Shown here: positions 1 through 64,000 of the stretch, piece after piece | Position numbering within the stretch: position 1 is the stretch's first letter | Layout: each line of letters starts with the position of its first letter | Source of the DNA: Candidatus Hydrogenedens sp. | GTDB taxonomy: Bacteria; Hydrogenedentota; Hydrogenedentia; Hydrogenedentales; Hydrogenedentaceae | Reading direction: 5' to 3' | Length of the DNA stretch: 64,000 nt | Assembly (NCBI GenBank): GCA_049968235.1 | Contig: JBMFRC010000008.1 | Span: 1-64,000, forward strand | Notes under the pieces: generated by a model | What the model was told of the DNA's origin: nothing | Seen by the model: only the letters and a program-made list of their open reading frames with translations | Databases searched by the model: none | Program-made: the position numbers and the translations under genes

Positions 1-329
1 ATTTATACCATCTAACTCGTATGACTTATTGAGAGGCTTGTATATAATTTTTCTCAAAGAAATTCAACTCATGTCATTCTATATATTTGCATATAACGAT
101 ATGTTATGTTTTACTATGTAGTAGAATCATTCTTCTTTCTGGAAACACTTTATGTTTTTTACTTGCTCAGTGGTAAAAACTCCCCTGACTCTATACTGAT
201 TCGTATTATTTTAAATACAAAAACAATTCTTACTCACTCTAATTGAAAATATTAACTACAATTATTAGTATTTATATAATTATATTAAAACATAATACTA
301 AATATCTTTATTAATTCATTAAAAATAAT

Positions 330-358
330 TTGACATCCATAATTTTTTTTGATATATT
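330..358 (+). promoter_or_regulatory. Sigma70-like promoter candidate (TTGACA-N17-TATATT) upstream of the first operon
   Basis: Direct read: ttgaca at about 330-335, a 17-nt spacer, tatatt at about 353-358, roughly 10 nt before the 369 TTG start. The region is AT-rich, so a chance match is possible. Confidence 0.4.
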
Positions 359-368
359 TATTTTATAA

Positions 369-1034
369 TTGAATACAACAATTTATATAAATAATAAACT
401 ATATAATTTATATATTAGGATGCAGACATTAATTAGTGAAGAAAATAAAAAACCAGTCGATTTAACTACATTAGAAACTTTGTTAGGTTCCGAAGCACGA
501 ACAAAAGTTTTCTTAGTCCTTTTTACAAATTTAGGACGAATGTTTTACCAGCGTCAGGTGGAAAACGCAACAAAATTACCCCTTCGTGCTGTACAGCGGG
601 AATTGGAACGACTTGCGCAAATTGGACTTATCTATCAGTGGAAAGAAGGTAATAGAACATGGTATCAAATTGACCAAAATCATCCTTTAGTCTCCATTTT
701 ACAATCTCTCGTATTAAGAGTGTGTTCTCCAATTGACCGACTTCGTACAGTCCTTAATAACAATAAATCTGTTCGCCTTGTTTTACATAACTCTGATAAG
801 AACGAAGTGATTGTGGTAACAACAAATGGGGATATTTTCCCAGAATTTATTGAAGGAATTCGTATATCTGTTATCACTACCAATGAATTTATAGAAAAGA
901 TAGAACGAAAGGATTCCGAATATATAAATTTCTTGCAGGGAGCCGTTGACCTCCTCGGAAATAGGGAAGATTTCCTATGGAGAATTATTGAAAATAACAA
1001 ATGGAATATACCGAAAGGGGAAAATGTCTTATGA
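369..1034 (+). CDS. Winged-helix DNA-binding protein, AbiEi-like N-terminal wHTH plus an uncharacterised C-terminal domain. The start is uncertain: TTG at 369, or ATG at 420 (MQTL...).
   Basis: The ORF track protein contains LPLRAVQRELERLAQIGLIYQWKEGNRTWYQI, a recognition helix followed by a G-x-(Y/W) wing as in AbiEi/COG5340-type wHTH. Its 3' end overlaps the next gene. Confidence 0.5.
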   Translation: MNTTIYINNKLYNLYIRMQTLISEENKKPVDLTTLETLLGSEARTKVFLVLFTNLGRMFYQRQVENATKLPLRAVQRELERLAQIGLIYQWKEGNRTWYQIDQNHPLVSILQSLVLRVCSPIDRLRTVLNNNKSVRLVLHNSDKNEVIVVTTNGDIFPEFIEGIRISVITTNEFIEKIERKDSEYINFLQGAVDLLGNREDFLWRIIENNKWNIPKGENVL

Positions 1035-2443
1035 GTGTTTTATATAATCGCACATCCTTGCAAATACCTGAATCATGGTGGAAATGGGCTCAGGCATCAC
1101 AGGGAATAGAGAGATATAGGTATATTGAAGACTTTTTTCATAGATTAGGCTGGAAATCTTTTGTCCCCCTTCCAGAAACAGAAGTAATTAAAAATACAGG
1201 GGTACTCCCTTTTTTATTAACAACTGAACATGGCAAAGAACTTTGCATCGTTATAGTTCCCGAACACCTACTCACATTACCCTCAAATATAAAAAATAAC
1301 CATCTGAATTTTTGTCCTCTTTCACGATTGCTATTTGAAGAATTCTCAAATGAATATTTACATCATGTTCTGATGACTGATTTCAGCAAATTTCATCTCT
1401 ATTCTATCCCCGACCAGACACTAATAATGTGGGCAGACTATCCCGCACAGTTTCAAATGGAAATGGCTCCTCTGGTATTAGAACCATGCGTGGATAAAGG
1501 TTCACTCGAAGAAATACCCCCTATACCTAAAAGTAGTCTGGCTCGTGAATTACGAGATTGGAATATTTCATGGATAAAGAAATTTCAAAAAGTTGCAGAC
1601 ATTACAGAAGAAAAATCTAACATCATCATAGACCGTTTCTTCATTCTCCATCATGTATTTTCTCATCGTATCTTCTGGAAAACCCATGAATTTTTAGAGG
1701 AACGTTTATTAGATTTGATAGATATGGCTATTACACAACAAGACCCCGGAGATATTGGCGAACATCTTATTGCTCTATTTCACGATATGTGGTTTGACTG
1801 GCGAATTGGTTGTTTCCAGATTGATACAGAAATTGACCGTGTATTATCCCGGAATGAAATCTCTGCTGAATTATTATATGAATATCCCCTTCTTTCTCCG
1901 AACAAATTTGACATCGCAGTTCTATTGGAAAGCTTTAATTATGGCGATTCTCTCGAACGGATGCGTGTCCGCATGATTCCCGAACCCAATCCCGACCGTG
2001 AGGCATATCTGCATACACAAACGAAAGAAACCATAGACCATGCACAAATAGAAGTAGACATTTCGGAAGAAGGTTACCGGGCTATCCTTTTCTGGTTCGA
2101 CCGATTAATAAAATGCTACGAATTACTGGAAGAAAAAGAAATGGCAAAATTATTCCCATCTGAAAATATAGATGACCTCTGGACATGGGGACAGAGGAAT
2201 AACAACATTCCGATGACCTTCCGAAACAAAATTCAACAAGCATGCATGCATGGCTTCCGCATATACTATCAAAATGCACGACAATTAAGAATCGCCCGTT
2301 TACTTCTTACAATTCATCTTATCCAGTTATATAGTGAATCCAAACACCCTCTGGAAAAATTTCCTTCTATGGAACACGTCTTCGTGAAAAAACCAGAACC
2401 CATCCCATCCGAACGCTCAATGCCACGAAAAATCTCAATTTAA
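1031..2443 (+). CDS. Hypothetical 470-aa protein with no recognisable family. The ATG at 1031 is preferred over the track start at 1001, because a GGGG RBS sits 8 nt upstream. It is translationally coupled to the wHTH gene by an ATGA overlap.
   Basis: Long open frame with native-like composition. The ATG overlaps the upstream stop. An R-x5-H stretch (RIFWKTH) is present but is not diagnostic. Confidence 0.5.
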   Translation: MSVLYNRTSLQIPESWWKWAQASQGIERYRYIEDFFHRLGWKSFVPLPETEVIKNTGVLPFLLTTEHGKELCIVIVPEHLLTLPSNIKNNHLNFCPLSRLLFEEFSNEYLHHVLMTDFSKFHLYSIPDQTLIMWADYPAQFQMEMAPLVLEPCVDKGSLEEIPPIPKSSLARELRDWNISWIKKFQKVADITEEKSNIIIDRFFILHHVFSHRIFWKTHEFLEERLLDLIDMAITQQDPGDIGEHLIALFHDMWFDWRIGCFQIDTEIDRVLSRNEISAELLYEYPLLSPNKFDIAVLLESFNYGDSLERMRVRMIPEPNPDREAYLHTQTKETIDHAQIEVDISEEGYRAILFWFDRLIKCYELLEEKEMAKLFPSENIDDLWTWGQRNNNIPMTFRNKIQQACMHGFRIYYQNARQLRIARLLLTIHLIQLYSESKHPLEKFPSMEHVFVKKPEPIPSERSMPRKISI

Positions 2444-2869
2444 GAAAGGTATTTATCTGTTAAACCCACGAAGACAAGAGAAGTTTTAATTAATTTATTA
2501 AATTCACACAAATCCACACTGATTGTACTAAAATTTCAACTCCTTTAAGTAATACTCAAAATAATTGTTGCTCTTATCATTGGGAAATAATTCATAAGCA
2601 AATATATTAAAAATACTTTATAAATTTACATAAAAACCATATACTTAAAAATAATTATGAATACAGAATGGAAACAGAAATTAACAAACGAAAATAAACT
2701 TAAAACAACAAGTAATTCCTGCCGAATAATCCGCAAAGACCGATTTTAAAAAAAATAAACATGAATAATTGTTTATATAAAAATTTATTTTTTATGTTCG
2801 TTTATTGTAAAATACATATCTACAATCTTAAAGAGTTGTTAACAAGGTATATTAAATCACCGGATTAAA

Positions 2870-5839
2870 ATGCCAAAACTTTTGAGAAATATCAGAAACC
2901 GATTCGCTTCCTTTTATAAAAGTTTACCCATTGTTCAACAACTTTTCATACTCGCACTCGTCCCCACTTTTATTGCACTATTTATCTCATGTTTAATCTT
3001 CTGTATTTTTGACATTGCCTTTTTAAAGAATACATTACAAACTGAATTGAAAATAACTGCACAACACTTAAATGCTCATCTCTCTGAGTTATTAAGTAAA
3101 GATGATATAACAAATGAACAAATTGAGAGCGAATTAAATATATTATTGAAAGATAATGAACGCGTTTCAATGGCATGTATCTATAATGATATGGGGAAGA
3201 TTATAGCCCGTTATTCACGGAAGAAAAACACGGCAACTTTCCCCATAAATCCTTCTCTTTCAAATTCTAAAACCGCTTACTGGAATTATTTTTGTATTTT
3301 TTATCCTATTAAAAAAAATACAGAACTGTTTTCAACAGCGAATAGAGGACAAATTTCAGAAAACATCGCTACACTATTTTTAGCCATAGATAAAAACATT
3401 TACTACCAACGGATTTTATTTTTTGGTATTGGGATATCCAGTGTCCTTATCTTCTCTTCCTTGATTGCATTTTTTGTTTCTACCAAGTTACAGCGTGCTA
3501 TTTCTCGTCCAATAGAGTATCTTTCGCGATTGGCAAAGTACATCTCCGAGGAAAAAGATTATTCTGTCCGTGCCACAAAAATCGCAACAAATGAATTGGG
3601 AATATTAATTGATGAGTTTAATGAGATGCTCCATCAGATAGAAACGAAAGAGCAATTATTGAGAGAAGCCAATAAAGATTTACAGGAAAGAATAAGCATC
3701 CGGACTAAAGAATTACAGGAAGAGATTGAAGAACATCGGCGAACATCGGAACTTTTACAAAAAGAAATTCAAGAACGGATTCGTATTGAGAACGAACTAA
3801 AAAAAGCAAAAGAACAGGCAGAATTGAAAACACAAATAAAAAGTGATTTCCTTGCAAATGTCAGTCATGAGATACGCACACCTATGACAGGTATTTTAGG
3901 GATGTCAGAAATTTTATTAGAATCGAATTTAATAGAAACTCAACGAAAGCAGGTAGAGACCATCTATCGTTCCGGACAATTCCTTTTACGACTTATTGGG
4001 GATATTCTGGATTATTCAAAAATTGAAGCAGGACATATTGAAATCGAACCCGCTCCTTTTGATTTACAAGTTGTATGCGAAGAAGTAATTGAATTGATGT
4101 CTCCATTGGCACATGGGAAAGGAATCAATCTTTACTTGCGATATGTCCCAAATTGTCCACGAAGGTTTATAGGAGATGCTGGAAGAATTCGACAAGTCCT
4201 AACAAATTTAATTGGTAATGGGATAAAGTTTACACATCAGGGTTATGTTTTAGTATCTGTAAGTTTAGATGGTATTACAGAAGATAAAGCAGCTATTTCA
4301 ATTACAGTAGAAGATACTGGAATCGGAGCACCTCAGGATAAATTAGAATCTATTTTTGAACGATACGAACAGGCCGATGCTCTCATTACAAAACAATATG
4401 GCGGTACTGGATTAGGTCTGGCAATTTGCAAACTCATTGTGGATGCAATGAAAGGTTCTATATCTGTCTATTCCCGTGAAAAAGAAGGAACTCGTTTTAC
4501 TATTTCCCTCATATTACCAATAGATAATAAACAACCGGTACCTTCTTACAGTTCTTATAAAGAATCTTTACGCGGTATCCGTGTTCTGATTGTTGACCAG
4601 AGCCCTATCAATCGCAATGTCCTTGCAGAACAACTTCAGTCATGGAACATGCAAGTAGATACAGTCGGCTCAAGTGCAGAGGCATTAAACTACTTAAAAG
4701 AAGGTATTGAAAAAGGAAGTCCTTATCAGATAGTTCTTATTGACGACCAGATGCCCGGTATACAGGGAGAATCCTTAGGTAGAACCATTAAACAAAATGA
4801 ACAGATAAAAGATACCATTCTGGTTCTTATTACTCCTTTTGGCATGAGAGGTGATGCCCACCGATTGTTTGAACTGGGATTTTCAGGCTATTTGACGCGA
4901 CCTATTCGGCAAAGCGAATTAATGGATGCTCTGGCATCTATCTGGGCAGCACACCTTAAAGGAGAACAACCTTCCATCATTACGCGTCATACCGTAATTG
5001 AACAACGACATACTCAAAAAGAACATCCATTTTTCAATGCCCAGATTCTATTGGCAGAAGACAATTTTGTTAATCAACAGGTGGCTATTGAGATACTCCG
5101 AAATATGGGCTGTGAGGTTACAATAGCAGTTGACGGACAGGAAGCAATAGAATGGTTTAAACGAAAAAAATTCGACTTATTGTTTATGGATTGTGAAATG
5201 CCCCGTATAAACGGTTTTACCGCAGCACGAGAAATAAGACAAATCGAACCTACAGGTACGCATACACCTATTATCGCACTTACTGCACATGCCCTCAGTG
5301 GGGACCGTGAACGATGCCTCTCCGCAGGAATGGATGATTACTTATCAAAACCTATTGAAACTGCAAAGGTCCTCGAAATACTAAAAAAATGGCTTGTTAA
5401 TACCAAAATAGATATGTCACAGGAATTATCATCTCCACAATCCCGTAAAATAGAATCTATGGACATTACAACATTACCGACATTCGATTTGAAGAAAGCA
5501 TTGGAAAATACAGGGGGGAAGATAAAAACTATTCAGCGTATTGCTATGGTATTTTTACAACACATACCTGCAAGAATTGAGGAAATACAAAAAACTTATG
5601 ATGAAAAGAACTATGATGAATTGCTCCGCTTGATTCATTCTTTAGCCGGTGCATCAGCCTCTATTTCAGCCAGTAAATTAACCTACATTACACAAACTAT
5701 GGAACAGGAACTTCGTGGAGGGCTTACAGATAATATCTCATCAAATATAGAAGCCATACGAAAAGAATTCGGCGAATTGAAATCCCTATTAGAACATATA
5801 CATTGGGAAGAAATTAAAATAAGCGATAACTCTCAATAA
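2870..5839 (+). CDS. Hybrid sensor histidine kinase: N-terminal TM helices, HAMP/coiled coil, HisKA, HATPase_c, two REC domains, and a C-terminal HPt domain (BarA/ArcB-like architecture)
   Basis: Motifs seen: [17 protein letters not shown] (H-box), [13 protein letters not shown] (G2 box), two receiver domains (LIDDQMPG; [14 protein letters not shown]), and an HPt-like [15 protein letters not shown]. Confidence 0.85.
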
Positions 5840-5948
5840 TCCCTCTTGAAATATATAAATATACCAGACTTTTATTTGCCACAATTTATACAATTATGGC
5901 ATATTAACTTCGAACAAGATAAAGCTTGCATATAGGGAGATTTCTAAA

Positions 5949-6437
5949 ATGAGTGATTACAAAAGACCTACATGGGATGAATATTTCATGGAAGTGGCAC
6001 GAACAATTGCCAAACGAGCCACATGCGACCGTGGACGAAGCGGATGTGTTATAGCCAGAGATAAACAGATACTTGTAACAGGTTATGTAGGCTCCCCTGT
6101 GGGATTTCCTCATTGCGATGATGTAGGTCATCAGATGAAAAAAGTTGTTCATGAAGATGGGACAATAACACAGCATTGTGTTCGCACAGTACACGCAGAA
6201 CAAAATGCTATCTGTCAGGCGGCAAAATTAGGTATTAGCATTCAAGGGGGAACTTTATATTGTAAGATGACACCCTGTCGTACCTGTGCCATGTTAATAA
6301 TCAATTGCGGGATAGTCCGTGTCGTCTGTGAAAAGCGATACCATGCAGGAACCGAATCAGAAGAAATGTTTCGTCAAGCAGGCATCCAACTTGAATATGT
6401 CTATCCAGACGAAGTCGAATCTTATAAAAACCAGTAA
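5949..6437 (+). CDS. dCMP deaminase (ComEB / CMP-dCMP deaminase zinc-binding family)
   Basis: Zinc-binding motifs VHAEQNAI (HAE) and PCRTCAMLI (PCxxC), 162 aa. Confidence 0.8.
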   Translation: MSDYKRPTWDEYFMEVARTIAKRATCDRGRSGCVIARDKQILVTGYVGSPVGFPHCDDVGHQMKKVVHEDGTITQHCVRTVHAEQNAICQAAKLGISIQGGTLYCKMTPCRTCAMLIINCGIVRVVCEKRYHAGTESEEMFRQAGIQLEYVYPDEVESYKNQ

Positions 6438-6581
6438 AATGGGCTGAAATTTTCAAATTATAGATGTAAGCACCTCTCTCTAAATATCATCTACATAGTA
6501 CGAAAATGGGCTATAAGACCTGAAATTCAACGACAAATATTGTTTCAATTGAACATTGGGAAATTAATCAATTTCTGCGAT

Positions 6582-7790
6582 TTACCTGCTCTTATTTTCG
6601 CGAGCAGATTTGCTAACATCCGCAAGGGTATCTACAAGATAATCGAGGGCTTCATGAGTTAATCGTGGGTGAACAGGTAAAGTTACTAATGTCCTTGCTA
6701 ATTCTTCGGCAACGGGGAATTGTCCTCGCTTAAAACCTCGCTTCTGGAAGGCAGTGCTCCAGTGTAATGGGATGTAGTGAATACCCAACTTGATGTTATA
6801 CTTTTCCTTCATGACCCATAACAAATCTTCTTTGTTCATCCCGAATTCTTCAGGGATAATTCGAATGGGGTACAAATGGAAAACATGCATACGGTCCGAA
6901 GGAACTTTAGGGGTAATAATCCCCGGAACTGTTTTTAACGCCTGTGTCAAATATTCTGCATTTTCCTGTCGTTTTTTGTTCAGACTATCTAACTTTTTCA
7001 ATTGTATAATTCCTACACCTGCCTGAATATCTGTCATCCGGAAATTGTAGGCACAATCATCGAAATCCTGCCACCAGAATTTCTTGCCCTTCGGGAATTT
7101 ATTCTCATCCAACAAACAATATTTCGTAGTGGGTGCGTATACGCGTGTTGCATGGGAACGATATAAAGATACACGTTCAAATAATGCGGAGTCTGATGTT
7201 GTAATCATACCTCCTTCGCCTAAAGTAGACATATTTTTTTGTTCATGGAAACTGAAACAACCTAAAGCACCTATATTTCCCGTCTTTTTCCCTTTATATT
7301 CCGCACCGATAGCATGACATGCATCTTCTACTATAGAAAAGTTATACTTCTCTGCCAATTGAAGCAATGGGTCCATATCCACAGGTAAACCATATAAATG
7401 AACAGGGGCTACTACCTTCGTATTTTCCGTTAACTTCTCTTCAACCCTTGAAATATCCATATTGTATGTTTCAATATCTACATCTACAAAATCCACTTCT
7501 GCTCCTAAAGTAACTGCAGAAGCAGGAGTAGCAATCCATGTAATCGGTGTCGTAAGCACACGCACACCCGGACGCACCCCCAGTGCCAGCATGGATAAGA
7601 AAAGTGCTGCGGTTCCATTGGAAACGGTGCGAGCATACCTGCAACCAATATACTTTGCAAATTCTTTCTCAAATTCCAAACAATACTCACTACAAGTAGG
7701 CGCTTTTTCACGAAGAACGCGCAATACCATTTCTTCCTCTTCTGTCCCATACACCGTACCAAAACGAATTTCCAAATCATAAGGTGCCAT
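6582..7790 (-). CDS. DegT/DnrJ/EryC1/StrS-family PLP-dependent sugar aminotransferase
   Basis: 402-aa protein. The N-terminal glycine-rich PLP fold and overall length match the family. It is adjacent to an RmlD-like reductase. Confidence 0.8.
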   Translation of the reverse strand: MAPYDLEIRFGTVYGTEEEEMVLRVLREKAPTCSEYCLEFEKEFAKYIGCRYARTVSNGTAALFLSMLALGVRPGVRVLTTPITWIATPASAVTLGAEVDFVDVDIETYNMDISRVEEKLTENTKVVAPVHLYGLPVDMDPLLQLAEKYNFSIVEDACHAIGAEYKGKKTGNIGALGCFSFHEQKNMSTLGEGGMITTSDSALFERVSLYRSHATRVYAPTTKYCLLDENKFPKGKKFWWQDFDDCAYNFRMTDIQAGVGIIQLKKLDSLNKKRQENAEYLTQALKTVPGIITPKVPSDRMHVFHLYPIRIIPEEFGMNKEDLLWVMKEKYNIKLGIHYIPLHWSTAFQKRGFKRGQFPVAEELARTLVTLPVHPRLTHEALDYLVDTLADVSKSARENKSR

Positions 7791-7794
7791 CGTT

Positions 7795-8688
7795 TTATCC
7801 TTTTGTTATAAAATTTTTAACAAGTTTTATTCCATCCGCAATGTCATAAAAAGGAGTTGTTAATACAGACTTTGCAAGGGCATTGGATAATGAAGCATCC
7901 TTAGGACGCGGAGCCCTTAATGAATCTGTAATAGTATGGGGATAAATTAATGTCTCATCCCAATTCATTTCGCGTGCAATTATCTTCGCCATATTATAAC
8001 GAGAACTCCTTTCATTTCCCGCCAGATGTATTATCCCCTGGAATGTATTTTGAGCTAATTCAATTAACGATTTACCCACCGTAATAACATCAATGGGAGT
8101 TCTAAATTCATCCTCCGGCATAGGAACTGATTTTCCCTCCTCTATTTTCTTCTGCATACGAGCAAGGAAGGAATTTCCCACACCCAACACAGGAAAACCC
8201 ATTACAAGAGATAACCTGGCAATAACAAATGAGGTCTTTGCCTGTGATACATCAATTTCGCATTGAACCTTTGTTTTCGCGTAATGGTTCAAAGGCAATG
8301 GCATATCGCTTTCTGTATACATTCCTTTTTCCCCGTCAAACACCGTGTCTGTGGAACAATAAATAAAACGACAGGACAATTTTTCCGCAGACCTCAATAA
8401 AGCACGCGTTAGACCTACATTTACTTCCCATGCAAGGTCAGGCTGTTTTTCACATTCATCAATATCAGCCATAGCGGAAGTATGAATAACCGCATTCGGT
8501 TGAATATCTAAAATAATATTTGACCATGTATCTTTATCATTGGTTGTAACTTTTATCCAGTGAATATATTCAGGCAATACCTCCGGCTTATCCTGCCTCG
8601 AAAGTGTGTATGTTTCTATATCATTTGGCATTTGACGCAAAATACTACCAGCAACAAAACCACTTCCACCTGTAATAAGAATCTTCAT
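7795..8688 (-). CDS. NAD(P)-dependent sugar epimerase/reductase (short-chain dehydrogenase fold, RmlD-like)
   Basis: N-terminal MKILITGGSGFVAGSIL Rossmann motif, 297 aa. It lies 5 nt downstream of the DegT gene in the same orientation. Confidence 0.7.
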   Translation of the reverse strand: MKILITGGSGFVAGSILRQMPNDIETYTLSRQDKPEVLPEYIHWIKVTTNDKDTWSNIILDIQPNAVIHTSAMADIDECEKQPDLAWEVNVGLTRALLRSAEKLSCRFIYCSTDTVFDGEKGMYTESDMPLPLNHYAKTKVQCEIDVSQAKTSFVIARLSLVMGFPVLGVGNSFLARMQKKIEEGKSVPMPEDEFRTPIDVITVGKSLIELAQNTFQGIIHLAGNERSSRYNMAKIIAREMNWDETLIYPHTITDSLRAPRPKDASLSNALAKSVLTTPFYDIADGIKLVKNFITKG

Positions 8689-8726
8689 ATTACCTTTTCC
8701 TATGTTTTACTGCTTTTATTGTAATG

Positions 8727-10682
8727 TTAACGGGACAAATGTCGAAATTCTTGCATATTTTGGATTTGTTTCACAAATGGTTCCATTTCCGTTTTTGCCA
8801 ATAGTGCTATAACTATTGCAGGTTTATAGTCTCCGAATTGAGCACGGAGCAAATCGATTTTGTAGGTATTGCCCTTGCCGGCAATGGTTGCATTACGAAC
8901 TTGAAATTCAATACCTGTTTCTCTTAGTAGGTAAGTAACTAATCCATTCCCCTCTGCAATTGAAGTTATAACAAACCGTGACTCTGTATCCGCAGGTATC
9001 GGCAAATCCACGAATTCACCTGCTTCCAATACCCCATTGTGCAAATAAGTCTTACCTGCTATGATAATCCCCGGATTTTTTGTGAACGGTTCCGGTTTGT
9101 CCATCCTTATTTGTAATTGCTCTACTCGGACACCTTCACCAGCATTACGGAAAACACTTTCTGCGGAAATAAGTAATTGCACATCACTTTTTTCATTCGT
9201 GTTAACTGTTTCAATGTTTGAAAAATCCGGAACCTCAAATTTTGAAAATACATCGTTATATCCCGTATCAAGCAAGGATACATCTTCTTTCTTTTCAAGT
9301 AACAAGGTTCCATTACTTTGATAAATCCTCCAAACAATATACACCTCCGTACCTGGAGAATGTGCATACACTCTTAAATGTGCAACATACTTCTCTTTAG
9401 GAGCGGTCGGATAATACGCAAATTGAGCATCACCCCTCCGTGGAGTCATCACTCCTACATATCCATTTCCTAACGAAAGGCGTAATCCCGGATTATCCCA
9501 TTGCCATTGCATTTCTTTCCTATTCCCATACGGAATGACATCTATAGCAGGTAACATTTTCCCGCCAGAAGGACGTTCGCCATAAGCAGTCAGGTCTGAA
9601 TTCTCATTAAACCACACATCATCAACACCCATGAAATATACCCGAGCCTGAACATCCTGACCAATGTAATGTCTATATACCGGTGTTTTTTGTCCATTAC
9701 GGCTTAATCCAACACCGTAAGCAATAGAGGATGGTTTCTCCCCATCATAGGAAGTAGATACGGGAATATGTCGACTCAAATGTTGATATTTTGTGTCTAT
9801 CTCATCAAAAAATTTTTTATCCGAACTACTCCATGCTCGAATATGTATACCCTCTCCGTTTATTTCAAAAAAAACACCTCCAATTCGTTCTCCTCCAAAT
9901 ATTTCCTGAGGAGGAAATCCTCCAAACCTCCCATTTGACACAAACCATTTTTGCCAACGAGGAATAATCTCCCATGTATGGTTATGTCCATGCATCCATA
10001 GGATAACCTGAGAATTTTCACGAAGTAAACGGATAACTTCTTCCGAATTAGCAACCATTCGATAGCCCGTATCATCATGTGGACATGTTGTCCCTTTAAG
10101 AGCATTATGACTGAGGATGATAGTCGTTTCATCCCGATGAACTTTCAGGTCCAATCGAACCCATTCTAACGCCTCCTGAGAAACATAATTGGCTCCCATC
10201 ATTTGGGGTAAAGATACAAAGTGAATTCCTCTCAAACTAAAACTGTAATAAGGTCTGCAAGGTAAACTACCCATGCATGCGGAACGTACTTCCCTGTTCT
10301 CATGATTGTTATGTGATATTTCATGATTGCCCGGCACATAAAATAAAGGCACCACCCCACAACCTTCCGAAATAACCTGTATCCATTCCACTAAGGTTTC
10401 TACCCTCGCGGTATTATGATGAGCATCTCCTGTATCAATCAGTAAATTCAAATCAGGGAACGCCGTTAATATATTCTGCACATTTTCCCTTAATACCTTT
10501 ACAGATGGTTGTTTGGGATTATCCCAGCCAAAATGGGCATCTGAAATAATAAAGCCTTTAAGAGTTTCCCTATTTTCCCCCGCATCTGTATAAGCGGAAC
10601 GCATAAAAGCCAGTGGACCCATTGAAACCAAAATACATGAGGTTGAGAGGAAATCACGCCTTGATAAAAAAGTTTCCGTCAT
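8727..10682 (-). CDS. Tat-exported calcineurin-like metallophosphoesterase with a large C-terminal extension
   Basis: Twin-arginine motif SRRDFLST near the N-terminus. Metallophosphatase motifs GDAHHN and GNHE are present. Confidence 0.7.
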   Translation of the reverse strand: MTETFLSRRDFLSTSCILVSMGPLAFMRSAYTDAGENRETLKGFIISDAHFGWDNPKQPSVKVLRENVQNILTAFPDLNLLIDTGDAHHNTARVETLVEWIQVISEGCGVVPLFYVPGNHEISHNNHENREVRSACMGSLPCRPYYSFSLRGIHFVSLPQMMGANYVSQEALEWVRLDLKVHRDETTIILSHNALKGTTCPHDDTGYRMVANSEEVIRLLRENSQVILWMHGHNHTWEIIPRWQKWFVSNGRFGGFPPQEIFGGERIGGVFFEINGEGIHIRAWSSSDKKFFDEIDTKYQHLSRHIPVSTSYDGEKPSSIAYGVGLSRNGQKTPVYRHYIGQDVQARVYFMGVDDVWFNENSDLTAYGERPSGGKMLPAIDVIPYGNRKEMQWQWDNPGLRLSLGNGYVGVMTPRRGDAQFAYYPTAPKEKYVAHLRVYAHSPGTEVYIVWRIYQSNGTLLLEKKEDVSLLDTGYNDVFSKFEVPDFSNIETVNTNEKSDVQLLISAESVFRNAGEGVRVEQLQIRMDKPEPFTKNPGIIIAGKTYLHNGVLEAGEFVDLPIPADTESRFVITSIAEGNGLVTYLLRETGIEFQVRNATIAGKGNTYKIDLLRAQFGDYKPAIVIALLAKTEMEPFVKQIQNMQEFRHLSR

Positions 10683-10763
10683 TACAAAATCCCTTCACAA
10701 TTACATTGCTTTTTCTAATTAAACCCCACTGAAGTATATTTGTTACGATAATCCATAAAATAT

Positions 10764-12377
10764 TTAGTCACGTGTCCATACCGTAAGGTTCTTTAAATCT
10801 CTTGGTTTCTCGGGTAATAGAGTAATTGCTAAAACATACGCAATAATAAAGATGATAATATTTCCGGTTAATCCAGCGTAATAGGTATCCATCGGCTGAG
10901 CAAAGAATTTACTCACACCTTCGGGCAAACCCAAGTTCATAAATAAATCTTTCGTAATTAACTTTAATTCGATTAATGATATATATGTGGAAAATAATAC
11001 AGTAAAAATAATACCCACAGATACTGCCCTTCCATCTCCGCGTCGGGTCATAAATCCTAAAACATATAGCCCCAAAAGTCCTCCACCTGTGATTGATGCG
11101 AGTTTTGTTGCCGTATCTTGCAATGTTTTGCTTTCGGCTATCAAAAGAAGAAACGCCCCTCCAATCATAATTAAAGAACTAATGATGGATATTGTTTTTG
11201 CCGCCCATACATAATGCTGGTCTGAACGCCCTTTTGCAAAATGCCGTTTATATATATCCACGATACTAACCGCCGAAATAGCATTGATACTGGAAGACAA
11301 AGAAGACATCGCTGCTGCAAGAACACCTGCAATTACTAAGCCTGAAAGTCCCGTCGGTAATACTTTAATCACAAAATAGGGCAATATTTGTTCTGCTTTT
11401 GCCTGTCCTGTTAACATTGCTTGAGCCTGTGGGTCTGGAAAAATCTTATAATACACATACAAACTTGTCCCAAGGAACATAAAAAAGCCCCATGTTGGCA
11501 CACTACACAGACAGCATATCCAGATAGCACTGAAAGCATCCTTTTCACTCTTCGTTGCGACATATTTTTGTATTACATTCTGATTACTGCTATATTCTGT
11601 CAACCATTGGGCAACTCCCATAATAAGAATCATAAGTATTGTCTTTTCTGAAAGGGAAAAGCCCCATCTTGCAGGTTCTAAAGCACCCGTAGCAGGATTT
11701 AAATCTCCTAACATGAACTTTCCATCCGCTATAGCTTCGCGAATAACGGTTCCCAGCCCACCGGGGATACTATATAAAACCATTCCTAAACATATAAAAC
11801 CACCCGCCCATAATAGAAACGACTGTATAAAATCCGTCCAGATAACCGCTTCAATACCACCTAATACAGTATAGAAGGATGTAACAACCCCTCCAATAAG
11901 AACACATAAATACGGATTCAGGTGTGTCATTTCATAAACAAGCAAACTTACAAGGTACAGAATTAAACTAATTCGAATTAATTGCCCAATAACGAAGGCG
12001 GTCGCCGCATAAGCACGGGTTCCGGGACCAAACCGCCCTTCAAGATATTCAAAAGCAGATACAATCCCTGCTTTACGGTAAAAAGGTAGAAATATCAAAC
12101 TGGCTAAATACACACCTACCGGAAGCATAAGACATAATAAAAAGCGTAAATATGCTGTTTTATACGCATCCGCCGGATAAGCTACAAAAGTAATAGAACT
12201 GATACTTGTTGCGAACATAGACAAACCAATAAGCCAGCCGGGATATGACCTCCCTCCGAGAAAATAACCTTCCGTACTTTTCCCACGATAGGCAAAAAGA
12301 GGACCCATTCCTGCCATAGCCAAAAAATATACTACCAATACAATCCAGTCAATTAAAGTAAATTGAGACATGAACAC
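10764..12377 (-). CDS. Sodium:solute symporter family (SSF) transporter
   Basis: 537-aa polytopic membrane protein with about 13 hydrophobic segments and SSF-like N-terminal organisation. Confidence 0.75.
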   Translation of the reverse strand: MFMSQFTLIDWIVLVVYFLAMAGMGPLFAYRGKSTEGYFLGGRSYPGWLIGLSMFATSISSITFVAYPADAYKTAYLRFLLCLMLPVGVYLASLIFLPFYRKAGIVSAFEYLEGRFGPGTRAYAATAFVIGQLIRISLILYLVSLLVYEMTHLNPYLCVLIGGVVTSFYTVLGGIEAVIWTDFIQSFLLWAGGFICLGMVLYSIPGGLGTVIREAIADGKFMLGDLNPATGALEPARWGFSLSEKTILMILIMGVAQWLTEYSSNQNVIQKYVATKSEKDAFSAIWICCLCSVPTWGFFMFLGTSLYVYYKIFPDPQAQAMLTGQAKAEQILPYFVIKVLPTGLSGLVIAGVLAAAMSSLSSSINAISAVSIVDIYKRHFAKGRSDQHYVWAAKTISIISSLIMIGGAFLLLIAESKTLQDTATKLASITGGGLLGLYVLGFMTRRGDGRAVSVGIIFTVLFSTYISLIELKLITKDLFMNLGLPEGVSKFFAQPMDTYYAGLTGNIIIFIIAYVLAITLLPEKPRDLKNLTVWTRD

Positions 12378-12677
12378 CTCCTTACAAAATCTACAATTAA
12401 TATTTAATAACTAAAAAAAAATTTTTTTATGCAGAATATCTAATTACTTTACATACTTTTAATCATTCAAGGCAAATAAACAACACACTACATTTCCAGA
12501 AAAATTACAGACTGCCAACAAAACAAATGACTAAATGTGTCCGATATCGAGAGGTTGTAAAATGATGGATTAAAAGAGGGCTTAAAAAAGGACGGACTTT
12601 CATTATACTATATTCGTATTTTCTCCGCAGGACTCTTGTTGTTTAACGCTCGTTGCTTATGGACGTAATTATATCAT

Positions 12678-12962
12678 TAAATATACTCGTTCAATTTATA
12701 CATCAATTTGTTGTAATCAGTAAAATAATGTTGTTTTAATAGTTCTGCAATTCTACCATTGAAGCGTTCGACTAATCCATTCGTTTTGGGTGTATAGGAA
12801 CGAGTCAGACGATGTTCTACACCGAGTTCCTGATAGCGATGGTCGAAGATATGTTTACCGGAGGGCTGTTTTTTACCCCGTCAGAAGCGGTCTGTAAATT
12901 CCTTGCCGTTTTCGGTCAAAACGGTACGAATTGGATAGGGATAGAGTGCACTCACTTCCTCT
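12678..12962 (-). mobile_element. Remnant of an IS transposase (integrase-core / rve DDE domain, IS481/IS3-like C-terminal part). It has an internal stop and is truncated.
   Basis: The minus strand translates to ...IRTVLTENGKEFTDRF*RGKKQPSGKHIFDHRYQELGVEHRLTRSYTPKTNGLVERFNGRIAELLKQHYF... This is the classic TDNGxEF ... HxxTxPYxPQTNGxVERFN signature, broken by a TGA. It sits in a 950-bp gap with no intact ORF. Confidence 0.6.
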
Positions 12963-13333
12963 AAAAATGCTTTTTATTTCTCTACACTCTGCTCATACTT
13001 TAGATCTAACATTGTTCGTAGTTTATGCGGTTGTAATGATTTATCTGTTAAGTCCTCTCACTTCTTTTACTTTCACATTATCTTCGTGCATATATACAAC
13101 TATTTCAAAAGTGCTTTCATAGGTTCTTTCGATTCTTTAATTACATTTTGCATTTGCAGGGTAGTCCTTGCATTTGGGTGATACTTCATTGCGGGTATAT
13201 CTTTCCCCCTCTTACTTTTCGAATATTATCCGTTTTATCCTACCTCTTATCCATAGATACTTATTAGAACATACCTTGCATCCTGTTGATATTATACATG
13301 TGGAAAATAACTTAATACTATTTCTCAAGTTCT

Positions 13334-14497
13334 TTATAAGGGAGGGACTTTAAGCCATCTTCGTTCCTGCCAGCTTTGATATGCCAGTTCTGCTAATTGG
13401 ACGCCTTTTGCTCCTTCCAATAAATTCCATGGAAATAGACTATCTTCTACGACATGAAGTAAGAACAATTTCCACTGTGCCTTAAAGGCATTATCGTAAT
13501 TCGCTCTATCAGGAACTTTTATCCATCCTTCATAAAAATTGATAGGTTGTGGAATATCTGGGTTCCACACGGGTTTGGGAGTGCTTCCTGCAGGTTGTAT
13601 GTAACATTCTCTAAGACCCGCAACCGCAGAACCGTTTATCCCATCTACCTGTACAGTCAGCAGGTCATCCCTGCGAACACGTGTGCACCATGATGAATTA
13701 AAATGGCAAATGGCTCCTTTCTCCGTTAGAAAAGTAGTATAAGTAGCATCTTCTACATCGCACATATAGGGTTTGCCTGTCTCATCCCATCGCTGAGGAA
13801 TATGTGTCATTCCTATACAATTGACATCCGTAATGGTTCCGAAAAGATTATCCACCAGATAACGCCAATGGCATACCATATCTTGAATAATTCCACCACC
13901 TTCAGATTTTTTATAATTCCAGGAAGGTCGCTGAGCAGGCTCAAATTCGCCTGTAAATACCCAATAGCCAAATTCACCACGAACCTCGTGTATTTTCCCA
14001 AAAAAGTCCTGACGAATTAGTTGGGATAGTTTTATTATACCGGGTAGCCAGAGTTTATCCTGGACAACGCCATGCTTTACCTTCTTCTCTTCCGCAAGTT
14101 TATACAATTCTATTGCCTGGGATAGATTTGAAGCGGAAGGCTTTTCACAATATACATGTTTACCAGCAAGGATTGCCTTTTTCACGGAGGTATATCGTAA
14201 ACCTGTTGTTTGGGCATCGAAATAGATTATATATTTTGGGTCCGATAGCACATTATCCAAATCTGTAGACCATGGCAATCCCGAGTATTTTTCAGAAATT
14301 TCTGATAGTTTTTGTTCATTTCTACCTACAAGAATAATTTCAGGGATTATCTTTTTCCCATCTCTCGTTATTAAACCTCCTTCTTGTATTAGAGCCATTA
14401 AAGAACGTTCCAAATGTTGGTTTTTTCCCATTCTCCCTGTTACACCATTCATTATAATGCCAATCCGAATAGTATTCATTTTTATCTCTCCTTTCAT
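13334..14497 (-). CDS. Gfo/Idh/MocA-family NAD(P)-dependent oxidoreductase
   Basis: N-terminal IRIGIIMNGVTGRMG Rossmann motif, 387 aa, consistent with the family fold. Confidence 0.8.
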   Translation of the reverse strand: MKGEIKMNTIRIGIIMNGVTGRMGKNQHLERSLMALIQEGGLITRDGKKIIPEIILVGRNEQKLSEISEKYSGLPWSTDLDNVLSDPKYIIYFDAQTTGLRYTSVKKAILAGKHVYCEKPSASNLSQAIELYKLAEEKKVKHGVVQDKLWLPGIIKLSQLIRQDFFGKIHEVRGEFGYWVFTGEFEPAQRPSWNYKKSEGGGIIQDMVCHWRYLVDNLFGTITDVNCIGMTHIPQRWDETGKPYMCDVEDATYTTFLTEKGAICHFNSSWCTRVRRDDLLTVQVDGINGSAVAGLRECYIQPAGSTPKPVWNPDIPQPINFYEGWIKVPDRANYDNAFKAQWKLFLLHVVEDSLFPWNLLEGAKGVQLAELAYQSWQERRWLKVPPL

Positions 14498-15198
14498 TAT
14501 TTTTCATTATTCCCATTATAACTATTATTGTTTGTAGAAGCAGGGTCTTGAGATTTTTTTTTAGGTCGTTTGCCAGCACCCGGATAAAGTTCATGGAACT
14601 GGTCCCGATAAATTTCGCGTATCCGTGACCATAGAAAATGCACCAACAAATTTCGCAGTTCAATTGGATTGTTTATGAAACGAACACCTATCCTTAAAGA
14701 GACCCCCAATCGAGGATTTGGTGGAATTTTGCGGACGATTACTCCATTAAATATATAGACACGTCCATTCATGGGAAGATAGATTCGCAGAGGATTTGTT
14801 AATGGCAACAGATGTTCTACTGCTAAATAAGCACCTGTGCTACTTATGTCTAATAGGGTCGCTTCAAAGGGGATTCGATTCTCTCCATATTCTATACGGA
14901 CTGGTTCATTTGCCACAATGCGCCATGCCTGTCGTCGTTCAATATAAGTTCGGCTGGCAGCCCGCCGTAGGAAAAGAATATCGTTAAACTGACGTGGTAT
15001 ATTAAGAGTAAAGTAATAATATGTCATGCGGAATAATTCATATTGCACCTGTAAATCAATATAAACCCCCGGACCGATAGGTTCTTCCAGGGGATAGCGT
15101 ATTGATACCCAGTCACTACCTATTTCACTGATAACCACAGGAACAGCCCATTGCCCCCATATAAATTGAACCTCTGTTCCCTCAGTTATTATATACAT
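14497..15198 (-). CDS. PilZ-domain (c-di-GMP-binding, YcgR-like) protein
   Basis: An RxxxR motif (RRQAWR) is followed by a D-x-S-x-x-G motif (LLDISSTGAYL). There is a 1-nt overlap with the downstream oxidoreductase gene. Confidence 0.6.
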   Translation of the reverse strand: MYIITEGTEVQFIWGQWAVPVVISEIGSDWVSIRYPLEEPIGPGVYIDLQVQYELFRMTYYYFTLNIPRQFNDILFLRRAASRTYIERRQAWRIVANEPVRIEYGENRIPFEATLLDISSTGAYLAVEHLLPLTNPLRIYLPMNGRVYIFNGVIVRKIPPNPRLGVSLRIGVRFINNPIELRNLLVHFLWSRIREIYRDQFHELYPGAGKRPKKKSQDPASTNNNSYNGNNEK

Positions 15199-15204
15199 TC
15201 GCTT

Positions 15205-16593
15205 TTATCCACTTATATTTGTAAATTGTTGGTTTGCAAAAAAATTCCATGTTTGTTTCCCCTGAGCAGATTGCCATATCCATAACAGTAATTCCATAAG
15301 ATGGTAATCTCCCCACAGACATGACTCTCCACAGGGAATATTTCGTCCCGGCGGGATATAATCCCATCCATTAGGGCGATGATATACCGCATGTAATAAT
15401 AAACCTTCATGATTCGCATCTGTGGACAGAAAATCTCGAAGTAAGATTGTTTTGGTTACTGTTAATCCTGCCTGGTAATATTTCTTACCATCATTGTTCT
15501 TCCCGAGATAAGAACCTAACCGAAGAAGTGCCTGAGCAGAGATAACTGCAGAAGAACTATCTAAAGGCTCTATATCATTATAAGGGTCTGCAGGAAATTG
15601 TTGATATTTACCTATATAAGTTAATCCGGGGGCACCGGTATCCCAAAAAGGAATTCCATCACTTGTGGTATGTTCTATATAAAAATCGGCTGTAGCCATA
15701 GCCGACTGCTTTAACAAATATAACCAATCTCTATTCTGCGTATAATTTTCCCATAAATGACATGGTAAAGAAGTAAAAAATTCTAATTGTTCTACACATC
15801 CTAACATTGCCCATGCCAGACCGCGTGTCCATGTACTAAAAGGAGAATATCCCTGCTGGGTAGAGGCACAACGGAATTTCCCTGTCTTTACATTGAATAG
15901 ACATTCATGAGCAACCCTTCCACGTACATCATATATATCCCGACCATTTCCAAAATAAATGTTATATTTTATAGTATTCTGTATATGCTGTATGGCTCGT
16001 TCCAATAAAGAGATTTCCTCATCACCTTCTGACTTTAATACCTGACCCAATATCCATGCCAATTCAAGGACACGGCATGTGCGTATTGTATCTACAAATA
16101 AAGAATGAGCACCATTGAAAGAATGTATAAATCCCGTTCCATCTTCAATTTTTGTCCAGCGATTACCCTGAACCGCCCCCGAAACACGAATGGCTAATTG
16201 ATACCGCTCCAATTCTTCCTGACTACAGGGATAATATCCCTGTAAACCCATTCGCCATAAATGACCATACGAAGAAAGAATATTAAAACCGTGGTCATGC
16301 ACTCCTGTATGTGTCAGATAAGAGTCCAATTTATAAACATTATTTTGAACTTTCTCTAATAATGATTGTTCTCTGGTCATTTCGTATAAAAGTAATGGTA
16401 TCCCATAAAGAAACCCACGGGTCCATTCTGTCCATCCCCAGGAGTTGTATTTTCCCGCCTTTGTAAATACAGGTGATGTCTCCTGATTTGACCAATAGTC
16501 AAAAAGGGAATCCACCTTATATTTTGCAACCGGCAAGAAAAGTTGTATTATCGGAACAAGTTCTTGTTCTATGAGAGAATCCTCGACTTCCAT
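15205..16593 (-). CDS. (alpha/alpha)6-barrel glycoside hydrolase, GH88/GH105-like unsaturated glycuronyl hydrolase
   Basis: N-terminal SWGWTEWTRGFLYGIPLLLYEMTRE resembles the conserved W-x-W-x-x-GF...Y-E-T-G block of GH88. Confidence 0.5.
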   Translation of the reverse strand: MEVEDSLIEQELVPIIQLFLPVAKYKVDSLFDYWSNQETSPVFTKAGKYNSWGWTEWTRGFLYGIPLLLYEMTREQSLLEKVQNNVYKLDSYLTHTGVHDHGFNILSSYGHLWRMGLQGYYPCSQEELERYQLAIRVSGAVQGNRWTKIEDGTGFIHSFNGAHSLFVDTIRTCRVLELAWILGQVLKSEGDEEISLLERAIQHIQNTIKYNIYFGNGRDIYDVRGRVAHECLFNVKTGKFRCASTQQGYSPFSTWTRGLAWAMLGCVEQLEFFTSLPCHLWENYTQNRDWLYLLKQSAMATADFYIEHTTSDGIPFWDTGAPGLTYIGKYQQFPADPYNDIEPLDSSSAVISAQALLRLGSYLGKNNDGKKYYQAGLTVTKTILLRDFLSTDANHEGLLLHAVYHRPNGWDYIPPGRNIPCGESCLWGDYHLMELLLWIWQSAQGKQTWNFFANQQFTNISG

Positions 16594-16725
16594 AAGCTTA
16601 TAATCTTATTATATGATTACAATCTATCTTAACATGATAAAATATCCATATAATAAAATATTATTCTATTAAATGTACGCTACGCAAAGTGTTAATCGGG
16701 CATATTAAACAGAAACACGTGTGAC

Positions 16726-19377
16726 ATGGAAAACAAAGAAAAGGATAACTGGCTTAAAATTACAGACATTATACCGGAACGTGCAACGCCGATGTTACGG
16801 CAATATCTTCGTGCCAAAGCAGAATGCGGTGATTCCCTATTATTATTCCACATGGGCGATTTTTTTGAAATGTTCTTTGATGATGCTTTTGAAGCCTCTC
16901 GTATTTTAGGAATAGCCCTGACATCGAGAGATGGGGAAAGTAAAGAGGGGAAGGTACCCATGTGTGGTGTACCAGTACGTTCTGTTAATCATTATCTCGC
17001 ACGATTAATAAAAGCCGGGAAGACAGTAACTATATGTGAACAGGTCGAGGACCCTAAATTAGCAAAAGGGATTGTAAAGCGTGCTATTGTGCGAACCGTT
17101 ACACCAGGGACTATTATTGAACCTGAACTTCTGGAAGAAGGAGCGAACAACTATTTATCTGCATTATGTGTCGGTGAACGGAAAGCAGGACTTGCCCTTG
17201 TAGATATAAGTACCGGACAATTTCTGGCTTCTGAATTACCTCCCCCCTATGAACGAACCCTATCCGATGAATTGACACGACTAACTATTTCCGAATTACT
17301 TATTTCTGAAAATATGGGGAAGGAAATGGGACAATTTCTCTTCTCTTCTTTTCCCAATCTAACAATTACACGAATTCCTCACGATAAATTTGATACAGAA
17401 TTATGCACAGAAACCATCCTTCGTTACTATGGTTTATCAACACTTCGCGGATTAGATATGGAGAGTAATGCAGAACTTATATCTGCAGTAGGGGTAATCC
17501 TTCAATATGTATCACAAACTCAGCGTGAATCCACACCATTTATTGACCTGCCACGAATTTATAAACCTTCCGATTTTGTTATTCTGGATAGCAACACACA
17601 AAGAAATCTCGAACTAACAGAATCCCTTTTTGACCGCACAAAACAGGGAACTTTATTAGGGGTGTTGGACCGAACTCTTACGCCGATGGGTTCGCGAAAA
17701 TTGCGACAGTGGATACATTATCCCTTACAAAAAATAGATGAAATATCTCAGCGGTTAAATGCAGTTGAAGAATTGAAAGACAATGTAGAATTACGAACCT
17801 TATTAAGAGAACAATTAAAAGGTTTCGGCGATTTGGAACGGCTCCTTGGGCGAATAACTGCACAAACAACGAACCCGCGAGATATAAGGGCATTATCTCA
17901 TTGCTTAAAAACATTACCCCGTTTACGAATACCTTTAGAAACTTGTTCATCTGAATTTTTGAAGAATATACACAACAGTATAAATGAACTTCCCGAACTG
18001 GTTCGTTATATCGAGAATGCCATCGTAGAATCACCTCCTTCATCGCTTGGTGATGGTGGAATTATTAAGGATGGCTATAATGCGCAGTTAGACCATCTTC
18101 GTTCATTAATGCGAGGTGGGCGTGAATGGATTGCCACCCTTCAAAAGAAAGAACGCGAACGCACAGGTATCCAAACACTAAAAATTGGGTATAACAAAGT
18201 ATTCGGATATTTCATTGAGGTTAGCAAAGGACAAACCTCTTTTGTTCCATCAGACTATATTCGTAAACAAACACTTGTTAATGCGGAGAGGTATGTAACA
18301 CCGGAACTTAAATCTCGTGAAGAAGAAATACTTACTGCTCAGGAACGAAGTGTTGCTCTCGAAGAAGAACTGTTTATAGAAGTTCGCAATCATATCTCGG
18401 AAGAAGCCAAACGAATCCAGCGAAATTCCGAATCTGTTGCCCTGCTCGATGTACTTCTGTCTCTGGCAGAGGTTGCCAGTTCTCAGAACTATACGAAACC
18501 ACAGGTAAATTCTTCTGATGAGATTGATATAGTTGGAGGAAGACATCCCGTTATTGAAACATTACTAAGCCCTGGCTCTTTTGTCCCAAACGATACTTAT
18601 TTGAACACACATGATAGAAGGCTTATGATAGTTACCGGCCCAAATATGGCAGGGAAATCCACCTATTTACGGCAGGTAGCATTAATCACACTCATGGCTC
18701 AAATAGGCAGTTTTGTCCCTGCAGAGAAAGCAAAAATTGGTGTAGTAGACCGAATCTACACTCGCGTGGGAGCATCGGACAATCTTGCGCGGGGTGAAAG
18801 CACCTTTATGGTAGAAATGATTGAGACTGCAAATATTTTAAATACCGCAACACATCGCAGTCTATTGGTATTAGACGAAATAGGTAGAGGTACCAGCACT
18901 TATGATGGTATTAGTATTGCATGGGCAGTCGCGGAGTACATCCATGACCGAATAAAGGCACGGGCTTTGTTCGCTACTCATTATCACGAACTTACAGAAT
19001 TGACGAAATCACTGCATGGTGCGGTAAATACCAATGTAGGCGTAAGGGAATATAAAGATAGAATTGTGTTTTTATATCGTTTGTTTGAAGGGTCTGCTGA
19101 CCATAGCTATGGTATTCATGTGGCAAAGTTAGCAGGTCTTCCCCCGCATGTAATTCGTCGCTCCCACGAAATTATGGATTCTCTTGAAAGTGGTCAATTT
19201 GGAAACAAAGAAGAAACCCAACAACTCCTCCTCTTTGATACTCAAGAAAAACATATCCCCTCCCCTATAGAGGAAGAATTAAACAAAATTGACCCGGACC
19301 AACTTTCTCCTCGAGAAGCCTTAGATATTCTCTATCACTTGAAACGGATGTTGAATACCCCCAGACATCAGAAATAA
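16726..19377 (+). CDS. mutS: DNA mismatch repair protein MutS
   Basis: Walker A GPNMAGKSTYLRQ, the STFMVEM motif, and a MutS N-terminal mismatch-binding region. 883 aa. Confidence 0.95.
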   Translation: MENKEKDNWLKITDIIPERATPMLRQYLRAKAECGDSLLLFHMGDFFEMFFDDAFEASRILGIALTSRDGESKEGKVPMCGVPVRSVNHYLARLIKAGKTVTICEQVEDPKLAKGIVKRAIVRTVTPGTIIEPELLEEGANNYLSALCVGERKAGLALVDISTGQFLASELPPPYERTLSDELTRLTISELLISENMGKEMGQFLFSSFPNLTITRIPHDKFDTELCTETILRYYGLSTLRGLDMESNAELISAVGVILQYVSQTQRESTPFIDLPRIYKPSDFVILDSNTQRNLELTESLFDRTKQGTLLGVLDRTLTPMGSRKLRQWIHYPLQKIDEISQRLNAVEELKDNVELRTLLREQLKGFGDLERLLGRITAQTTNPRDIRALSHCLKTLPRLRIPLETCSSEFLKNIHNSINELPELVRYIENAIVESPPSSLGDGGIIKDGYNAQLDHLRSLMRGGREWIATLQKKERERTGIQTLKIGYNKVFGYFIEVSKGQTSFVPSDYIRKQTLVNAERYVTPELKSREEEILTAQERSVALEEELFIEVRNHISEEAKRIQRNSESVALLDVLLSLAEVASSQNYTKPQVNSSDEIDIVGGRHPVIETLLSPGSFVPNDTYLNTHDRRLMIVTGPNMAGKSTYLRQVALITLMAQIGSFVPAEKAKIGVVDRIYTRVGASDNLARGESTFMVEMIETANILNTATHRSLLVLDEIGRGTSTYDGISIAWAVAEYIHDRIKARALFATHYHELTELTKSLHGAVNTNVGVREYKDRIVFLYRLFEGSADHSYGIHVAKLAGLPPHVIRRSHEIMDSLESGQFGNKEETQQLLLFDTQEKHIPSPIEEELNKIDPDQLSPREALDILYHLKRMLNTPRHQK

Positions 19378-20789
19378 ATTACGGTAGATAGATAAAACAA
19401 ATGCTGGTCAACATCCGCATCCGTTGCTACAAATCCGAAAGTATCCTTCCGGACATCGTTCCCCCAACGATATACATAGGCTGCATCAATATTAATACGG
19501 TTCTTTATAAGACACCCGGCACCTAATGTAATCCCATAATAATTGTCCACAGAACCATCTCCTTTTCCAAGACCAAACCAGCGGTCAGGTCTTCCGCTGG
19601 AAGGCTCCGGGTCATAAAAGGCACCTACACGAACACTTGGCAAAAGGGATTGTCTCGGTTTGTTCGGATTAAAGAATAAATACTCCGCACCTATCCGAAC
19701 AGTATAAGTAGCATCATGAGGGCTCCAATCCACAGGTAAATTAGATATTCCTGAACGCTTACGCATGAGCCAATTCCGATTTTCCGGGTCATGAATAACA
19801 AACTGGTCCCATTCGCAACGGGTAACATCAAAACTTAATGTCAATTTGTCATTAGGAAAACGATAAGCCACACCGATACCATACGAAGTAGGGAATGTAT
19901 ATTTCAGAGGTCTATGGCTATAGAAAAATCCCGGGAAGCCCACGCCTCGATTGATAATCCACCATTCTTCATAATCCACATCTGCAGTAAATTTTGAATG
20001 ATATACCGCCCCAATTTGCCATCTTTCACCGAGACGATACAAAGCCCCTAACGTAATATTCGTTCCTTCAAAATCGCGATATTTCTTTCGTATAACGGTA
20101 TGAGAAAAGGAAGCACGGTTTGTCTGTCCATTAATATTTAATGTTCGATATTCTTCCTGGTCTACAGTCCATTCATTATTTTGTATTAATGACTGATTCC
20201 AGAGATTTAGCACAATACCTACGGACAATCGGTTGGTTAGTTCAAAACCCAATGCAGGGGATAGCGTTGCCAATTGACCACTTTGTTTATATTTTACAAG
20301 CGAGTGTAAACCTGCTCTATTTCCTAATGCTAAAGCAGATATATCGCGATAAAAGAAATCCAGTTCCCGGGAAAAATCATACTTTGCCTGATAATTCAAA
20401 CTTAATACAAGATTGCGACCCTTAATAGTTCTCTGGAATGGATATACGAAACTCATGTAATTCAATTGGCTAAAATCAACTGAATAATCACCCTCTAATT
20501 CCGGATGGGGTAGAGATTGAAAACCTTCACCGATATATTTATAGGTATAGACCATAGAAAATTCCGGGCGTTCCAATTGCGTTAAACCGCCGGGATTCCA
20601 TGAAGCGGAAGTTGCATCATCTGCGATGGCAATAAAAGCGCCACCCATACCGATGGCACGAGCACCACTACCTATTACATTCGGAGAAGAATTAATCGGT
20701 ATGCCCTGTGACCATCCGTCATAGGTGGGAAAGCCGATTGTTAGTAAAAAAATGATACTACATAGTAATTGAAGGAAGACCTTTTTCAA
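19368..20789 (-). CDS. Outer-membrane beta-barrel protein (signal peptide, alternating amphipathic strands, C-terminal aromatic residue)
   Basis: N-terminal signal MKKVFLQLLCSIIFLL, and the protein ends ...LSTVIYF. It overlaps the upstream lipoprotein gene by 32 nt. Confidence 0.5.
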   Translation of the reverse strand: MKKVFLQLLCSIIFLLTIGFPTYDGWSQGIPINSSPNVIGSGARAIGMGGAFIAIADDATSASWNPGGLTQLERPEFSMVYTYKYIGEGFQSLPHPELEGDYSVDFSQLNYMSFVYPFQRTIKGRNLVLSLNYQAKYDFSRELDFFYRDISALALGNRAGLHSLVKYKQSGQLATLSPALGFELTNRLSVGIVLNLWNQSLIQNNEWTVDQEEYRTLNINGQTNRASFSHTVIRKKYRDFEGTNITLGALYRLGERWQIGAVYHSKFTADVDYEEWWIINRGVGFPGFFYSHRPLKYTFPTSYGIGVAYRFPNDKLTLSFDVTRCEWDQFVIHDPENRNWLMRKRSGISNLPVDWSPHDATYTVRIGAEYLFFNPNKPRQSLLPSVRVGAFYDPEPSSGRPDRWFGLGKGDGSVDNYYGITLGAGCLIKNRINIDAAYVYRWGNDVRKDTFGFVATDADVDQHLFYLSTVIYF

Positions 20790-22929
20790 TGGCTACGCCC
20801 TCCGAAGGTTTAGATGTATCTGTAATTACCTGCCCCCGGGCACTGGTCGACGAGACATTTACAATTCGGGTTTTGTAAAGAATGCCGTAGTCCGCGGGTT
20901 GTGTTATTTCACCCGTATCCGGGTCAATCCAGGCAGGAGAGGCTTCATAAAGGATAAGTGCATAAGTTCCCGGACGAATACCATCCTGCTCTGCCCAGTT
21001 AAATAATACTTCATATTTTGAATCCGAACCGCGATAATCTAAAACTTCCCCAGATAAACGTGGGAAGAAATCTGCTAATCGCCTTGCAAGCACATCACAC
21101 TTGCCTAACACAAGTTCTTTATTATTAACATTGTCAATAAAGCCATCAAAGATAGAGATAACCTCCGATGTCTCAGTACTTATTAACCGTAGTTTTACTT
21201 CTGCAGATTGTTCCCCTCTCGGGAACAGTTCACCCACAACAAAAACTTGTGCAGGCACCATTCGTCCAATCTCCAATGCTCTATTTGGGTCTGCCAAGCC
21301 AGCGGACAACTGTTGTTCATTCAACACATTTTGAAGATAAATTCTATCCAATATGTAGAAGCGTCCCTGCTTCCTTATACTCTCTTCCAGAACCGTTCTT
21401 AAATCACTTCCAAAACTATCTGTTGCGGTTCTGCCTGCAATAGCCAGTAATGCAATACTCATCTTGGTTTCATTCTTATTTACGAGAACAGGTTCTACCC
21501 TTACATCCATTTCCTTGCTTGCCTTCTTCCCCTGCGTATCCTGTGCCTCAATAGATAATTTTACCTTTCCCACACCTGATGGTAATAAGTCTGATGGTAA
21601 AGGAACGCGTTTGTTGAATGCCTCTTTAGGAGCACCTGTTAATTGTGTATATGGTTCTCCATTGATAAGCAGTGTTTGCACTGCAGAAGAACTGGTAATT
21701 TCCCCAGCAACACGAATAACGCGATTATGACGAGAGGGTTGTTCTGGTTTCGGAGTTTTTATATTGATGTCTATTCCTGAATCTTCGATTTGAGTTGATA
21801 ATATCTCACTAAGAATGGTTGCAGAGAACGATGATGTTGCTAAAGCGTGATTAATGCGGGTACTCCGTTGTGCAAAACGCCACAGAAGAGCCAATTGAGA
21901 ACGAGGTTCTCCTTTGAATGTTTTAATAGCAGTGCGTGTCTCATTACCTGCGGTATCACGAGCAGAAATAATAAAAACATTTTCGCCATCTTTCAAAGGT
22001 AAAACAGAACGGAATTCCCTACGATGTTCTCCATCGCCTTGCGATATAACCTGATTATTCAGAGAAATCTCTGCTATCCCCGTATCATCTACTACAACTC
22101 CTTCCAAAGCAAGTTCCGTGTCATTTATAACAAGATAATCTGTAGGTTTGAAAATACCGATACTTGGACCTGTAAGGTCAACCTGTGCCGATAAATTGTA
22201 ACTACTTTCTTTACCTGCAAGGTCGCGAACGGTTATAACGAAATCCTGTTTTCCCTCTTTGGTTTCGATAGGCTGTTCTATAAGGGCTGATTTTTCACCA
22301 TGTCGCAGGTATACAGATTGCTGATTCACAAAAATCTGCTCTATACCTATATCATCTGAACATTCTATTTTCAAATGATTATTTGCTTCACGAACAATCA
22401 TCGAAGAGGCATTTTTTTTATTTCTATCTTTTGTTATCTCCGCACTTATTTCAACTAGTTCTGCCTTTACTTTCGGCGGTTCACGGTCCTGCAATTCACC
22501 TTTCGATATGCGTTCCTTAATAATCATATCCAGGTAGTATCTTGCCCGTTCCGTATCTACCTGGGACAAAGAATTTCGCAATAATGTTTCTGCCTCCGAT
22601 AACTGTCCTTTCTTAAATAAAGTAATACCTAATTCACGATTCGGGAAATACTCAACAAAATGTAAACCGTAGGTACGTGCCTGCCATGTATCTCGTGAAC
22701 GACTTTGCAATGCGGTTCGTAAATCCTGTTCCGCTTCGTTCAAAAAGCCACCGGATAAAAACGAACAACCACGTTCATAGTAGTTCCACCATCTACCATG
22801 AAAAACTCCTGAAGTTACACCATAAGTCTTTCCCCCCACTGTGTAATTATCTGACGGTGAGGTTTGACAGCCAATAAAAATAAAAAGACTCATCAATATA
22901 ACCAGTAAATTATAATATCCTTTTCTCAC
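20758..22929 (-). CDS. Large lipoprotein with a TPR-like N-terminal region, central Ig-like repeats, and a C-terminal CsgG/TolB-N-like domain
   Basis: Lipobox ...FIGC. The C-terminal IALLAIAGR...RFYILDRIYLQNVLNEQQLS resembles the CsgG / LpoB-type fold. Confidence 0.45.
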   Translation of the reverse strand: MRKGYYNLLVILMSLFIFIGCQTSPSDNYTVGGKTYGVTSGVFHGRWWNYYERGCSFLSGGFLNEAEQDLRTALQSRSRDTWQARTYGLHFVEYFPNRELGITLFKKGQLSEAETLLRNSLSQVDTERARYYLDMIIKERISKGELQDREPPKVKAELVEISAEITKDRNKKNASSMIVREANNHLKIECSDDIGIEQIFVNQQSVYLRHGEKSALIEQPIETKEGKQDFVITVRDLAGKESSYNLSAQVDLTGPSIGIFKPTDYLVINDTELALEGVVVDDTGIAEISLNNQVISQGDGEHRREFRSVLPLKDGENVFIISARDTAGNETRTAIKTFKGEPRSQLALLWRFAQRSTRINHALATSSFSATILSEILSTQIEDSGIDINIKTPKPEQPSRHNRVIRVAGEITSSSAVQTLLINGEPYTQLTGAPKEAFNKRVPLPSDLLPSGVGKVKLSIEAQDTQGKKASKEMDVRVEPVLVNKNETKMSIALLAIAGRTATDSFGSDLRTVLEESIRKQGRFYILDRIYLQNVLNEQQLSAGLADPNRALEIGRMVPAQVFVVGELFPRGEQSAEVKLRLISTETSEVISIFDGFIDNVNNKELVLGKCDVLARRLADFFPRLSGEVLDYRGSDSKYEVLFNWAEQDGIRPGTYALILYEASPAWIDPDTGEITQPADYGILYKTRIVNVSSTSARGQVITDTSKPSEGVAIEKGLPSITM

Positions 22930-23067
22930 ATCGAACTCCCTGAACTTTGTTTTTATATTTTCTGTTCCTTTATTACTAATTTTACCATTTATTATAAAAA
23001 AATGAGATAAAATTTTGTTAGAAATTTTTAAAATATTATAGTTTTAATTATATCTTAAAACGAATCT

Positions 23068-24012
23068 ATGCAATATATAATTTTTGTTACATTATTTATT
23101 TTACTTCAAAATCAACCTATCACGATAGAAACCATAAATTACTTAAATTCCAATGAATTTGCTTGTGGTTTTAATCTTACTACTGTTCGTCCTATGGATA
23201 AACCGAATACTCTCGGAACTCTTACTTTACCCTCTCCCCCACAGATTGAACAGAGTCCTATATATCGTTTAGCACAGTGGGCAACAAATTTTCCGTTATA
23301 TTCTGGCGTCTTTACAAAAGCAGGAGAAAATACCTGGATTGCAAGGAATGAAGCGAAAAAAAACGTTTTGCATAAAAAAGATAACCTTTGGAGTATTGTT
23401 TTGAATAGTAATGGAATTACCGAATATCAAGGGAAGTTACGGAAATATGGAGAACCCTGGCCTCATCTCTTGATTGAAAAGGCATTCCCTGAAGGAATAA
23501 AAATAACAGGAAATAATCTGGCTTTTAATCTGGAATTTAGAATTACGAATTGTATATGTGATGATAGATTAAAAGAGAACATCGACCCAACATTACATAC
23601 CGCACAAATTTCCGCTTTCTGGACAGTGAAAAATAACAACCCGAATAGTAAAGATTATAAAGAGTTCTTCTGGCTTGGATTACCTCTTTTTGATGCACGT
23701 TATCCCATCCCTCCTGAGTATATAAACATAGACATAGGGTCTACCTATACAACCAACAAACTGATTACGGTAATTGATGGAAAGCGATTTTATGAAGATA
23801 GTACAGGTGATGGAGATAGGAATAAACTGAATACTCTGCTAACCCCCCTTTTTGAAGAGGCATTAAACAAAGGTCAAAAACGTGGATATTTAACCAAATC
23901 ACACATTGAAGATTTTATCCTTACCTCATTCAATTTAGGTTGGAAAATTACAGGACCCTATAACGTTGAAATTGAAATAAGAAACCTTTCACTGAATTGT
24001 GATAGAAAATAA
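23068..24012 (+). CDS. Hypothetical secreted protein (signal-peptide-like N-terminus)
   Basis: 314-aa ORF with a hydrophobic N-terminus and no recognisable motifs. It is adjacent to the BNR protein gene. Confidence 0.4.
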   Translation: MQYIIFVTLFILLQNQPITIETINYLNSNEFACGFNLTTVRPMDKPNTLGTLTLPSPPQIEQSPIYRLAQWATNFPLYSGVFTKAGENTWIARNEAKKNVLHKKDNLWSIVLNSNGITEYQGKLRKYGEPWPHLLIEKAFPEGIKITGNNLAFNLEFRITNCICDDRLKENIDPTLHTAQISAFWTVKNNNPNSKDYKEFFWLGLPLFDARYPIPPEYINIDIGSTYTTNKLITVIDGKRFYEDSTGDGDRNKLNTLLTPLFEEALNKGQKRGYLTKSHIEDFILTSFNLGWKITGPYNVEIEIRNLSLNCDRK

Positions 24013-24038
24013 CGACAAAACATAGAAGGGGCAAAACG

Positions 24039-25147
24039 ATGAACAAATCTTTATTATTTATTGGGTTAGCCCTGCTTACTCTGACATCATTTGGAGAACG
24101 ATGGATTCATCCTGCAGTAGAAACACTGGATATAGGACATAATCCTCCGTTTGTTATTCTCGCGATGGTAGTCTGGGAACAATAGATGCAGAAGGTTTCC
24201 GTGTAAGTAAAGATGATGGAAAAACATGGTCTGAACTCGTCCCTGTCTGCAAAGGTTTAGATGTTGAAGAACCTGCGTCCTATTATCTCCTGCGGATAAA
24301 AAACAATACACTCGTTTTGGTATATCTGAATTTCATTGGTAAAAAATTTGACTGGGATGAAAAGAACAAAGAACCTAAAGAAGGATGTGAATTAGAAGTT
24401 TGGGCGATACGAAGCCTTGACGAAGGGAAAACATGGGTAGATAATCAATGCATCCTTGACGGATATAACACCAACATTTTCGCATTGATACAAACCCGTT
24501 CCGGAAGGATTATAGCACCTTTTGACCATTTGACCAGCAATCCGGGGCATTTTATGATATGTTCCCTCTATTCGGATGATGAAGGGAAAACATGGCAAAG
24601 AAGTAACTGGATTGATATAGGAGGACATGGACATCACGACGGGGCATTAGAACCTACTCTTGCAGAACTGAGCGATGGACGATTGCTTATGTTGATTCGA
24701 ACCAGTTTAGACCAATTTTGGCAGGCAATTTCAGAAGATAACGGGAAATACTGGCGAATTATTCAGCCAAGCGGAATACAGGCAAGTAATTCTCCCGGCT
24801 ATTTATTGCGATTGTCAAATGGGAAACTGGTCCTCGTCTGGAATCAACTTAATCCGGAAGGACGGACTTATTCTAAAAGCGTTATGCCTCAACATACAGA
24901 ATTCCTTTCCTCATGGCATCGTGAAGAACTATCCATTGCCTTTTCAGATGACGATGGCAAAACATGGACAAAACCCGTCGTTATAGCACGGCAAACTGGT
25001 GGTCAATTAAGTTATCCTTATATTTTTGAACGCCGTCCAGGTGAATTGTGGATTATTCCCGGCTTCGCATTTCAAAAAATGTGGGATGAACCTCTCCCCT
25101 TACGAATGAAAATAAACATAGATACATTTTACAATGCAATAAAATAG
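24039..25147 (+). pseudogene. BNR/Asp-box repeat (sialidase-like, GH33-fold) protein disrupted by a +1 frameshift near 24160-24185
   Basis: An ATG with RBS at about 24039 encodes a signal peptide, MNKSLLFIGLALLTLTSFG..., and stops at about 24183. A second frame, open from about 24143, continues RDGSLGTIDAEGFRVSKDDGKTW... into the track ORF 24317..25147. Four S-x-D-x-G-x-T-W boxes are present. Confidence 0.5.
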
Positions 25148-25608
25148 ACTATACACACGAACATTTTCTCAATCACAATGCTGGACAAGGATAAACAACC
25201 TATAATTAGGATTGAGAAATAGGACAGAAAAAATATATGGAATAGCATATTTGCTAAAAGATAGCCCACAAACTCCCACACATGTCGGAAACAATAAGAA
25301 TAATGCAACATACATAAAAACTATGTTTTCCTAAAAATATAAGAACAAAATGAAAAGTAAGTATTTTTCAACTGCATAGTTCGCAGATAACTAAAAAATT
25401 CCCTGGCAAAGGAAGCATGAGCATAAGATTGAACAATGAAAAGGGAATATTTCCTATGAATGAGATGAATTAAATTATTTTTTATGTTTACATAAAGAAC
25501 ACAGAGGAAAATAAGGAGAACAACGAACAATTAATTCTATACTTACCCCTTTTTGATTGTATCTTAAAAACTATGTATGCAAGCCAACAAATCATCGGCT
25601 AAAACAAA

Positions 25609-26274
25609 TCAAACACCCCTTACATTCTCACCCCAGATAATTCGATGTAATTGTATCTGTAACCGCACAGGCAAACCATCTTGCAAAATCCAATGTGCAA
25701 ATTCCTGTAAAGATATACGCCCGGCAACAGGTGAGAATAAGATAGCACGACATTTTTTGACTAACTGAAACTCATTAATCTTCTGAACTGCAAAATCATA
25801 ATCATTTCGGTCCGCAATGACAAACTTTACCTCATCAAGAAACGGGTTCAAATAACCGATATTCTCCCACAACATCCGTTTTTCCATACCACTTGAAGGA
25901 CATTTAATATCCATAACCTTAATCACCCCCGGCGGAACATTTTTGATGGAACATGCACCATTGGTTTCCAATAGAACCGTATACCCCATCTCCATAAGAG
26001 TTTTCATTAACGAAAAAACAGATTTCTGTAACAACGGCTCTCCCCCGGTAATTTCCACCATCTTACACTTATATTGAAAAATAATTTTCAATATCTCCTC
26101 CATAGTAAAAAAAGTACCCTTCTCAAAGGCATACCTCGTATCACACCATGAACAATTTAAATTACACCCAGACAACCGAATGAAAATCATCGGACACCCC
26201 GCCCATGTAGATTCCCCCTGTATACTATAAAAAATCTCACATATTTCTAACTTGCTATCTTTATTTAAATCCAT
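25609..26274 (-). CDS. queE: 7-carboxy-7-deazaguanine synthase QueE (radical SAM)
   Basis: EIFYSIQGESTWAGCPMIFIRLSGCNLNCSWCDT matches the QueE N-terminus with its CxxxCxxC cluster motif. The start is chosen at the internal Met (MDLNK) rather than the track start at 26340. Confidence 0.8.
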   Translation of the reverse strand: MDLNKDSKLEICEIFYSIQGESTWAGCPMIFIRLSGCNLNCSWCDTRYAFEKGTFFTMEEILKIIFQYKCKMVEITGGEPLLQKSVFSLMKTLMEMGYTVLLETNGACSIKNVPPGVIKVMDIKCPSSGMEKRMLWENIGYLNPFLDEVKFVIADRNDYDFAVQKINEFQLVKKCRAILFSPVAGRISLQEFAHWILQDGLPVRLQIQLHRIIWGENVRGV

Positions 26275-26434
26275 ATAAAACTCTGCAATCAAGTAAGAGC
26301 ACTCTATAATAAAATGTGCATATAAAATTGAGAATAGCAAGTGTATTATATTTAAAGCAAAGCAAGGTTGAATCGTAGTACTTTTTTATCTTTAGATGGA
26401 TAGATACTATTTTTTACATCTTTCATTATAAATT

Positions 26435-26453
26435 TGGTAATATAAAATATTAC
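26435..26453. promoter_or_regulatory. Perfect 19-bp palindrome GGTAATAT-AAA-ATATTACC in the divergent queE / R-M-like intergenic region. It could be an operator or a hairpin.
   Basis: Read directly from the sequence. The 8-bp arms are exact reverse complements, about 45 nt upstream of the GAGG RBS at 26489. Confidence 0.4.
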
Positions 26454-26498
26454 CGAAATGTTTATGGTTTTTAACTATTCTTAATTATGAGGTTTTTT

Positions 26499-26914
26499 AT
26501 GGATAAGAAAGAATTAGGTTCAAAAACAGCTAAGGGGGGGGATTTGCCAATGAAAAAAGGATATGTGAGAAATTCAATTCCTGGGCAAAAGATAAAGAAG
26601 CGCAAGAATGGCTTCAAATAATGGGTTATAATCTTGACAAAATTAAATCTGTAAAAGCGATTCAAATACCTACCAAAATAAAAAAAGGAAATTTTAATAA
26701 ATTTTGTATAAAAGAAGATGAATATGAAGAATTTGTCAAATATAAAAAAGCAGATGCGCAAATAAAAATTTGTATAAAAGTTGGGGACATCATAAAAATC
26801 GAAAATCTATCTCTAAAAAAAGCAAATCAAGATGCTGACTACAATCAAATAGATAAAAGAACAGTTAATAATTACCAGGAAATGTGGGGATTTAGTGACG
26901 AAATATCATACTAG
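26499..26914 (+). CDS. Putative phase-variable or frameshifted ORF. The ATG at 26499 (RBS GAGG) runs into a G8 tract at about 26534-26541 and stops after 40 codons. One extra G fuses it to the frame of the 97-aa track ORF 26621..26914.
   Basis: Frame analysis from the sequence: frame 0 gives MDKKELGSKTAKGGDLPMKK...K*. Frame 2 is open from the G tract: GGFANEKRICEKFNSWAKDKEAQEWLQIMGYNLDK... The ATG at 26621 has no RBS. Confidence 0.35.
26534..26541 (+). repeat. Homopolymeric G8 tract inside the 5' end of the first ORF of the R-M-like operon (candidate slipped-strand phase-variation site)
   Basis: gctaaggggggggatttgcc read directly from the sequence. It is the only long G run noticed in an otherwise AT-rich islet. 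Confidence 0.6.
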
Positions 26915-26953
26915 CTCAAACTTTTCACAGGCGAATTAAGCCCCAAAAAAGAA

Positions 26954-27352
26954 ATGAAACAGGGGAATCTAAAAGAACTAAAAACCATAAGTTTTAGGGA
27001 TGCAAGGCGATTATTCCTTGACGAAATTCCTCCAAAAGCACAAAATAAAATTATTAACTTTTTTAAGAAGAATAGAATTAGAGTGGTGAGTGATATAATA
27101 AAAGGGAGAGGAGGACTATCAGCAAATTGGATGTTAGTAACAAAATATGATAAGAAACATGATAAAACAGCATGGATACTAAAAGATATAAATTTTGTGA
27201 TGAACTTTTTTGGAAACGGAAAGATATGCATTTCACCTAAGGGCAGTCTATATATTGGAAAAATCACAATGCAAAGAAAAGGCGGGACTCCAGATTCAAC
27301 AAAAATACAGTTTAAAATCAAACCTTGTGAGTTATTTGGCAGTGGAGAATAA
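26954..27352 (+). CDS. Hypothetical 132-aa ORF in the same frame as 26621..26914, separated from it by only a TAG codon. It ends 2 nt before the methyltransferase start. It is a possible C-terminal part of a decayed restriction endonuclease.
   Basis: Frames 26621 and 26954 are both ≡2 mod 3. The only intervening stop is the TAG at 26912-26914. The composition is very AT-rich, like the MTase gene. Confidence 0.35.
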   Translation: MKQGNLKELKTISFRDARRLFLDEIPPKAQNKIINFFKKNRIRVVSDIIKGRGGLSANWMLVTKYDKKHDKTAWILKDINFVMNFFGNGKICISPKGSLYIGKITMQRKGGTPDSTKIQFKIKPCELFGSGE

Positions 27353-27354
27353 AT

Positions 27355-28152
27355 ATGGAAGTTGATAAAGTTTATTTAGGAGACTGCATAAAAATAATGC
27401 AAGATATGCCGGATAATTGCGTCGATTTAGTATTTGCAGACCCTCCTTTCAATATTGGAATAAAATACGATGTCCATGATGATAATATGTCTTATGAAGA
27501 ATATTATAAATGGTCAATGCAATGGATAAGTGAATGTTATAGATTATTAAAGGAAAATGGTAGTATTTATATTGCCATTGGAGATGAATTTGCCGGAGAA
27601 ATAAGTATTATCTTAAAAAAAATTGGCTTCTATTTTAGAAACTGGATTATCTGGTATTACACTTTTGGACAGAACCAACGCAAAAAATTTAATCGGGCTC
27701 ATACACATATTTTGTACTTCACAAAGGATAGAACGAAATTTACATTTAATGACAAAGAGATACGAATTCCATTTGCCCGACAAATTGTGTATAGAGATAA
27801 AAGAGCAAATCCATTGGGTAAAATTCCCGATGATGTCTGGCAGTTCTCACGGGTATGTGGCACATTTAAGGAAAGAATAGGAAATCATCCCTGCCAGATG
27901 CCGGAAGATTTACTAGAACTGATAATTAGAACAAGTTCAAATATAGGAGATATTGTATTAGACCCATTTGGAGGGACAGGAACAACATCAGTCGTGGCTA
28001 AAAAGTTAAACCGAAAATATATCACAATAGAAATTTCAAAAAAATATTATGAAATTATCTTAAAAAGGTTAAATGGCGAAATTAAAGGAATGAACAAAAG
28101 CAACTCTGTAGAGAAAACATATCAAAAATCTTTGTTTGATTTTGATTATTAA
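27355..28152 (+). CDS. Beta-class DNA methyltransferase (N6-adenine or N4-cytosine; DPPF motif IV at the N-terminus, FGGTGTT motif I at the C-terminus)
   Basis: VDLVFADPPFNIG and HPCQMPEDLLELIIRTSSNIGDIVLDPFGGTGTTSVVAKKLNRKYITIE, in PF01555-type order. Confidence 0.85.
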   Translation: MEVDKVYLGDCIKIMQDMPDNCVDLVFADPPFNIGIKYDVHDDNMSYEEYYKWSMQWISECYRLLKENGSIYIAIGDEFAGEISIILKKIGFYFRNWIIWYYTFGQNQRKKFNRAHTHILYFTKDRTKFTFNDKEIRIPFARQIVYRDKRANPLGKIPDDVWQFSRVCGTFKERIGNHPCQMPEDLLELIIRTSSNIGDIVLDPFGGTGTTSVVAKKLNRKYITIEISKKYYEIILKRLNGEIKGMNKSNSVEKTYQKSLFDFDY

Positions 28153-28176
28153 GACCCAAATTTTGTAGAGATATAA

Positions 28177-29448
28177 TCACCTACCAAATATATTTTTTAT
28201 TGCTTGAAGGTAAGCGTAGCCGTGAACAGTGTCAGGTTCGAGGTAACTACCTTCGGTCCATTCGTTCCATGCATTGATGGTTAATGTTTTGTTGCAGATA
28301 GGGTTGTTATCTAAAAATGTGCGACATTTTTCTAAAGCGGATTGAAATTGTTCGGGGGTATTGCCTGATAAAATGGGCGTAAATGGATAGCCTTTGTTTT
28401 CGAAGGGGTCGTCCTGTTTACAACGGGGTGATGAATCCCAGCCCATGGAGACATTGGGGAAATAAGGAACAGTAAATTGTTGGGAGCGTTCTGCCCAGAT
28501 TTTATCAAATCGATTTGCCACTTCTGTATAGGGCGTTTCGGGGAATGTATTTAATGGAGTATCCAGAACCCATGCGTATGAGGTTACACTATCTATGGTT
28601 AAGTAGTGAATTAGTTCCGCCGGGGTCATTTTTCCTTGAACACATTTTGGCATGCGATTTTCAATGTTAACCACATTAATGTGTACACCGGGAAAACCTT
28701 TAGCAATTGCATTTTTCTGGAAATTATCCAGTGATTTTTTAGCCATTTCTAAACCGCCAACACCATCGACAAAGGTATGAATTTCATAAATAGAGAATAC
28801 AGGTTTGCCGTAGATAGTCCAATAGGCAGGGTCAGAAAAATATTTATCAATCACATAATTAGTAATTTGCTCAAAGGTTTCTGGAGTTACTTCGCCAGGA
28901 TATAGCACTTCCGGTGATTGAATCTTTGCTAAGGACGCCGGATGTATATTTATCCATGTATGGTTAGCCCACATCACGGCGAAACGAACGCGATTATGAT
29001 TCCGTGCTTTAAGGTAGCCTTCGTCTAAACATCGCTGTAAAAAAGGTCCATCGTTATACCAGTACCAGTCGAACAGAAAAACATCAATCCCATGTTCCGC
29101 TGCGCTATCAATTTTCATTTCCATTACCTTAGGGTCTGCTTCATCTACATAACCCCACAGGGGAATCTTCGGCTGTTGATGCCCCGAAAAACGCGGTCTG
29201 GCATTTTTCACCAGTTCCCATTCCGTCCAATTTTGACCGTGAACTTTTTCATTTCGTTTGTCTATGTGATAATTTGGAAAATAGAAACAGGCAACGGTGT
29301 AATCACCTCTTGAATTTTTTATAGGTAACGATTTTCCCTGAGATGTTTCATCCGAGAAACAGGGTCTGCCCGTAAAATAAAAAAGAACAAGAAATAATAG
29401 AAAAATTTTGATACAGAAACATGTTGATAAATGATATTGTGCATACAT
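28177..29448 (-). CDS. Secreted Glyco_tran_WbsX-like (GH99-like fold) protein
   Basis: Signal peptide. ACFYFPNYH...NWTEWE...GYVDEADPKVMEMKIDSAAEHGIDVFLFDWYWY resembles the WbsX family N-terminal consensus. Confidence 0.55.
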   Translation of the reverse strand: MYAQYHLSTCFCIKIFLLFLVLFYFTGRPCFSDETSQGKSLPIKNSRGDYTVACFYFPNYHIDKRNEKVHGQNWTEWELVKNARPRFSGHQQPKIPLWGYVDEADPKVMEMKIDSAAEHGIDVFLFDWYWYNDGPFLQRCLDEGYLKARNHNRVRFAVMWANHTWINIHPASLAKIQSPEVLYPGEVTPETFEQITNYVIDKYFSDPAYWTIYGKPVFSIYEIHTFVDGVGGLEMAKKSLDNFQKNAIAKGFPGVHINVVNIENRMPKCVQGKMTPAELIHYLTIDSVTSYAWVLDTPLNTFPETPYTEVANRFDKIWAERSQQFTVPYFPNVSMGWDSSPRCKQDDPFENKGYPFTPILSGNTPEQFQSALEKCRTFLDNNPICNKTLTINAWNEWTEGSYLEPDTVHGYAYLQAIKNIFGR

Positions 29449-29468
29449 TTTCTTTTCCTTTCGTATGT

Positions 29469-30167
29469 TTATTTTTTTTGTTTCATTTCTTTCTTCATTA
29501 TAAACAAATAATTAAAGCCACGGAGAAAATAATTTCCGCGTTCTGCTTCGGTATGGTAGTGTCTTCTTTTTAATGTCCGATTATGTCGAACAACCGCAAT
29601 AATATCGATAGGGGTAAACCATTGTTCCATAATCGAAAACAATCGAAATCCAATGGGTGCAAAAGGTTTCTTTTTTTGATAAGAGTCACAACAATACAAA
29701 GCCATAAATCGTTGAGGTTTCAATATACGATAAATCTCACGGATGCATTGCTCCATAGATTTGTAATAAGTATCATCATTAGCACTCAAAGTGCCGATAC
29801 AACGCGGGTCATCGGAATAATGAATATTCGTACCATAAGGGGGGTCTATAAAAACAAAGTCAACACTTTCACTGCGTAACGGTATTTTTCGTGCATCCGC
29901 AGAAATAATATCATCCCGATAGGGACTTAAATCGAACCCGATAACCTTACGATGTAAATCTTTACACACATCAATAGTTGTCCCACTTCCACACATGGGG
30001 TCAACAACGAGGTCTTTTTCACGCGTATACCGCTGTAATAGATTCCAAATAATATACGAAGGAGTTGCGCCGGGATAATTCTGGTCTCCCTGCATACAGT
30101 CGCCATAATGTTGTGAGGGATAATCCCAGAGGGTCGTTGTCTGTAAACTTAATTCTGGTTTTCTCAT
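29469..30167 (-). CDS. Small SAM-dependent methyltransferase with a DPPY motif (amino-methyltransferase, DNA N6A/N4C or RNA m2G type). Motif I precedes motif IV.
   Basis: ATPSYIIWNLLQRYTREKDLVVDPMCGSGTT (motif X/I) is followed by VDFVFIDPPYGT (motif IV). 232 aa, with GC like the core genome. Confidence 0.6.
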   Translation of the reverse strand: MRKPELSLQTTTLWDYPSQHYGDCMQGDQNYPGATPSYIIWNLLQRYTREKDLVVDPMCGSGTTIDVCKDLHRKVIGFDLSPYRDDIISADARKIPLRSESVDFVFIDPPYGTNIHYSDDPRCIGTLSANDDTYYKSMEQCIREIYRILKPQRFMALYCCDSYQKKKPFAPIGFRLFSIMEQWFTPIDIIAVVRHNRTLKRRHYHTEAERGNYFLRGFNYLFIMKKEMKQKK

Positions 30168-30398
30168 AATTGGGTTATAAACTATAATCTTTGATTTGTA
30201 AATGGTTTTGATTAAGTATTAGTATTTTAAGGATTATGTAAAGATATTTTATAACAAAAAGGTGTAAACTTTTTTAAAATTTCACTCACTTGTGATATTA
30301 TAATATTCTAACACGGGCTTTTAAGATAAACCTGTAAAAAGAAGTTTTGGGTAGATAAAAATTTGTTGAATAAAACAGTTTGAATATGGAGAAGTTCA

Positions 30399-31394
30399 AT
30401 GAAAAAGTATTTTATTTTTGTGCTTGTTCTCGCAAGTAGTTTGCTGGTCGTGGATAGTTATGCACAGTGGACATGGACACCGCAGACCGGTAGATTTATT
30501 AATGTAAAGCGGATGCCTAAAGAGACCGCTGAACTGCAAATTGAGTATGCACGAAGTTTATATTTGCAAGGAAATTATAAAAAAGCCCTTAAAGAAACAG
30601 AGAAATTCTTTGATTTTTATGGACAGGACCCATTAGCAGACCAGAACTTGTTTTTACGTGGCGAAATTAAAATGGCTATGGAGAAATGGCTGGAAGCAGC
30701 AAAAGAATTTCAGAAATTGGTCTCTGGCTATCCCAGTTCAAAACTCTACGAACAAGCCATACAAAAGCAGTTTGAAATCGGTGATAAGTTATATGAACGT
30801 GGGTTAAAAAAGAGAAGTAAATTCTTATCCTTTTTCAAAGGGAAACCATTAAAACATGCAATAGAAGTTTATGGAATGGTTGTAAGTAACCAGCCATTTA
30901 TGCCTCGTTCTGCAGAAGCCCAGTATAAAATTGGACTTTGTCATCATGCAAGAAAGGAATATATTGAAGCGGGTTATGAATATCGCCGTGTTATAGAAAA
31001 TTATCCTCAATCCGATTGGGTAGACGATGCCCGCTATGGGTTAGCCCGATGCTATTATGAATCCTCCTTGCCACCCGAGTATGACCAGAGTAGAGCAGAA
31101 TTAGCAATAGAAGCCATTGACGAATTTTTAAAAATTTTTCCTGAAGATACTCGCGTAGAAGAACTTAAAGGATGGCGTCAAAAAATGCGGAACAATATAG
31201 CAGAACAAAAATTAATAGTAGCCCGTTATTATGAAAAACAGAGGAAGTTCGATTCGGCAAGGATATACTATCAATTAATATCTAACCAATATACAGATAC
31301 ACCATCCGCAGAAAAAGCCAATAAATGGTTGCAAGAAAACCCTGTAAAGATGAGTGATTTGAAAACTCAATTCGAGCAGGAGACAAAAAAATAA
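30399..31394 (+). CDS. TPR-repeat lipoprotein, BamD/YfiO-like
   Basis: Signal peptide plus multiple TPR-like repeats (YARSLYLQGNYKKAL...). It lies immediately upstream of the LptE-like and holA genes. Confidence 0.45.
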   Translation: MKKYFIFVLVLASSLLVVDSYAQWTWTPQTGRFINVKRMPKETAELQIEYARSLYLQGNYKKALKETEKFFDFYGQDPLADQNLFLRGEIKMAMEKWLEAAKEFQKLVSGYPSSKLYEQAIQKQFEIGDKLYERGLKKRSKFLSFFKGKPLKHAIEVYGMVVSNQPFMPRSAEAQYKIGLCHHARKEYIEAGYEYRRVIENYPQSDWVDDARYGLARCYYESSLPPEYDQSRAELAIEAIDEFLKIFPEDTRVEELKGWRQKMRNNIAEQKLIVARYYEKQRKFDSARIYYQLISNQYTDTPSAEKANKWLQENPVKMSDLKTQFEQETKK

Positions 31395-31984
31395 TGGATA
31401 CCGTAAAGAAAAAAAGAATTCTACTTTATGTGTCGATGCTATCTCTTTTTACCTTTTTATCTCTACTGAAGATAAATTGTGCTTATACAACAAAAGTTTC
31501 TTTAGACCCGCGGTATCAGACCGTTGCCGTATCTGGCTTTTACAACAAGTCATCCGAATATGATTTCCAGGCACCTCTCACCAATGCCCTAATACGAAAA
31601 TTTATTACAGATGGTCGTCTGAAAGTAGTAAAACCATCGGAAGCAGATTTGCTTATTGAAGGTGTTATACTGGATTACAAACGCAAGGGTCTGACATATG
31701 ATGCTAACGACGAGACTACACAATTTTTGATTGTAGTAACTGCTGGTGTTCGTGTAACAGACCAGCAGACAGGAAAAATACTCTGGCAGGAACCAATGAT
31801 GGCTGGTGAAAGTACTTACTTTACTCATGCCGCAGGACAGTCCTCCGACAGGCTTCGTGGAAATGTAGAAACCTTTCTGACTCCGGTTCGTTCTTTTGCC
31901 AGTGATGAAGAAAACAGAGCTGTTTCCGAAGCATTGGAACAACTGGCTTCGGATATTTTCTATCGGACCATTGAACCATGGTAG
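31394..31984 (+). CDS. lptE: LPS-assembly lipoprotein LptE-like
   Basis: 196-aa lipoprotein (lipobox LKINC) directly upstream of holA. This is the conserved lptE-holA synteny. The call rests on synteny and size more than on motifs. Confidence 0.45.
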   Translation: MDTVKKKRILLYVSMLSLFTFLSLLKINCAYTTKVSLDPRYQTVAVSGFYNKSSEYDFQAPLTNALIRKFITDGRLKVVKPSEADLLIEGVILDYKRKGLTYDANDETTQFLIVVTAGVRVTDQQTGKILWQEPMMAGESTYFTHAAGQSSDRLRGNVETFLTPVRSFASDEENRAVSEALEQLASDIFYRTIEPW

Positions 31985-32037
31985 TATAAGGAAATAGAAA
32001 ATACTATCTTCCTTTTATTTAGATTAAAGAATTTATT

Positions 32038-33066
32038 ATGGATATAAAACAATTCAAAAAAGTCTTGGCAAAAGAGGGACTACACACAAATTGTTTGCTT
32101 TTTTGTCCTGCTGTTTCCGGTAGTAAAGAAAGTTTTGAACCCGTTCTAGCAGAAGAAGTAATTGAAGAATTAACAAAAAGTTTTATCCCGGAAGGAACCG
32201 AATCCGTAGGATTACACACTTTTTATGGAGATGAAACTCGACTGGAAGAAATAGTGATGGAGTGTTCAACGCTTCCTTTTTTTTCTTCTCGTAAAGTGGT
32301 CATCGTCCGCAAATTTGAACTGTTGGACCGTAGTGAAAAAAGCGATGTTAAATCCATTCGCCCCATGCTGAACTATCTCCAGAATCCATTGGACACTACC
32401 TTATTACTGTGCGTGACAGAAACAGTAGATTCCCGCAAACCCTTATACAAAGCGTTTGCTTCAATTAATGGAGTAGTTGAGTGCCCAGCATTAAACAATA
32501 ATGAATTGAACGAATGGATAAAACAATATTTATACAGCAAAAAAAAGAAAATTTCTCCCGACGGATTGGAAGAATTCGTATCAAGATGCGGCACAAAACT
32601 GAGTGATATTCGGAATGCTTTAACTTTATTACTTGGTTTTGTAGGGGATAAAGATTCTATAACAATTAAAGATGTGCTGAATTCCTGTGCAGATGTTGCA
32701 GAAGAGTCTATCTGGAGTTTGACAGATGCAATAGCCCTTGGCAATATGAAAATGTCCTGGCTCATACTTAATGATTTAATAAATCAAGGGAAAGAACCAC
32801 CTGAAATTGTTTCGGTAATCCACTGGCTCCTCGAAAATGCATATAAAACGACAGAACTTTCCGAAGAAAAACCTCGAAGTAATTTTGTTATGAGTAAAGT
32901 AACCCCCCTTGCACAGCGATTTGGAATTAAAAAATTAGTTACCGCAATGAACCTCTGCAATGAGACTACTTATGCAATGCGACAAACAGGAACTGATGAA
33001 AGAACCGCATTAGAATTGCTCGTTCTCAAACTTTCTTATATCCCACCGAAGCAAAAGATAAATTAA
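32038..33066 (+). CDS. holA: DNA polymerase III delta subunit HolA
   Basis: 342 aa with the clamp-loader delta N-terminal organisation and a C-terminal helical domain. Synteny with lptE supports the call. Confidence 0.7.
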   Translation: MDIKQFKKVLAKEGLHTNCLLFCPAVSGSKESFEPVLAEEVIEELTKSFIPEGTESVGLHTFYGDETRLEEIVMECSTLPFFSSRKVVIVRKFELLDRSEKSDVKSIRPMLNYLQNPLDTTLLLCVTETVDSRKPLYKAFASINGVVECPALNNNELNEWIKQYLYSKKKKISPDGLEEFVSRCGTKLSDIRNALTLLLGFVGDKDSITIKDVLNSCADVAEESIWSLTDAIALGNMKMSWLILNDLINQGKEPPEIVSVIHWLLENAYKTTELSEEKPRSNFVMSKVTPLAQRFGIKKLVTAMNLCNETTYAMRQTGTDERTALELLVLKLSYIPPKQKIN

Positions 33067-33240
33067 AACCAATATTATCAAAGGGACTGTTTATTTTTCC
33101 GATATAATACAGATATCTTATCCGTGTTATATTCCCATTGGTGTAATTTTCTTTCCATCTTATTCATCCATCCATCCCATTTTTCTTTTTTTTAACTACC
33201 TTTGCATTAACAATCACAACACATTGCGGGATGATAGTTT

Positions 33241-35250
33241 TTACTCCTTTATTTTTTCATAGATAACAAAAAGAGCAGACGGTTTCTCTGGGAGTGTTAG
33301 TGGGACACCATATTCCATTAATTCTTTCCCTGTGAGCTCTAAAGGTTGTGCATTTTTATAAACTGGGGTGATACGGTATTTTGCTTTTAATTCCAAACCA
33401 TGTAAGGGCAATCTTATACTCTCTGTCTTGGCTTCCTCACGACGGAATGCTTGCACAACACCTGTACCTCTACTTGCTACATTAAATTGCCATGCTATCC
33501 ACACATTTTTTTCAAGTGAATACGGAGTCAACGGATAGTAATCTCCATAATAATTTTCAGCGTAAAGTTTTCGTTGTTCTATAATATTCACTAATCTTTG
33601 CCAATCTATGTCATCCCGTCTCTGGTCAAAACAGGCAGTAAAACTGGGACACAATACACTCATCACTTCATAGTCTGATATTTTAGAAGTCCCTGTGCCA
33701 AAAAACGGAAACCACTCGGACAATGCCCAGGTATGGCATTGATTCCCAGTAGGTTCCATAATATAATCACTTCGTAATAAAGGCACAGCTCGTCGTAAAG
33801 TTTCTAAATCATTTCGTCTACCACCACTGGCACAGGAATCTATCAACATATTAGGATGACGACGCAACAATTCATCCCAGTATGCGAAATAACCTTCCAC
33901 ATGCCGTATTTCGGTAATCCCCTGTCTATCCGGAGTATCATTCTTTCGCCAGAAATCCAGCGGGTCCATATTGAAATCCTGCCGGTATAAATCAATTCCC
34001 TCTTTTGTAAGGATACTGTCTATATGGTTTATTAGCCATTCTCTTACCTGTGCATCTCCAAGGTTCAATAATCCCCCTCCCTTCCCACCAAGAATCCACT
34101 CTGGATAATTTTCTGTAAGCCATGTCCCCGCATGCACGCGTTCTGGCTCAAACCATACAAGTATTTTGACCCCTTTGTTGTGGGCAAAATCGGAAATAGG
34201 TTTAAATCCTCCAGGGAATCGAGTTTGGTCAACTTCCCATGTCCCTGTTTTAGGCCATTGCCCGTCGCAGGGATACCACCCGGCATCCATCCACCAGTAG
34301 TCAAGAGAAAAACCCCGCTGAAGATATTTTTCAATAAACATTAATTGTGTATCAGTAGTAGCATTAACCATTTCGCCATATTGATGAGAACTGCATGCGA
34401 AAAGTATCGGGAGTTTTGGAGGGTTTCCATAAGGATGTGGCAAATTATGTGCAATCATCCATTGCCTCCATAGGTTCTGTCCGCGTTGCTTATCACCGGA
34501 ATAGAACAAAAGCACAACCATAGGTCCGCGAACTTCTTCTCCAGGATATAAAGTGAAATGAGTAAGTTCTTGACCTCCTTGAATAAATAAAACACCATCC
34601 TTATCCCGATAAAACCGACAGGACCACTGCCCTGCCCAACTGATAGCGAAAATCAGCCCCGCATTCTCTCTTTGAAAATTGAAATAAGGAAATGTTATCT
34701 GTGTTGGTCGTCCCCCTGTATTTGCAAGTTTTATTTCAGAATCCGTATTTATCGGTTCAATTATAGGTTCATAACTATCCGCAGTGCAGTTATCCCCTTT
34801 ATTCCGATGAAGGACAGTTCGCTGATTCTTAAACTCGGTAAATATGGTATCTATTGTTTTTAACTCTTGCAGTATAGGGGTATTTTTATCTCCACCGTTC
34901 TTATAGTAAGCAGTCCATTCAATTACAGGGAAGTGTAAATATTGAACAGCCTTATATCGCACAACCAAACCTGTTTTGGTATGGGTTAATTTCAAGGTAG
35001 AGGTTATTATATCATTCCCTTTGTCTGTTGTAATTTCCCGTGTCCATTCTTGTAAATCCTGATTTGCGGGGGTATCACCAATAAGCAATGAGCCAGGAAA
35101 TAAATCTGCAGACTGGGATACTTTCTCACCGAACCAGCGTTCGAAAATTGTGCTGGCTGATGATAATTCTTCCGGCAAAGGACTCGCTTGTGCATATAAT
35201 AAACAACTTAAACTCACCAGAAAGGCATGTAGAATAAATATTCTTTTCAT
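33241..35250 (-). CDS. Secreted clan-D glycoside hydrolase, GH36-like alpha-galactosidase / alpha-N-acetylgalactosaminidase
   Basis: Signal peptide. YWWMDAGW (a DDGW-like motif) and the CASGGRRND signature (the xSGGGR motif of GH36). Confidence 0.6.
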   Translation of the reverse strand: MKRIFILHAFLVSLSCLLYAQASPLPEELSSASTIFERWFGEKVSQSADLFPGSLLIGDTPANQDLQEWTREITTDKGNDIITSTLKLTHTKTGLVVRYKAVQYLHFPVIEWTAYYKNGGDKNTPILQELKTIDTIFTEFKNQRTVLHRNKGDNCTADSYEPIIEPINTDSEIKLANTGGRPTQITFPYFNFQRENAGLIFAISWAGQWSCRFYRDKDGVLFIQGGQELTHFTLYPGEEVRGPMVVLLFYSGDKQRGQNLWRQWMIAHNLPHPYGNPPKLPILFACSSHQYGEMVNATTDTQLMFIEKYLQRGFSLDYWWMDAGWYPCDGQWPKTGTWEVDQTRFPGGFKPISDFAHNKGVKILVWFEPERVHAGTWLTENYPEWILGGKGGGLLNLGDAQVREWLINHIDSILTKEGIDLYRQDFNMDPLDFWRKNDTPDRQGITEIRHVEGYFAYWDELLRRHPNMLIDSCASGGRRNDLETLRRAVPLLRSDYIMEPTGNQCHTWALSEWFPFFGTGTSKISDYEVMSVLCPSFTACFDQRRDDIDWQRLVNIIEQRKLYAENYYGDYYPLTPYSLEKNVWIAWQFNVASRGTGVVQAFRREEAKTESIRLPLHGLELKAKYRITPVYKNAQPLELTGKELMEYGVPLTLPEKPSALFVIYEKIKE

Positions 35251-35290
35251 ATAAAAGCATCCCTTTTTTCAGAATTTTTTGTCCATCGAT

Positions 35291-36178
35291 TTAGTTGTCA
35301 AATTGAATATCGTTGGTAATTTCGATGAGAAATTCTACATCCTGTTTTAGTATCTCCCTTTTGTGAATAGGATCAGAGAAATTTCCCAGAGACTCATCTT
35401 CAATACATAGAACACCATCATAATTGGATTTTTTTAGTTCTGTTAATATCGTTTCTATATTTATATCCCCTTTAAATATGGGACAAACATAGGTAGCATA
35501 TTCCCAGCCTATTTCACGATAAATTTCTTGTGCGGTTTTTGGATAGGCAATATTTTTAATATGTGTGTGCTTTGCATAAGGAGCAAGCAATTTTAATATT
35601 GCTTCCGTTTCGGATAAAGGGTAACCTCGCCAGTAAAAATTCCCCAAATCTAAGGTTAACCCCAAACGAGGGTCACCAACGGTGTGAACAACAGATAAAA
35701 GAAAAATTGGATTATTCCCTTCTTTTCCATGGTTTTCAATACCTAATCGAATAGAGATGTTCTCTATTTCAGAGAACAGTTCCGAAATAATATTGGAAAA
35801 TAATTCAACTTTTTCTCCAAAGGAATATAAATGTTCTTGCTGAAGGGATGAATCTATACGGATAACTTTACTTCCCAATGTGTAAGCAATATTTACTGCA
35901 TTTTTAAACCAGTCTATAGATTGTTCCTTCGTATGCATACTTACATCAAAATCTGTAAGTAATGCTGATACAAAAACTTTTTTTTCTTGTAACTCTTTTT
36001 TATATTTAAATAATTGCTCTTCCGATTTTATTGAAACCTTGTGGCTTGAATTTAAAGAGTATGATTGAAAATCATTGTTTAAATGTAATTCAAACTGATT
36101 AAGTTTTAAATAATTAAGTCCCTCTATAATAGATGAAAATACTTCCAATAAGATTTCATCACGAATAGCAATATTCAT
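35291..36178 (-). CDS. Sugar phosphate isomerase/epimerase (xylose isomerase-like TIM barrel)
   Basis: LGIENHGKEGN (E-N-H-G motif) and HTHIKN, typical of the AP_endonuc_2 / Xyl-isomerase-like fold. Confidence 0.6.
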   Translation of the reverse strand: MNIAIRDEILLEVFSSIIEGLNYLKLNQFELHLNNDFQSYSLNSSHKVSIKSEEQLFKYKKELQEKKVFVSALLTDFDVSMHTKEQSIDWFKNAVNIAYTLGSKVIRIDSSLQQEHLYSFGEKVELFSNIISELFSEIENISIRLGIENHGKEGNNPIFLLSVVHTVGDPRLGLTLDLGNFYWRGYPLSETEAILKLLAPYAKHTHIKNIAYPKTAQEIYREIGWEYATYVCPIFKGDINIETILTELKKSNYDGVLCIEDESLGNFSDPIHKREILKQDVEFLIEITNDIQFDN

Positions 36179-36840
36179 CCGGTATCTCCTCCATTTGTTT
36201 TTGATGCTACCGCTAAAAATTTTTTAATAAGAAAAACCCTATATTCTTCGTGTGATAAAGGTCCTATATGATACCTATTAACATGCACAAAACCATCCTC
36301 ACTTAATGGGAAGGAGTCTGCCGAATCTATTTCAATAGGTGATAGGACACGAACAAGAAATGAGGAATTATTCAAAATAGTTGCTACTGAAGAAGGGGTA
36401 AAGAAATGCAGTCGGGTTTTACTTTCTTCAAGGGTGTCATCCCATGTTCCCTGAAGCAATTTCAACACATGTCGGTAGTATTGCACATTGGGTTCTGCAG
36501 TTATAAGGATACCGTCATTTATTAAAACACGGTTGAGTTCATTAATCGTTTGTGCCAGATTAAAACAGTCCGAAAGAATATTTTCTCCGATAACAAGCGT
36601 GAATGAATTATTTTCAAATGGGAGTTCTTCTCTACCCAATGTTATATGATACAGGCAGTTAAACTGGTCTTCACAAGGAACATTTTGAGTATCATCAGTT
36701 ATTATCCCTTTAAGAGAAGATCCCTGTTTCTGCTTTACCTGTAAAATAAATTTCTCGTCAAAAAAATTAATTGTTAAAACTCTGGAAAAGATATTGGCCA
36801 ATAAATGAATAATTTCGTCTTTCAGAACATTTTCTATCAT
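36175..36840 (-). CDS. Hypothetical protein with a methyltransferase-type-11-like C-terminal block but no motif I
   Basis: FENNSFTLVIGENILSDCFNLAQTINELNRVLINDGILI resembles the post-II/III region of class I MTases. No GxGxG is present. There is a 4-nt overlap with the upstream gene. Confidence 0.3.
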   Translation of the reverse strand: MIENVLKDEIIHLLANIFSRVLTINFFDEKFILQVKQKQGSSLKGIITDDTQNVPCEDQFNCLYHITLGREELPFENNSFTLVIGENILSDCFNLAQTINELNRVLINDGILITAEPNVQYYRHVLKLLQGTWDDTLEESKTRLHFFTPSSVATILNNSSFLVRVLSPIEIDSADSFPLSEDGFVHVNRYHIGPLSHEEYRVFLIKKFLAVASKTNGGDTG

Positions 36841-36846
36841 TGTATT

Positions 36847-37959
36847 TTAGGGTCTTTCAGGAATTTCTTCCCAATTCATCTTAAATGCTTCTGCAACTGC
36901 TTTATAAGTAATTTTACCTTTGTATAAGTTTACACCTTTACGAAGTGCTTTGTCATGTGCAATTGCTTTATCAATGCCCATATCCGCAATCATCAAGCCA
37001 TAACCCAATGTAACATTGGTTAACGCATAAGTAGAAGTTCGGGGAACAGCACCGGGCATGTTGGTAACACAGTAATGAATGACATCATTGACACGATAAG
37101 TAGGATTATCATGGGTAGTGGGCTTTGAAGTTTCAATACATCCTCCCTGGTCAATTGCAATATCAACAATAGCAGAATTGGGTTTCATATTTTTTATCAT
37201 ATCTTTTGTAACCAGACGAGGTGCTTTAGCACCCGGAACCAGTACAGAACCAATCAACAAATCCCCCTGAGATACTTCTTCCGCAATATTAGCACGATTA
37301 GACATTAAAGTTGTCAGACGTCCCTGCATAATGTCTTGCATATATCTTAATCGTGCAGGATTAATATCAATAACCGTTACATGAGCGCCCATCCCTACTG
37401 CGATAGTGCAGGCATTGGAACCTGCTACACCGGCTCCTAGTATGACAACTTTTGCTGGTTTTACACCAGAAACACCGCCTAACAAAACCCCCATACCTCC
37501 ATAAGTGGCTTCCAAACAACGAGCCCCTATTTGAACGGATAAACGACCCGCAACTTCACTCATAGGTGTCAATAATGGAAGAGAACCATCATCCAATTGT
37601 ATGGTTTCGTATGCTACACCAATTATCTGTTGTTTTAATAATCCACGCGTTAATGCTTCATTCGATGCCAGATGAAGATAGGTATATAAAATCTGTCCCG
37701 GTCTGCATAGTTTTATTTCGTTTTCCAGAGGTTCTTTTACTTTGATTATCATGTCCGCCTGTTCCCAGATTTGTTTTGCAGATGAAATAATTTTTGCTCC
37801 GACATCACGATAATTTTCATCTAAAATTCCACTCCCCAATCCAGCCCCTTTTTCCACAAGGACGGTATGCCCATGTGCAATAAAAGCAGAAACTCCCGAA
37901 GGCACAATACCTACTCTTTTTTCACCCGGCTTAATTTCTTTTGGTACTCCAATAATCAT
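36847..37959 (-). CDS. ald: Alanine dehydrogenase
   Basis: MIIGVPKEIKPGEKRVGIVPSGV N-terminus and the NAD-binding VVILGAGVAGSNA. 370 aa. Confidence 0.9.
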   Translation of the reverse strand: MIIGVPKEIKPGEKRVGIVPSGVSAFIAHGHTVLVEKGAGLGSGILDENYRDVGAKIISSAKQIWEQADMIIKVKEPLENEIKLCRPGQILYTYLHLASNEALTRGLLKQQIIGVAYETIQLDDGSLPLLTPMSEVAGRLSVQIGARCLEATYGGMGVLLGGVSGVKPAKVVILGAGVAGSNACTIAVGMGAHVTVIDINPARLRYMQDIMQGRLTTLMSNRANIAEEVSQGDLLIGSVLVPGAKAPRLVTKDMIKNMKPNSAIVDIAIDQGGCIETSKPTTHDNPTYRVNDVIHYCVTNMPGAVPRTSTYALTNVTLGYGLMIADMGIDKAIAHDKALRKGVNLYKGKITYKAVAEAFKMNWEEIPERP

Positions 37960-38081
37960 ATATCGATACTCCTTTCATCTTCTTGTTAATAAAAAACTAT
38001 AAAAAATTATATTGTACTTTTATTTGTTATTCATATTATTGGTTTTTATCATGAAATTCAAGTTTAAATGTAGGTCATTTT

Positions 38082-38522
38082 TCAATTCTCTCTTAAAAAA
38101 ATAGCAATATCATAGATTTCTTTCCGTTTCAGGTCTTGTGCGTGAAGTGGGAAGGGGCAAATAATCAAGTCCATATATCCGCGAAAACCGAACCAGATAG
38201 ATTTTCTTTTGTAATAAAAAGGTAAAGAAGGATGAAGAAAAATAAATCGTGAGAGAAAAGTTTCGTAATTACCGTTCCAATCTTTTTGAATTTTTTTATA
38301 GTCCTCCGGGTCCTGATATTTCCAGATAACATAATCTTCAAAATAATATTTAGATACCTCACCCAATAAAGAGTCCCGTGAAAAAACAAGTTTTCGATAC
38401 ATTCCCTGCATATTTCCCATATTCCATGGAACAAATTGTTCCGAATGTATTAGTTTCGTTCTAACAATCAAATTATATAAATCAATAGTTTTAACTTGTG
38501 TTTCTTTATCATTTGTGGACAT
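38082..38522 (-). CDS. Hypothetical protein (146 aa)
   Basis: Open frame only, with no motifs recognised. Confidence 0.3.
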   Translation of the reverse strand: MSTNDKETQVKTIDLYNLIVRTKLIHSEQFVPWNMGNMQGMYRKLVFSRDSLLGEVSKYYFEDYVIWKYQDPEDYKKIQKDWNGNYETFLSRFIFLHPSLPFYYKRKSIWFGFRGYMDLIICPFPLHAQDLKRKEIYDIAIFLREN

Positions 38523-38549
38523 GTATTATTGAATAGGTTTCCTTTTTTC

Positions 38550-40016
38550 TTATTTGGATGTATAGTTATTGTCGTCTTCTTTATCAAGGATTTCATTCGT
38601 ATCGTTAGTTAATCCATATTTTTGAAGTCGGTAACGCAAAGAGCGGGGAGTTAAACCGAGAATTTTTGCAGATTTCTTCTGAGAATATCTTGTATATATC
38701 AGAGCCTGCTCTATCAATCCTCGTTCTATTTTTTCAATAAATTTTTCCAAATCGAGCCCTTCAGGGGGTAATTTAATCTGCCCAATATTATCTATTTCTA
38801 CTTGTTGATTTGTTTTATTAACAATGGTCTGTTTTAATGAATCGGGGATATGGGTTAAATTAATTTCCGTTTCATAACATAAAGCAAGAATTCGTTCGAT
38901 GAAATTAGAAAGTTCACGAATATTCCCGGGCCAGGAATAGTTCAAGAAGAGTTCGATAACATTGGGAGCGATTTTAGGGGTTGGAAGACCCATTCTCGAA
39001 GAGTGCATTTTAAGAAAATGATTTATCAAAAGAGGAATATCTTCTTTTCGTTCGCGTAAAGGAGGGACAGTAATTGGAATGACATTGAGACGGAAAAATA
39101 GGTCCTGACGAAATAATCCTTTATTTATCATCTCTTCTAAATTTCTATTTGTAGCAGAAATAATGCGTATGTCTACTTTTATTTCTTTTGTTCCACCTAC
39201 AGGTGTAACAACATTATTATCTAAAACGCGTAAAAGTCGGGCTTGTAAGTTCATAGGCATTTCACCAATTTCATCGAGGAACACCGTTCCCCCATTGGCA
39301 ACAACCAATAACCCTTCTTTATCCTCTATTGCCCCTGTAAAGGCACCGCGTTTATATCCAAACAATTCGCTTTCTAATAATGTCTCGGGTATCGAAGCAC
39401 AATTTATCGCAAGAAAAGGTTTATCCGCACGAGGACTTAATCGATGTATTCCGCGCGCTATTAATTCTTTACCGGAACCACTTTCACCATAAATAATGAC
39501 CGTACTTGGTAATTGTGCTACTCGAGATATTGTCTCTCGAATTTTTTTTATGGCGGAACTCGTCCCGATAATTTCTTCAAAGGATTGTAATAAAGCGCGT
39601 TCTGTTCGTAAGGCTTCATTTTCTCGTAGCAAATGATGTTGTTCGATAGCCTTCTGGACACGCAAACAGACTTCCTCATTACTTTTGAATGGTTTCTGAA
39701 TATAATCGGTGGCTCCTGCCTGCATTGCTTCTATTGCGTTTTCAACACTGCCATATGCGGTAACCATTATAGTAGGCAATCCGGGAATATTTTCTTTTAC
39801 CCATTTTAATATTTCCATTCCAGCAAGGGGATTATTATTCATTACCAGGTCCGTCACAACAGCATCAAAAGGTTGCTCCTTTAATATTCGGATAGATTCT
39901 TCCAAACTTTCCGCTGTTTGACATAGAAAGCCACCTCTTTCAAGGATGATAGCAATAACTTCTCGCATACTCTCTTCATCATCTATTATCAGAACACGAA
40001 ATTTATTTGTTGCCAT
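38550..40016 (-). CDS. Sigma54-dependent response regulator, NtrC/PilR family (REC + AAA+ + Fis-type HTH)
   Basis: A REC domain, Walker A GESGSGKE, a GAFTGA-like GAFTGA, and a C-terminal HTH. Confidence 0.9.
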   Translation of the reverse strand: MATNKFRVLIIDDEESMREVIAIILERGGFLCQTAESLEESIRILKEQPFDAVVTDLVMNNNPLAGMEILKWVKENIPGLPTIMVTAYGSVENAIEAMQAGATDYIQKPFKSNEEVCLRVQKAIEQHHLLRENEALRTERALLQSFEEIIGTSSAIKKIRETISRVAQLPSTVIIYGESGSGKELIARGIHRLSPRADKPFLAINCASIPETLLESELFGYKRGAFTGAIEDKEGLLVVANGGTVFLDEIGEMPMNLQARLLRVLDNNVVTPVGGTKEIKVDIRIISATNRNLEEMINKGLFRQDLFFRLNVIPITVPPLRERKEDIPLLINHFLKMHSSRMGLPTPKIAPNVIELFLNYSWPGNIRELSNFIERILALCYETEINLTHIPDSLKQTIVNKTNQQVEIDNIGQIKLPPEGLDLEKFIEKIERGLIEQALIYTRYSQKKSAKILGLTPRSLRYRLQKYGLTNDTNEILDKEDDNNYTSK

Positions 40017-40057
40017 CCCACCTATCCTTCGTTATTATTGTATTCTACAACAAACTA

Positions 40058-41659
40058 TCATCTATGTTTCCCTATATATCGAGGAAGTCGCACAATCATC
40101 GTGGTTCCTCTTTTCAAGTTGGATGCTACATGAATGGTTCCATCATGGGCGGATATAATACGAAGACTTATCGTTAAACCCATACCAATGCCATGTTTTT
40201 TCTCTGTATAAAAGGGGTCAAAAATACGCGTGATTTTGTCCGGTGAGATTCCTGTTCCTTCATCTTTGAAATGTATTTCAACAGGTCCTTTCTCTTCTTT
40301 TCCTGTTAAAAGGATAGTTAAGTTTCCCCCATCCGGCATTGCATCAATAGCATTCTGTGCTAAATTCTGGAATACAAGGAAAATTTGTTCCGCATCACCC
40401 TTAATTTTACACTCTTTGGCTTGAGGTTCAATTATCAGTTCTACTTTATGCCCTTTATCCTGAGGGATATTTTTTTGAAATTGTTCTACAAATCGAGTTA
40501 ACAGCTCCGTTAGACTTATGATTTCTTTATTTTGAGAAGGTTCACGAGCAAAATTCAAAAAGGAGGTAATAATATAGTTCAATCGGTCACATTCCCGTAT
40601 CGCTATGGAAGACAATCGATTGAGTTTATCTGTATTATCCATGTTTTTGGGTATTTCCGCTACAGCACCGCGTATAGAAGCCACGGGATTTCGTATTTCA
40701 TGGGCTAAACTTGCTAATTGTTCACCAATAGCCACAAGTCGGTCATGCCGTCGCAAGTCCTGACGGATCTGGTCCAATTCACTCAGGTCAGAACAGGATG
40801 CAATGAGTGCTATTACTCGCCCTTTTGCATCTAATAATCGATTGGTAGTTAGTCCAATTAACTTTTGTTTTCCGCTGGGTGTATATATATAAAATTCATA
40901 ACTGGAAAAGTCACGGTTTAATCGTAATGCAGTCGTAATTGGACATTCAAACTCAGAGACTGTTTTAATTAGTCCTTCTACATGTTTACCTACAATGCCT
41001 TGCTCATCTACCTCAAAAATCCGACAACCAGCTTGGTTTAAACTTCGGACAATTCCATTGGCATCTGTAATAAGGAAACCACTGTTCATGTTGTTTAATA
41101 TATCTTGTTGGAACTGTTTCAGGATAGAAACTCGTTGATTCCAATAACCACTGATAAAACCTGTAAATGTAAAGGACATTGCCTGGATTAAAAATGAATA
41201 CCAATATTGTATCGATGCCAAACTTGATTTGTTTTCTAATGCGAATTGAGAACCCATAAACACAGTTGAAAATATGGCAAAAAGAAATCCTTGATAAATT
41301 CCTAATAGAAAACCTGCTTCCATAATAACGATAACAAGTAAAAAAGTAAAGGAACTGGCATATCCCTCTGTGATACCAATCGTGGCACAGACAATACCAA
41401 AATCAACAAACATCTGAGCCCATAACAGGAAATTAAGTCGCTGTGAACCTTTATACAGTTCATACAAATGCCAGATACTTAATATCAAAGCAATAACATA
41501 AATGGGAAAAAAGAAATAAAAGAAAGAACCATAAAGGTAGAGATAAAATCCTGCGGTAACCAAAAATAAGACAAAAATTCTACCTATACCGACAATCCAT
41601 AACCAGTGAACAGGTCCTTCATAAGTTGTTTTTGTAAGAGAAAAATTACGGGATTTCAC
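40058..41659 (-). CDS. Membrane sensor histidine kinase, PilS-like (about 6 TM helices, PAS, HisKA, HATPase)
   Basis: Hydrophobic N-terminal third. H-box LAHEIRNPVASIRG. HATPase G-boxes. It overlaps the pilT stop by 4 nt. Confidence 0.85.
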   Translation of the reverse strand: MKSRNFSLTKTTYEGPVHWLWIVGIGRIFVLFLVTAGFYLYLYGSFFYFFFPIYVIALILSIWHLYELYKGSQRLNFLLWAQMFVDFGIVCATIGITEGYASSFTFLLVIVIMEAGFLLGIYQGFLFAIFSTVFMGSQFALENKSSLASIQYWYSFLIQAMSFTFTGFISGYWNQRVSILKQFQQDILNNMNSGFLITDANGIVRSLNQAGCRIFEVDEQGIVGKHVEGLIKTVSEFECPITTALRLNRDFSSYEFYIYTPSGKQKLIGLTTNRLLDAKGRVIALIASCSDLSELDQIRQDLRRHDRLVAIGEQLASLAHEIRNPVASIRGAVAEIPKNMDNTDKLNRLSSIAIRECDRLNYIITSFLNFAREPSQNKEIISLTELLTRFVEQFQKNIPQDKGHKVELIIEPQAKECKIKGDAEQIFLVFQNLAQNAIDAMPDGGNLTILLTGKEEKGPVEIHFKDEGTGISPDKITRIFDPFYTEKKHGIGMGLTISLRIISAHDGTIHVASNLKRGTTMIVRLPRYIGKHR

Positions 41660-42741
41660 CCCGCCGAGCCTCCTCGTTCTATAAGATTTAATAATCCTTC
41701 GGGATTAGGACTGCGTTTAAATGCCAGGTCTTTTGTAATCAGTCCTCTTCGGTATAAACGATATAAGGATTGGTTCATTGTCATCATCCCTTCCCCTTTG
41801 CCAATTTCAATCATAGAAGGAATTTGTTCTAATTTCTGGGCACGAATGAGGGAACGAATAGCGGGATTAGGAACCATTACTTCCGTAGCAAGCACACGTC
41901 CCTGTCCATCAGCACGGGGTATAAGCTGCTGAACAATGAGCCCTTCAAGCACAAACGAAAGTTGGGTTCGCACCTGTTCTTGTTGCTCCTGTGGGAACAC
42001 ATCAACAATACGATTAATCGTTTGAACTGCATCATTCGTGTGTAATGTAGCAAAAGTGAGGTGTCCTGTTTCTGCAACAGTAAGTGCCGCCTGAATCGTT
42101 TCTGTATCACGCATTTCACCAATCAAAATTACATCAGGGTCCTGTCGAAGTACTCGTTTTAAAGCACTGGCAAAGGTTTTTGTATCCACATTCACTTCGC
42201 GCTGATTGATGATGGACCTCCGGTGGGAATGTAGATATTCGATAGGGTCCTCAATAGTTATAATATGCACATCGCGTTCCACATTTATTTTATCTATCAG
42301 AGCAGCAAGGGTGGTTGACTTCCCACTTCCTGTGGGACCACATACAAGGATTAGCCCATAAGGACGGTATGCAAAATCCGCTACAACGCGGGGAATCCCT
42401 AATTGTTCAAAAGACATAATTTCATACGGAATAGCACGGAACGCAGCAACAACAGAGCCACGGTCCCGATAGACATTCAAACGGAAACGACTAAGTTTTT
42501 CTACGCCAAAGGACATATCTAATTCTTTTTCTTTTTCAAATTCTGCTATCTGCTCCTCATTCATCACAGAGTAAATTAGTTCCTGTGTAATTTCAGGAGA
42601 GAGACGAGGGTACCCCGGCATGTATTCCAGCCTCCCATATACACGGATTACAGGGGGAACACCAACAACGATATGCAAATCACTTGCACCCGCTTTTATC
42701 ATTTTTTCTAAAAGTTCTCTAATATCGAATGTTAATCTCAT
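41656..42741 (-). CDS. pilT: Type IV pilus retraction ATPase PilT
   Basis: Walker A GPTGSGKSTTLAA and the PilT/GspE family Asp and His boxes. 361 aa. Confidence 0.9.
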   Translation of the reverse strand: MRLTFDIRELLEKMIKAGASDLHIVVGVPPVIRVYGRLEYMPGYPRLSPEITQELIYSVMNEEQIAEFEKEKELDMSFGVEKLSRFRLNVYRDRGSVVAAFRAIPYEIMSFEQLGIPRVVADFAYRPYGLILVCGPTGSGKSTTLAALIDKINVERDVHIITIEDPIEYLHSHRRSIINQREVNVDTKTFASALKRVLRQDPDVILIGEMRDTETIQAALTVAETGHLTFATLHTNDAVQTINRIVDVFPQEQQEQVRTQLSFVLEGLIVQQLIPRADGQGRVLATEVMVPNPAIRSLIRAQKLEQIPSMIEIGKGEGMMTMNQSLYRLYRRGLITKDLAFKRSPNPEGLLNLIERGGSAG

Positions 42742-42768
42742 ATCTTCTCCTTTTTTATATTTGAATTG

Positions 42769-45327
42769 TTATGCCCATGTAACAAGTCCCACTTCAAATT
42801 TATTTGCAAGGTTCTCCCGATACGGAAATACACGAACGGAATATCCAGACAATCCTGTTTCATTACAAGAAATAATCCCTTTGAAACGAAACACTTTGTC
42901 TTCGATTTTCTTCTCAAAATCCATATTAACGGCATACCCTTCTTTAATCGTGCCATCATGATTTAGATGACCGACATAACTCTCCACACGAACATCTTCT
43001 TGTGTAAGATTGTCAAGATATATATCCGCTTCAATAGGAATCTCTGTTCCTACGGGGACATCACCATGCAATTTAGCCTCAACACGCACAAAACGAATAT
43101 TATTCCATACTAACTGTACTTTCTTTTTCCATTCCGCTAACTCAATTGCATATTTGCGGTTATCCTTACGGAAGAGAATACGTCGTTTGGAGAATGGGAT
43201 ATATGCCTTTTCTGCGTATTCTTGAACCATTCTGTAAGTATTAAATATGGGACAGATTGTTTTGATAGCTTCCTTCATTCGTAATATCCATTCACGCGGT
43301 AAACCATCTTGTCCACGATCATAAAACATAGGAATAATTTCCTGTTCCAGTATTTCATATAGTGCAGAACTTTCCACCCGGTCCTGCTCTTCTGTTGATT
43401 CGTAAGTTTCACCTTTCCCGATGGTCCAGCCGTTATGTCCCAATCCGTTTGCTTCACACCACCAACCATCAGGGATACTAATATTCAAAGCCCCATTGGC
43501 AGCGGCTTTCATTCCACTGGTGCCACTGGCTTCCATAGGTCTTCGGGGGGTATTGAGCCAGCAATCGACACCCTGAACCATATATCGTGCTACATTTATA
43601 TCATAATCTTCAAGAAACACAATATGGTTTCGCACTTCGGGATCCATAGCAAAATGAACAATTTGGCGAATGAGTTCTTTCCCCTGAATATCCTGGGGGT
43701 GTGCTTTGCCAGCGATAATTATCTGAACGGGTTTCTCTTTATTCAGTAAAATCTTTTTCAGGCGTGCGGGGTCGCGGAATAAAAGGGTTACCCGTTTATA
43801 AGTAGCAAATCTTCTTGCAAATCCGATGGTTAAACATTCCGGGTCTAAACATTCACTTGCAAAATTTATTCCTGAAGGAGGAGCACCACGATTAATTAAC
43901 TGCTTTTTTAGTCTCCTTCGTGCAAAATCTACCAGTCTTTCTCTTCGACGTTCATGGGTCCGCCATAATTCAGTTTCAGGTATTTCATTCACTTGTTTCC
44001 ATATCGAATGGTCTTCAGGACTATTTAGCCAGCCGGGTCCCAAGTAACGGTCATAGAGGTCTGCCAGGTCCCGAGAAATCCATGAACGGATATGAACACC
44101 ATTTGTTATAGATGTAATAGGAATTTCATGCTGAGGCAAATCTTTCCATACACGAGACCACATTTCTCTTGAGACAACCCCATGTAATTTACTGACACCA
44201 TTCGCTCCCGCACATAATCTCAATGCGAGGACCGTCATACAGAAAGGTTCTCGGGAATCATTGGGGTCCTGTCTCCCTAATGCCAGAAATTCATTCAAAC
44301 TTATTCCTACATCCTGACAATACTTACCAAAATACCTCTCAATTAAACCAGGGTCAAACATATCATTTCCCGCAGGAACCGGAGTATGTGTAGTAAAATA
44401 ACTTCCTGCTTTTACTGTTTCAACTGCTTGAGAAAATGTAAGTTTTTCATTCAATACCAATTCTTTTATCCGTTGAAGCACCATAAAGGATGCATGTCCT
44501 TCATTTAAGTGATAAATCGTTGGACGCAGTTTCAATGCATGCGCCGCAATAACCCCCCCCATACCTAACATAATTTCCTGTTTAATACGCGTCTCACGAT
44601 CTCCACCGTATAACTGTCCTGTTATGGTACGGTCCGCAGGAGAATTATCCTCATGGTCGGTATCCAATAGATATAAAGGAACACGCCCTACCTGACATCT
44701 CCATATATACGCCTTAACCATTCGCCCGGGATATTCTACCTCAATAACCATAGGCTCCCCGTTTTCATTTTTTACTTTCTCGATAGGCATATTGTAAAAG
44801 TCATTGGGTGGATACAATTCCTGTTGCCAGCCATCTGGATTGAGATACTGATGAAAATACCCTTCGCGGTAAAGCATACCCATACCAATCAAAGGCATAC
44901 CCAAATCACTTGCTGCCTTCAGGTGGTCACCAGCAAGAACACCTAAACCACCAGAATAGATATTTACACTTTCGTGAACACCAAATTCCGCTGACATATA
45001 AAGAATGCACATATCCTGGGGTGCATTGGAATTTCGTTCAAAATAAGTATTGGTATTCATGTAATCCTGCAATTGCGAATAGACCCGTTCCATGTGTGTA
45101 AGAAAACTATCGTTTTTTGCTAATTCATCCAATTTCTTTTGGCTTATCTTCCCCAACAGCATTTTGGGGTTCTGTCCACATTCAACCCACAAATCCCGGT
45201 CCATTCGGAAGAACAAATCAATCGCCTCCGGATTCCAGCACCACCAAAGATTATTTGCAATTTCAAGAAGTTTTTTTAATCGTTCCGGCAAATTAGGAAT
45301 GACATTAAAATGAAAGATATTCCTCAT
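42769..45327 (-). CDS. glgP: Alpha-glucan (glycogen/maltodextrin) phosphorylase, GT35 family
   Basis: GGLGVLAGDHLKAASDLGMP and the PLP-lysine region. 852 aa. Confidence 0.9.
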   Translation of the reverse strand: MRNIFHFNVIPNLPERLKKLLEIANNLWWCWNPEAIDLFFRMDRDLWVECGQNPKMLLGKISQKKLDELAKNDSFLTHMERVYSQLQDYMNTNTYFERNSNAPQDMCILYMSAEFGVHESVNIYSGGLGVLAGDHLKAASDLGMPLIGMGMLYREGYFHQYLNPDGWQQELYPPNDFYNMPIEKVKNENGEPMVIEVEYPGRMVKAYIWRCQVGRVPLYLLDTDHEDNSPADRTITGQLYGGDRETRIKQEIMLGMGGVIAAHALKLRPTIYHLNEGHASFMVLQRIKELVLNEKLTFSQAVETVKAGSYFTTHTPVPAGNDMFDPGLIERYFGKYCQDVGISLNEFLALGRQDPNDSREPFCMTVLALRLCAGANGVSKLHGVVSREMWSRVWKDLPQHEIPITSITNGVHIRSWISRDLADLYDRYLGPGWLNSPEDHSIWKQVNEIPETELWRTHERRRERLVDFARRRLKKQLINRGAPPSGINFASECLDPECLTIGFARRFATYKRVTLLFRDPARLKKILLNKEKPVQIIIAGKAHPQDIQGKELIRQIVHFAMDPEVRNHIVFLEDYDINVARYMVQGVDCWLNTPRRPMEASGTSGMKAAANGALNISIPDGWWCEANGLGHNGWTIGKGETYESTEEQDRVESSALYEILEQEIIPMFYDRGQDGLPREWILRMKEAIKTICPIFNTYRMVQEYAEKAYIPFSKRRILFRKDNRKYAIELAEWKKKVQLVWNNIRFVRVEAKLHGDVPVGTEIPIEADIYLDNLTQEDVRVESYVGHLNHDGTIKEGYAVNMDFEKKIEDKVFRFKGIISCNETGLSGYSVRVFPYRENLANKFEVGLVTWA

Positions 45328-45474
45328 CGTATAACTCCATCTTACTTGTTATAATTTTATAGGAATTATAAATTACATTTTTTTATTAACTTGGTATTAT
45401 GGTAATCTATTTTATAGAAAGCAAAAATATAATATCACACTCAAAAACCCAAAATATATAAAGGAATACTTATT

Positions 45475-46974
45475 ATGAACTCTCAACACACACACTCATC
45501 TACTTGTAGTTGCTGTGGTATTTCCCGCAGATGCTTCCTTGCAACCAGTACTGCAGTAGGATTAACCGTGCCTTTATTATCCTCCGCACAAATGGAATTC
45601 CCAACTGAAAATGAATTAAAACAACCTATAAATCTGGGTGATTTTCGACCTAAACCTTCTGTGCGTATTGTAGGTGTAGTTGTTCGAGAAAAACCTCCTT
45701 ATTGGTTAGGCTGGCCTGGGACCTCGTATGATGTCGAAGGAAAAAGGAAGGAGTTTGAACAGGCTTTTGTCAATTCAGCCAAAAAAGTTGACGTTCAGTT
45801 TGAAATGCTACCCGACCCTATTGAGGATAATACCGCATTGGAAAAATTTACTAATCAAATGTCAACAGAAAAACCCGATGCTATTCTTGTCCATGTTCAG
45901 CATTTAAATGTATGGGGCAGGGTAGATAAAATTCGTTCCGCTAAGATTCCCATGATTGTTTGGGCTCCACTGGGTACCGTGTTTACTACTCAAGTTCACG
46001 AATTTGCCCGTAGAGAGGGGGTATGTTTATTATCCACATTAGATACAAGTTGTCTTGAACAGGCAATGCGAATGGTGCGTGCTAAGAAACAATTCGAGTT
46101 ATCCCGTATACTGGTAGTGCATGGAAATGAACGTAAGGATGAAGTGATTGACCGTTTTGGAACAAAGATTCGACATGTCCCTCGCGAGATGATGGAAAAA
46201 ATGTTTGAGCGTGTTCCTGTAACAGAAGAAGTAAAAGAAGTTGCTGACAGGATGAAAAAGAAAGCACAAAAGGTTGTAGAACCCACCGATGAAGATATGA
46301 TAAATGCAGCTCGAAGTTATGTTGCTGCAAAACATTTATTGCGTATGGAAGATGCCAACGCAATAACAACTGATTGCCTGGGTATGGTTACCATGAAAAC
46401 AGTACCCACTCCTCCGTGTCTTGGTGCATGCATCTTTCAAGATGAAGGTGTAACTTACGGTTGTGAAGCCGATATTTATGGGGCTATGTCATTAATGTTT
46501 ACCAGTTACCTCTTCGATAAACCCGGTTTTATGAACGACCCTGTTCCTGAGACTATAAAAAATGAACTCATAACAGCCCATTGCGTATGTGGAACGAAAC
46601 TCAATGGATTTGATAAACCTTCTGAGCCCTTCATTATCCGTTCCCATTCTGAGTCCGCTCTGGGTGTGTCCTTGCAAGTATTGTGGAAGATTGGACAGCC
46701 TGCAACACTGGTTCGATTACAAAATCCCAATGAACTTATTCTGGATAATGGAACAGTCACCGCAAATATTGATACACCTCCTGCTGGCGGTTGTAGAACG
46801 CATTTATCCCTAAAAATGGATTATATTGAAGAAGCCAAAGACACATTAGGCTTCCACCAGGTTGTATTTTATGGAAATCATCGTAGAGATGTGAAAAACT
46901 TCTGCCAGATGTACGGTATAAAAGTCATTCACTCTCCGGCACAAGCCAATCCTATGTTACCTATGGAAGCATAA
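45475..46974 (+). CDS. Tat-signal hypothetical protein with a Cys/His-rich extreme N-terminus
   Basis: MNSQHTHSSTCSCCGISRRCFLATSTAVGL (twin-arginine SRRxFLA). It is the only + strand gene in a 30-kb minus-strand block. No family was recognised. Confidence 0.5.
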   Translation: MNSQHTHSSTCSCCGISRRCFLATSTAVGLTVPLLSSAQMEFPTENELKQPINLGDFRPKPSVRIVGVVVREKPPYWLGWPGTSYDVEGKRKEFEQAFVNSAKKVDVQFEMLPDPIEDNTALEKFTNQMSTEKPDAILVHVQHLNVWGRVDKIRSAKIPMIVWAPLGTVFTTQVHEFARREGVCLLSTLDTSCLEQAMRMVRAKKQFELSRILVVHGNERKDEVIDRFGTKIRHVPREMMEKMFERVPVTEEVKEVADRMKKKAQKVVEPTDEDMINAARSYVAAKHLLRMEDANAITTDCLGMVTMKTVPTPPCLGACIFQDEGVTYGCEADIYGAMSLMFTSYLFDKPGFMNDPVPETIKNELITAHCVCGTKLNGFDKPSEPFIIRSHSESALGVSLQVLWKIGQPATLVRLQNPNELILDNGTVTANIDTPPAGGCRTHLSLKMDYIEEAKDTLGFHQVVFYGNHRRDVKNFCQMYGIKVIHSPAQANPMLPMEA

Positions 46975-47081
46975 GATTTTTATATCAAAAAATTCTTTTA
47001 TTGGTTTATACCCATAGGGTGTGTTAGACATGTCCGACTTGTCTAAAATGTCTGATAGGTCTGACTCACTGTGGCTATTTA

Positions 47082-48578
47082 TTATGATTTTTTCAAGGGT
47101 TCCCCCAGAAGATAGCGATGAATAGACATTGCAGCCGTTTTTGCCTGTCCCATGGCACTGATTACAGTTGCAGCACCGGAAACAATATCGCCTCCTGCAA
47201 AAATACCAGGGACGGAAGTTTCCATTGTTTCAGGATCAACAACAATAGTGCCATGTTTCGTAGTTTGTAATTCAGGCATAGATTTAGGTATAAGCGGATT
47301 GGGTTGATTCCCTATAGCAATAATAACCGTATCCACCTCCATAATAAATTCGGACCCTTTAATAGGGACAGGTCTGCGTCTCCCCGAAGAATCAGGCTCG
47401 CCTAATTCCATTCGGATACATTCCATCCCAACAACACGATGCCGTTCATCACCAAGGATTCGAACAGGGTTATTTAATAGAAGCATCTTCACTCCTTCTT
47501 CTTCTGCATGATGAATTTCTTCGGCACGGGCAGGCATTTGTTCGCGGGCACGACGGTAAACAATGCTTACATCTCCCCCTAAACGCAAAGCGGTACGTGC
47601 TGAGTCCATAGCCACATTGCCACCGCCGATTACAGCAACTTTATTCCGTTTGATAGGGGGTGTATCGTATTTTGGGAAAAGGTAGGCTTTCATCAGATTA
47701 GAGCGAGTGAGATATTCATTGGCAGAATAGACGCCTACTAAATTCTCACCGGGAATCCCCATAAAGGAAGGGAGACCTGCTCCCGTCCCAATAAATACCG
47801 CATGATAACCTTCTTCATCGAACAATTCCCGAATTGTACAATTTCTTCCAATGACAAAATCCATCACAAATTCGACACCCAATCGTTTGAGATATGCCAC
47901 CTCTGCGCGGACAATTTCTTTAGGAAGCCGGAATTCGGGTATGCCATACATAAGTACTCCACCGGGTTCATGTAAAGCCTCAAACACAGTAACTTCATGC
48001 CCCAATTTGATAAGGTCACCAGCGACCGTAAGCCCTGCGGGACCTGCACCAATTACAGCCACCCGCTTACCTGTTTTTGGGAGAATTTCAGGTAGTTGTA
48101 CTTGTCCACTGGCTCGTTCAAAATCCGCACAAAAACGCTCTAATCTTCCAATTGCTACGGATTCTCCTTTGACACCTAATATACACCCGCTTTCACATTG
48201 TTCTTCTTGTGGGCATACTCGACCACAAACCGCAGGTAACGCATTTTGTAGTTTAATATGCTGAGCCGCCTCGATGAATTTACCATCTTTGATAAGGCGG
48301 ATAAATCCTGGAATATCAATATGGACGGGACAACCTTCAACACAACCCGGCTTTTTGCAATCAAGGCAACGGGACGCTTCCAGTATAGCCAATTCCGGAG
48401 TATAACCGAACGGCACTTCTTCAAAATTATACCGTCGGTCTTCCGGTGCTTGTTCGGGCATAGGTTGTCGTGGAACTTTTCCCTTTTTTTTAGGTTTTGT
48501 TTCCTGTGAAAGGCTATCTTGTGTCTTTATTTCAGAATTTTCGGGTTGTGTCATGGCTTCTAACCTCTTTCCATACAA
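47082..48578 (-). CDS. NfnB / GltD-like subunit (2x[4Fe-4S] + FAD/NAD(P)H pyridine nucleotide-disulfide oxidoreductase fold)
   Basis: N-terminal Cys clusters (CLDCKKPGCVEGCP). Two Rossmann motifs (VAVIGAGPAGL; VAVIGGGNVAMD). Confidence 0.85.
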   Translation of the reverse strand: MYGKRLEAMTQPENSEIKTQDSLSQETKPKKKGKVPRQPMPEQAPEDRRYNFEEVPFGYTPELAILEASRCLDCKKPGCVEGCPVHIDIPGFIRLIKDGKFIEAAQHIKLQNALPAVCGRVCPQEEQCESGCILGVKGESVAIGRLERFCADFERASGQVQLPEILPKTGKRVAVIGAGPAGLTVAGDLIKLGHEVTVFEALHEPGGVLMYGIPEFRLPKEIVRAEVAYLKRLGVEFVMDFVIGRNCTIRELFDEEGYHAVFIGTGAGLPSFMGIPGENLVGVYSANEYLTRSNLMKAYLFPKYDTPPIKRNKVAVIGGGNVAMDSARTALRLGGDVSIVYRRAREQMPARAEEIHHAEEEGVKMLLLNNPVRILGDERHRVVGMECIRMELGEPDSSGRRRPVPIKGSEFIMEVDTVIIAIGNQPNPLIPKSMPELQTTKHGTIVVDPETMETSVPGIFAGGDIVSGAATVISAMGQAKTAAMSIHRYLLGEPLKKS

Positions 48579-51097
48579 GAACAGTGATGGTAACGATGTT
48601 CTCCCTGAACGGTTTTAGAGGGCATGGTAAAACTTATCGCTTGAATTTCTTCCGCACTATAGGCTTCTCTCCGGTCGCGAACCTCATCCCAATCAACCTG
48701 ATGTGCATCGAAGAAAGGTCCATCAACACATGCAAATTTTGTTTCCCCGTTTATACTGATTCGACAGGCACCACACATACCGGTACCATCTAACATAATA
48801 GGATTTAATGCACAAACCGCTTTTATACCTGTATTGCGGGTTTCTTCTGCAGTAATCATCATCATAAAGGGACATCCCACCGCAACAATCAGGTCTATTT
48901 TCTCACCCGACTGAATTAATCGCTTTAATGCATCAATGGCATGTCCCTTTTCTCCTAATGATGCATCTACAGTTGTTTGAATAAATCGGTCACTGACAGT
49001 AGAGAGTTCTTCTTCGTAATATGCAAGATAATGACTTCGTGCTTCAGAGATTACGATGACTTTATTTCCTTGTTCATGTAATGAACGAGATAAACAGACT
49101 ACTGCACCAATTCCATAACATCCACCTAATATAGCGACTGTTCCATAATGCTTAACTTCAAAAGCAGTACCCAATGGACCTACAACATGAGCAAGACATT
49201 CACCTTCAGATACAGAAATCATTTTCCGACTGGACAAACCCTTTTCTTGTATTACCAATGTAATGGTCCCTTTTTCTTCATCCCAATCACTTAAAGTATA
49301 AGGAATGCGTTCTGAGTTCTCATCTACCATTACGATAACAAATTGTCCAGGTAGTGCCTTTTTCGCAATAGCAGGAGCATAAATAACAAACTCATAGGTA
49401 TTAGGGACTAGTTCCCTACGTGATAAAACCATAAATGGATACGGTGTCTCAGGTAATTTTATTTCTGCTTTTATCGATGTTTTCTCTTCATGGTCTTTGC
49501 CCTCTTCAAAATTCCTCACTGCCACTAAACCGGACACATAATCTTCTACCTTATGTCCTTTGAACCATTCTCGGCGTTCCTTTAAGTTTTGCGATGCGGG
49601 AGGTGCTGTTTGTCGATCAAGATACAATTGGGCTGTATCTAAATCTAATTCACGCGATATTTCTTCAACAGATGTATATTCTTTCCATGCCTCTGAAGAT
49701 AGGGCTCTGGCTATTTGTTGAATAATAATCCATTCAGGTATTGCATCTCCCGGTGGATTGCATGCTTTTATCAAGGGACGCAACCGATTATTTCTATCCA
49801 GCACTGTCCCTGAAACTTCAGCAAAAATGGCGGTCGGATACACCACATCCGCAGATTTTGTCCATTCCGACGGAAAGACATCCAGAGCAATAACCACATC
49901 AAAATTACTCCGAAATTCTTGTGGGATAAATAAACCTGTAGTAATAACCGCTTTAACTTCCGTGGGGATATTTGTAATTCTTGCAAAACCTTTCTTATCC
50001 GGAACAATCTCGAAATAATACGGAGATTGCATTACCTCCTGTGTAAATTTCTTAAATATATGTCTATCTTCCAATGTACTGGATGTATCACAAACAAAGG
50101 CAAATTTCTTACCTGTATAATTCTTTAATAACTCCGCACATCGATGTATGGTTTCTTCAGATGAAACTGGTCGTAATACTTTGTTAATTCGTATTTGTGG
50201 TGAACGAAGGCGATGGGGACTGTTTAAAAATTCAGGGATTGCAAAATGTCCTAAAACACATACAGGTAGATGGTCGTAAACACCCTTAACCATAACCGAT
50301 TTATTATTTACCGCATATACTGCCAGAGCACAGGCTTCATCACAGTAGATGCAGGTGGTTTCAATTTTTGTATCCGGTCGTCCAAACCATTTTGCATATC
50401 GGTCTGATAAAGTCCCCGTAGGACATACATCCACACATGAACCGCAGAAAGTGCAACCCGCTTCATGTAAGTTTCTTCCGAAAGCCTGTCCGATATGGGT
50501 CTGACTGCTACGATGAATAAAATCAATTACGGATTTACCCTGATGTAATTTACAAATGCGAACACATCTTCCGCAAAGAATACATAGATTTAAATCTCGG
50601 TCAATAAAAGGTTCAGAACGCTCTATGGGTTTGTAATGATATTTGGGAGACACCAAAATTTCTGCCAGACCCAAATCTGCGGATAGTTCCCGTACTTCAC
50701 ACACATCTTTGTTGTTACAGGTATGACAACCTGTTGTTGCCCCTACCTTTTCCGATTTTGGTCGATATTTATCACACAATTCGCGTCGCTCACACACAAG
50801 GCAGGCACTGGGATGTTCTAACATCATCAGTCCCAGAATATTTCTGCGTAATAGACGCAAACTTTCCGTTTGCGTATGAATAACCATCCCTTCAGCAATC
50901 GGTGTGGAACAGGATGTAGGATAACCTCGCATACCTTCCACTTCTACAATACATATACGACAGGCACCGAAAGGTGGTAACGCAGGATGCGTGCATAGAT
51001 GGGGAATGGATATTCCATGCCGTAAAGCACATTCTAATATCGTTTCACCTGCTCTACCTTCAAGTGTTTTTCCATCAATAACTACATTCACAATCAA
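48560..51097 (-). CDS. Fusion protein: a NuoG/HydA-N-like Fe-S subunit (2Fe-2S, His-ligated and 4Fe-4S clusters, non-catalytic molybdopterin-oxidoreductase-like domain) with a C-terminal NfnA/PyrK-like FAD/NAD + [2Fe-2S] domain
   Basis: CTHPALPPFGACRICIVEVEG; CILCGRCVRIC; CTFCGSCVDVCPTG. The C-terminus has RIPYTLSDW (RxYS FAD motif) and CGACRIS...C. No H-cluster motifs are seen. Confidence 0.75.
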   Translation of the reverse strand: MIVNVVIDGKTLEGRAGETILECALRHGISIPHLCTHPALPPFGACRICIVEVEGMRGYPTSCSTPIAEGMVIHTQTESLRLLRRNILGLMMLEHPSACLVCERRELCDKYRPKSEKVGATTGCHTCNNKDVCEVRELSADLGLAEILVSPKYHYKPIERSEPFIDRDLNLCILCGRCVRICKLHQGKSVIDFIHRSSQTHIGQAFGRNLHEAGCTFCGSCVDVCPTGTLSDRYAKWFGRPDTKIETTCIYCDEACALAVYAVNNKSVMVKGVYDHLPVCVLGHFAIPEFLNSPHRLRSPQIRINKVLRPVSSEETIHRCAELLKNYTGKKFAFVCDTSSTLEDRHIFKKFTQEVMQSPYYFEIVPDKKGFARITNIPTEVKAVITTGLFIPQEFRSNFDVVIALDVFPSEWTKSADVVYPTAIFAEVSGTVLDRNNRLRPLIKACNPPGDAIPEWIIIQQIARALSSEAWKEYTSVEEISRELDLDTAQLYLDRQTAPPASQNLKERREWFKGHKVEDYVSGLVAVRNFEEGKDHEEKTSIKAEIKLPETPYPFMVLSRRELVPNTYEFVIYAPAIAKKALPGQFVIVMVDENSERIPYTLSDWDEEKGTITLVIQEKGLSSRKMISVSEGECLAHVVGPLGTAFEVKHYGTVAILGGCYGIGAVVCLSRSLHEQGNKVIVISEARSHYLAYYEEELSTVSDRFIQTTVDASLGEKGHAIDALKRLIQSGEKIDLIVAVGCPFMMMITAEETRNTGIKAVCALNPIMLDGTGMCGACRISINGETKFACVDGPFFDAHQVDWDEVRDRREAYSAEEIQAISFTMPSKTVQGEHRYHHCSCMERG

Positions 51098-51121
51098 ATC
51101 ACCTCTTTAATATATAACCCT

Positions 51122-53044
51122 TTAATCCGTTTTCTTCTTTCTTGCCTTTATGGGTTCATAACGAACTCGAGACCCACTACGGCGATATACCGCCGAATAC
51201 ATAGACGGACAAACCCGCAGACATTGACCACAATGTATACATTTTCCCTGGTCAATTACATGGGCCTCTTTCCTTTTACCGGATATCGCTTCTACCGGAC
51301 ATGCCCTGGCACACATGGTACAACCCGTACAACGCTCCGCATCAATGTGATAAGAGATAAGAGAACTACAAACAAAAGCACGGCACTCCTTCGCTTTAAT
51401 ATGCTCTTCATATTCATGTCGGAAATAACGCAGTGTAGATAATACGGGATTGGGTGCGGTCTGTCCTAATCCACATAAGGAGCCTTGTTTAATCGTTTGA
51501 GCCAGTGTTTCCAAACGAATAATATCCGTTAAATCCCCTTTACCAGCACAAATGCGTTCAAGAATACCTAACATAGCACGTGTACCAACACGACAGGGGG
51601 TACATTTACCGCAGGATTCCGCCTGAGTAAATGATAGGAAATAACGGGCAATATCCACCATACAGTTGTCTTCATCTAAAACAATCATTCCGCCCGAACC
51701 CATGATACTACCTGCTTTTGTCAGGGATTCATAATCAACGGGCAGGTCTAACATTTCTGACGGAATACATCCTCCGGATGGACCTCCGGTCTGGACTGCT
51801 TTCACTTCTTTATCATTTAAAATACCTCCACCAACATCAAATATTACTTTTCGCAGAGGTATGCCCAAAGGGATTTCAACCAATCCTGTTCGTTTAATTT
51901 TTCCTGCTAGAGCAAAGGTCTTTGTCCCCTTGCTGTTTTCATTTCCATACTGCACATACCAATCTGCACCTCGATGGAGAATTAAAGGCAGATTTGCTAA
52001 AGTTTCGACATTCTGAATAATTGTGGGCTTACCCCATAATCCGCTAATAGCCGGAAAAGGGGGACGGGGACGGGGCATACCCCGGTTCCCTTCAATAGAT
52101 GCAATCAGAGCGGTTTCTTCTCCACAGACAAAAGCTCCTGCCCCTTTCTTAACCGTAATGTCAAAAGAAAAACCACTCCCCAATATATTTTCCCCTAATA
52201 AACCATGTTCATACATCTGCTGAATGGCAATTTCTAATCGCCGTATAGCTAGAGGATATTCCGCACGACAATACACATATCCATGCCGAGCACCGATAGT
52301 ATATCCTGCTATCAACATTCCTTCCAATACCGAATGCGGGTCTCCTTCCAGGACCGAACGATTCATAAATGCACCGGGGTCCCCTTCATCCGCATTACAA
52401 ATAAGATACTTCCCTTCGGCGGATGTTTCTCGGGCAAAAGACCATTTCTTCCATGTGGGGAATCCCGCACCTCCACGACCTCGCAAACCTGATTTTTTTA
52501 CTTCCTCCAACACTGCATCTGCACCAATATTTAACGCCTTTAAAAAACCACGATAACCATTCTGGGCTAAATAATGGTAGAAATTTTCAGGGTCAATCAA
52601 TCCGCAATTGCGAAGTATATTGCGGACTTGATGCGACAACATCGGATGCCTTGTAATCGGAGGCAATCCTCGAAACTCATCCATACTCATTACTCCAATG
52701 AGTTTTTCTTCCCATACCCCTTCTTCTAAAAAAATCCGATTTACAAATTCCTCGACATTTTCAGGCTTTATAGGACCATAACATATAGGAATCCCTCCCG
52801 GAGGTTGAACCATAATAATAGGTTCTAACACACAGGGACCCATACAGCCCACTTCAATAAACATTGCATATTTTTTATTTTGTATCAAAAGTTTTTTAAT
52901 AATCTCTTCGGTTTCAAGGGCACCTGCGGCTCGACCACAGGTTGCTGAACCTACATAGACCACAGGAATCGTATTACTTTCTATCTTTCCCCATTCTTCC
53001 TGTGCTCGTTCATATAAAATCTCCATAGTATCATTTGCTATCAT
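51122..53044 (-). CDS. NuoF/HydB-like flavoprotein subunit (FMN, NADH binding, Fe-S)
   Basis: GAGAFVCGEETALIASIEG (NuoF FMN/NADH signature), a C-terminal 4Fe-4S ferredoxin pair, and an N-terminal thioredoxin-like domain. Confidence 0.9.
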   Translation of the reverse strand: MIANDTMEILYERAQEEWGKIESNTIPVVYVGSATCGRAAGALETEEIIKKLLIQNKKYAMFIEVGCMGPCVLEPIIMVQPPGGIPICYGPIKPENVEEFVNRIFLEEGVWEEKLIGVMSMDEFRGLPPITRHPMLSHQVRNILRNCGLIDPENFYHYLAQNGYRGFLKALNIGADAVLEEVKKSGLRGRGGAGFPTWKKWSFARETSAEGKYLICNADEGDPGAFMNRSVLEGDPHSVLEGMLIAGYTIGARHGYVYCRAEYPLAIRRLEIAIQQMYEHGLLGENILGSGFSFDITVKKGAGAFVCGEETALIASIEGNRGMPRPRPPFPAISGLWGKPTIIQNVETLANLPLILHRGADWYVQYGNENSKGTKTFALAGKIKRTGLVEIPLGIPLRKVIFDVGGGILNDKEVKAVQTGGPSGGCIPSEMLDLPVDYESLTKAGSIMGSGGMIVLDEDNCMVDIARYFLSFTQAESCGKCTPCRVGTRAMLGILERICAGKGDLTDIIRLETLAQTIKQGSLCGLGQTAPNPVLSTLRYFRHEYEEHIKAKECRAFVCSSLISYHIDAERCTGCTMCARACPVEAISGKRKEAHVIDQGKCIHCGQCLRVCPSMYSAVYRRSGSRVRYEPIKARKKKTD

Positions 53045-53595
53045 TGCTCAACACCTGCTTTATTATCTTCTTTTTGACGATATTCTTTAATTACTTCACG
53101 AACTTTTTCCTGTGTCATCTGGGCATAAACCTTGCCATTAACTGCCATCACAGGTGCTAACGCACAACAACCGACACATGCAACCCGTTCTAATGTAAAC
53201 AAACCATCTGCTGTAGTATGTCCCGGTTCTATATTTAATTCCTCACGCAACGCTTCTAACACCACAGAAGAACCACGAACATGGCATGCCGTACCCTGAC
53301 ATATCTGAATAACATATTTACCCGGCGGTGTAAATTTGAACTGGGTATAAAACGATGCTACTCCATAGATTTCCGAAGCAGATACTCCTAAATATTCGGA
53401 CATTGCATCAACCGCAGGAGATGAAATATAACCATAATGCTCTTGTACCTCCTGAAGCAATGGAATAATACTACTACGCCGGGCAGGGTATTTTTGAAAT
53501 AATTGTTGCAAACCAAAAACCAATTCATTCTTTGATGAACTCAACGATAAATTCCTTCTCGTTGTATAGCGAAAGGCATAACTAAATTGAAGCAA
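53041..53595 (-). CDS. NuoE/HydC-like thioredoxin-fold [2Fe-2S] subunit
   Basis: CQGTACHVRGS ... CVGCCALAP cysteine pattern. There is a 4-nt overlap with the nuoF-like gene. Confidence 0.85.
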   Translation of the reverse strand: MLQFSYAFRYTTRRNLSLSSSKNELVFGLQQLFQKYPARRSSIIPLLQEVQEHYGYISSPAVDAMSEYLGVSASEIYGVASFYTQFKFTPPGKYVIQICQGTACHVRGSSVVLEALREELNIEPGHTTADGLFTLERVACVGCCALAPVMAVNGKVYAQMTQEKVREVIKEYRQKEDNKAGVEQ

Positions 53596-53780
53596 AAACG
53601 GAGCAAAGAATTATACCATGACCAAAATAAAAAAGTAAAACGATCTACTTTTACTGTTCTATTCGTAGGAGAAATAATATATATTTATAATGGAATAAGA
53701 GAAAAAACTATGAGAGAATGGAATAAGAGAAAAAACTATGAGAGTTCTTTGTAAGAAAAAGAAAATTATTAGAATTTAGG

Positions 53781-54452
53781 CTATACCTCTGGTATATCCG
53801 GAGGATTCTGGGGTGGAAGTTCTTGTTTGAGAAAAAAAGGTAATAGGAATATACCTACCAAAAATCCACCGATATGTGCCCACCAGGCGACACCTGCAAC
53901 ATCTTCGGAACTTGCCATAACAACCAGTCCATTGAGAAGTTGTAAGATGAACCAGATACCTCCAAACAGGAATGCAGGAATTTCTACAAAATAGGGATAA
54001 ATGATAATCGGGATAATGCATAAAATTTGTGCTCCGGGATACAACACCAGATAGGCTCCGAGGATTCCCGATATAGCACCAGAAGCACCTACACAAGGCA
54101 CTTCTGAACTTGTTTGAGTTATAGCGTGAATTGTCCCCGCAAAAATACCACAAAGAATGTAGAAAAGTAAAAAACGAAGATGTCCTAAACGGTCTTCAAT
54201 ATTATCTCCAAAAATCCACAAAGCCCACATATTTGAAATAAGATGTAATAAACCACCATGGAGAAACTGATGTGTAATAAGGGAAATTAATTGAATATGG
54301 GCAGGAACAATACCGAAAATCCGAAAAATCAATTCTACTCGCTTTTCTGGCAAATCAAAATATTGAAAAAATATTATGGTATTAAAGATTATTATCAACA
54401 CAACAACAACGGGAAATCCTCGTCGTGGATTGACATCTCTCAATGGGAACAT
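53781..54452 (-). CDS. Rhomboid-family intramembrane serine protease
   Basis: GASGAISG (catalytic GxSG) and AHIGGFLVG (catalytic His) in polytopic membrane helices. Confidence 0.8.
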   Translation of the reverse strand: MFPLRDVNPRRGFPVVVVLIIIFNTIIFFQYFDLPEKRVELIFRIFGIVPAHIQLISLITHQFLHGGLLHLISNMWALWIFGDNIEDRLGHLRFLLFYILCGIFAGTIHAITQTSSEVPCVGASGAISGILGAYLVLYPGAQILCIIPIIIYPYFVEIPAFLFGGIWFILQLLNGLVVMASSEDVAGVAWWAHIGGFLVGIFLLPFFLKQELPPQNPPDIPEV

Positions 54453-54478
54453 AGATTATCCTATCTTTATACTTTGAT

Positions 54479-55612
54479 TCACTGTTTTTCTTCCCTTTGA
54501 TGACTATATCTTTCAACCTCTCCCACAACCTCTTTTAAGTTGGGGGCTTCTTTCTTGTCCATTACCAATACAACATTATGGGCTACTGCTATAACGATAT
54601 TCTCTACACCTGCGGATACTATGGTAATGGGAAGAGAATCATCGTTATAGAGGATAGAATTGGTTGTCCGTAATGAGATGGCACTTCCATAAATTACATT
54701 GCCATGTCTATCTTTATGCATAACTCTTTCTAAAGAAGTCCATGACCCCAAATCATCCCAGTGAAAATTCCCTTTTACCATCACAATATTTTTAGATCTC
54801 TCCATCAGTGCGTAGTCAATAGAGATATTAGGCAAACTCTGAAAGATAGTATTTACTTTATTCATATCATTTCGTTGTAGTTCCTGAGACATTTGCATAA
54901 TGGCGTCCCAATGAACAAAACTGGCTTCTTTTATTTCTTCTAAAAAGGTTTGCACTTTCCAGAAGAACATACCACTGTTCCAGAAATAGTTACCTGCATT
55001 GAGATATTCATTTGCAGATTGTTCGTTGGGTTTTTCATGGAATTTTTTCACTCCATATATTGGCACATCTCTATCATTGCTTAACATATCCCCTACTTCA
55101 ATATACCCAAAACCTGTTTCAGGTCTTGTGGGGGGAATACCAATAATGCCCAGTGTTTTCTTCTCGGCTACATAATCCATTATGCACGAAACTGTCCGGA
55201 CAAAGGTATCAATAGGTTCTATCAACTGGTCTGCAGTAAGCACTGCCATTACAATATCCTTTGCAGAATCTCCGTATCCTGCAAGAAGAAGAGCTATAAT
55301 ATAAGACAAACAGCCTGCCGTGTTCTTGCGATAGGGTTCTGCGATTATTTGTCCTTCCGATAATAAATGTAACGAAGTAAAAATAGATTTAAGTTCTCCA
55401 GATGTTGCCAGCCAGATGTTTTCCTGCGGAACTATGGGAAGAATTCGTTCTATAGCATCTTTTAGTAGAATATTATTACTTCCTAACTGTAAGAGTTGCT
55501 TTGGATGCTCTGGTGTAGATAAGGGCCAGAATCGTTCACCAATTCCTCCTGCCATAATTACTGCCCATTTTTGATATGTTGTAGGAGTATTGGGTTGATT
55601 GTTTGTATCCAT
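54479..55612 (-). CDS. Mannose-1-phosphate guanylyltransferase (nucleotidyl transferase family)
   Basis: N-terminal IMAGGIGERFWPLS pyrophosphorylase motif. 377 aa. Confidence 0.75.
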   Translation of the reverse strand: MDTNNQPNTPTTYQKWAVIMAGGIGERFWPLSTPEHPKQLLQLGSNNILLKDAIERILPIVPQENIWLATSGELKSIFTSLHLLSEGQIIAEPYRKNTAGCLSYIIALLLAGYGDSAKDIVMAVLTADQLIEPIDTFVRTVSCIMDYVAEKKTLGIIGIPPTRPETGFGYIEVGDMLSNDRDVPIYGVKKFHEKPNEQSANEYLNAGNYFWNSGMFFWKVQTFLEEIKEASFVHWDAIMQMSQELQRNDMNKVNTIFQSLPNISIDYALMERSKNIVMVKGNFHWDDLGSWTSLERVMHKDRHGNVIYGSAISLRTTNSILYNDDSLPITIVSAGVENIVIAVAHNVVLVMDKKEAPNLKEVVGEVERYSHQREEKQ

Positions 55613-55680
55613 AAATTTATTCCTTTATCTATATTCAAGAGTTATTATAACAGATAGGAATATCTATATCTGGACAACTA

Positions 55681-57534
55681 TTAACTATCAAAATAAGAAG
55701 ACAATGCTTCCGCTATTGTTTGTGCCATTTTTTGACGCCATTCAGGATCTGCCACATTTTGCAAATCTGAAGGGTTTGCCAGATTAGCACATTCGATTAA
55801 AACTCTAGTAGGAACATTTGTGTTTCTGAGAACAGCGGGGACATAAACGTTATATTTTGTTTTACGAATTACATTCCGGATAGCGGAACCGTTGGAATGA
55901 ACTTTAATTTTGTTTTTTTGTGCGGTTTTAATCAATGTCTGTGCAAAAATTCTTGAACGGGCTTCTATATTAATTCGCTCTGATGTTGTATATATCCTGG
56001 ATTGATGCTCCCGCCATTCTTTATAAATGGAATAATCAATTTTGTTCCCAAATTTAGGAAGTTTTTCAATTCCCTTATAATAATTTGCTCCAGGAATATA
56101 TACCATTAAACCCCGTATAGAAGACTTATATATAGCATCGCAGTGTATAGAAATAAAAATTATCTTTTCGCGAGAGATTTTTGTCTTTTCTTCCTTTCGC
56201 ACAATACTGTTTGCTAACAACCAGCGTAAATGCGTAGAGCACACGGAATCTTGAGGATTATGTGGAGGGGTTACCAGAACATATTCATCTTTATCATTTA
56301 TAAATCTCTTATTCGTAGAGGGTGTATAATTCTGGCTTTCATCCCGGATGGTCATATAAACACGGGCTTGCGTTTTTTGTTCAAGATATTCTTTCAATCG
56401 ACAGGCAATATCGTAGTTAACCTCATCTTCATAAATTTTTTCTACTTCTCTCGGAGCCCCATGGTCTTTACCTCCATGTCCCGGGTCAATAATAACAACT
56501 ACCCCTTTGAGAGCATTTGTAGTTTCGGCAGTTTTCTTTGTCCTTTTAATTTGTTCTACTTCCTTCTTCACTTCATCTGCAACACGACGTTCCTCTTTTC
56601 CAGTGGGAAGATATATATCACTAAGCATATCTAACGGAATCTTAATACTTGTACCGGGTTTAACCATGCGTTCATTTCTAATATTGTTCCATTTCTTTAC
56701 AATTTCACAAGCTCTTAATATATCAGCATGTTCCGTATAATCTGTATATCGAACAATAACAGAATATATCGTTTCACCTGCCTGTAATTTGTAAGTAGCA
56801 TACTCTCCTAAGGAATCCTTTCCATATTGAAGTTCTTTGGCAAGAACCGTTCCATTAGCCGATGCTTTGGGGTCTCCCCAATCTTCATCTATTGCATCTA
56901 TCGGTTCCAGAAGATTTTCTCCCGTTTCTTCAACCTTTGTAATCTTTTTTGATAATCGCTCTTTTAACTCGGGTCTGAAAATAGATGAAGAAAAAAATAT
57001 TTTACCCCCTTCAGATAAAGGTAATTTTCTCCTTGCATTTCTTGGGTGCTTCATTACATCTGCTTTTTGTGCAGAATCGCCGGAAAGTGCTATTATCCAC
57101 AAATTGAGAGCATTTTCATCCAGCCGATATCCCTGTGGGACCGTATGCCACCAACCCTCCGCGGTTAAATTGTCTTGATTAAACAATAATTCGAAAATCG
57201 AGTAGTATAATGAAGTGCGGACTTTATTTAATGGAATAGCAACGGAACGAAGATTCGAATATTTTTGTGCTTCCGTAGGTTCTGATAATATAGAACTCAA
57301 TGTCTGTGAGAGGGATTTGCCGGATGATGTAGAACATTCAAGAAAAATCTGATAAGAAGGTCTACACACTACTGTAATACCTGGTTGTAATTCTGCCCGT
57401 ATTATACCTGTTTGTCCATGAACAGAAGATGTAAATACAAACAGAATACAACTTATTGTTGCAAAAATAGCAACTAAATTATTAAATCGTATCCTGACTT
57501 CTAACAAAACCAATCCTAACAAGTTATCGTTCAT
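55681..57534 (-). CDS. N-acetylmuramoyl-L-alanine amidase (Amidase_3, AmiC-like) with a LysM-like domain
   Basis: VVVIIDPGHGGKDHGA amidase_3 zinc motif. The LysM-like ETIYSVIVRYT...VKPGTSIKIP. Signal/TM N-terminus. Confidence 0.75.
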   Translation of the reverse strand: MNDNLLGLVLLEVRIRFNNLVAIFATISCILFVFTSSVHGQTGIIRAELQPGITVVCRPSYQIFLECSTSSGKSLSQTLSSILSEPTEAQKYSNLRSVAIPLNKVRTSLYYSIFELLFNQDNLTAEGWWHTVPQGYRLDENALNLWIIALSGDSAQKADVMKHPRNARRKLPLSEGGKIFFSSSIFRPELKERLSKKITKVEETGENLLEPIDAIDEDWGDPKASANGTVLAKELQYGKDSLGEYATYKLQAGETIYSVIVRYTDYTEHADILRACEIVKKWNNIRNERMVKPGTSIKIPLDMLSDIYLPTGKEERRVADEVKKEVEQIKRTKKTAETTNALKGVVVIIDPGHGGKDHGAPREVEKIYEDEVNYDIACRLKEYLEQKTQARVYMTIRDESQNYTPSTNKRFINDKDEYVLVTPPHNPQDSVCSTHLRWLLANSIVRKEEKTKISREKIIFISIHCDAIYKSSIRGLMVYIPGANYYKGIEKLPKFGNKIDYSIYKEWREHQSRIYTTSERINIEARSRIFAQTLIKTAQKNKIKVHSNGSAIRNVIRKTKYNVYVPAVLRNTNVPTRVLIECANLANPSDLQNVADPEWRQKMAQTIAEALSSYFDS

Positions 57535-57834
57535 TCATTTTTTTGTTAAAGATAATACACAACATTAACCTCAGTATTCACATCAGAATAGAGGAATAAT
57601 TGAACTAAAAAAACCGTAAGTACTTCCAATAATAAGATGGGTAAAAAATGGAACAAATGCGATAAAAAGGATAACGCATATATAACGGTTGTTAACGCCA
57701 TGCTTTTGTATTACTGGCATTTTCACCTATATATCTTTGAACCTGCATAAGGACATGAGTTACCGAAAATGAAAAAAATATTTAACCACTGAAATTACAG
57801 AGAATTTGCAGAACTAATATTTAAAAAGTAAGGG

Positions 57835-59025
57835 CTAAAAAGAAGGGAGTTGTTTCCTTTGAATACGATAATGGTAAAGGCGGAAAGATAGCCATGCTGT
57901 CGTAAAATAAAGAAAATTTAATATCCATAGTGTAAACCATTCCCAGCGAACTTCGTAAAGGGAAGCACCCATCTGATTCATGCGAACAAAACCTGCGGAA
58001 CCACTTGTACTTGGGAATAAAAGAGAAACAATTCTCAACCATTGAGGCAATATCTCTAAGGGCCATGCAAAGCCAATCAGTAATACTGCAGGCATAGAAG
58101 TAAAAATTAAGGCAGGTATGGAAATCTCCCTGCTCACAAATAATGTGCAGAGGGAAAAGCCTAAGAAAATAATAGAAGAAACATACGGAATCAGAAAAAT
58201 CATAAGTTCTAAAGGTCTGCCTAATTGTGGTAGATTATAAACTCGATAGACAACCGAAATATAAAATAAGGGGAAAAAGATATACATACTAAAATAAGCA
58301 AAGCCTCGTGCCAGGATAAGGCAAAAAAAGATGGGTTTGTTTGTCTTTTCTGATACAGGCAAAGGTTCATATTGTTCTTGCCTTGTTCCAGTTAATATAC
58401 CGATACCAATAAGTAATGTCTGTTGCAATATCAATATAAGCACTCCCGGCACCACATAAGTAGCATATCCTCCTGCAGGATTGAACAGAGCGCGAACATC
58501 CGTATTTAAAATGTTCCATTTTATTTTTGCATAAGGCTCGGTTAATCCTTCCGCTGTCATTCGACGGATTTCTACCCCTGCAGACATTGTAGCTGTGGCT
58601 TTATATACCCCCGTGAAAACCTGCCGATAGATAAGAAAGTAAGAAGCATCTGCAAATAGTTGCACTACTGACCTCTGACGCGTTAATATTTTCCTCTCAA
58701 AATCTTCCGGGATAACAACAATGGCATTGGCTTTGCCAGAAATAACAATATTTTTGGCTTCTTCGAAGTCATAAACGCGGTAAATAAGGTTTACTTCCTC
58801 TGTAGCATCTATCCACCGTAAAAGTTTTCTACTGAGCGAAGTATTATCCTTATCTACTGCTACAACATTTATTTCTTTTAGTACTTCTCGTGAATAGGGT
58901 AAAGGATAAACCATTGTATAGACCGCTAACCCTGCGATTATAATTAATAAAATACCCGGGTCACTAAAAATTGCAATGTATTCTTCTTTTAATATTTGCC
59001 AGAAGTATTTCATATCTTTCCCCAA
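57835..59025 (-). CDS. ABC-2 type transporter permease (YbhR/YbhS-like)
   Basis: An N-terminal TM followed by a large periplasmic loop, then 5 TM. 396 aa. It overlaps the upstream permease. Confidence 0.7.
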   Translation of the reverse strand: MGKDMKYFWQILKEEYIAIFSDPGILLIIIAGLAVYTMVYPLPYSREVLKEINVVAVDKDNTSLSRKLLRWIDATEEVNLIYRVYDFEEAKNIVISGKANAIVVIPEDFERKILTRQRSVVQLFADASYFLIYRQVFTGVYKATATMSAGVEIRRMTAEGLTEPYAKIKWNILNTDVRALFNPAGGYATYVVPGVLILILQQTLLIGIGILTGTRQEQYEPLPVSEKTNKPIFFCLILARGFAYFSMYIFFPLFYISVVYRVYNLPQLGRPLELMIFLIPYVSSIIFLGFSLCTLFVSREISIPALIFTSMPAVLLIGFAWPLEILPQWLRIVSLLFPSTSGSAGFVRMNQMGASLYEVRWEWFTLWILNFLYFTTAWLSFRLYHYRIQRKQLPSF

Positions 59026-60182
59026 TATTCCGGATATTTAGCGAATCGTTCCCACTTCGGAGCAAAAAGTATAAAAGGAAAAAAGAAAAAGGCAAACAGG
59101 ATAAGCATATTCGGAACAGAAACCCATGTGGGCACACCGCGAATTGCCTGTTCTAAAATTATTCTTAAGTAATGAGTAATAGGTAGAGAATAACTCCATG
59201 CTTTTGCAAACAAAGGCATTCCAATCACAGGATAGGTTATCCCCGCAAAGGCAAATGCAGGACCCGCATAAAATCCACCAAGACTGTTTGCCATTCTCAA
59301 GTTGGATGTCAAAGACACAAAGGCAAAACCAATACTCTGATATGCAAGAACAAATAAGATACTTGCAACAATGACAAAACTTAGATTTCCTTCAAAAGGG
59401 ACATTGGCTCCATAGACTAATAAAGTAAGCATAAAAAGAGTTAAGGTTGTAAAACCTATAGTATAGGGGAGTGATTTACCAATAATGGCAATCCAGTAAT
59501 TCCCTCCCGCTTTTTCCATAAATTCTTTAACTGTTCCATGTTTCAATTCCGAACCGAATGTGCGTATCATAACCATAATAATAAATGCCTGCATCATTGT
59601 AGGTAACAGTGCAGGCAACAAAAAAAGTCGGTAATTTAAATTTGGATTATATAGCGGTTGGGAATCCAAGATAATAGGAGTAGCATATTGAGGAATACTT
59701 TTTACTGGATCTCCTCGTTGGGAACGAAATAAAAATTCTTCCTGATAGGTAATTTTCCCGACAACCTCACGCAAAGAACGACTAATAAGGCTACTGGTGA
59801 GCATCCATTGATTGTTGTAGTATGCAACAACAGCCTCATCTTTATCCGATTTCAATTTTTGCTCCAAGTTATCAGGGATATAAAGTAAAGCGTATGCCCT
59901 ACCCTCTCGAAGATATTGGGCACCTTCATTAAAATTAGGTGTAATAAAACCAACGCTAAGCGAAGGGGACGCTTCTGTATAACGGATAATTCGCCGGGCT
60001 AAATCGGAGTTATCTCTGTTACAAATAACCACAGGTAAATCGCGAGGTATTTCCTGATAAAAGATCGAATACATAATCAAAAAACTAATAATGGGTAATA
60101 CAAAAGTAAATAGATAATAGAAAGGGCTATGAGCGATGATATGAAGTTCCCTTCTCAAAACTCGCATCAGAGAAGTGGTCAT
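59010..60182 (-). CDS. ABC-2 type transporter permease (YbhR/YbhS-like)
   Basis: Same architecture as its paralog. There is a 4-nt overlap with the HlyD gene. Confidence 0.7.
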   Translation of the reverse strand: MTTSLMRVLRRELHIIAHSPFYYLFTFVLPIISFLIMYSIFYQEIPRDLPVVICNRDNSDLARRIIRYTEASPSLSVGFITPNFNEGAQYLREGRAYALLYIPDNLEQKLKSDKDEAVVAYYNNQWMLTSSLISRSLREVVGKITYQEEFLFRSQRGDPVKSIPQYATPIILDSQPLYNPNLNYRLFLLPALLPTMMQAFIIMVMIRTFGSELKHGTVKEFMEKAGGNYWIAIIGKSLPYTIGFTTLTLFMLTLLVYGANVPFEGNLSFVIVASILFVLAYQSIGFAFVSLTSNLRMANSLGGFYAGPAFAFAGITYPVIGMPLFAKAWSYSLPITHYLRIILEQAIRGVPTWVSVPNMLILFAFFFFPFILFAPKWERFAKYPEYWGKI

Positions 60183-61249
60183 TTAACAATTCCCTTTCTG
60201 GAAACAAATCTTCTTATCATGTCATCAATTTTCTTGCGAATATAAATTACCCAATCGGCTTCTTTATCCGGTCTCTCCCATGGAACAACGACACTCATTC
60301 CGGGACGAAGTCCATCTATCTTTACAAGGGGTCTGGCTCGCACTTCAAAGGTTCGCAAATCAAATCCCCCCGAAGCACTGGTTGCTCGCCATGTAGCAAA
60401 CTCACCTAAGGGAGATATGTAATAAATCTCCATTCCGATAGGATGCCGATTTAATGCGGGAATCATTCCTCCAATTTGCTGGCCGATATGCAATCCATTC
60501 ATCTGGTCTTCGCGAATATTAAAGGTAACCCATAACTTATTGAGATTTAACATAGTTACTATGGGCATACCCGCAGAAGCAATTTCACCGGGGTAAACAA
60601 TATGCTCCACTATTTCTCCATCAATAGGTGCTGTAACATGAACCTCATCTATTAATGATTCCACTTCCTGCACCGCACCGGAGGCTTGTTGAACCAACGC
60701 TTCTGCCGCTTTTTTATCTTCTTCCCGCGTGCCATTTACAGCCATATCATACTGGGCTTTGGCCGTTGCTTCCAGACGACATGCCATCTTGTATTGTGCC
60801 TCTACTTCATCTCGCTTTTGGGCAGGAACAACTCCTTCTTCAAATAATTTTTGTATCCGCTGAAAACTTTTTTCTGCCAGTTCTTTTCCTGCCTGTGCCT
60901 GAAGCCATTGATTGTAAGCCATACGGATTTGTTCTTCGCGGGCTCCTTTTTCTGCCTTCTCAAATTGTGCCTGCGCCGCCTTCTGGGCACTTTCCGCCTG
61001 CTTCTTCTTCGCCTCCAATTGAGGACGGTCTAAAATTGCAATCGTATCCCCTTTCTTAACTCGCTGTCCTTCTTCTGCAATAATCTCAAGTACGCGTCCT
61101 GGAACCTTTGCGGAAACATTTATCTTGTCGACTTCAACTTCTCCCTGAAGGTAAAAAGGTTGCGGCTGGATAAAGATATAGGAAAGAAAAGAAATCGCAA
61201 AAAGGCTTATCATAAAAATAAAAAAAGCCACTAATCTCGGATGACGCAT
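60179..61249 (-). CDS. HlyD-family membrane fusion protein (YbhG-like)
   Basis: N-terminal TM, coiled-coil region (AQAQFEKAEKGAREEQI...), and a beta-barrel C-terminus. Confidence 0.8.
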   Translation of the reverse strand: MRHPRLVAFFIFMISLFAISFLSYIFIQPQPFYLQGEVEVDKINVSAKVPGRVLEIIAEEGQRVKKGDTIAILDRPQLEAKKKQAESAQKAAQAQFEKAEKGAREEQIRMAYNQWLQAQAGKELAEKSFQRIQKLFEEGVVPAQKRDEVEAQYKMACRLEATAKAQYDMAVNGTREEDKKAAEALVQQASGAVQEVESLIDEVHVTAPIDGEIVEHIVYPGEIASAGMPIVTMLNLNKLWVTFNIREDQMNGLHIGQQIGGMIPALNRHPIGMEIYYISPLGEFATWRATSASGGFDLRTFEVRARPLVKIDGLRPGMSVVVPWERPDKEADWVIYIRKKIDDMIRRFVSRKGIVK

Positions 61250-61296
61250 TTTTATATCCCTTCTGGGTATAATTTAACCATAATGTAATTGCTGTC

Positions 61297-62652
61297 TTAC
61301 GGTTGTGATTGAGATTTTTCCTCATTGGCTTCTATAACTTGAATCTGATTCATAAACTCCTGCCAACGGGACGATTGTCCACTTGCCTCCAATAACTGGA
61401 ATAAGGCAACATCGTAATCATATGCAGATTTAAGTCGTCCCAGTTGTGCGCGGGAATGCTGATACACAGCATCCACAACCTCAATAGAAGTACTCACACC
61501 TTCTTCAAATGCTTTGGTACGGACTCGCAGATTTTCTGCTGTTAATTGTAAGGTGGTGTCAAAACTTTCCCACTGTTCCCGCGATTTTTTCATCTCTTCA
61601 TATCTTTTAACAACAAGACTTTCAAGGTCTTTTTTTATTTTCACACGCATATATTCTGCTTTGCGGACTAACGCTTTTGCCGAAGCCGTTTTATGCTTCC
61701 CTTGAAAACCATCAAAAAATGTGTAGTTCAAACCAATCCCTACTGCCCAAGTTGGGTCTAACAAAGTTAAATCATCCTCAAAAATTTCATGCATCCCAAA
61801 AAGATAAACCGTAGGTCGATTTGCTCCCTTTTCTGCTTTTACGCCTGCATTTGCCTGTTCAACCTTTGAAGTTATGATAGATATAGCAGGATGAGTTTCG
61901 CCTATGCTACCTTTAAATGTATCAATAGGAGGTTCACTGGTTAAGAGGAATAATTCTGAATCAGGTTCCCACATATTATTTTCAAAAAGAATATTATTAA
62001 GTCCTTCCTGAATAATAAAAATATCTCTTTGTGCAGAATCTTCTTCCTGTTTCGCTTTTGCCAATTCAACCTGAGCATGAAGCAATTCTACTTTAGCAAT
62101 AATCCCTTCACGGAAAAGCCGTTCCGCACGGTCCACATGTTTTTCCATCAGTTCCCTTTTTAATATTTGAACTTTATAGTTTTGTTCTGCTAGTACCAAC
62201 CCATAATACCGTTGAGCAAGTTCTGTCAGTAATTGGAACCGTGTCCATTCCTTTTGTGCGACTGCTTCTGTTTTACGATGTTTGGAGACCTCATTAACCG
62301 CTGTGATACGCCCACCTGTATAAACAGGTAAACTTAGTTTAATTTGACCCTTCGTAAATTGCTTCTCCTGCACCTCATACGAAAACGGTATCGGGTCTAT
62401 ACCTATTTCTATAGGGGAATCTAAAAAGGTTTGTTTTACTTCCAATTCTCCTTTCGGGTAATAGAGCCCTTTCGCAGATTTCATCTCTTCTTCTTTTTGT
62501 CGAATTTCTTCGTCTACTGATGAAAGTGCAGGGTTATTGGCTTCCATTTTGGCTACCGCATCCGCAAAACTGAGCGGTTCTGCAGAAGAAATCTGAAAAA
62601 ACAAACCAGATAAAATAGTTATTAATAGAAAATATCTACCCATTACTTTCAA
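61297..62652 (-). CDS. TolC-like outer-membrane efflux channel
   Basis: Signal peptide and two OEP repeat halves with coiled-coil character. 451 aa. It is the first gene of the efflux operon. Confidence 0.75.
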   Translation of the reverse strand: MKVMGRYFLLITILSGLFFQISSAEPLSFADAVAKMEANNPALSSVDEEIRQKEEEMKSAKGLYYPKGELEVKQTFLDSPIEIGIDPIPFSYEVQEKQFTKGQIKLSLPVYTGGRITAVNEVSKHRKTEAVAQKEWTRFQLLTELAQRYYGLVLAEQNYKVQILKRELMEKHVDRAERLFREGIIAKVELLHAQVELAKAKQEEDSAQRDIFIIQEGLNNILFENNMWEPDSELFLLTSEPPIDTFKGSIGETHPAISIITSKVEQANAGVKAEKGANRPTVYLFGMHEIFEDDLTLLDPTWAVGIGLNYTFFDGFQGKHKTASAKALVRKAEYMRVKIKKDLESLVVKRYEEMKKSREQWESFDTTLQLTAENLRVRTKAFEEGVSTSIEVVDAVYQHSRAQLGRLKSAYDYDVALFQLLEASGQSSRWQEFMNQIQVIEANEEKSQSQP

Positions 62653-62880
62653 ACACTTACATTTTTGTCAGGAAATAGACAATGTTTATGTATTTTTAGT
62701 GTCATATATCATAACAAAAATTCAAGACTCGTTGCTATAAAAACAATAAAAACAGAAAAACAAACTTTCAGGACCTTAAATTACTTTTAATATCCTTTAT
62801 GAAACTTCATTATGATTGCTAATATCTAATTCCATTATAATAAATCTTTAAAATTAACTTGGACATAATAAGGAGACTGT

Positions 62881-64000
62881 ATGAGTTTTTCCTTACATTT
62901 ATTTTTTTGTTGTATATTGCATGTTGTATTACAGGGAATGCCTGATATCCCTTATGAACATTATTTTAATACTCCCTTCCCCTTGAGGGAGGAAAATCTT
63001 TTCTCTGACCAAACTTTTTCACCTGTTTACGTTAAGCAAGAAGGGAATGATACAGCCTTATTTTTGGGAACAGAAAAAGGTTTGTTTCAAATTTCTTCTT
63101 TAAATAATCCAAATTGGATAAATATTCCCAATGAGAAGATAGAAAATGGACATATTTTTGATATAGAAACAGATTCAAATGGAAAAATTTATTTAGGTGC
63201 GTGGAATGGATTGTATGTTCTTGAAAATAACAAAATAGAACGAATTGAGGAAATAGATAATATTCCGATTGCAGTGATAAAGATTCCAGAGGGAAAAATT
63301 ATAATAGGTAGTCCCGAAGGAATTTGGATAAAGACAGAAAATGAACAATGGACAAAAATAAAATCCGCATTTCCCCGAAGTATTCGTGATATTGCTGTTG
63401 ATAATGATGAAAACATCTGGGTGGCTACAGAAAGTGGCTTAATTTGCATAAATAAAAAAAATGAATTGAAGCACTATAAACAAAAAGAAGACTTATTCGA
63501 CGCAGGGAATCCGGAAAAAGAATTGGTTTCGAATAATTTACTTACCGTGTGTGTTGTGAAAGACAATGAAATCTGGACAGGAGGATTGGGCGGTATTACA
63601 GTATTAAAAAATGGTAGGATAATAAAAAAATATATGCATACAGACTTCCCGGGGGCGATAATTACAAAAATTGTATATGATAATATATCTGACAAAGTAT
63701 GGGTAGGGACAAATAATGGTTTGGTATGTTTACCTGATGGAAATATCAAAAGTAAAATGGTTTTTCGGAGTAAACGATGGTTATTAGATGATAATATCCG
63801 TGATATTTTTGTTAATAATAATCATATATATATTAGCACAGTAAAAGGGGTAAGTCGGTTATCTATAGATAAGAAAACATTAGCGGATAAGGCAAATTAT
63901 TTTGAAAAAATAACAGAAGAGAGACATACAAGGGAACCGGGTATCGTGGAACATTGTAAATTGCGTGTTCCCGGAGACCTGTCAACATGGGAACCTCAGG
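62881..64000 (+). CDS. Two-component-regulator-propeller (Reg_prop beta-propeller) repeat protein, 3'-truncated by the window end
   Basis: RBS AAGGAG 5 nt upstream. Repeated WxGTxxGL blocks: LGAWNGLYVL, WVATESGLICI, WTGGLGGITVL, WVGTNNGLVCL. The frame stays open to the last base. Confidence 0.6.
   Translation, partial: MSFSLHLFFCCILHVVLQGMPDIPYEHYFNTPFPLREENLFSDQTFSPVYVKQEGNDTALFLGTEKGLFQISSLNNPNWINIPNEKIENGHIFDIETDSNGKIYLGAWNGLYVLENNKIERIEEIDNIPIAVIKIPEGKIIIGSPEGIWIKTENEQWTKIKSAFPRSIRDIAVDNDENIWVATESGLICINKKNELKHYKQKEDLFDAGNPEKELVSNNLLTVCVVKDNEIWTGGLGGITVLKNGRIIKKYMHTDFPGAIITKIVYDNISDKVWVGTNNGLVCLPDGNIKSKMVFRSKRWLLDDNIRDIFVNNNHIYISTVKGVSRLSIDKKTLADKANYFEKITEERHTREPGIVEHCKLRVPGDLSTWEPQ

What the first reader, a model, noticed from the sequence alone, without database searches (positions are those of the whole stretch)
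330..2443. Translationally coupled AbiEi-like wHTH gene plus a 470-aa protein of unknown family behind a near-consensus sigma70 promoter: candidate uncharacterised TA/defence-like module
The first protein carries a winged helix resembling AbiEi-type antitoxins and COG5340 regulators (…RELERLAQIGLIYQWKEGNRTWYQI). In known AbiE systems this wHTH is followed by a roughly 300-aa DUF1814 nucleotidyltransferase toxin. Here the partner is 470 aa with no recognisable nucleotidyltransferase, HEPN or nuclease signature, and it starts in an ATGA overlap with the regulator stop. The pair is preceded by TTGACA-N17-TATATT. It sits at the window edge next to a long AT-rich non-coding stretch (1-368 and 2444-2869), which suggests accessory DNA.
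Basis: partly seen in the sequence, partly recalled or inferred. Interest (0 to 1): 0.6.

Follow-up and report, generated by a model that had tools for sequence, protein, structure and literature searches.

The report
Conserved pair of dead defence-derived proteins
Two overlapping genes in an uncultured Hydrogenedentota bacterium encode a DNA-binding protein and a catalytically dead relic of a restriction-modification enzyme; the pair is inherited vertically across the phylum and probably controls its own promoter, so it is not a mobile toxin-antitoxin or defence module.

Summary
Gene A (420-1034, 204 aa) and gene B (1031-2443, 470 aa) overlap by ATGA. They sit behind TTGACA-N17-TATATT with an extended -10 TG.

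- A is not AbiEi. It is an ArsR-like winged helix fused to a nucleotidyltransferase-like fold that lacks the catalytic motifs. All 50 family members tested match PADLOC PDC-M05A.
- B is a fossil Type IIG restriction-modification enzyme. It has a nuclease-like domain without D...ExK, the helical connector, and probably half a methyltransferase fold without SAM or NPPY motifs. It has no target-recognition domain.
- Both genes are under strong purifying selection (dN/dS 0.03-0.11) and co-evolve (Mantel r = 0.83).
- B relatives occur in 115 species-representative genomes, nearly all Hydrogenedentota. A lies directly upstream in 74 of 86 loci.
- Synteny is conserved in the closest clade. There are no plasmid or phage copies, and base composition is ordinary.
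- A 15-bp palindrome, ACTAC-N5-GTAGT, recurs upstream of A and over its start codon in 55 of 65 loci. This fits autoregulation by A.

Best reading: an exapted, non-catalytic, self-regulated DNA-binding pair. Its cellular role is unknown.

The parts
255..269 (.). Upstream operator-like palindrome ACTACAATTATTAGT (consensus ACTAC-N5-GTAGT, 1 mismatch).
   Evidence: It is the only match with <=1 mismatch in the 64-kb window. It is conserved at the same position in 10 related loci. A match with <=2 mismatches lies upstream of A in 47/68 loci, against 7.9 +/- 2.6 in shuffles.
297..303 (+). Conserved ACTAAAT block, a possible extra half-site between the palindrome and the -35 hexamer.
   Evidence: The columns are conserved in the alignment of upstream regions from the Hydrogenedens clade. 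Its function is inferred only.
330..358 (+). Sigma-70-type promoter: TTGACA (330-335), 17-nt spacer, TG (350-351), TATATT (353-358).
   Evidence: scores it 11/12 with TG. The -35 hexamer, the A-rich tract upstream of it and the extended -10 are conserved across 8 species.
420..1034 (+). Gene A, 204 aa. Residues about 15-101 (nt 462-722) form an ArsR/MarR-like winged helix. Residues about 104-204 (nt 729-1031) form a nucleotidyltransferase-like fold without catalytic motifs, ending in a conserved tail VDLLGxRED..W..IE....PKG.
   Evidence: - AF2 model pLDDT 91.6.
- PADLOC PDC-M05A 4.8e-17, and 50/50 family members hit it.
- Alignment A2.
- dN/dS 0.05-0.11.
423..437 (.). Second operator position, overlapping codons 2-6 of A. 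It is degenerate in this genome (CAGACATTAATTAGT, 4 mismatches, right half-site kept).
   Evidence: 39/65 loci have a match with <=2 mismatches here, against 0.4% of control coding windows. Codon choice at the site (ACT/ACA/AGT) is atypical for these genes.
1016..1034 (+). Translational coupling region: a GGGGA Shine-Dalgarno-like run inside the last codons of A, then the ATGA stop/start overlap (1031-1034).
   Evidence: Read directly from the sequence. The same 4-bp overlap appears in gene calls of relatives at 83%, 56% and 38% identity. A ends where B starts in most loci.
1031..1510 (+). Gene B, residues 1-160: a PD-(D/E)xK (HSDR_N / MmeI_N-like) nuclease fold with the catalytic D...ExK lost.
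   Evidence: - The family profile hits N-termini of Type IIG enzymes (E 8e-10 to 1e-4).
- Those proteins carry HSDR_N/MmeI_N + Eco57I + TaqI_C.
- Alignment with them.
- No column with >=80% D/E or K between residues 47-91.
1523..1945 (+). Gene B, residues about 165-305: the helical connector domain shared with Type IIG, HsdM and PglX enzymes, ending in LESFNYG (equivalent to ILGNTYE).
2033..2395 (+). Gene B, residues about 335-455: a beta-alpha-beta-alpha-beta region, probably a relic of the first half of the gamma-class methyltransferase fold. Motif I is replaced by D-x-x-EEGYR; there is no motif II acid and no NPPY.
   Evidence: - The full-length hhalign runs collinearly into this region.
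- The region on its own is weak (P = 0.0096, probability 4%).
- Secondary structure and column table.
This assignment is inferred, with medium confidence.
1031..2443 (+). Gene B as a whole, 470 aa.
   Evidence: AF2 pLDDT 89, pTM 0.85. 133 homologues, all 470-500 aa. dN/dS 0.03-0.08.

Best explanation
This is a vertically inherited, self-regulated two-gene operon of the candidate phylum Hydrogenedentota. It encodes two pseudoenzymes recruited from defence or toxin-antitoxin stock.

**Protein A** is an ArsR-like winged-helix DNA binder fused to a minimal-nucleotidyltransferase-like fold that has lost its catalytic residues.

**Protein B** is a truncated, catalytically dead descendant of a Type IIG restriction-modification enzyme. 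It keeps the nuclease fold, the helical connector and (inferred) half of the methyltransferase fold. It has no target-recognition domain.

**Proposed mechanism.** A dimer of A binds the 15-bp palindrome ACTAC-N5-GTAGT at two sites, one near or inside the core promoter and one over its own start codon, and so sets the level of the A-B transcript. B is made in step with A through the ATGA overlap. B most likely binds A's dead nucleotidyltransferase domain or conserved tail, either tuning A's DNA binding or using A as its DNA-targeting subunit. The output is non-catalytic DNA binding or regulation, not cleavage, methylation or growth arrest.

**Shown:** domain ancestry, loss of motifs, selection, co-inheritance, and operator conservation.
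**Inferred:** that A is the protein that binds the palindrome, that A and B form a complex, and the cellular role.
For: **Ancestry of B.**
- The profile of 54 family members hits Type IIG enzymes among 1.84 billion proteins (E 8.4e-10 to 1.3e-4, N-terminal about 295 positions).
- Those hits carry HSDR_N/MmeI_N + Eco57I/N6_Mtase + TaqI_C.
- hhalign gives 98.8% probability, E 1.2e-16.

**Dead sites in B.** No conserved acid or lysine sits where Type IIG enzymes have D...ExK. There is no GxGxF, no motif II acid and no NPPY.

**Identity of A.** wHTH plus nucleotidyltransferase-like fold. PDC-M05A models match 50/50 members. The family alignment has no G[GS] or DxD motif.

**Real genes under constraint.** dN/dS is 0.03-0.11.

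**Co-inheritance.**
- A lies directly upstream of B in 74/86 loci.
- A more distant B relative also has an A-family gene upstream.
- Mantel r = 0.83, 0/999 permutations.

**Not mobile.**
- 115 species representatives carry it, nearly all Hydrogenedentota.
- None in plasmids, phages or IMG/VR.
- menC-menA-menB lies downstream in 8/8 species of the closest clade.
- Neighbours are housekeeping genes and composition is ordinary.

**Operator.**
- The palindrome lies upstream of A in 44/65 loci and over the start codon in 39/65; 55/65 have at least one.
- Control coding windows match at 0.4%. Only about 8 other matches with <=1 mismatch occur in 670 kb.
- Codon usage at the start-codon site points to a DNA-level constraint.
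- In many clades the site sits between -35 and -10.
- Site spacing tends to whole helical turns (p about 0.02).
- Some B-only loci keep a related palindrome upstream of B.
Against: - No experiment or complex model shows that A binds the palindrome or binds B.
- In the window's own clade the upstream site lies about 60 nt upstream of -35, and the start-codon site is degenerate (4 mismatches). Regulation here may therefore differ from simple repression.
- B occurs without an adjacent A in about 7 lineages, so the partnership is not obligatory in cis.
- The methyltransferase-relic assignment of the C-terminal third is weak on its own. Foldseek against the PDB found nothing significant.
- Strongly conserved polar residues in B (D117, R175, D201-R202, E300, N303, R314, R323, E346-E347-G-Y-R350, Q418, R420, R423, H429) could form an unrecognised active site.
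- I could not measure what fraction of all Hydrogenedentota genomes carry the pair.
Confidence: 0.6

Rival explanations
1. It is a working toxin-antitoxin or abortive-infection module. B is a toxin or effector with an unrecognised activity. A is its antitoxin and transcriptional autorepressor.
For: - The architecture is TA-like: a small wHTH gene first, a 4-bp overlap, and palindromic operators at the promoter.
- A belongs to the wHTH-nucleotidyltransferase family that PADLOC lists as candidate defence component PDC-M05A. A paper describes that system as a nucleotidyltransferase plus a HEPN protein, typical of TA modules (PMC12988326).
- B derives from a restriction enzyme.
Against: - All known catalytic motifs are absent from both proteins.
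- B matches no PADLOC model.
- The pair appears once per locus set, is phylum-wide, and has conserved synteny and housekeeping neighbours.
- It is absent from plasmids and phages.
- B stands alone in about 7 lineages, which a toxin could not tolerate unless A is encoded elsewhere.
- dN/dS is very low and uniform, unlike fast-evolving defence genes.
Confidence: 0.15
2. B is still an enzyme. The nuclease-like or Rossmann-like scaffold has acquired a new active site from the conserved Asp, Arg, Glu and His residues. A is its dedicated transcription regulator.
For: - Many polar residues are invariant: D117, R175, D201, R202, E300, N303, R314, R323, G348-Y349-R350 and Q418.
- E346, E347, R420, R423 and H429 are nearly invariant.
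- Purifying selection is very strong.
Against: - Several of these residues (DRL, LESFN) are also conserved in active Type IIG enzymes, where they are structural.
- D93 and D125 are not kept in the window's own clade.
- No Pfam, NCBIfam or PDB sequence match suggests an alternative enzyme class.
Confidence: 0.12
3. The palindrome is the site of some other regulator, or is a promoter element specific to the lineage. A then regulates other genes, or is only a structural partner of B.
For: - In many clades the right half of the 'palindrome' coincides with the -10 hexamer (GTATAct), so part of the signal is the promoter itself.
- In the window's clade the site is far upstream of the promoter.
Against: - Full palindromes (0-1 mismatch) also occur away from any -10 hexamer.
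- A second copy overlaps the start codon of A, with codon usage bent to fit it.
- The motif is almost absent from the other 670 kb of sampled Hydrogenedentota DNA.
- The recognition-helix region of A (RAVQRELERL...EGNRTYYQ) is nearly invariant across the phylum, matching a conserved site.
Confidence: 0.13

Closest known systems
Type IIG restriction-modification enzymes (Eco57I / MmeI / BpuSI type)
   Same: - The N-terminal PD-(D/E)xK-fold domain and the helical connector are homologous.
- Collinearity continues into the start of the methyltransferase domain.
   Different: - B is 470 aa, against 950-1200 aa.
- The catalytic D...ExK is lost. BpuSI has PD-x15-ExK according to the abstract of PMC3185434.
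- SAM motif I, the motif II acid and NPPY are absent.
- There is no TaqI_C target-recognition domain.
- B is partnered with a wHTH protein and conserved as a core gene of a phylum.
PDC-M05 / MNT-HEPN type toxin-antitoxin modules (wHTH-nucleotidyltransferase plus HEPN protein)
   Same: - A matches PDC-M05A models across the wHTH and part of the nucleotidyltransferase fold.
- The order is a two-gene operon with the wHTH-nucleotidyltransferase gene first.
   Different: - The partner is not a HEPN protein: there is no PDC-M05B hit, and its fold is Type IIG-like.
- A's nucleotidyltransferase domain lacks G[GS] and DxD.
- The pair is chromosomal and inherited vertically.
AbiE (AbiEi wHTH antitoxin plus AbiEii DUF1814 nucleotidyltransferase toxin)
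   Same: - A wHTH protein is encoded first and overlaps the second gene.
- Paired inverted repeats lie at the promoter, suggesting negative autoregulation. That AbiEi autoregulates this way rests on my own knowledge of the AbiE literature and was not checked here.
   Different: - There is no AbiEi_4 or AbiEii/DUF1814 match in Pfam or PADLOC.
- Here the nucleotidyltransferase-like fold is fused to the wHTH protein itself and is inactive.
- The partner belongs to an unrelated fold.
C-protein-controlled restriction operons (controller HTH gene overlapping the endonuclease gene, palindromic C-boxes)
   Same: A small DNA-binding gene is translationally coupled to a restriction-enzyme-type gene, with palindromic sites upstream. 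This is an analogy drawn from general knowledge.
   Different: - C proteins are Xre-type HTH proteins of about 80 aa, not wHTH plus nucleotidyltransferase fold.
- Here the 'endonuclease' is dead and no methyltransferase is associated.

Membership tests
AbiE toxin-antitoxin / abortive infection | The first protein matches AbiEi (Pfam AbiEi_4 wHTH, COG5340). | tested here: not met
   There is no AbiEi hit in Pfam at E<=1 or at E<=0.1 across 50 family members. There is no AbiE model hit in PADLOC.
AbiE toxin-antitoxin / abortive infection | The second protein is a DUF1814 (AbiEii) nucleotidyltransferase of about 300 aa. | tested here: not met
   B has no Pfam or PADLOC hit. Its fold and profile place it with Type IIG enzymes.
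PDC-M05 / MNT-HEPN module | A wHTH-nucleotidyltransferase component matches PDC-M05A. | tested here: met
PDC-M05 / MNT-HEPN module | The nucleotidyltransferase catalytic motif is present: G[GS] followed by [DE]x[DE] on the next strand. | tested here: not met
   The family alignment has no conserved Gly-Ser or acidic pair between residues 104 and 160. Strands read VRLAFL and VLVVT. Invariant residues lie elsewhere.
PDC-M05 / MNT-HEPN module | The partner is a HEPN-domain protein with an Rx4-6H motif. | tested here: not met
   - There is no PDC-M05B or HEPN hit in PADLOC or Pfam.
- An R423-x5-H429 string exists in the last long helix. In hhalign, however, it aligns to the methyltransferase helix after motif II.
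Type IIG restriction-modification enzyme | An N-terminal PD-(D/E)xK nuclease-fold domain and helical connector are homologous to Eco57I / MmeI-type enzymes. | tested here: met
Type IIG restriction-modification enzyme | The catalytic D...(D/E)xK residues are present. | tested here: not met
   The aligned columns hold P/T/S, F/Y, V and P/G in B. No column has >=80% D/E or K in residues 47-91.
Type IIG restriction-modification enzyme | A gamma-class N6-adenine methyltransferase domain with motif I (GxGxF) and motif IV (NPPY/W). | tested here: not met
   Motif I is replaced by D-x-x-E-E-G-Y-R. There is no acidic residue at motif II and no NPPY. No methyltransferase Pfam hit passes threshold in 54 members.
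Type IIG restriction-modification enzyme | A C-terminal target-recognition domain (TaqI_C type). | tested here: not met
   B ends at residue 470. The Type IIG relatives carry TaqI_C at residues about 750-990.
Mobile defence island / accessory element | Patchy distribution, association with mobile elements or other defence genes, and atypical composition. | tested here: not met
   - 115 species representatives carry it, nearly all from one phylum.
- No plasmid, phage or IMG/VR copies.
- Housekeeping neighbours and conserved synteny.
- GC matches the genome.
- No conserved neighbour other than A and B.

The most novel reading that the evidence does not exclude
A whole bacterial phylum may have domesticated a restriction-modification enzyme and a toxin-antitoxin-type wHTH-nucleotidyltransferase, after both lost catalysis, into a core two-protein DNA-recognition system. 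For example, B could be a non-catalytic reader or sensor: of DNA state, or of phage anti-restriction proteins that mimic DNA and target restriction-modification enzymes. B would then switch the DNA binding of A. That would make it a new kind of regulatory or surveillance module built entirely from pseudoenzymes.
Probability: 0.15. Interest if true: 0.75.

Novelty: new variant of a known kind. Interest (0 to 1): 0.45.

Why it matters
Restriction-modification enzymes and toxin-antitoxin components are normally mobile, patchy and fast-evolving. Here descendants of both have lost every recognisable catalytic motif. They are nevertheless kept together under strong purifying selection across a candidate phylum, with a conserved pair of operators.

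That makes this a clear case of defence-gene exaptation into core cell biology. It gives a first annotation to a family of roughly 130-160 'hypothetical proteins' that has no Pfam model. It also supplies a concrete, testable cis-element (ACTAC-N5-GTAGT) for a phylum with no cultured representative.

It is also a caution for defence-system annotation. PADLOC-type models (PDC-M05A) hit protein A in every member, although the locus does not behave like a defence system.

Tried and rejected
- **AbiEi/AbiEii assignment.** No hits.
- **PDB sequence search with the B profile.** Only a designed repeat protein at E 0.68.
- **Foldseek of B against the PDB.** Nothing significant; the best E is 1.
- **AlphaFold-database fold search.** The library was not available.
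- **C-terminal third of B alone against the Type IIG methyltransferase region.** Weak: P = 0.0096, probability 4%. It is kept only as an inference.
- **Conserved neighbours beyond A and B across 83 loci.** None. The third-largest cluster is antisense ORFs over B.
- **Plasmid, phage and IMG/VR searches.** All empty.
- **Contexts of distant relatives of about 440 aa.** Contigs were mostly too short. Two have no A upstream.
- **Rfam and tRNA scans of the window.** Nothing found.
- **Compositional evidence for foreign DNA.** None.
- **Helical phasing of operator spacing.** Only suggestive: p about 0.02 at one of several periods tried.
Full report
**1. What is in the sequence**

The two ORFs exist as described. 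ORF A is listed from a TTG at 369, but its homologues are 204 aa and begin MQT..., which fixes the start at ATG 420; the stop is TGA 1032-1034. ORF B begins at ATG 1031, so stop and start overlap as ATGA, and it ends at 2443 (470 aa). Gene calls in relatives at 83%, 56% and 38% identity show the same 4-bp overlap.

The promoter TTGACA (330-335), N17, TATATT (353-358) is preceded by TG. It is the best-scoring site in 1-3000 (11/12). The number of promoter-like sites in this AT-rich DNA is not above chance. What supports this one is conservation: the -35 hexamer, the A-rich tract before it and the extended -10 are kept in eight related species while the flanks diverge.

The window comes from a Candidatus Hydrogenedens MAG. 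Protein A is 100% identical to a protein of GCA_049969095.1.

**2. Protein A**

- Pfam gives nothing and NCBIfam gives a weak ArsR/SmtB match.
- PADLOC matches PDC-M05A at 4.8e-17, and all 50 family members tested match it (best 1.2e-23).
- A 2026 survey describes PDC-M05 as a nucleotidyltransferase (M05A) plus a HEPN protein, an architecture typical of toxin-antitoxin modules, with no antiviral role shown yet (PMC12988326).
- The AF2 model is confident (pLDDT 91.6).
- The family alignment has no G[GS] or [DE]x[DE] motif. The invariant residues lie in the wHTH (RAVQRELERL...EGNRTYYQ) and in a C-terminal tail (VDLLGRREDVIWRRIE...KGKGV).

So A is a winged helix fused to a dead nucleotidyltransferase fold. 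No AbiEi model matches in any search.

**3. Protein B**

No Pfam, NCBIfam or PADLOC model matches the window protein or 54 relatives. It has 133 homologues of 470-500 aa, from 91% down to 30% identity. Those that carry a name are all from Hydrogenedentes or Hydrogenedens MAGs.

An exhaustive profile search of 1.84 billion representatives found the family itself, plus two further groups:
- more distant proteins of about 440-460 aa;
- proteins of 950-1220 aa whose N-terminal 300 residues match profile positions about 5-295 (E 8.4e-10 to 1.3e-4).

In the alignment with Type IIG N-termini, the enzymes show D...(E)xK (for example DVGL...LEAKKFG). B has P/T/S, F/Y, V and P/G in those columns. Across the 54 members, no column between residues 47 and 91 is even 80% acidic or lysine.

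Homology continues through the helical connector: LDRLIIIRY corresponds to IDRFFILHH, and RKFTSDILGNTYE to NKFDIAVLLESFNYG.

Beyond that point, the greedy full-length alignment stays collinear with the start of the methyltransferase domain:
- KVLDPACGSGSFLIYAFD corresponds to IEVDISEEGYRAILFWFD;
- LYGVDLD..AAEIASVNL corresponds to FRIYY..RQLRIARLLLTIHL.

The predicted beta-alpha-beta-alpha-beta pattern fits half a Rossmann fold. Taken alone, however, this region is weak (P = 0.0096), so I treat it as probable, not shown. Motif I, the motif II acid and NPPY are all absent, and there is no target-recognition domain. B is therefore a fossil Type IIG enzyme with every recognisable catalytic site gone.

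**4. Is the pair mobile or core?**

- A scan of one genome per GTDB species found relatives of B in 115 species. The 80 loci returned are almost all labelled Hydrogenedentota. Several carry placeholder names, and one is a 'Bathyarchaeia' bin.
- A lies immediately upstream, ending where B starts, in 74 of the 86 loci then held.
- Seven loci with room upstream lack A.
- A deeper B relative (P0266) also has an A-family gene upstream (4e-46). More distant relatives of about 440 aa do not.
- Pairwise distances of A and B are correlated (Mantel r = 0.83, 0/999 permutations).
- dN/dS is 0.05-0.11 for A and 0.03-0.08 for B.
- No other gene family is conserved next to the pair across the phylum.
- In the eight species closest to the window, menC-menA-menB lies downstream in all eight, and thiL and an NnrD-type kinase lie upstream in five. 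The window's own genome has a hybrid histidine kinase downstream instead, which is a local rearrangement. In a 38%-identity relative the pair follows dnaG-rpoD.
- There are no copies in 72,556 plasmids, 50,697 phage records or IMG/VR.
- GC of A (35%) and B (38%) matches the window (38%). The AT-rich flanks (21-23%) resemble other intergenic gaps (18-34%).

None of this fits a defence island.

**5. A conserved cis-element**

Aligning the upstream regions showed a palindrome, ACTACAATTATTAGT (255-269), conserved in the Hydrogenedens clade. Across the phylum, a match with <=2 mismatches to ACTAC-N5-GTAGT occurs within 300 nt upstream of A in 47 of 68 loci, against 7.9 +/- 2.6 in shuffles.

Its position varies by clade:
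- In many GC-richer clades it lies between a TTGACA -35 and a tgTATACT -10, so it overlaps the core promoter.
- In others a perfect palindrome sits just upstream of the -35.

A second hot spot overlaps codons 2-6 of A, where ATG ACT ACA nnn nnn AGT encodes MTTxxS. There, 39 of 65 loci match with <=2 mismatches, against 0.4% of control coding windows. 28 loci have both sites and 55 have at least one. Outside these two positions only about 8 matches with <=1 mismatch occur in 670 kb of sampled loci, and the window has no other.

At the start-codon site, Thr is ACT/ACA in 58 of 69 cases and Ser is AGT in 38 of 38. Elsewhere in A, Thr is ACC/ACG in 265 of 311 cases and Ser is AGT in 33 of 379. This test is partly circular, because the sites were chosen by matching the motif. 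It still argues for a DNA-level constraint.

Spacings between the two sites cluster at about 96, 107, 149 and 167 bp, near whole helical turns (Rayleigh p about 0.02, suggestive only). Three B-only loci keep a related palindrome about 44 nt upstream of B.

In the window itself the upstream site has 1 mismatch and lies about 60 nt before the -35. The start-codon site is degenerate (4 mismatches).

**6. Most likely mechanism**

A 5-N5-5 palindrome is what a winged-helix dimer would be expected to recognise; this is my own expectation, not something tested here. A's recognition region is nearly invariant across the phylum. I therefore infer that A autoregulates the operon from two operators, possibly with looping.

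B is produced in step with A through translational coupling. A GGGGA Shine-Dalgarno-like run lies in the conserved KG(K/E)G codons at the end of A. B most probably binds A's dead nucleotidyltransferase domain or tail, by analogy with nucleotidyltransferase-partner complexes in MNT-HEPN modules (an analogy from my own knowledge, not tested). The complex would act by binding, not by catalysis. Its cellular target beyond its own promoter is unknown.

**7. Comparison and novelty**

The module works like an autoregulated toxin-antitoxin or controller-restriction operon. It fails the membership tests for AbiE, MNT-HEPN/PDC-M05 and Type IIG restriction-modification systems on their catalytic and partner criteria.

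No paper in the held library describes it. Searches on Hydrogenedentota, and on inactivated Type IIG nuclease domains with winged helices, returned nothing relevant. One catalogue reports 179 Hydrogenedentota genomes in seven clades (PMC11406978 abstract). This gives scale to the 115 species found here, but I could not compute a true prevalence.

I class the finding as a new variant of a known kind: a TA-like or RM-derived two-gene module made of pseudoenzymes and fixed as a lineage core gene pair. Interest is moderate. It is a tidy case of exaptation with a testable operator, in an uncultured phylum and without a known phenotype.

Noticed in passing
window 2444-5839: Downstream of B, this genome has a 426-nt AT-rich gap and then a 989-aa hybrid sensor kinase (HisKA, HATPase_c, two receiver domains, Hpt). 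All eight closest species have menC-menA-menB there instead, so a rearrangement breakpoint lies just after B.
   Followed up: partly
window 2706-2724 (minus strand): The only terminator-like hairpin between B and the kinase gene is on the minus strand. No plus-strand terminator was found after B by the simple scan.
   Followed up: no
window 12378-13333 and 26341-27354: Two stretches of about 1 kb have no ORF of 150 aa or more. Neither has an Rfam or tRNA match.
   Followed up: no
L048, L053, L061 (about 44 nt upstream of B): In a subclade where B has no A gene upstream (B starts MQNSASEI...), a related palindrome (ACGACAATATATAGT, ACAACAATATGTTGT) lies between a promoter-like site and B. This suggests that A, encoded elsewhere, still controls B.
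   Followed up: partly
L056 (DATKVG010000106.1) and many loci titled 'uncultured Nitrospirales/Nitrospiraceae': The A-B pair appears in a bin labelled Bathyarchaeia archaeon and in many bins carrying Nitrospirales placeholder names. These are probably mislabelled or contaminated bins rather than real occurrences outside Hydrogenedentota.
   Followed up: no
window 1016-1030; C-terminus of A in alignment A2: The conserved C-terminal KG(K/E)G of protein A is encoded by AAAGGGGAA-type codons, which also form the Shine-Dalgarno-like sequence for B. Part of that protein conservation may therefore reflect the ribosome-binding site.
   Followed up: no
L088, L090, L091 (distant relatives of B, about 440-470 aa): A wider family of B-like proteins (E 1e-30 to 1e-4) also lacks the nuclease triad. 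In L088 and L091 it stands without an A-type gene upstream; in L090 too little upstream DNA is held to tell. Their taxa are unknown. In L091 the neighbour is a metallo-beta-lactamase-fold protein that hits the Anti-Pycsar Apyc1 Pfam model.
   Followed up: partly
window 420 and orthologous start sites: Gene A has no convincing Shine-Dalgarno sequence at a normal distance in the Hydrogenedens clade (for example TTGAATGCAA). It follows a long AT-rich 5' leader of about 60 nt, which holds another conserved AACTA-like block (window 397-402).
   Followed up: no

What the first reader, a model, noticed from the sequence alone, without database searches (positions are those of the whole stretch)
26499..26914. 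G8 homopolymer places the first ORF of the R-M-like operon out of frame: candidate phase-variation switch
Translation from the only RBS-supported ATG (26499) reads through a G8 tract and stops after 40 codons. A G9 tract (or G6) would fuse it to a protein-like frame (…GGFANEKRICEKFNSWAKDKEAQEWLQIMGYNLDK…) that continues to 26914. Poly-G tracts in the 5' ends of restriction or modification genes are classic slipped-strand phase-variation devices. Nothing else in the islet is G-rich.
Basis: partly seen in the sequence, partly recalled or inferred. Interest (0 to 1): 0.65.

Follow-up and report, generated by a model that had tools for sequence, protein, structure and literature searches.

The report
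Broken restriction enzyme gene, twice hit
The run of eight G's really does knock a restriction-enzyme gene out of frame, but the same gene also carries a premature stop codon further on, so it looks like an ordinary decaying restriction-modification system rather than a working on/off switch.

Summary
There is a G8 tract at 26534-26541. The ATG at 26499 has a GAGG ribosome-binding site, and its frame stops after 40 codons. G9 or G6 would join it to the frame that runs to 26914.

That frame does not end naturally at 26914. Positions 26499-27352 are a single R.HinP1I-family type II restriction endonuclease gene (Pfam 1.8e-53; PDB 1YNM 8.6e-56), 283 aa in intact orthologs. The TAG at 26912-26914 replaces a Trp codon that is TGG in a 99.93%-identical sister assembly and is Trp in all the homologs I read. 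Resetting the tract would therefore give only a 137-138 aa fragment.

The tract is specific to this lineage. Syntenic orthologs encode Lys-Gly-Gly as AAA GGT GGA or Arg-Gly-Gly as CGA GGG GGT. The window gene is exactly their length plus 2 nt, which fits G6+2. The only other sequence of this lineage is also G8, and it has a TAA nonsense codon in the downstream methyltransferase. Another orthologous lineage lost the endonuclease start codon (ATG>ATA).

Best reading: a recently inactivated, decaying R-M operon, with the G tract as the mutational hotspot. A working phase switch is not excluded for the lineage's ancestor. It is not supported for this genome. Ordinary; low interest.

The parts
26489..26492 (+). 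GAGG ribosome-binding site, 6 nt upstream of the endonuclease start codon
   Evidence: Read directly from the sequence. The same GAGG is conserved in the orthologous loci L002-L012.
26499..27352 (+). R.HinP1I-family type II restriction endonuclease gene. It is a pseudogene: 854 nt, which is the 852 nt of the orthologs plus 2 extra G, and it also has an internal TAG.
   Evidence: With the frame repaired, Pfam PF11463 scores 1.8e-53 (181.6 bits against a cut-off of 25). phmmer against PDB 1YNM (R.HinP1I) gives 8.6e-56 in two stretches, residues 3-56 and 84-280, which span both lesions. There are 2657 homologs, and the intact ones in the same synteny are 283 aa. The gene aligns codon for codon with four orthologs once the tract is trimmed to G6.
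26499..26621 (+). The 40-codon ORF actually translated from the true start. It encodes the real N-terminus MDKKELGSKTAKG, then out-of-frame residues.
   Evidence: The same 40-aa ORF is called in the sister assembly GCA_049969095.1.
26534..26541 (+). G8 homopolymer (AAG GGG GGG G), the frameshift site. It covers the conserved Lys-Gly-Gly of the endonuclease N-terminus.
   Evidence: Orthologs have AAA GGT GGA or CGA GGG GGT at this position. The sister assembly has an identical G8.
26619..26623 (+). TAATG: the stop of the 40-codon ORF overlaps the internal ATG (Met41 of the 283-aa protein). Gene callers use this ATG for the 243-aa truncated product.
   Evidence: P0001 (243 aa) starts here in the sister assembly. 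Any re-initiation at this ATG is inference only.
26912..26914 (+). TAG nonsense codon replacing Trp138 (numbered on the 283-aa orthologs). This is the second inactivating lesion.
   Evidence: The sister assembly has TGG here (G at 26913). All the homologs I read have W (ISYWLKLFTGEL). TAG is a normal stop in this genome, ending 4 of 39 long ORFs, and there is no tRNA gene in the window.
27344..27347 (+). GGAG ribosome-binding site of the methyltransferase gene, lying inside the 3' end of the endonuclease gene
   Evidence: GGAG lies 7 nt before ATG 27355, and the endonuclease stop TAA is at 27350-27352.
27355..28152 (+). Beta-class N6/N4 DNA methyltransferase gene (265 aa), intact in the window. 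It carries a derived Ser140Phe change (codon 27772-27774).
   Evidence: Pfam PF01555 scores 3.6e-64. The best solved relatives are M.RsrI, M.MboIIA and CcrM. The DPPF and FGGTGTT motifs are visible in the translation. Position 140 is S in all five other sequences and Y in M.RsrI and M.MboIIA. In the sister assembly codon 65 (27547-27549) is TAA.

Best explanation
Positions 26499-28152 are a chromosomal type II restriction-modification operon of a Candidatus Hydrogenedens lineage. It consists of an R.HinP1I-family endonuclease gene followed by a beta-class N6/N4 DNA methyltransferase gene. The operon has recently lost its endonuclease and is decaying.

Proposed sequence of events:
1. In this lineage the conserved Lys-Gly-Gly codons became AAG GGG GGA, a G6 run, through synonymous changes (inferred).
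2. Replication slippage added two G's, giving G8 (length shown; mechanism inferred).
3. Ribosomes starting at ATG 26499 now leave the endonuclease frame after Gly13-14 and stop at TAA 26619-26621, so only a 40-residue peptide is made (shown from sequence).
4. With the endonuclease off, selection on the pair relaxed. The window strain then gained a TGG>TAG nonsense mutation at Trp138 and a Ser140Phe change in the methyltransferase. Its closest relative gained a TAA nonsense codon in the methyltransferase (changes shown; direction inferred from orthologs).

In the window the methyltransferase ORF is still intact and has its own ribosome-binding site. It may persist as a solitary methylase.

The G tract is a slippage-prone hotspot and was the route of inactivation. 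In this genome it is not a functional reversible switch, because G9 or G6 would give only a 137-138 aa fragment lacking the C-terminal DNA-recognition half.
For: Gene identity:
- With the frame repaired, the endonuclease matches Pfam R-HINP1I at 1.8e-53 and PDB 1YNM at 8.6e-56. The aligned stretches lie on both sides of the G tract and of the TAG.
- The methyltransferase matches PF01555 at 3.6e-64.

The TAG is a mutation, not a natural gene end:
- The sister assembly is 99.93% identical over 9887 nt with 7 substitutions and no indels. It has TGG at this codon.
- All the homologs I read have Trp there.
- TAG is a normal stop in this genome.

The tract is lineage-specific and two bases too long:
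- Eleven orthologous loci (81-83% aa identity) were read. All that extend far enough show the same order: queE - R - M - wbsX - second MTase - bamD-like.
- They have AAA GGT GGA or CGA GGG GGT at the tract position.
- All four orthologs compared are 852 nt, and the window gene is 854 nt.

Second hits:
- Three of the 7 substitutions between the two strains fall in the 1.65-kb operon.
- All three are derived and protein-altering, and two are nonsense.
- Only about 6% of random substitutions in these genes create a stop. P(at least 2 of 3) is about 0.01.

The inactivation is recent: dN/dS of the window endonuclease against orthologs is 0.06-0.125, the same as among intact orthologs at 0.10-0.15.

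Endonuclease inactivation recurs in this clade: the lineage of L002-L004 has ATG>ATA at the endonuclease start while its methyltransferase is intact.

G8 is probably not an assembly error:
- Both assemblies have G8.
- The 9887-nt overlap holds 40 homopolymers of at least 6 nt, five of them at least 8 nt. None differs in length between the two assemblies.
- The window's other 8-mer tract is in frame in a housekeeping gene.

The missing C-terminal half matters: the HinP1I base-contact residue K223 (PMC7026639) lies beyond the TAG. It aligns to a conserved QRKGG.
Against: - A G8 tract at the 5' end of an R-M gene is exactly what a contingency locus looks like, and G8 is one slip away from an in-frame G9.
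- The low dN/dS shows the gene was functional until very recently. That is also what a phase-OFF allele would show.
- Only two consensus sequences of this lineage exist in the collections searched. No reads could be examined, so minority tract lengths, or minority TGG alleles in the window's population, cannot be excluded.
- Both assemblies are probably metagenome-derived consensus sequences. All 7 differences between them are protein-altering and none is synonymous. That is slightly odd, and some calls might be noisy.
- The effect of Ser140Phe on the methyltransferase is unknown, since Tyr occupies this position in M.RsrI and M.MboIIA.
Confidence: 0.7

Rival explanations
1. Contingency locus, either still working or working until recently. 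On this view the G tract evolved in this lineage as a slipped-strand ON/OFF switch for the endonuclease. G8 is the OFF phase. G9 (Lys-Gly-Gly-Gly) or G6 is the ON phase. The window strain has merely been locked OFF by a later nonsense mutation.
For: - G8 lies in the first 14 codons of a real endonuclease gene.
- The tract was built from minority synonymous codons. AAG is 24% of Lys codons and GGG is 19% of Gly codons, so the chance of AAG-GGG is about 4%.
- The gene was under purifying selection until very recently.
- In H. pylori, homopolymer tracts switch R-M genes. Reactivation is considered likely for repeats longer than 8 bp (PMC3936762).
- In the sister assembly the endonuclease has no lesion other than the tract.
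Against: - In the window, the ON length gives a 137-138 aa fragment.
- In the sister strain the methyltransferase is null, so ON would presumably be self-destructive.
- Both available sequences are G8.
- No ON-length protein of this lineage appears in the search of 5.8 billion protein clusters. The only hit above 90% identity is the 243-aa truncated call.
- No ortholog has a tract at this position.
- None of the 21 matches among GTDB species representatives to a G7-or-longer tract in this codon context is an R.HinP1I-family gene.
- G8 is at the lower edge of the lengths regarded as switch-prone.
- The tract is +2 from the canonical length, which suggests drift while OFF.
- The window's other G8 is a stable in-frame housekeeping tract.
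Confidence: 0.2
2. Assembly or sequencing artefact. On this view the true tract is G9 or G6 and the endonuclease N-terminus is in frame.
For: Homopolymer length is a classic error class. The window's sequencing technology is unknown.
Against: - Two different consensus sequences, which differ at 7 sites, both have G8.
- They show no length difference at any of the 40 homopolymers of at least 6 nt in the 9887 nt they share.
- The other 8-mer G/C tract in the window is in frame.
- Independent substitution-type lesions in the endonuclease and methyltransferase genes fit a genuinely dead endonuclease.
- Even if the tract were G9, the TAG would still truncate the protein.
Confidence: 0.06
3. Recoding. 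On this view programmed -1 ribosomal frameshifting, or transcriptional slippage, on G GGG GGG yields some full-length endonuclease from the G8 allele.
For: - G GGG GGG fits the X XXY YYZ slippery pattern.
- A -1 slip would read K-G-G-G-F-A-N-E in the endonuclease frame. This is derived directly from the sequence.
Against: - There is no stimulatory structure downstream. The 100 nt after the tract fold no better than shuffles (z = -0.69).
- The tract is absent from all orthologs, which encode the protein in one frame.
- In the window the TAG would still stop the product.
Confidence: 0.03

Closest known systems
R.HinP1I (Haemophilus influenzae P1, G^CGC; PDB 1YNM and 2FKC), Pfam PF11463
   Same: There is clear sequence homology over the whole length (8.6e-56). 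The conserved N-terminal segment ELGSKTAK-x-GF-x-NEK is present. So are the catalytic Asp and Lys at the spacing of the HinP1I SD-X18-QXK motif. That motif is from my memory of Yang et al. 2005, which the paper tool does not hold. The residues HinP1I uses to contact GCGC, namely Q93, K96 and K223 (PMC7026639), align to identical residues (NQIDK, QRKGG).
   Different: The gene here is broken by a frameshift and a nonsense codon. The protein is about 36 aa longer than HinP1I (283 vs 247 aa), with extra residues after residues 56 and 148. The middle motif residue is Ser (AD-X18-SLK), not Gln. The partner methyltransferase is an N6/N4 beta-class enzyme. From memory, the partner of HinP1I is a C5-cytosine methylase. 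The specificity here is unknown.
Homopolymer-tract phase-variable R-M genes of Helicobacter pylori, Campylobacter, Neisseria and Haemophilus (for example JHP1272 and HP1353-54, and the HP1471 G13/G14 tract; PMC3936762)
   Same: A poly-G tract lies inside the coding region of an R-M gene, and its length sets the reading frame. The observed allele is frameshifted.
   Different: Those tracts are usually longer (the paper says >8). They vary between strains or laboratory stocks, and repairing the frame often restores activity. Here no length variation was seen, and the tract is absent from orthologs. Repair cannot restore the protein in this genome. The host is an uncultivated environmental phylum with no documented phase variation.
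Decay of type II R-M systems into solitary methyltransferases (endonuclease lost first, methylase retained or later lost)
   Same: The endonuclease gene carries multiple lesions. The adjacent methyltransferase ORF is intact and has its own ribosome-binding site. A sister lineage lost the endonuclease start codon, and a sister strain lost the methyltransferase once the endonuclease was off.
   Different: Nothing essential. This is a textbook-like instance, caught early (dN/dS not yet elevated).

Membership tests
Simple-sequence-repeat contingency (phase-variable) locus | A homopolymeric G/C tract long enough to slip at high frequency (about 8 or more; >8 is regarded as likely in H. pylori) | tested here: inconclusive
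   The tract is G8 at 26534-26541, at the lower edge of the range quoted in PMC3936762. An equally long tract sits stably in frame in a housekeeping gene.
Simple-sequence-repeat contingency (phase-variable) locus | The tract lies in the 5' coding region or promoter, so that length changes toggle expression | tested here: met
   The tract covers codons 12-14 of the endonuclease gene. G8 stops translation after 40 codons.
Simple-sequence-repeat contingency (phase-variable) locus | An attainable tract length restores a complete, functional ORF | tested here: not met
   G9 or G6 reads only as far as TAG 26912-26914, which is Trp138 in the orthologs. In the sister assembly the endonuclease ORF would be restored, but the methyltransferase there is null.
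Simple-sequence-repeat contingency (phase-variable) locus | Tract length varies between strains or within a population | tested here: inconclusive
   Both available sequences are G8. Scans with exact flanks, allowing any length from 3 to 14, found nothing in JGI metagenomes or GTDB representatives. No other contig of the lineage exists in the collections.
Simple-sequence-repeat contingency (phase-variable) locus | The tract is maintained in orthologs or related strains | tested here: not met
   Eleven orthologous loci have AAA GGT GGA or CGA GGG GGT at this position. None of the 21 GTDB matches to a G7-or-longer tract in this context is a family member.
R.HinP1I family type II restriction endonuclease (PF11463) | A significant match to the family profile and to the solved member | tested here: met
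   181.6 bits against a cut-off of 25. 1YNM scores 8.6e-56 over residues 3-56 and 84-280.
R.HinP1I family type II restriction endonuclease (PF11463) | Catalytic motif (S/T)D-X18-QXK of the PD-(D/E)XK type | tested here: inconclusive
   The alignment gives AD-X18-SLK. Asp and Lys are conserved, and Ser replaces Gln, as in all the close homologs I read. The motif definition is from memory of Yang et al. 2005, which is not held.
R.HinP1I family type II restriction endonuclease (PF11463) | An uninterrupted ORF encoding the whole enzyme | tested here: not met
   There is a +2 frameshift at the G8 tract and a TAG at codon 138. It is a pseudogene of the family.
Beta-class N6/N4 DNA methyltransferase (PF01555) | A profile match plus motif IV (D/S)PP(Y/F) preceding motif I FxGxG | tested here: met
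   3.6e-64. DPPF is at residues 29-32 and FGGTGTT at 205-211. The best solved relatives are M.RsrI, M.MboIIA and CcrM. Whether the target base is adenine-N6 or cytosine-N4 was not resolved.
Programmed -1 ribosomal frameshift site | A slippery heptamer plus a downstream stimulatory structure, conserved in relatives | tested here: not met
   The heptamer G GGG GGG is present. The downstream fold has z = -0.69, and the tract is absent from orthologs.

The most novel reading that the evidence does not exclude
The G tract is a newly evolved contingency locus. On this reading an uncultivated, free-living Hydrogenedentes lineage built a slipped-strand ON/OFF switch into a type II endonuclease gene. 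It did so by synonymous codon changes followed by tract expansion. We would be seeing OFF-phase alleles, one of them later locked by a nonsense mutation. That would extend homopolymer phase variation of restriction from host-adapted pathogens to an environmental candidate phylum.
Probability: 0.15. Interest if true: 0.45.

Novelty: new member of a known kind. Interest (0 to 1): 0.2.

Why it matters
It matters little beyond annotation.

- Positions 26499-27352 should be annotated as one R.HinP1I-family endonuclease pseudogene, not as three small ORFs (26499-26621, 26621-26914 and 26954-27352).
- The methyltransferase at 27355-28152 should be treated as a possibly solitary methylase.
- The locus is a tidy, early-stage example of how type II R-M systems die. 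The endonuclease goes first through a slippage hotspot. Independent second hits then follow in the endonuclease or the methyltransferase in sister strains.
- If reads showed real tract-length heterogeneity linked to intact alleles, it would be a first hint of contingency loci in Hydrogenedentes. That would be moderately interesting.

Tried and rejected
- **Tract-length variants of this lineage.** An exact-flank pattern with N{3,14} found nothing in JGI metagenomes or GTDB species genomes, not even G8. The lineage is simply absent from those collections.
- **Longer tracts elsewhere in the family.** I scanned for G7-or-longer tracts in the same codon context (AAGGGGGGG N{0,6} TTYGCNAAYGA). None is an R.HinP1I-family gene by tblastn. 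The pattern was too loose to be informative beyond that.
- **More strains by exact-protein look-up.** I tried the 40-aa ORF, the 97-aa ORF, the methyltransferase, QueE and WbsX. Only the one sister contig came back, and the window's own assembly is not on record.
- **Literature on HinP1I catalytic residues.** The two primary papers, PMC1074309 and PMC1363774, are not held. The other papers gave recognition residues and general properties only. A search for Glu18 and Asp62 returned nothing relevant.
- **Promoter and terminator scan of 26200-28400.** Nothing rose above the shuffles.
- **TAG recoding or suppression.** Rejected. TAG ends other long ORFs, there is no tRNA gene in the window, and the sister strain has TGG.
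- **Ser140Phe as evidence of a dead methyltransferase.** Rejected as inconclusive, because Tyr occupies this position in M.RsrI and M.MboIIA.

Full report
**1. The observation**

- GAGG lies at 26489-26492, followed by the ATG at 26499.
- The coding sequence reads ATG GAT AAG AAA GAA TTA GGT TCA AAA ACA GCT AAG GGG GGG GAT.
- The G8 tract is at 26534-26541.
- The frame stops at TAA 26619-26621 after 40 codons.
- The frame two bases ahead reads GGGFANEKRICEKFNSWAKDKEAQEWLQIMGYNLDK... and is open to TAG 26912-26914. One more G, or two fewer, would fuse the two frames.

By count, a G8 tract is not exceptional. The window holds two G8/C8 tracts, against 1.21 expected from dinucleotide-preserving shuffles, and 36 of 100 shuffles had at least two. 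The second tract (44553-44560) encodes Met-Gly-Gly-Val in frame in an intact 852-aa glucan phosphorylase gene.

**2. What the gene is**

The frame that ends at 26914 continues after the TAG as the same protein, down to TAA 27350-27352.
- With the frameshift repaired and the TAG masked, the 283/284-aa product matches Pfam PF11463 (R.HinP1I restriction endonuclease) at 1.8e-53.
- It matches the solved R.HinP1I (PDB 1YNM) at 8.6e-56. That match comes in two stretches, residues 3-56 and 84-280, which lie on both sides of the tract and of the TAG.
- The tract encodes the Lys-Gly-Gly of a conserved N-terminal segment. It reads ELGSKTAKGGFANEK here and ELGSKTAKDGFKNEK in HinP1I.
- A database search gave 2657 homologs. 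The best full-length ones are 283 aa and begin M(D/N)KKELGSKTAKGGFANE.

Immediately downstream, 27355-28152 encodes an intact 265-aa beta-class N6/N4 DNA methyltransferase.
- Pfam PF01555 scores 3.6e-64.
- The DPPF and FGGTGTT motifs are visible in the translation.
- The best solved relatives are M.RsrI, M.MboIIA and CcrM.
- It has its own GGAG 7 nt before the ATG.

So 26499-28152 is a type II R-M operon whose endonuclease gene carries two lesions, not one.

**3. Related sequences**

The closest protein hit, P0001, comes from GCA_049969095.1 and is named by NCBI [quoted passage not shown]. It is 243 aa and starts at the internal ATG 26621. Its contig is 99.93% identical to window 20621-30507, with 7 substitutions and no indels over 9887 nt.

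That sister sequence also has G8. Three of the seven differences lie in the operon:
- **26913:** the window has A (TAG) and the sister has G (TGG, Trp). All the homologs I read have Trp there.
- **27548:** the window has T (TTA, Leu65) and the sister has A (TAA). The sister's methyltransferase therefore has a nonsense codon, and no gene was called there.
- **27773:** the window has TTT (Phe140) and the sister has TCT (Ser). All four orthologous lineages compared also have Ser.

So all three differences are derived and protein-altering, and two are nonsense. Only about 6% of random substitutions in these genes create stops, so the chance of at least 2 of 3 is about 0.01 even with no selection at all.

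Eleven orthologous loci at 81-83% aa identity were read. Every one that extends far enough shows the same gene order: queE, endonuclease, methyltransferase, wbsX-like, second methyltransferase, bamD-like. They carry no tract. Lys-Gly-Gly is encoded as AAA GGT GGA, or Arg-Gly-Gly as CGA GGG GGT.

All four orthologs compared are exactly 852 nt, and the window gene is 854 nt. Trimmed to G6, it aligns codon for codon with no other indel. The simplest history is synonymous changes that made AAG GGG GGA, followed by a +2 expansion.

In one of these lineages (L002-L004) the endonuclease start codon is ATA, with no alternative start upstream, and the methyltransferase is intact. That is an independent loss, or at least a strong weakening, of the endonuclease.

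**4. Timing**

dN/dS of the window endonuclease against orthologs is 0.06-0.125. Among intact orthologs it is 0.10-0.15. For the methyltransferase it is 0.04-0.075. The gene was therefore under purifying selection for nearly all of its history, and the disruption is recent.

**5. Is G8 an artefact?**

Probably not.
- Two different consensus sequences agree on G8.
- They agree in length at all 40 homopolymers of at least 6 nt in the shared 9.9 kb, five of which are at least 8 nt.
- The window's other 8-mer tract is in frame.

TAG is an ordinary stop here. It ends 4 of 39 long ORFs, and there is no tRNA gene in the window.

**6. Is it a phase-variation switch?**

The layout fits: a poly-G tract in the first 14 codons of an R-M gene. 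H. pylori shows that such tracts can switch R-M genes, with reactivation regarded as likely for repeats longer than 8 bp (PMC3936762). The evidence against a working switch here is as follows.
- In the window, the ON length yields a 137-138 aa fragment. The fragment lacks the C-terminal half, which in HinP1I carries the base-contact residue K223 (PMC7026639; alignment).
- In the sister strain the methyltransferase is null, so turning the endonuclease on would presumably be self-destructive.
- No length variant was found, and no ON-length protein of this lineage. Data are thin, though, because the lineage is known only from these two sequences.
- The tract is absent from orthologs.
- No family member among the GTDB matches carries a G7-or-longer tract in this codon context.
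- The tract is +2 from the canonical length, as expected if it drifted while already OFF.

Ribosomal -1 frameshifting on G GGG GGG is formally possible. However, there is no downstream structure (z = -0.69) and no conservation.

**7. Mechanism, with what is shown and what is inferred**

*Shown:*
- The endonuclease frame is broken at the tract.
- Translation from the only start with a ribosome-binding site ends after 40 codons.
- A second, substitution-type stop lies 290 nt downstream.
- The methyltransferase ORF is intact and has its own ribosome-binding site.
- The sister strain shares the frameshift but has a different second hit.

*Inferred:*
- Slippage of a G6 tract produced G8.
- The frameshift came first, because it is shared. 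The nonsense mutations followed under relaxed selection.
- The methyltransferase in the window may persist as a solitary methylase.
- The TAA stop overlaps the ATG at 26621 (TAATG). Some re-initiation there is conceivable, but its product would lack the conserved N-terminal 40 residues. In the window it would also end at the TAG.

**8. Comparison with what is known**

This is a pseudogenised member of the R.HinP1I family, paired unusually with an N6/N4-class methyltransferase. From memory, HinP1I's own partner is a C5 methylase. It behaves like the well-known decay of type II R-M systems, in which the endonuclease is lost first. It resembles homopolymer phase-variable R-M genes in layout only. 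The defining features of such a locus were tested and were not met or were inconclusive: a restorable ORF, length polymorphism, and maintenance of the tract.

**9. Verdict**

The finding is ordinary and useful mainly for annotation: one endonuclease pseudogene instead of three small ORFs. The residual novel reading is a newly evolved contingency tract in an environmental candidate phylum, now locked OFF. I give it about 0.15 probability. Read-level counts of tract length would settle it.

Noticed in passing
window 44553-44560 (- strand gene 42769-45327): This is the only other G/C run of 8 in the window. It lies in frame (ATG GGG GGG GTT, Met-Gly-Gly-Val) in an intact 852-aa alpha-glucan phosphorylase-like ORF. 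It is useful as an internal control for homopolymer calling and for slippage in read data.
   Followed up: partly
window 24039-25147 (+): The BNR/sialidase-like gene appears frameshifted in both assemblies. A 48-aa ORF with a signal-peptide-like start (MNKSLLFIGLALLTLTSF..., 24039-24185) is out of frame with the BNR-repeat body. The first canonical start of that body is TTG 24317, and the sister assembly's gene call begins at a CTG codon at 24173. A 1-nt loss near 24160-24170, not at a homopolymer, would explain it. This may be a second recent pseudogene 2.5 kb from the R-M operon.
   Followed up: partly
L001 6927-6929 (= window 27547-27549): In the sister assembly GCA_049969095.1, codon 65 of the methyltransferase is TAA where the window has TTA. 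No methyltransferase gene was called there, while the endonuclease carries only the G8 frameshift.
   Followed up: yes
L002 3881-3883, L003 2464-2466, L004 158-160: In an orthologous lineage at 82-83% aa identity, the endonuclease start codon is ATA instead of ATG. An in-frame TAG lies 12 nt upstream and there is no alternative start, so gene callers use the internal Met and give 243 aa. The methyltransferase is intact in L002 (L003 and L004 do not extend across it). This is an independent loss or weakening of the endonuclease.
   Followed up: partly
L004 (Logan DRR358089 contig, 1160 nt): Its first ~200 nt (upstream region and 5' end of the gene) are identical to L002/L003. Its 243-aa product (P0010) is almost identical to the L010 protein (P0003), not to P0007. 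It is either a recombinant allele or a chimeric short contig.
   Followed up: no
window 20621-30507 vs L001: All 7 substitutions between the two assemblies change the protein (5 missense, 2 nonsense) and none is synonymous. About 19% of random substitutions in the two R-M genes would be synonymous. The excess is not significant on its own. It is worth keeping in mind as possible consensus noise or very recent divergence.
   Followed up: partly
window 26499-27352 and 27355-28152: The residues HinP1I uses to read GCGC (Q93, K96, K223) align to identical residues here (NQIDK, QRKGG). Yet the partner methyltransferase is an N6/N4 beta-class enzyme with DPPF, not a C5 methylase. The specificity, and whether the methylase makes m4C or m6A, are open.
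   Followed up: no
window 29469-30167 (- strand): A second, 232-aa N6_N4-family methyltransferase lies next to the wbsX-like gene. The Pfam match comes as two stretches whose order suggests permuted motifs. It is present in every orthologous locus that extends that far (L001, L002, L006, L007, L010, L011), with no endonuclease beside it. It appears to be a conserved solitary methyltransferase.
   Followed up: no
window 26001-28000: The R-M operon is more AT-rich than the window as a whole (GC 0.30-0.33 against a mean of 0.38). That fits an acquired module. However, it sits at the same chromosomal position in every Hydrogenedens-like ortholog examined, so it was acquired before these lineages split.
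   Followed up: partly

What the first reader, a model, noticed from the sequence alone, without database searches (positions are those of the whole stretch)
26621..28152. In-frame TAG splits a roughly 270-aa ORF that ends 2 nt before an intact beta-class DNA methyltransferase: decayed (or recoded) restriction endonuclease next to an orphaned MTase
ORFs 26621..26914 and 26954..27352 are in the same frame, separated only by the TAG at 26912-26914. Together with the G-tract exon they would give a roughly 270-285-aa protein, whose stop is 2 nt from the start of the DPPF methyltransferase. That is the size and position expected for a Type II REase in an REase-MTase operon. A frameshift combined with a premature stop, upstream of an intact MTase, is the usual decay path that leaves solitary MTases. 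Alternatively the two pieces are a small C-protein-like or specificity factor and a separate partner.
Basis: partly seen in the sequence, partly recalled or inferred. Interest (0 to 1): 0.6.

Follow-up and report, generated by a model that had tools for sequence, protein, structure and literature searches.

The report
Broken HinP1I-type restriction gene beside its methylase
This is an ordinary restriction-modification gene pair in a Candidatus Hydrogenedens genome. Its DNA-cutting enzyme was recently knocked out by a slip in a run of eight G's plus a Trp-to-stop mutation, which leaves the partner methylase alone and itself starting to decay.

Summary
ORFs 26621..26914 and 26954..27352 share a frame and are separated only by TAG 26912-26914. 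The stop at 27350-27352 lies 2 nt before the methyltransferase ATG at 27355.

Joined to the N-terminal piece (ATG 26499, lost at the G8 run 26534-26541), the pieces give a 283-aa protein. It aligns end to end with the solved endonuclease R.HinP1I (E 3e-57) and with intact 283-aa orthologues (81-83% identity) at the same locus in other Ca. Hydrogenedens genomes.

Those orthologues have TGG (Trp) at the TAG and AAAGGTGGA in place of the G run. TAG is a normal stop here (6 of 44 genes).

Two near-identical MAGs show the decay in progress:
- One has G8, TGG and a TAA stop at codon 65 of the methyltransferase.
- The other has G7, TAG and an ancestral methyltransferase.
- The window's methyltransferase carries S140F at a residue invariant in 49 of 49 orthologues.

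The R-M pairing is conserved across many phyla, so the methyltransferase is an orphaned cognate partner, not orphan by design.

Recoding and the C-protein alternative are rejected. Interest is low to moderate.

The parts
26499..26541 (+). 5' end of the REase pseudogene: ATG 26499, preceded by GAGG at 26489-26492, then codons 1-14 (MDKKELGSKTAKGG) in frame 0
   Evidence: It aligns to residues 1-14 of intact orthologues and of HinP1I.
26534..26541 (+). G8 homopolymer, the frameshift site. The in-frame lengths would be G6 (KGGF, as in all orthologues) or G9.
   Evidence: Orthologues have AAAGGTGGA or other runs of 5 or fewer G. The run is G8 in L001 and G7 in L083.
26540..26911 (+). REase codons 14-137 in frame 2, holding E18, D85, S104, K106, Q116 and K119. 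After the frameshift, frame 0 runs on to TAA 26619-26621, which overlaps ATG 26621.
26912..26914 (+). In-frame TAG, derived from TGG (Trp138) by a G-to-A change at 26913
   Evidence: W in all 12 closest homologues. G in L001 and A in L083.
26915..27352 (+). REase codons 139-283 plus the TAA stop, including the QRKGG recognition loop (K260)
27355..28152 (+). Cognate beta-class N6A/N4C DNA methyltransferase, 265 aa and open. GGAG lies 9-12 nt upstream of its ATG. It carries the derived S140F change (T at 27773). Codon 65 (27547-27549, TTA) is TAA in strain L001.
   Evidence: Pfam PF01555, 217 bits. PDB RsrI and MboIIA matches. SNPs.

Best explanation
Window 26499..28152 is a resident two-gene Type II restriction-modification operon of a Candidatus Hydrogenedens genome. 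It consists of a HinP1I-family monomeric PD-(D/E)XK-type endonuclease followed 2 nt later by its cognate beta-class N6A/N4C methyltransferase. The endonuclease gene is a recent pseudogene with two lesions. (1) A lineage-specific poly-G run at the conserved Lys-Gly-Gly codons has slipped to G8, which is out of frame. Translation from the true start therefore ends after 40 residues. (2) Trp138 TGG has mutated to TAG. Nothing else in the gene has degenerated, so the inactivation is young. With no endonuclease to guard against, the methyltransferase is under relaxed selection. It is still open in this genome but carries a unique S140F change, and in a 99.95%-identical sister strain it has a nonsense codon. 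Shown: the homology, both lesions, their derived state, the strain polymorphism and the conservation of the R-M pairing. Inferred: the order of events (the frameshift came first, because all three strains are out of frame), loss of endonuclease activity, relaxed selection on the MTase, and the target. The target is possibly GCGC with m4C protection, because the HinP1I base-contact residues are conserved.
For: The repaired 283-aa protein matches HinP1I end to end (1ynm E 2.9e-57; PF11463 E 1.7e-53). There are 2,934 database homologues, and the best full-length ones (283 aa, 81-83% identity) come from Ca. Hydrogenedens. Those orthologues lie at the same locus (radical-SAM | R | M | WbsX | second MTase | BamD/YfiO | LptE | holA), with M starting 2 nt after R. 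R and M diverge from these orthologues about as much as the flanking genes do. Orthologues have Trp at the TAG and no G run. L001 (GCA_049969095.1) differs from window 17704-30507 by 7 SNPs: TGG instead of TAG, TAA at MTase codon 65, and Ser140. L083 (GCA_049971155.1) has G7, TAG and the ancestral MTase. S140 is invariant in 49 of 49 orthologues and is the only conserved column where the window's MTase deviates. The window's R deviates at no column that is at least 95% conserved. Of 70 species-representative genomes carrying this R, 15 have it disrupted, and at least 9 of those keep an intact cognate-type MTase. About 40 other homopolymers of 6-9 nt, including a C8, sit in frame inside intact ORFs of the window.
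Against: No expression or activity data exist. The three genomes are MAGs, probably from one study, so homopolymer lengths could carry consensus error. L083 also has an A8-to-A9 indel that breaks a neighbouring gene. S140F falls where distant beta-class MTases have Tyr, so it may be harmless, and the MTase may be retained for a function of its own. Three SNPs out of 7 within the 1.65-kb operon is only a marginal enrichment (binomial p about 0.05, my calculation). The specificity is not established: the best solved MTase relatives are adenine-specific, which would conflict with a GCGC target.
Confidence: 0.9

Rival explanations
1. The poly-G run is a contingency (phase-variation) switch: slipped-strand mispairing reversibly turns the endonuclease ON (G6 or G9) and OFF (G7 or G8), and the window happens to be an OFF variant.
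For: The homopolymer lies in the 5' coding region. Its length differs (G8, G8, G7) among strains at least 99.87% identical, so the run is hypermutable.
Against: No ON-length allele was seen in three strains or in the protein database, where the best full-length hit is 83% identical. The TAG in the window and in L083 makes the switch irrelevant. L001 has a dead MTase, which would be lethal if R could switch back ON. The run is absent from 75 other copies of the gene, where G runs are 5 or shorter, so it is not a conserved device.
Confidence: 0.07
2. Recoding: the TAG is read as an amino acid (suppressor tRNA or alternative code), and/or the G8 run drives programmed -1 frameshifting or transcriptional slippage, so a full-length enzyme is still made.
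For: G GGG GGG is formally a slippery heptamer, and a -1 shift would give AKGGGF followed by the correct frame (sequence).
Against: TAG terminates 6 of 44 long ORFs in the window. No tRNA gene is in the window. Orthologues and strain L001 encode TGG there, so TAG is a simple point mutation. Orthologues need no frameshift. L001 tolerates a nonsense MTase, which argues that no active R is made from the G8 allele.
Confidence: 0.01
3. Assembly or sequencing artefact: the gene is intact in the organism, and the G8 and/or TAG are consensus errors.
For: Homopolymers are error-prone. L083 differs from the window by exactly two homopolymer indels.
Against: All three separate MAG assemblies, each with distinct SNPs, are out of frame. 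TAG is present in two of the three. All other long homopolymers in the window, including a C8 inside an 852-aa ORF, are in frame. A base substitution is not a typical assembly error.
Confidence: 0.04
4. The two ORFs are separate small proteins, for example a controller (C) protein or specificity subunit plus a partner.
For: Each piece has its own ATG (26621 and 26954).
Against: Both map collinearly onto one single-chain enzyme. Residues 41-137 carry the catalytic D...K region and residues 139-283 carry the recognition loop. No homologue exists as two genes except in other disrupted copies. There is no separate Pfam or NCBIfam match.
Confidence: 0.01

Closest known systems
R.HinP1I (Haemophilus influenzae P1; G^CGC; PDB 1YNM, 2FKC) and the structurally related R.MspI
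   Same: Full-length collinear homology (E 2.9e-57). D85 and K106 align with HinP1I D62 and K83, which I recall from Yang et al. 2005 as catalytic, and the D-to-K spacing is the same. The base-contact residues Q93, K96 and K223 named in PMC7026639 correspond to Q116, K119 and K260, which are invariant in 57 orthologues. By homology the enzyme is expected to be a monomer that nicks each strand in turn (PMC4081073).
   Different: It is about 36 residues longer, with inserts at residues 57-82 and about 149-160. The residue corresponding to Q81 is Ser, and the Ser before the catalytic Asp is Ala. The partner is a beta-class N6A/N4C MTase, whereas the HinP1I and MspI systems use m5C MTases (my knowledge, not tested here). 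The gene here is a pseudogene. Its specificity is unknown.
Solitary MTases left by REase decay, e.g. M.Hpy99III (GCGC) homologues in Helicobacter pylori (PMC8706393)
   Same: The MTase is retained after the cognate endonuclease is lost or inactivated. The same pattern recurs in this family, with 15 of 70 species disrupted.
   Different: In H. pylori the orphan is conserved and has regulatory roles. Here a near-identical strain has already lost the MTase to a nonsense codon, which argues against an acquired essential role.
Phase-variable R-M genes with homopolymeric tracts (Haemophilus, Neisseria, Helicobacter and Moraxella mod/res genes; e.g. PMC6902483)
   Same: A poly-G run in the 5' coding region whose length differs between near-identical strains.
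   Different: No ON allele was observed, the run is not conserved in orthologues, and secondary nonsense mutations have fixed the OFF state.
Beta-class amino-MTases M.RsrI, M.MboIIA and CcrM (PDB 1EG2, 1G60, 6PBD)
   Same: Same Pfam family (PF01555), same motif order (IV before I) and 1e-28 to 1e-32 matches.
   Different: Identity is low. The NCBIfam equivalog cut-offs are not reached (200 bits against 292 for the adenine-specific equivalog NF008572; 138 against 830 for CcrM). The base modified (N6A or N4C) and the target are unknown.

Membership tests
R.HinP1I restriction endonuclease family (Pfam PF11463) | Sequence match above the Pfam gathering score | tested here: met
   181.6 bits against a cut-off of 25 for the repaired translation.
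R.HinP1I restriction endonuclease family (Pfam PF11463) | Collinear full-length alignment to the solved enzyme | tested here: met
   Query residues 3-56 and 83-279 align to 1ynm residues 3-56 and 60-245, E 2.9e-57.
R.HinP1I restriction endonuclease family (Pfam PF11463) | Catalytic motif SD-X18-Q-X-K plus N-terminal Glu18 (recalled from Yang et al. 2005; that paper is not held in the library) | tested here: inconclusive
   E18, D85 and K106 are present with the same spacing and are invariant in 57 orthologues. The Q position is Ser104, also invariant, and the Ser before the Asp is Ala. This looks like a clade variant rather than decay.
R.HinP1I restriction endonuclease family (Pfam PF11463) | Base-contact residues Q93, K96 and K223 (PMC7026639) | tested here: met
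   They correspond to Q116, K119 and K260, all conserved.
R.HinP1I restriction endonuclease family (Pfam PF11463) | Uninterrupted ORF, i.e. a functional member | tested here: not met
   G8 frameshift and TAG at codon 138. It is a pseudogene of the family.
R.HinP1I restriction endonuclease family (Pfam PF11463) | Cleavage of G^CGC | not testable with these tools
   This needs enzymology of a repaired clone.
Type II R-M operon (cognate R and M) | R and this MTase type adjacent and co-inherited across taxa | tested here: met
   A cognate-type MTase (above 60% identity) lies in the locus next to R in 33 of 53 species-representative genomes with an intact R and in all syntenic Hydrogenedens loci where the contig extends past R.
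Beta-class N6A/N4C DNA MTase (Pfam PF01555) | Pfam match above cut-off, with motif IV (DPPF) N-terminal to motif I (FGGTGTT) | tested here: met
   217.2 bits against a cut-off of 26.7. The motif order is read directly from the translation.
NF008572 (PRK11524) adenine-specific and CcrM adenine MTase equivalogs (NCBIfam) | Score above the curated equivalog cut-off | tested here: not met
   200.2 bits against 292, and 138.2 against 830.
MTase that is orphan by design (Dam/CcrM-like) | Orthologues lack an adjacent endonuclease | tested here: not met
   Orthologues sit next to an intact HinP1I-like R.
Phase-variable contingency locus | Homopolymer in the coding region with length variation among close strains | tested here: met
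   G8, G8 and G7.
Phase-variable contingency locus | Both ON and OFF lengths present, and the gene otherwise intact | tested here: not met
   No G6 or G9 allele was found. TAG is present in the window and in L083.
Stop-codon recoding (TAG sense) | TAG not used as a terminator, and in-frame TAGs at conserved sense positions in many genes | tested here: not met
   6 of 44 long ORFs end in TAG. The single in-frame TAG is a polymorphic TGG-to-TAG change.

The most novel reading that the evidence does not exclude
The G run is a newly arisen hypermutable tract that acted as a reversible OFF switch for a Type II endonuclease in a Hydrogenedentota population. The three strains would then record alternative outcomes of that switch in near-real time: R killed by a nonsense codon, or M killed by a nonsense codon. 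In addition, the widespread uncharacterised clade it belongs to pairs a HinP1I-like nuclease with an amino-MTase rather than an m5C MTase. If the target is GCGC, that implies m4C protection of GCGC.
Probability: 0.12. Interest if true: 0.4.

Novelty: new member of a known kind. Interest (0 to 1): 0.25.

Why it matters
For annotation, 26499..27352 should be called as one HinP1I-family pseudogene, not as two or three hypothetical proteins, and the MTase should be called a recently orphaned cognate partner. Biologically it is a clean, datable small example of how R-M systems die. R is lost first, here at a slippage-prone homopolymer, and then independent nonsense and missense hits fall on R and M in strains that differ by less than 0.15%. 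It also points to a large uncharacterised clade of HinP1I-like enzymes paired with beta-class amino-MTases, with thousands of metagenomic members across bacteria and archaea. The specificity of that clade could be of practical interest. None of this challenges current understanding.

Tried and rejected
- A metagenome scan for the strain's G-run context allowing G6-G11 found nothing, so tract-length variation could not be sampled beyond the NCBI MAGs.
- Exact-protein look-ups of the window's 97-aa fragment and of its MTase found no indexed contig. The 40-aa frameshift product is on record only in L001.
- The genome-contig scan did not return the window's own species. The best match was 71% identical.
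- The promoter/terminator scan of 26200-28400 was no better than shuffles, so I make no claim about operon regulation.
- Four-base palindrome avoidance, in the window and in 246 kb of pooled loci carrying the system, did not single out one target. GATC, CTAG, GGCC, AGCT, GCGC and ACGT are all depleted.
- The two HinP1I structure papers are not held in the library, so the catalytic-residue assignment rests on my memory. The base-contact residues are cited from PMC7026639.
- NCBIfam has no model matching the endonuclease.
- I judged structure prediction unnecessary given E 1e-57 to a solved structure.
- I considered treating S140F as inactivating and rejected that, because distant family members have Tyr at that position.

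Full report
**Observation.** The finding's coordinates are exact.
- ORF 26621..26914 (97 aa) and ORF 26954..27352 (132 aa) are in the same frame.
- A single-frame translation of 26501-27352 is open except for the TAG at 26912-26914.
- The TAA at 27350-27352 is followed by two bases and then the ATG (27355) of a 265-aa protein. In that protein ADPPF precedes FGGTGTT, which is the beta-class motif order.
- Upstream, ATG 26499, with GAGG seven bases before it, opens MDKKELGSKTAKGG in another frame.
- The only G run of 7 or more in the 64-kb window, G8 at 26534-26541, lies exactly where the two frames meet. One more G or two fewer would fuse them.

**What it is.**
- Fusing the pieces, with X at the TAG, gives a 283-aa protein.
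- It matches the solved endonuclease R.HinP1I over its whole length (PDB 1ynm, E 2.9e-57; query 3-56 and 83-279 against chain 3-56 and 60-245) and Pfam PF11463 (181.6 bits, cut-off 25).
- All three fragments are therefore parts of one single-chain, PD-(D/E)XK-type Type II endonuclease gene.
- The downstream gene is a PF01555 N6A/N4C MTase (217 bits). Its closest solved relatives are M.RsrI, M.MboIIA and CcrM. It scores below the NCBIfam equivalog cut-offs for the adenine-specific MTase model NF008572 (PRK11524) and for CcrM.

**Relatives.**
- A search of 5.8 billion proteins gave 2,934 homologues of the endonuclease.
- The closest full-length ones (283 aa, 81-83% identity) are from Candidatus Hydrogenedens.
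- Their contigs show the same neighbourhood as the window: radical-SAM gene | R | M (ATG 2 nt after the R stop) | WbsX glycosyltransferase | second MTase | BamD/YfiO | LptE | holA.
- R and M differ from these orthologues about as much as the flanking housekeeping genes do: R 81-84%, M 88-91%, flanks 82-95%. The operon is therefore a long-term resident inherited vertically in the genus.
- In the alignment, every close homologue has Trp (TGG) where the window has TAG.
- The DNA at the Lys-Gly-Gly codons is AAAGGTGGA or similar.
- In 75 other copies of the gene the G run there is never longer than 5. Both lesions are therefore derived, and the G run is specific to this lineage.
- A scan of one genome per species found 70 loci in many bacterial and archaeal phyla.
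- The same MTase type (64-77% identical) lies directly beside R in most of them.
- 53 R genes are intact, 2 are cut by contig ends, and 15 are disrupted. At least 9 of the disrupted ones retain an intact cognate-type MTase.
- The MTase is thus a cognate R-M partner, not an orphan by design. Loss of R with retention of M recurs in this family.

**Strain comparison.** This is the most informative result. Two NCBI MAG contigs are nearly identical to the window.

| Genome | Match to window | G run | Codon 138 of R | MTase |
|---|---|---|---|---|
| Window | n/a | G8 | TAG | Leu65, Phe140 (derived) |
| L001 (GCA_049969095.1) | 99.945% over 12.8 kb, 7 substitutions | G8 | TGG | Leu65 to TAA stop, Ser140 |
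| L083 (GCA_049971155.1) | 99.87% over 5.4 kb | G7 | TAG | Leu65, Ser140 (ancestral) |

- The L001 data come, and the L083 data.
- Ser140 is invariant in 49 of 49 orthologues. It is the only column conserved at 95% or more where the window's MTase deviates.
- All three strains are out of frame at the G run, and none shows an in-frame length. The frameshift is therefore the shared first hit.
- The TAG in R, the TAA in M and S140F in M are later, lineage-specific hits.
- The window's R shows no other deviation at conserved columns, so the inactivation is recent.
- Distant beta-class MTases have Tyr at the position of S140, so I do not claim that S140F is inactivating.

**Rivals.**
- *Recoding* is excluded for practical purposes. 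TAG ends 6 of 44 long ORFs in the window, no tRNA is encoded there, and the TAG is a polymorphic point mutation of TGG.
- *Programmed frameshifting or reversible phase variation at the G run* is not needed by any orthologue. It is moot in the window because of the TAG. It is also hard to reconcile with L001, where the MTase is dead and any active endonuclease would be lethal.
- The G8/G7 difference nevertheless shows that the run is hypermutable.
- *Assembly error* is unlikely. Three assemblies agree on an out-of-frame run. About 40 other homopolymers of 6-9 nt in the window, including a C8 at 44553-44560 inside an 852-aa ORF, are all in frame.
- L083's A8-to-A9 indel in a neighbouring gene is a caution about that assembly.
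- *Two separate small proteins* is excluded by the collinear alignment to a single-chain enzyme.

**Mechanism and specificity (inferred).**
- By homology, the ancestral enzyme would be a monomeric nuclease that cuts a short palindrome one strand at a time (PMC4081073, PMC7026639).
- The HinP1I residues reported to read the G and the G:C pair (K96, Q93, K223; PMC7026639) correspond to K119, Q116 and K260, which are invariant in 57 orthologues.
- E18, D85 and K106 are also invariant. These correspond to E18, D62 and K83 of the SD-X18-QXK motif as I recall it from Yang et al. 2005. That paper could not be read here.
- The Gln of the motif is an invariant Ser in this clade.
- This suggests a GCGC-like target, which would make the partner an N4-cytosine MTase.
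- However, the MTase's best solved relatives are adenine-specific, and palindrome-avoidance statistics do not discriminate. The target remains open.
- In the present genome, translation from ATG 26499 ends at TAA 26619-26621 after 40 residues.
- Any re-initiation at the overlapping ATG 26621 would give a 97-aa fragment lacking both E18 and the recognition loop.
- The MTase has its own GGAG upstream and can be translated independently.

**Comparison with known systems, and novelty.**
- This is a pseudogenised member of the HinP1I family in a standard Type II R-M operon. Its decay route (R first, then M drifting) is well known, for example from orphan GCGC MTases in H. pylori (PMC8706393).
- Mildly new points are the pairing of a HinP1I-like nuclease with a beta-class amino-MTase in a very large uncharacterised clade, and the strain-level snapshot of alternative secondary knock-outs.
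- I rate it a new member of a known kind, with interest 0.25.

Noticed in passing
window 24039..25147 (junction near 24155-24170): A BNR/sialidase-like gene appears to be frameshifted. A 48-aa signal-peptide ORF (24039..24185) sits in one frame, and the BNR-repeat body is open from 24143 in another frame. No homopolymer lies at the junction (CTCGCG). L001 and L083 show the same split in their gene calls.
   Followed up: partly
window 1..64000: Several 4-bp palindromes are strongly depleted against a Markov expectation. Observed/expected ratios are GATC 14/191 (0.07), CTAG 0.12, GGCC 0.14, AGCT 0.22, GCGC 0.30 and ACGT 0.31. This suggests a long history of exposure to many 4-cutter R-M systems.
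   Followed up: partly
window 29469..30167 (-): A second PF01555-type MTase (232 aa) has motif I (DPMCGSGTT) ahead of motif IV (DPPYG), the opposite order to the first one. It is 91-94% conserved at the same place in all syntenic Hydrogenedens loci and has no adjacent nuclease, so it is probably a solitary MTase.
   Followed up: partly
L006 5881-5883, L007, L008 (three samples): In another Hydrogenedens lineage the endonuclease start codon is ATA instead of ATG, with no alternative in-frame start before Met41. The rest of the gene is open. This is either an independent inactivation or a weak non-canonical start.
   Followed up: partly
window 23356..23363; L083 307: An A8 run inside the 314-aa ORF 23068..24012 is A9 in strain L083, which splits that gene in two there. 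This is either real slippage or a homopolymer error in that assembly.
   Followed up: partly
window 17704..30507 vs L001: All 7 substitutions between the two strains change the protein: 5 are missense and 2 are nonsense, and none is synonymous.
   Followed up: yes
L077 2417-2776 and 4001-4441; L063, L064, L075, L079: Other species carry disrupted copies of the same endonuclease. In L077 the gene is split by about 1.2 kb of inserted DNA, and the others have frameshifts or multiple stops. Several of these (L063, L064, L077) keep an intact cognate-type MTase alongside, whereas L075 and L079 do not.
   Followed up: partly
window 44553..44560: This C8 run (G8 on the coding strand) is the only other G/C run of 7 or more in the window. 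It lies in frame inside the intact 852-aa ORF 42769..45327 (-).
   Followed up: yes
window 12378..13333: A stretch of about 950 bp has no ORF of 120 aa or more, and an A9 and a T7 run sit back to back at 12413-12428. I did not examine it.
   Followed up: no
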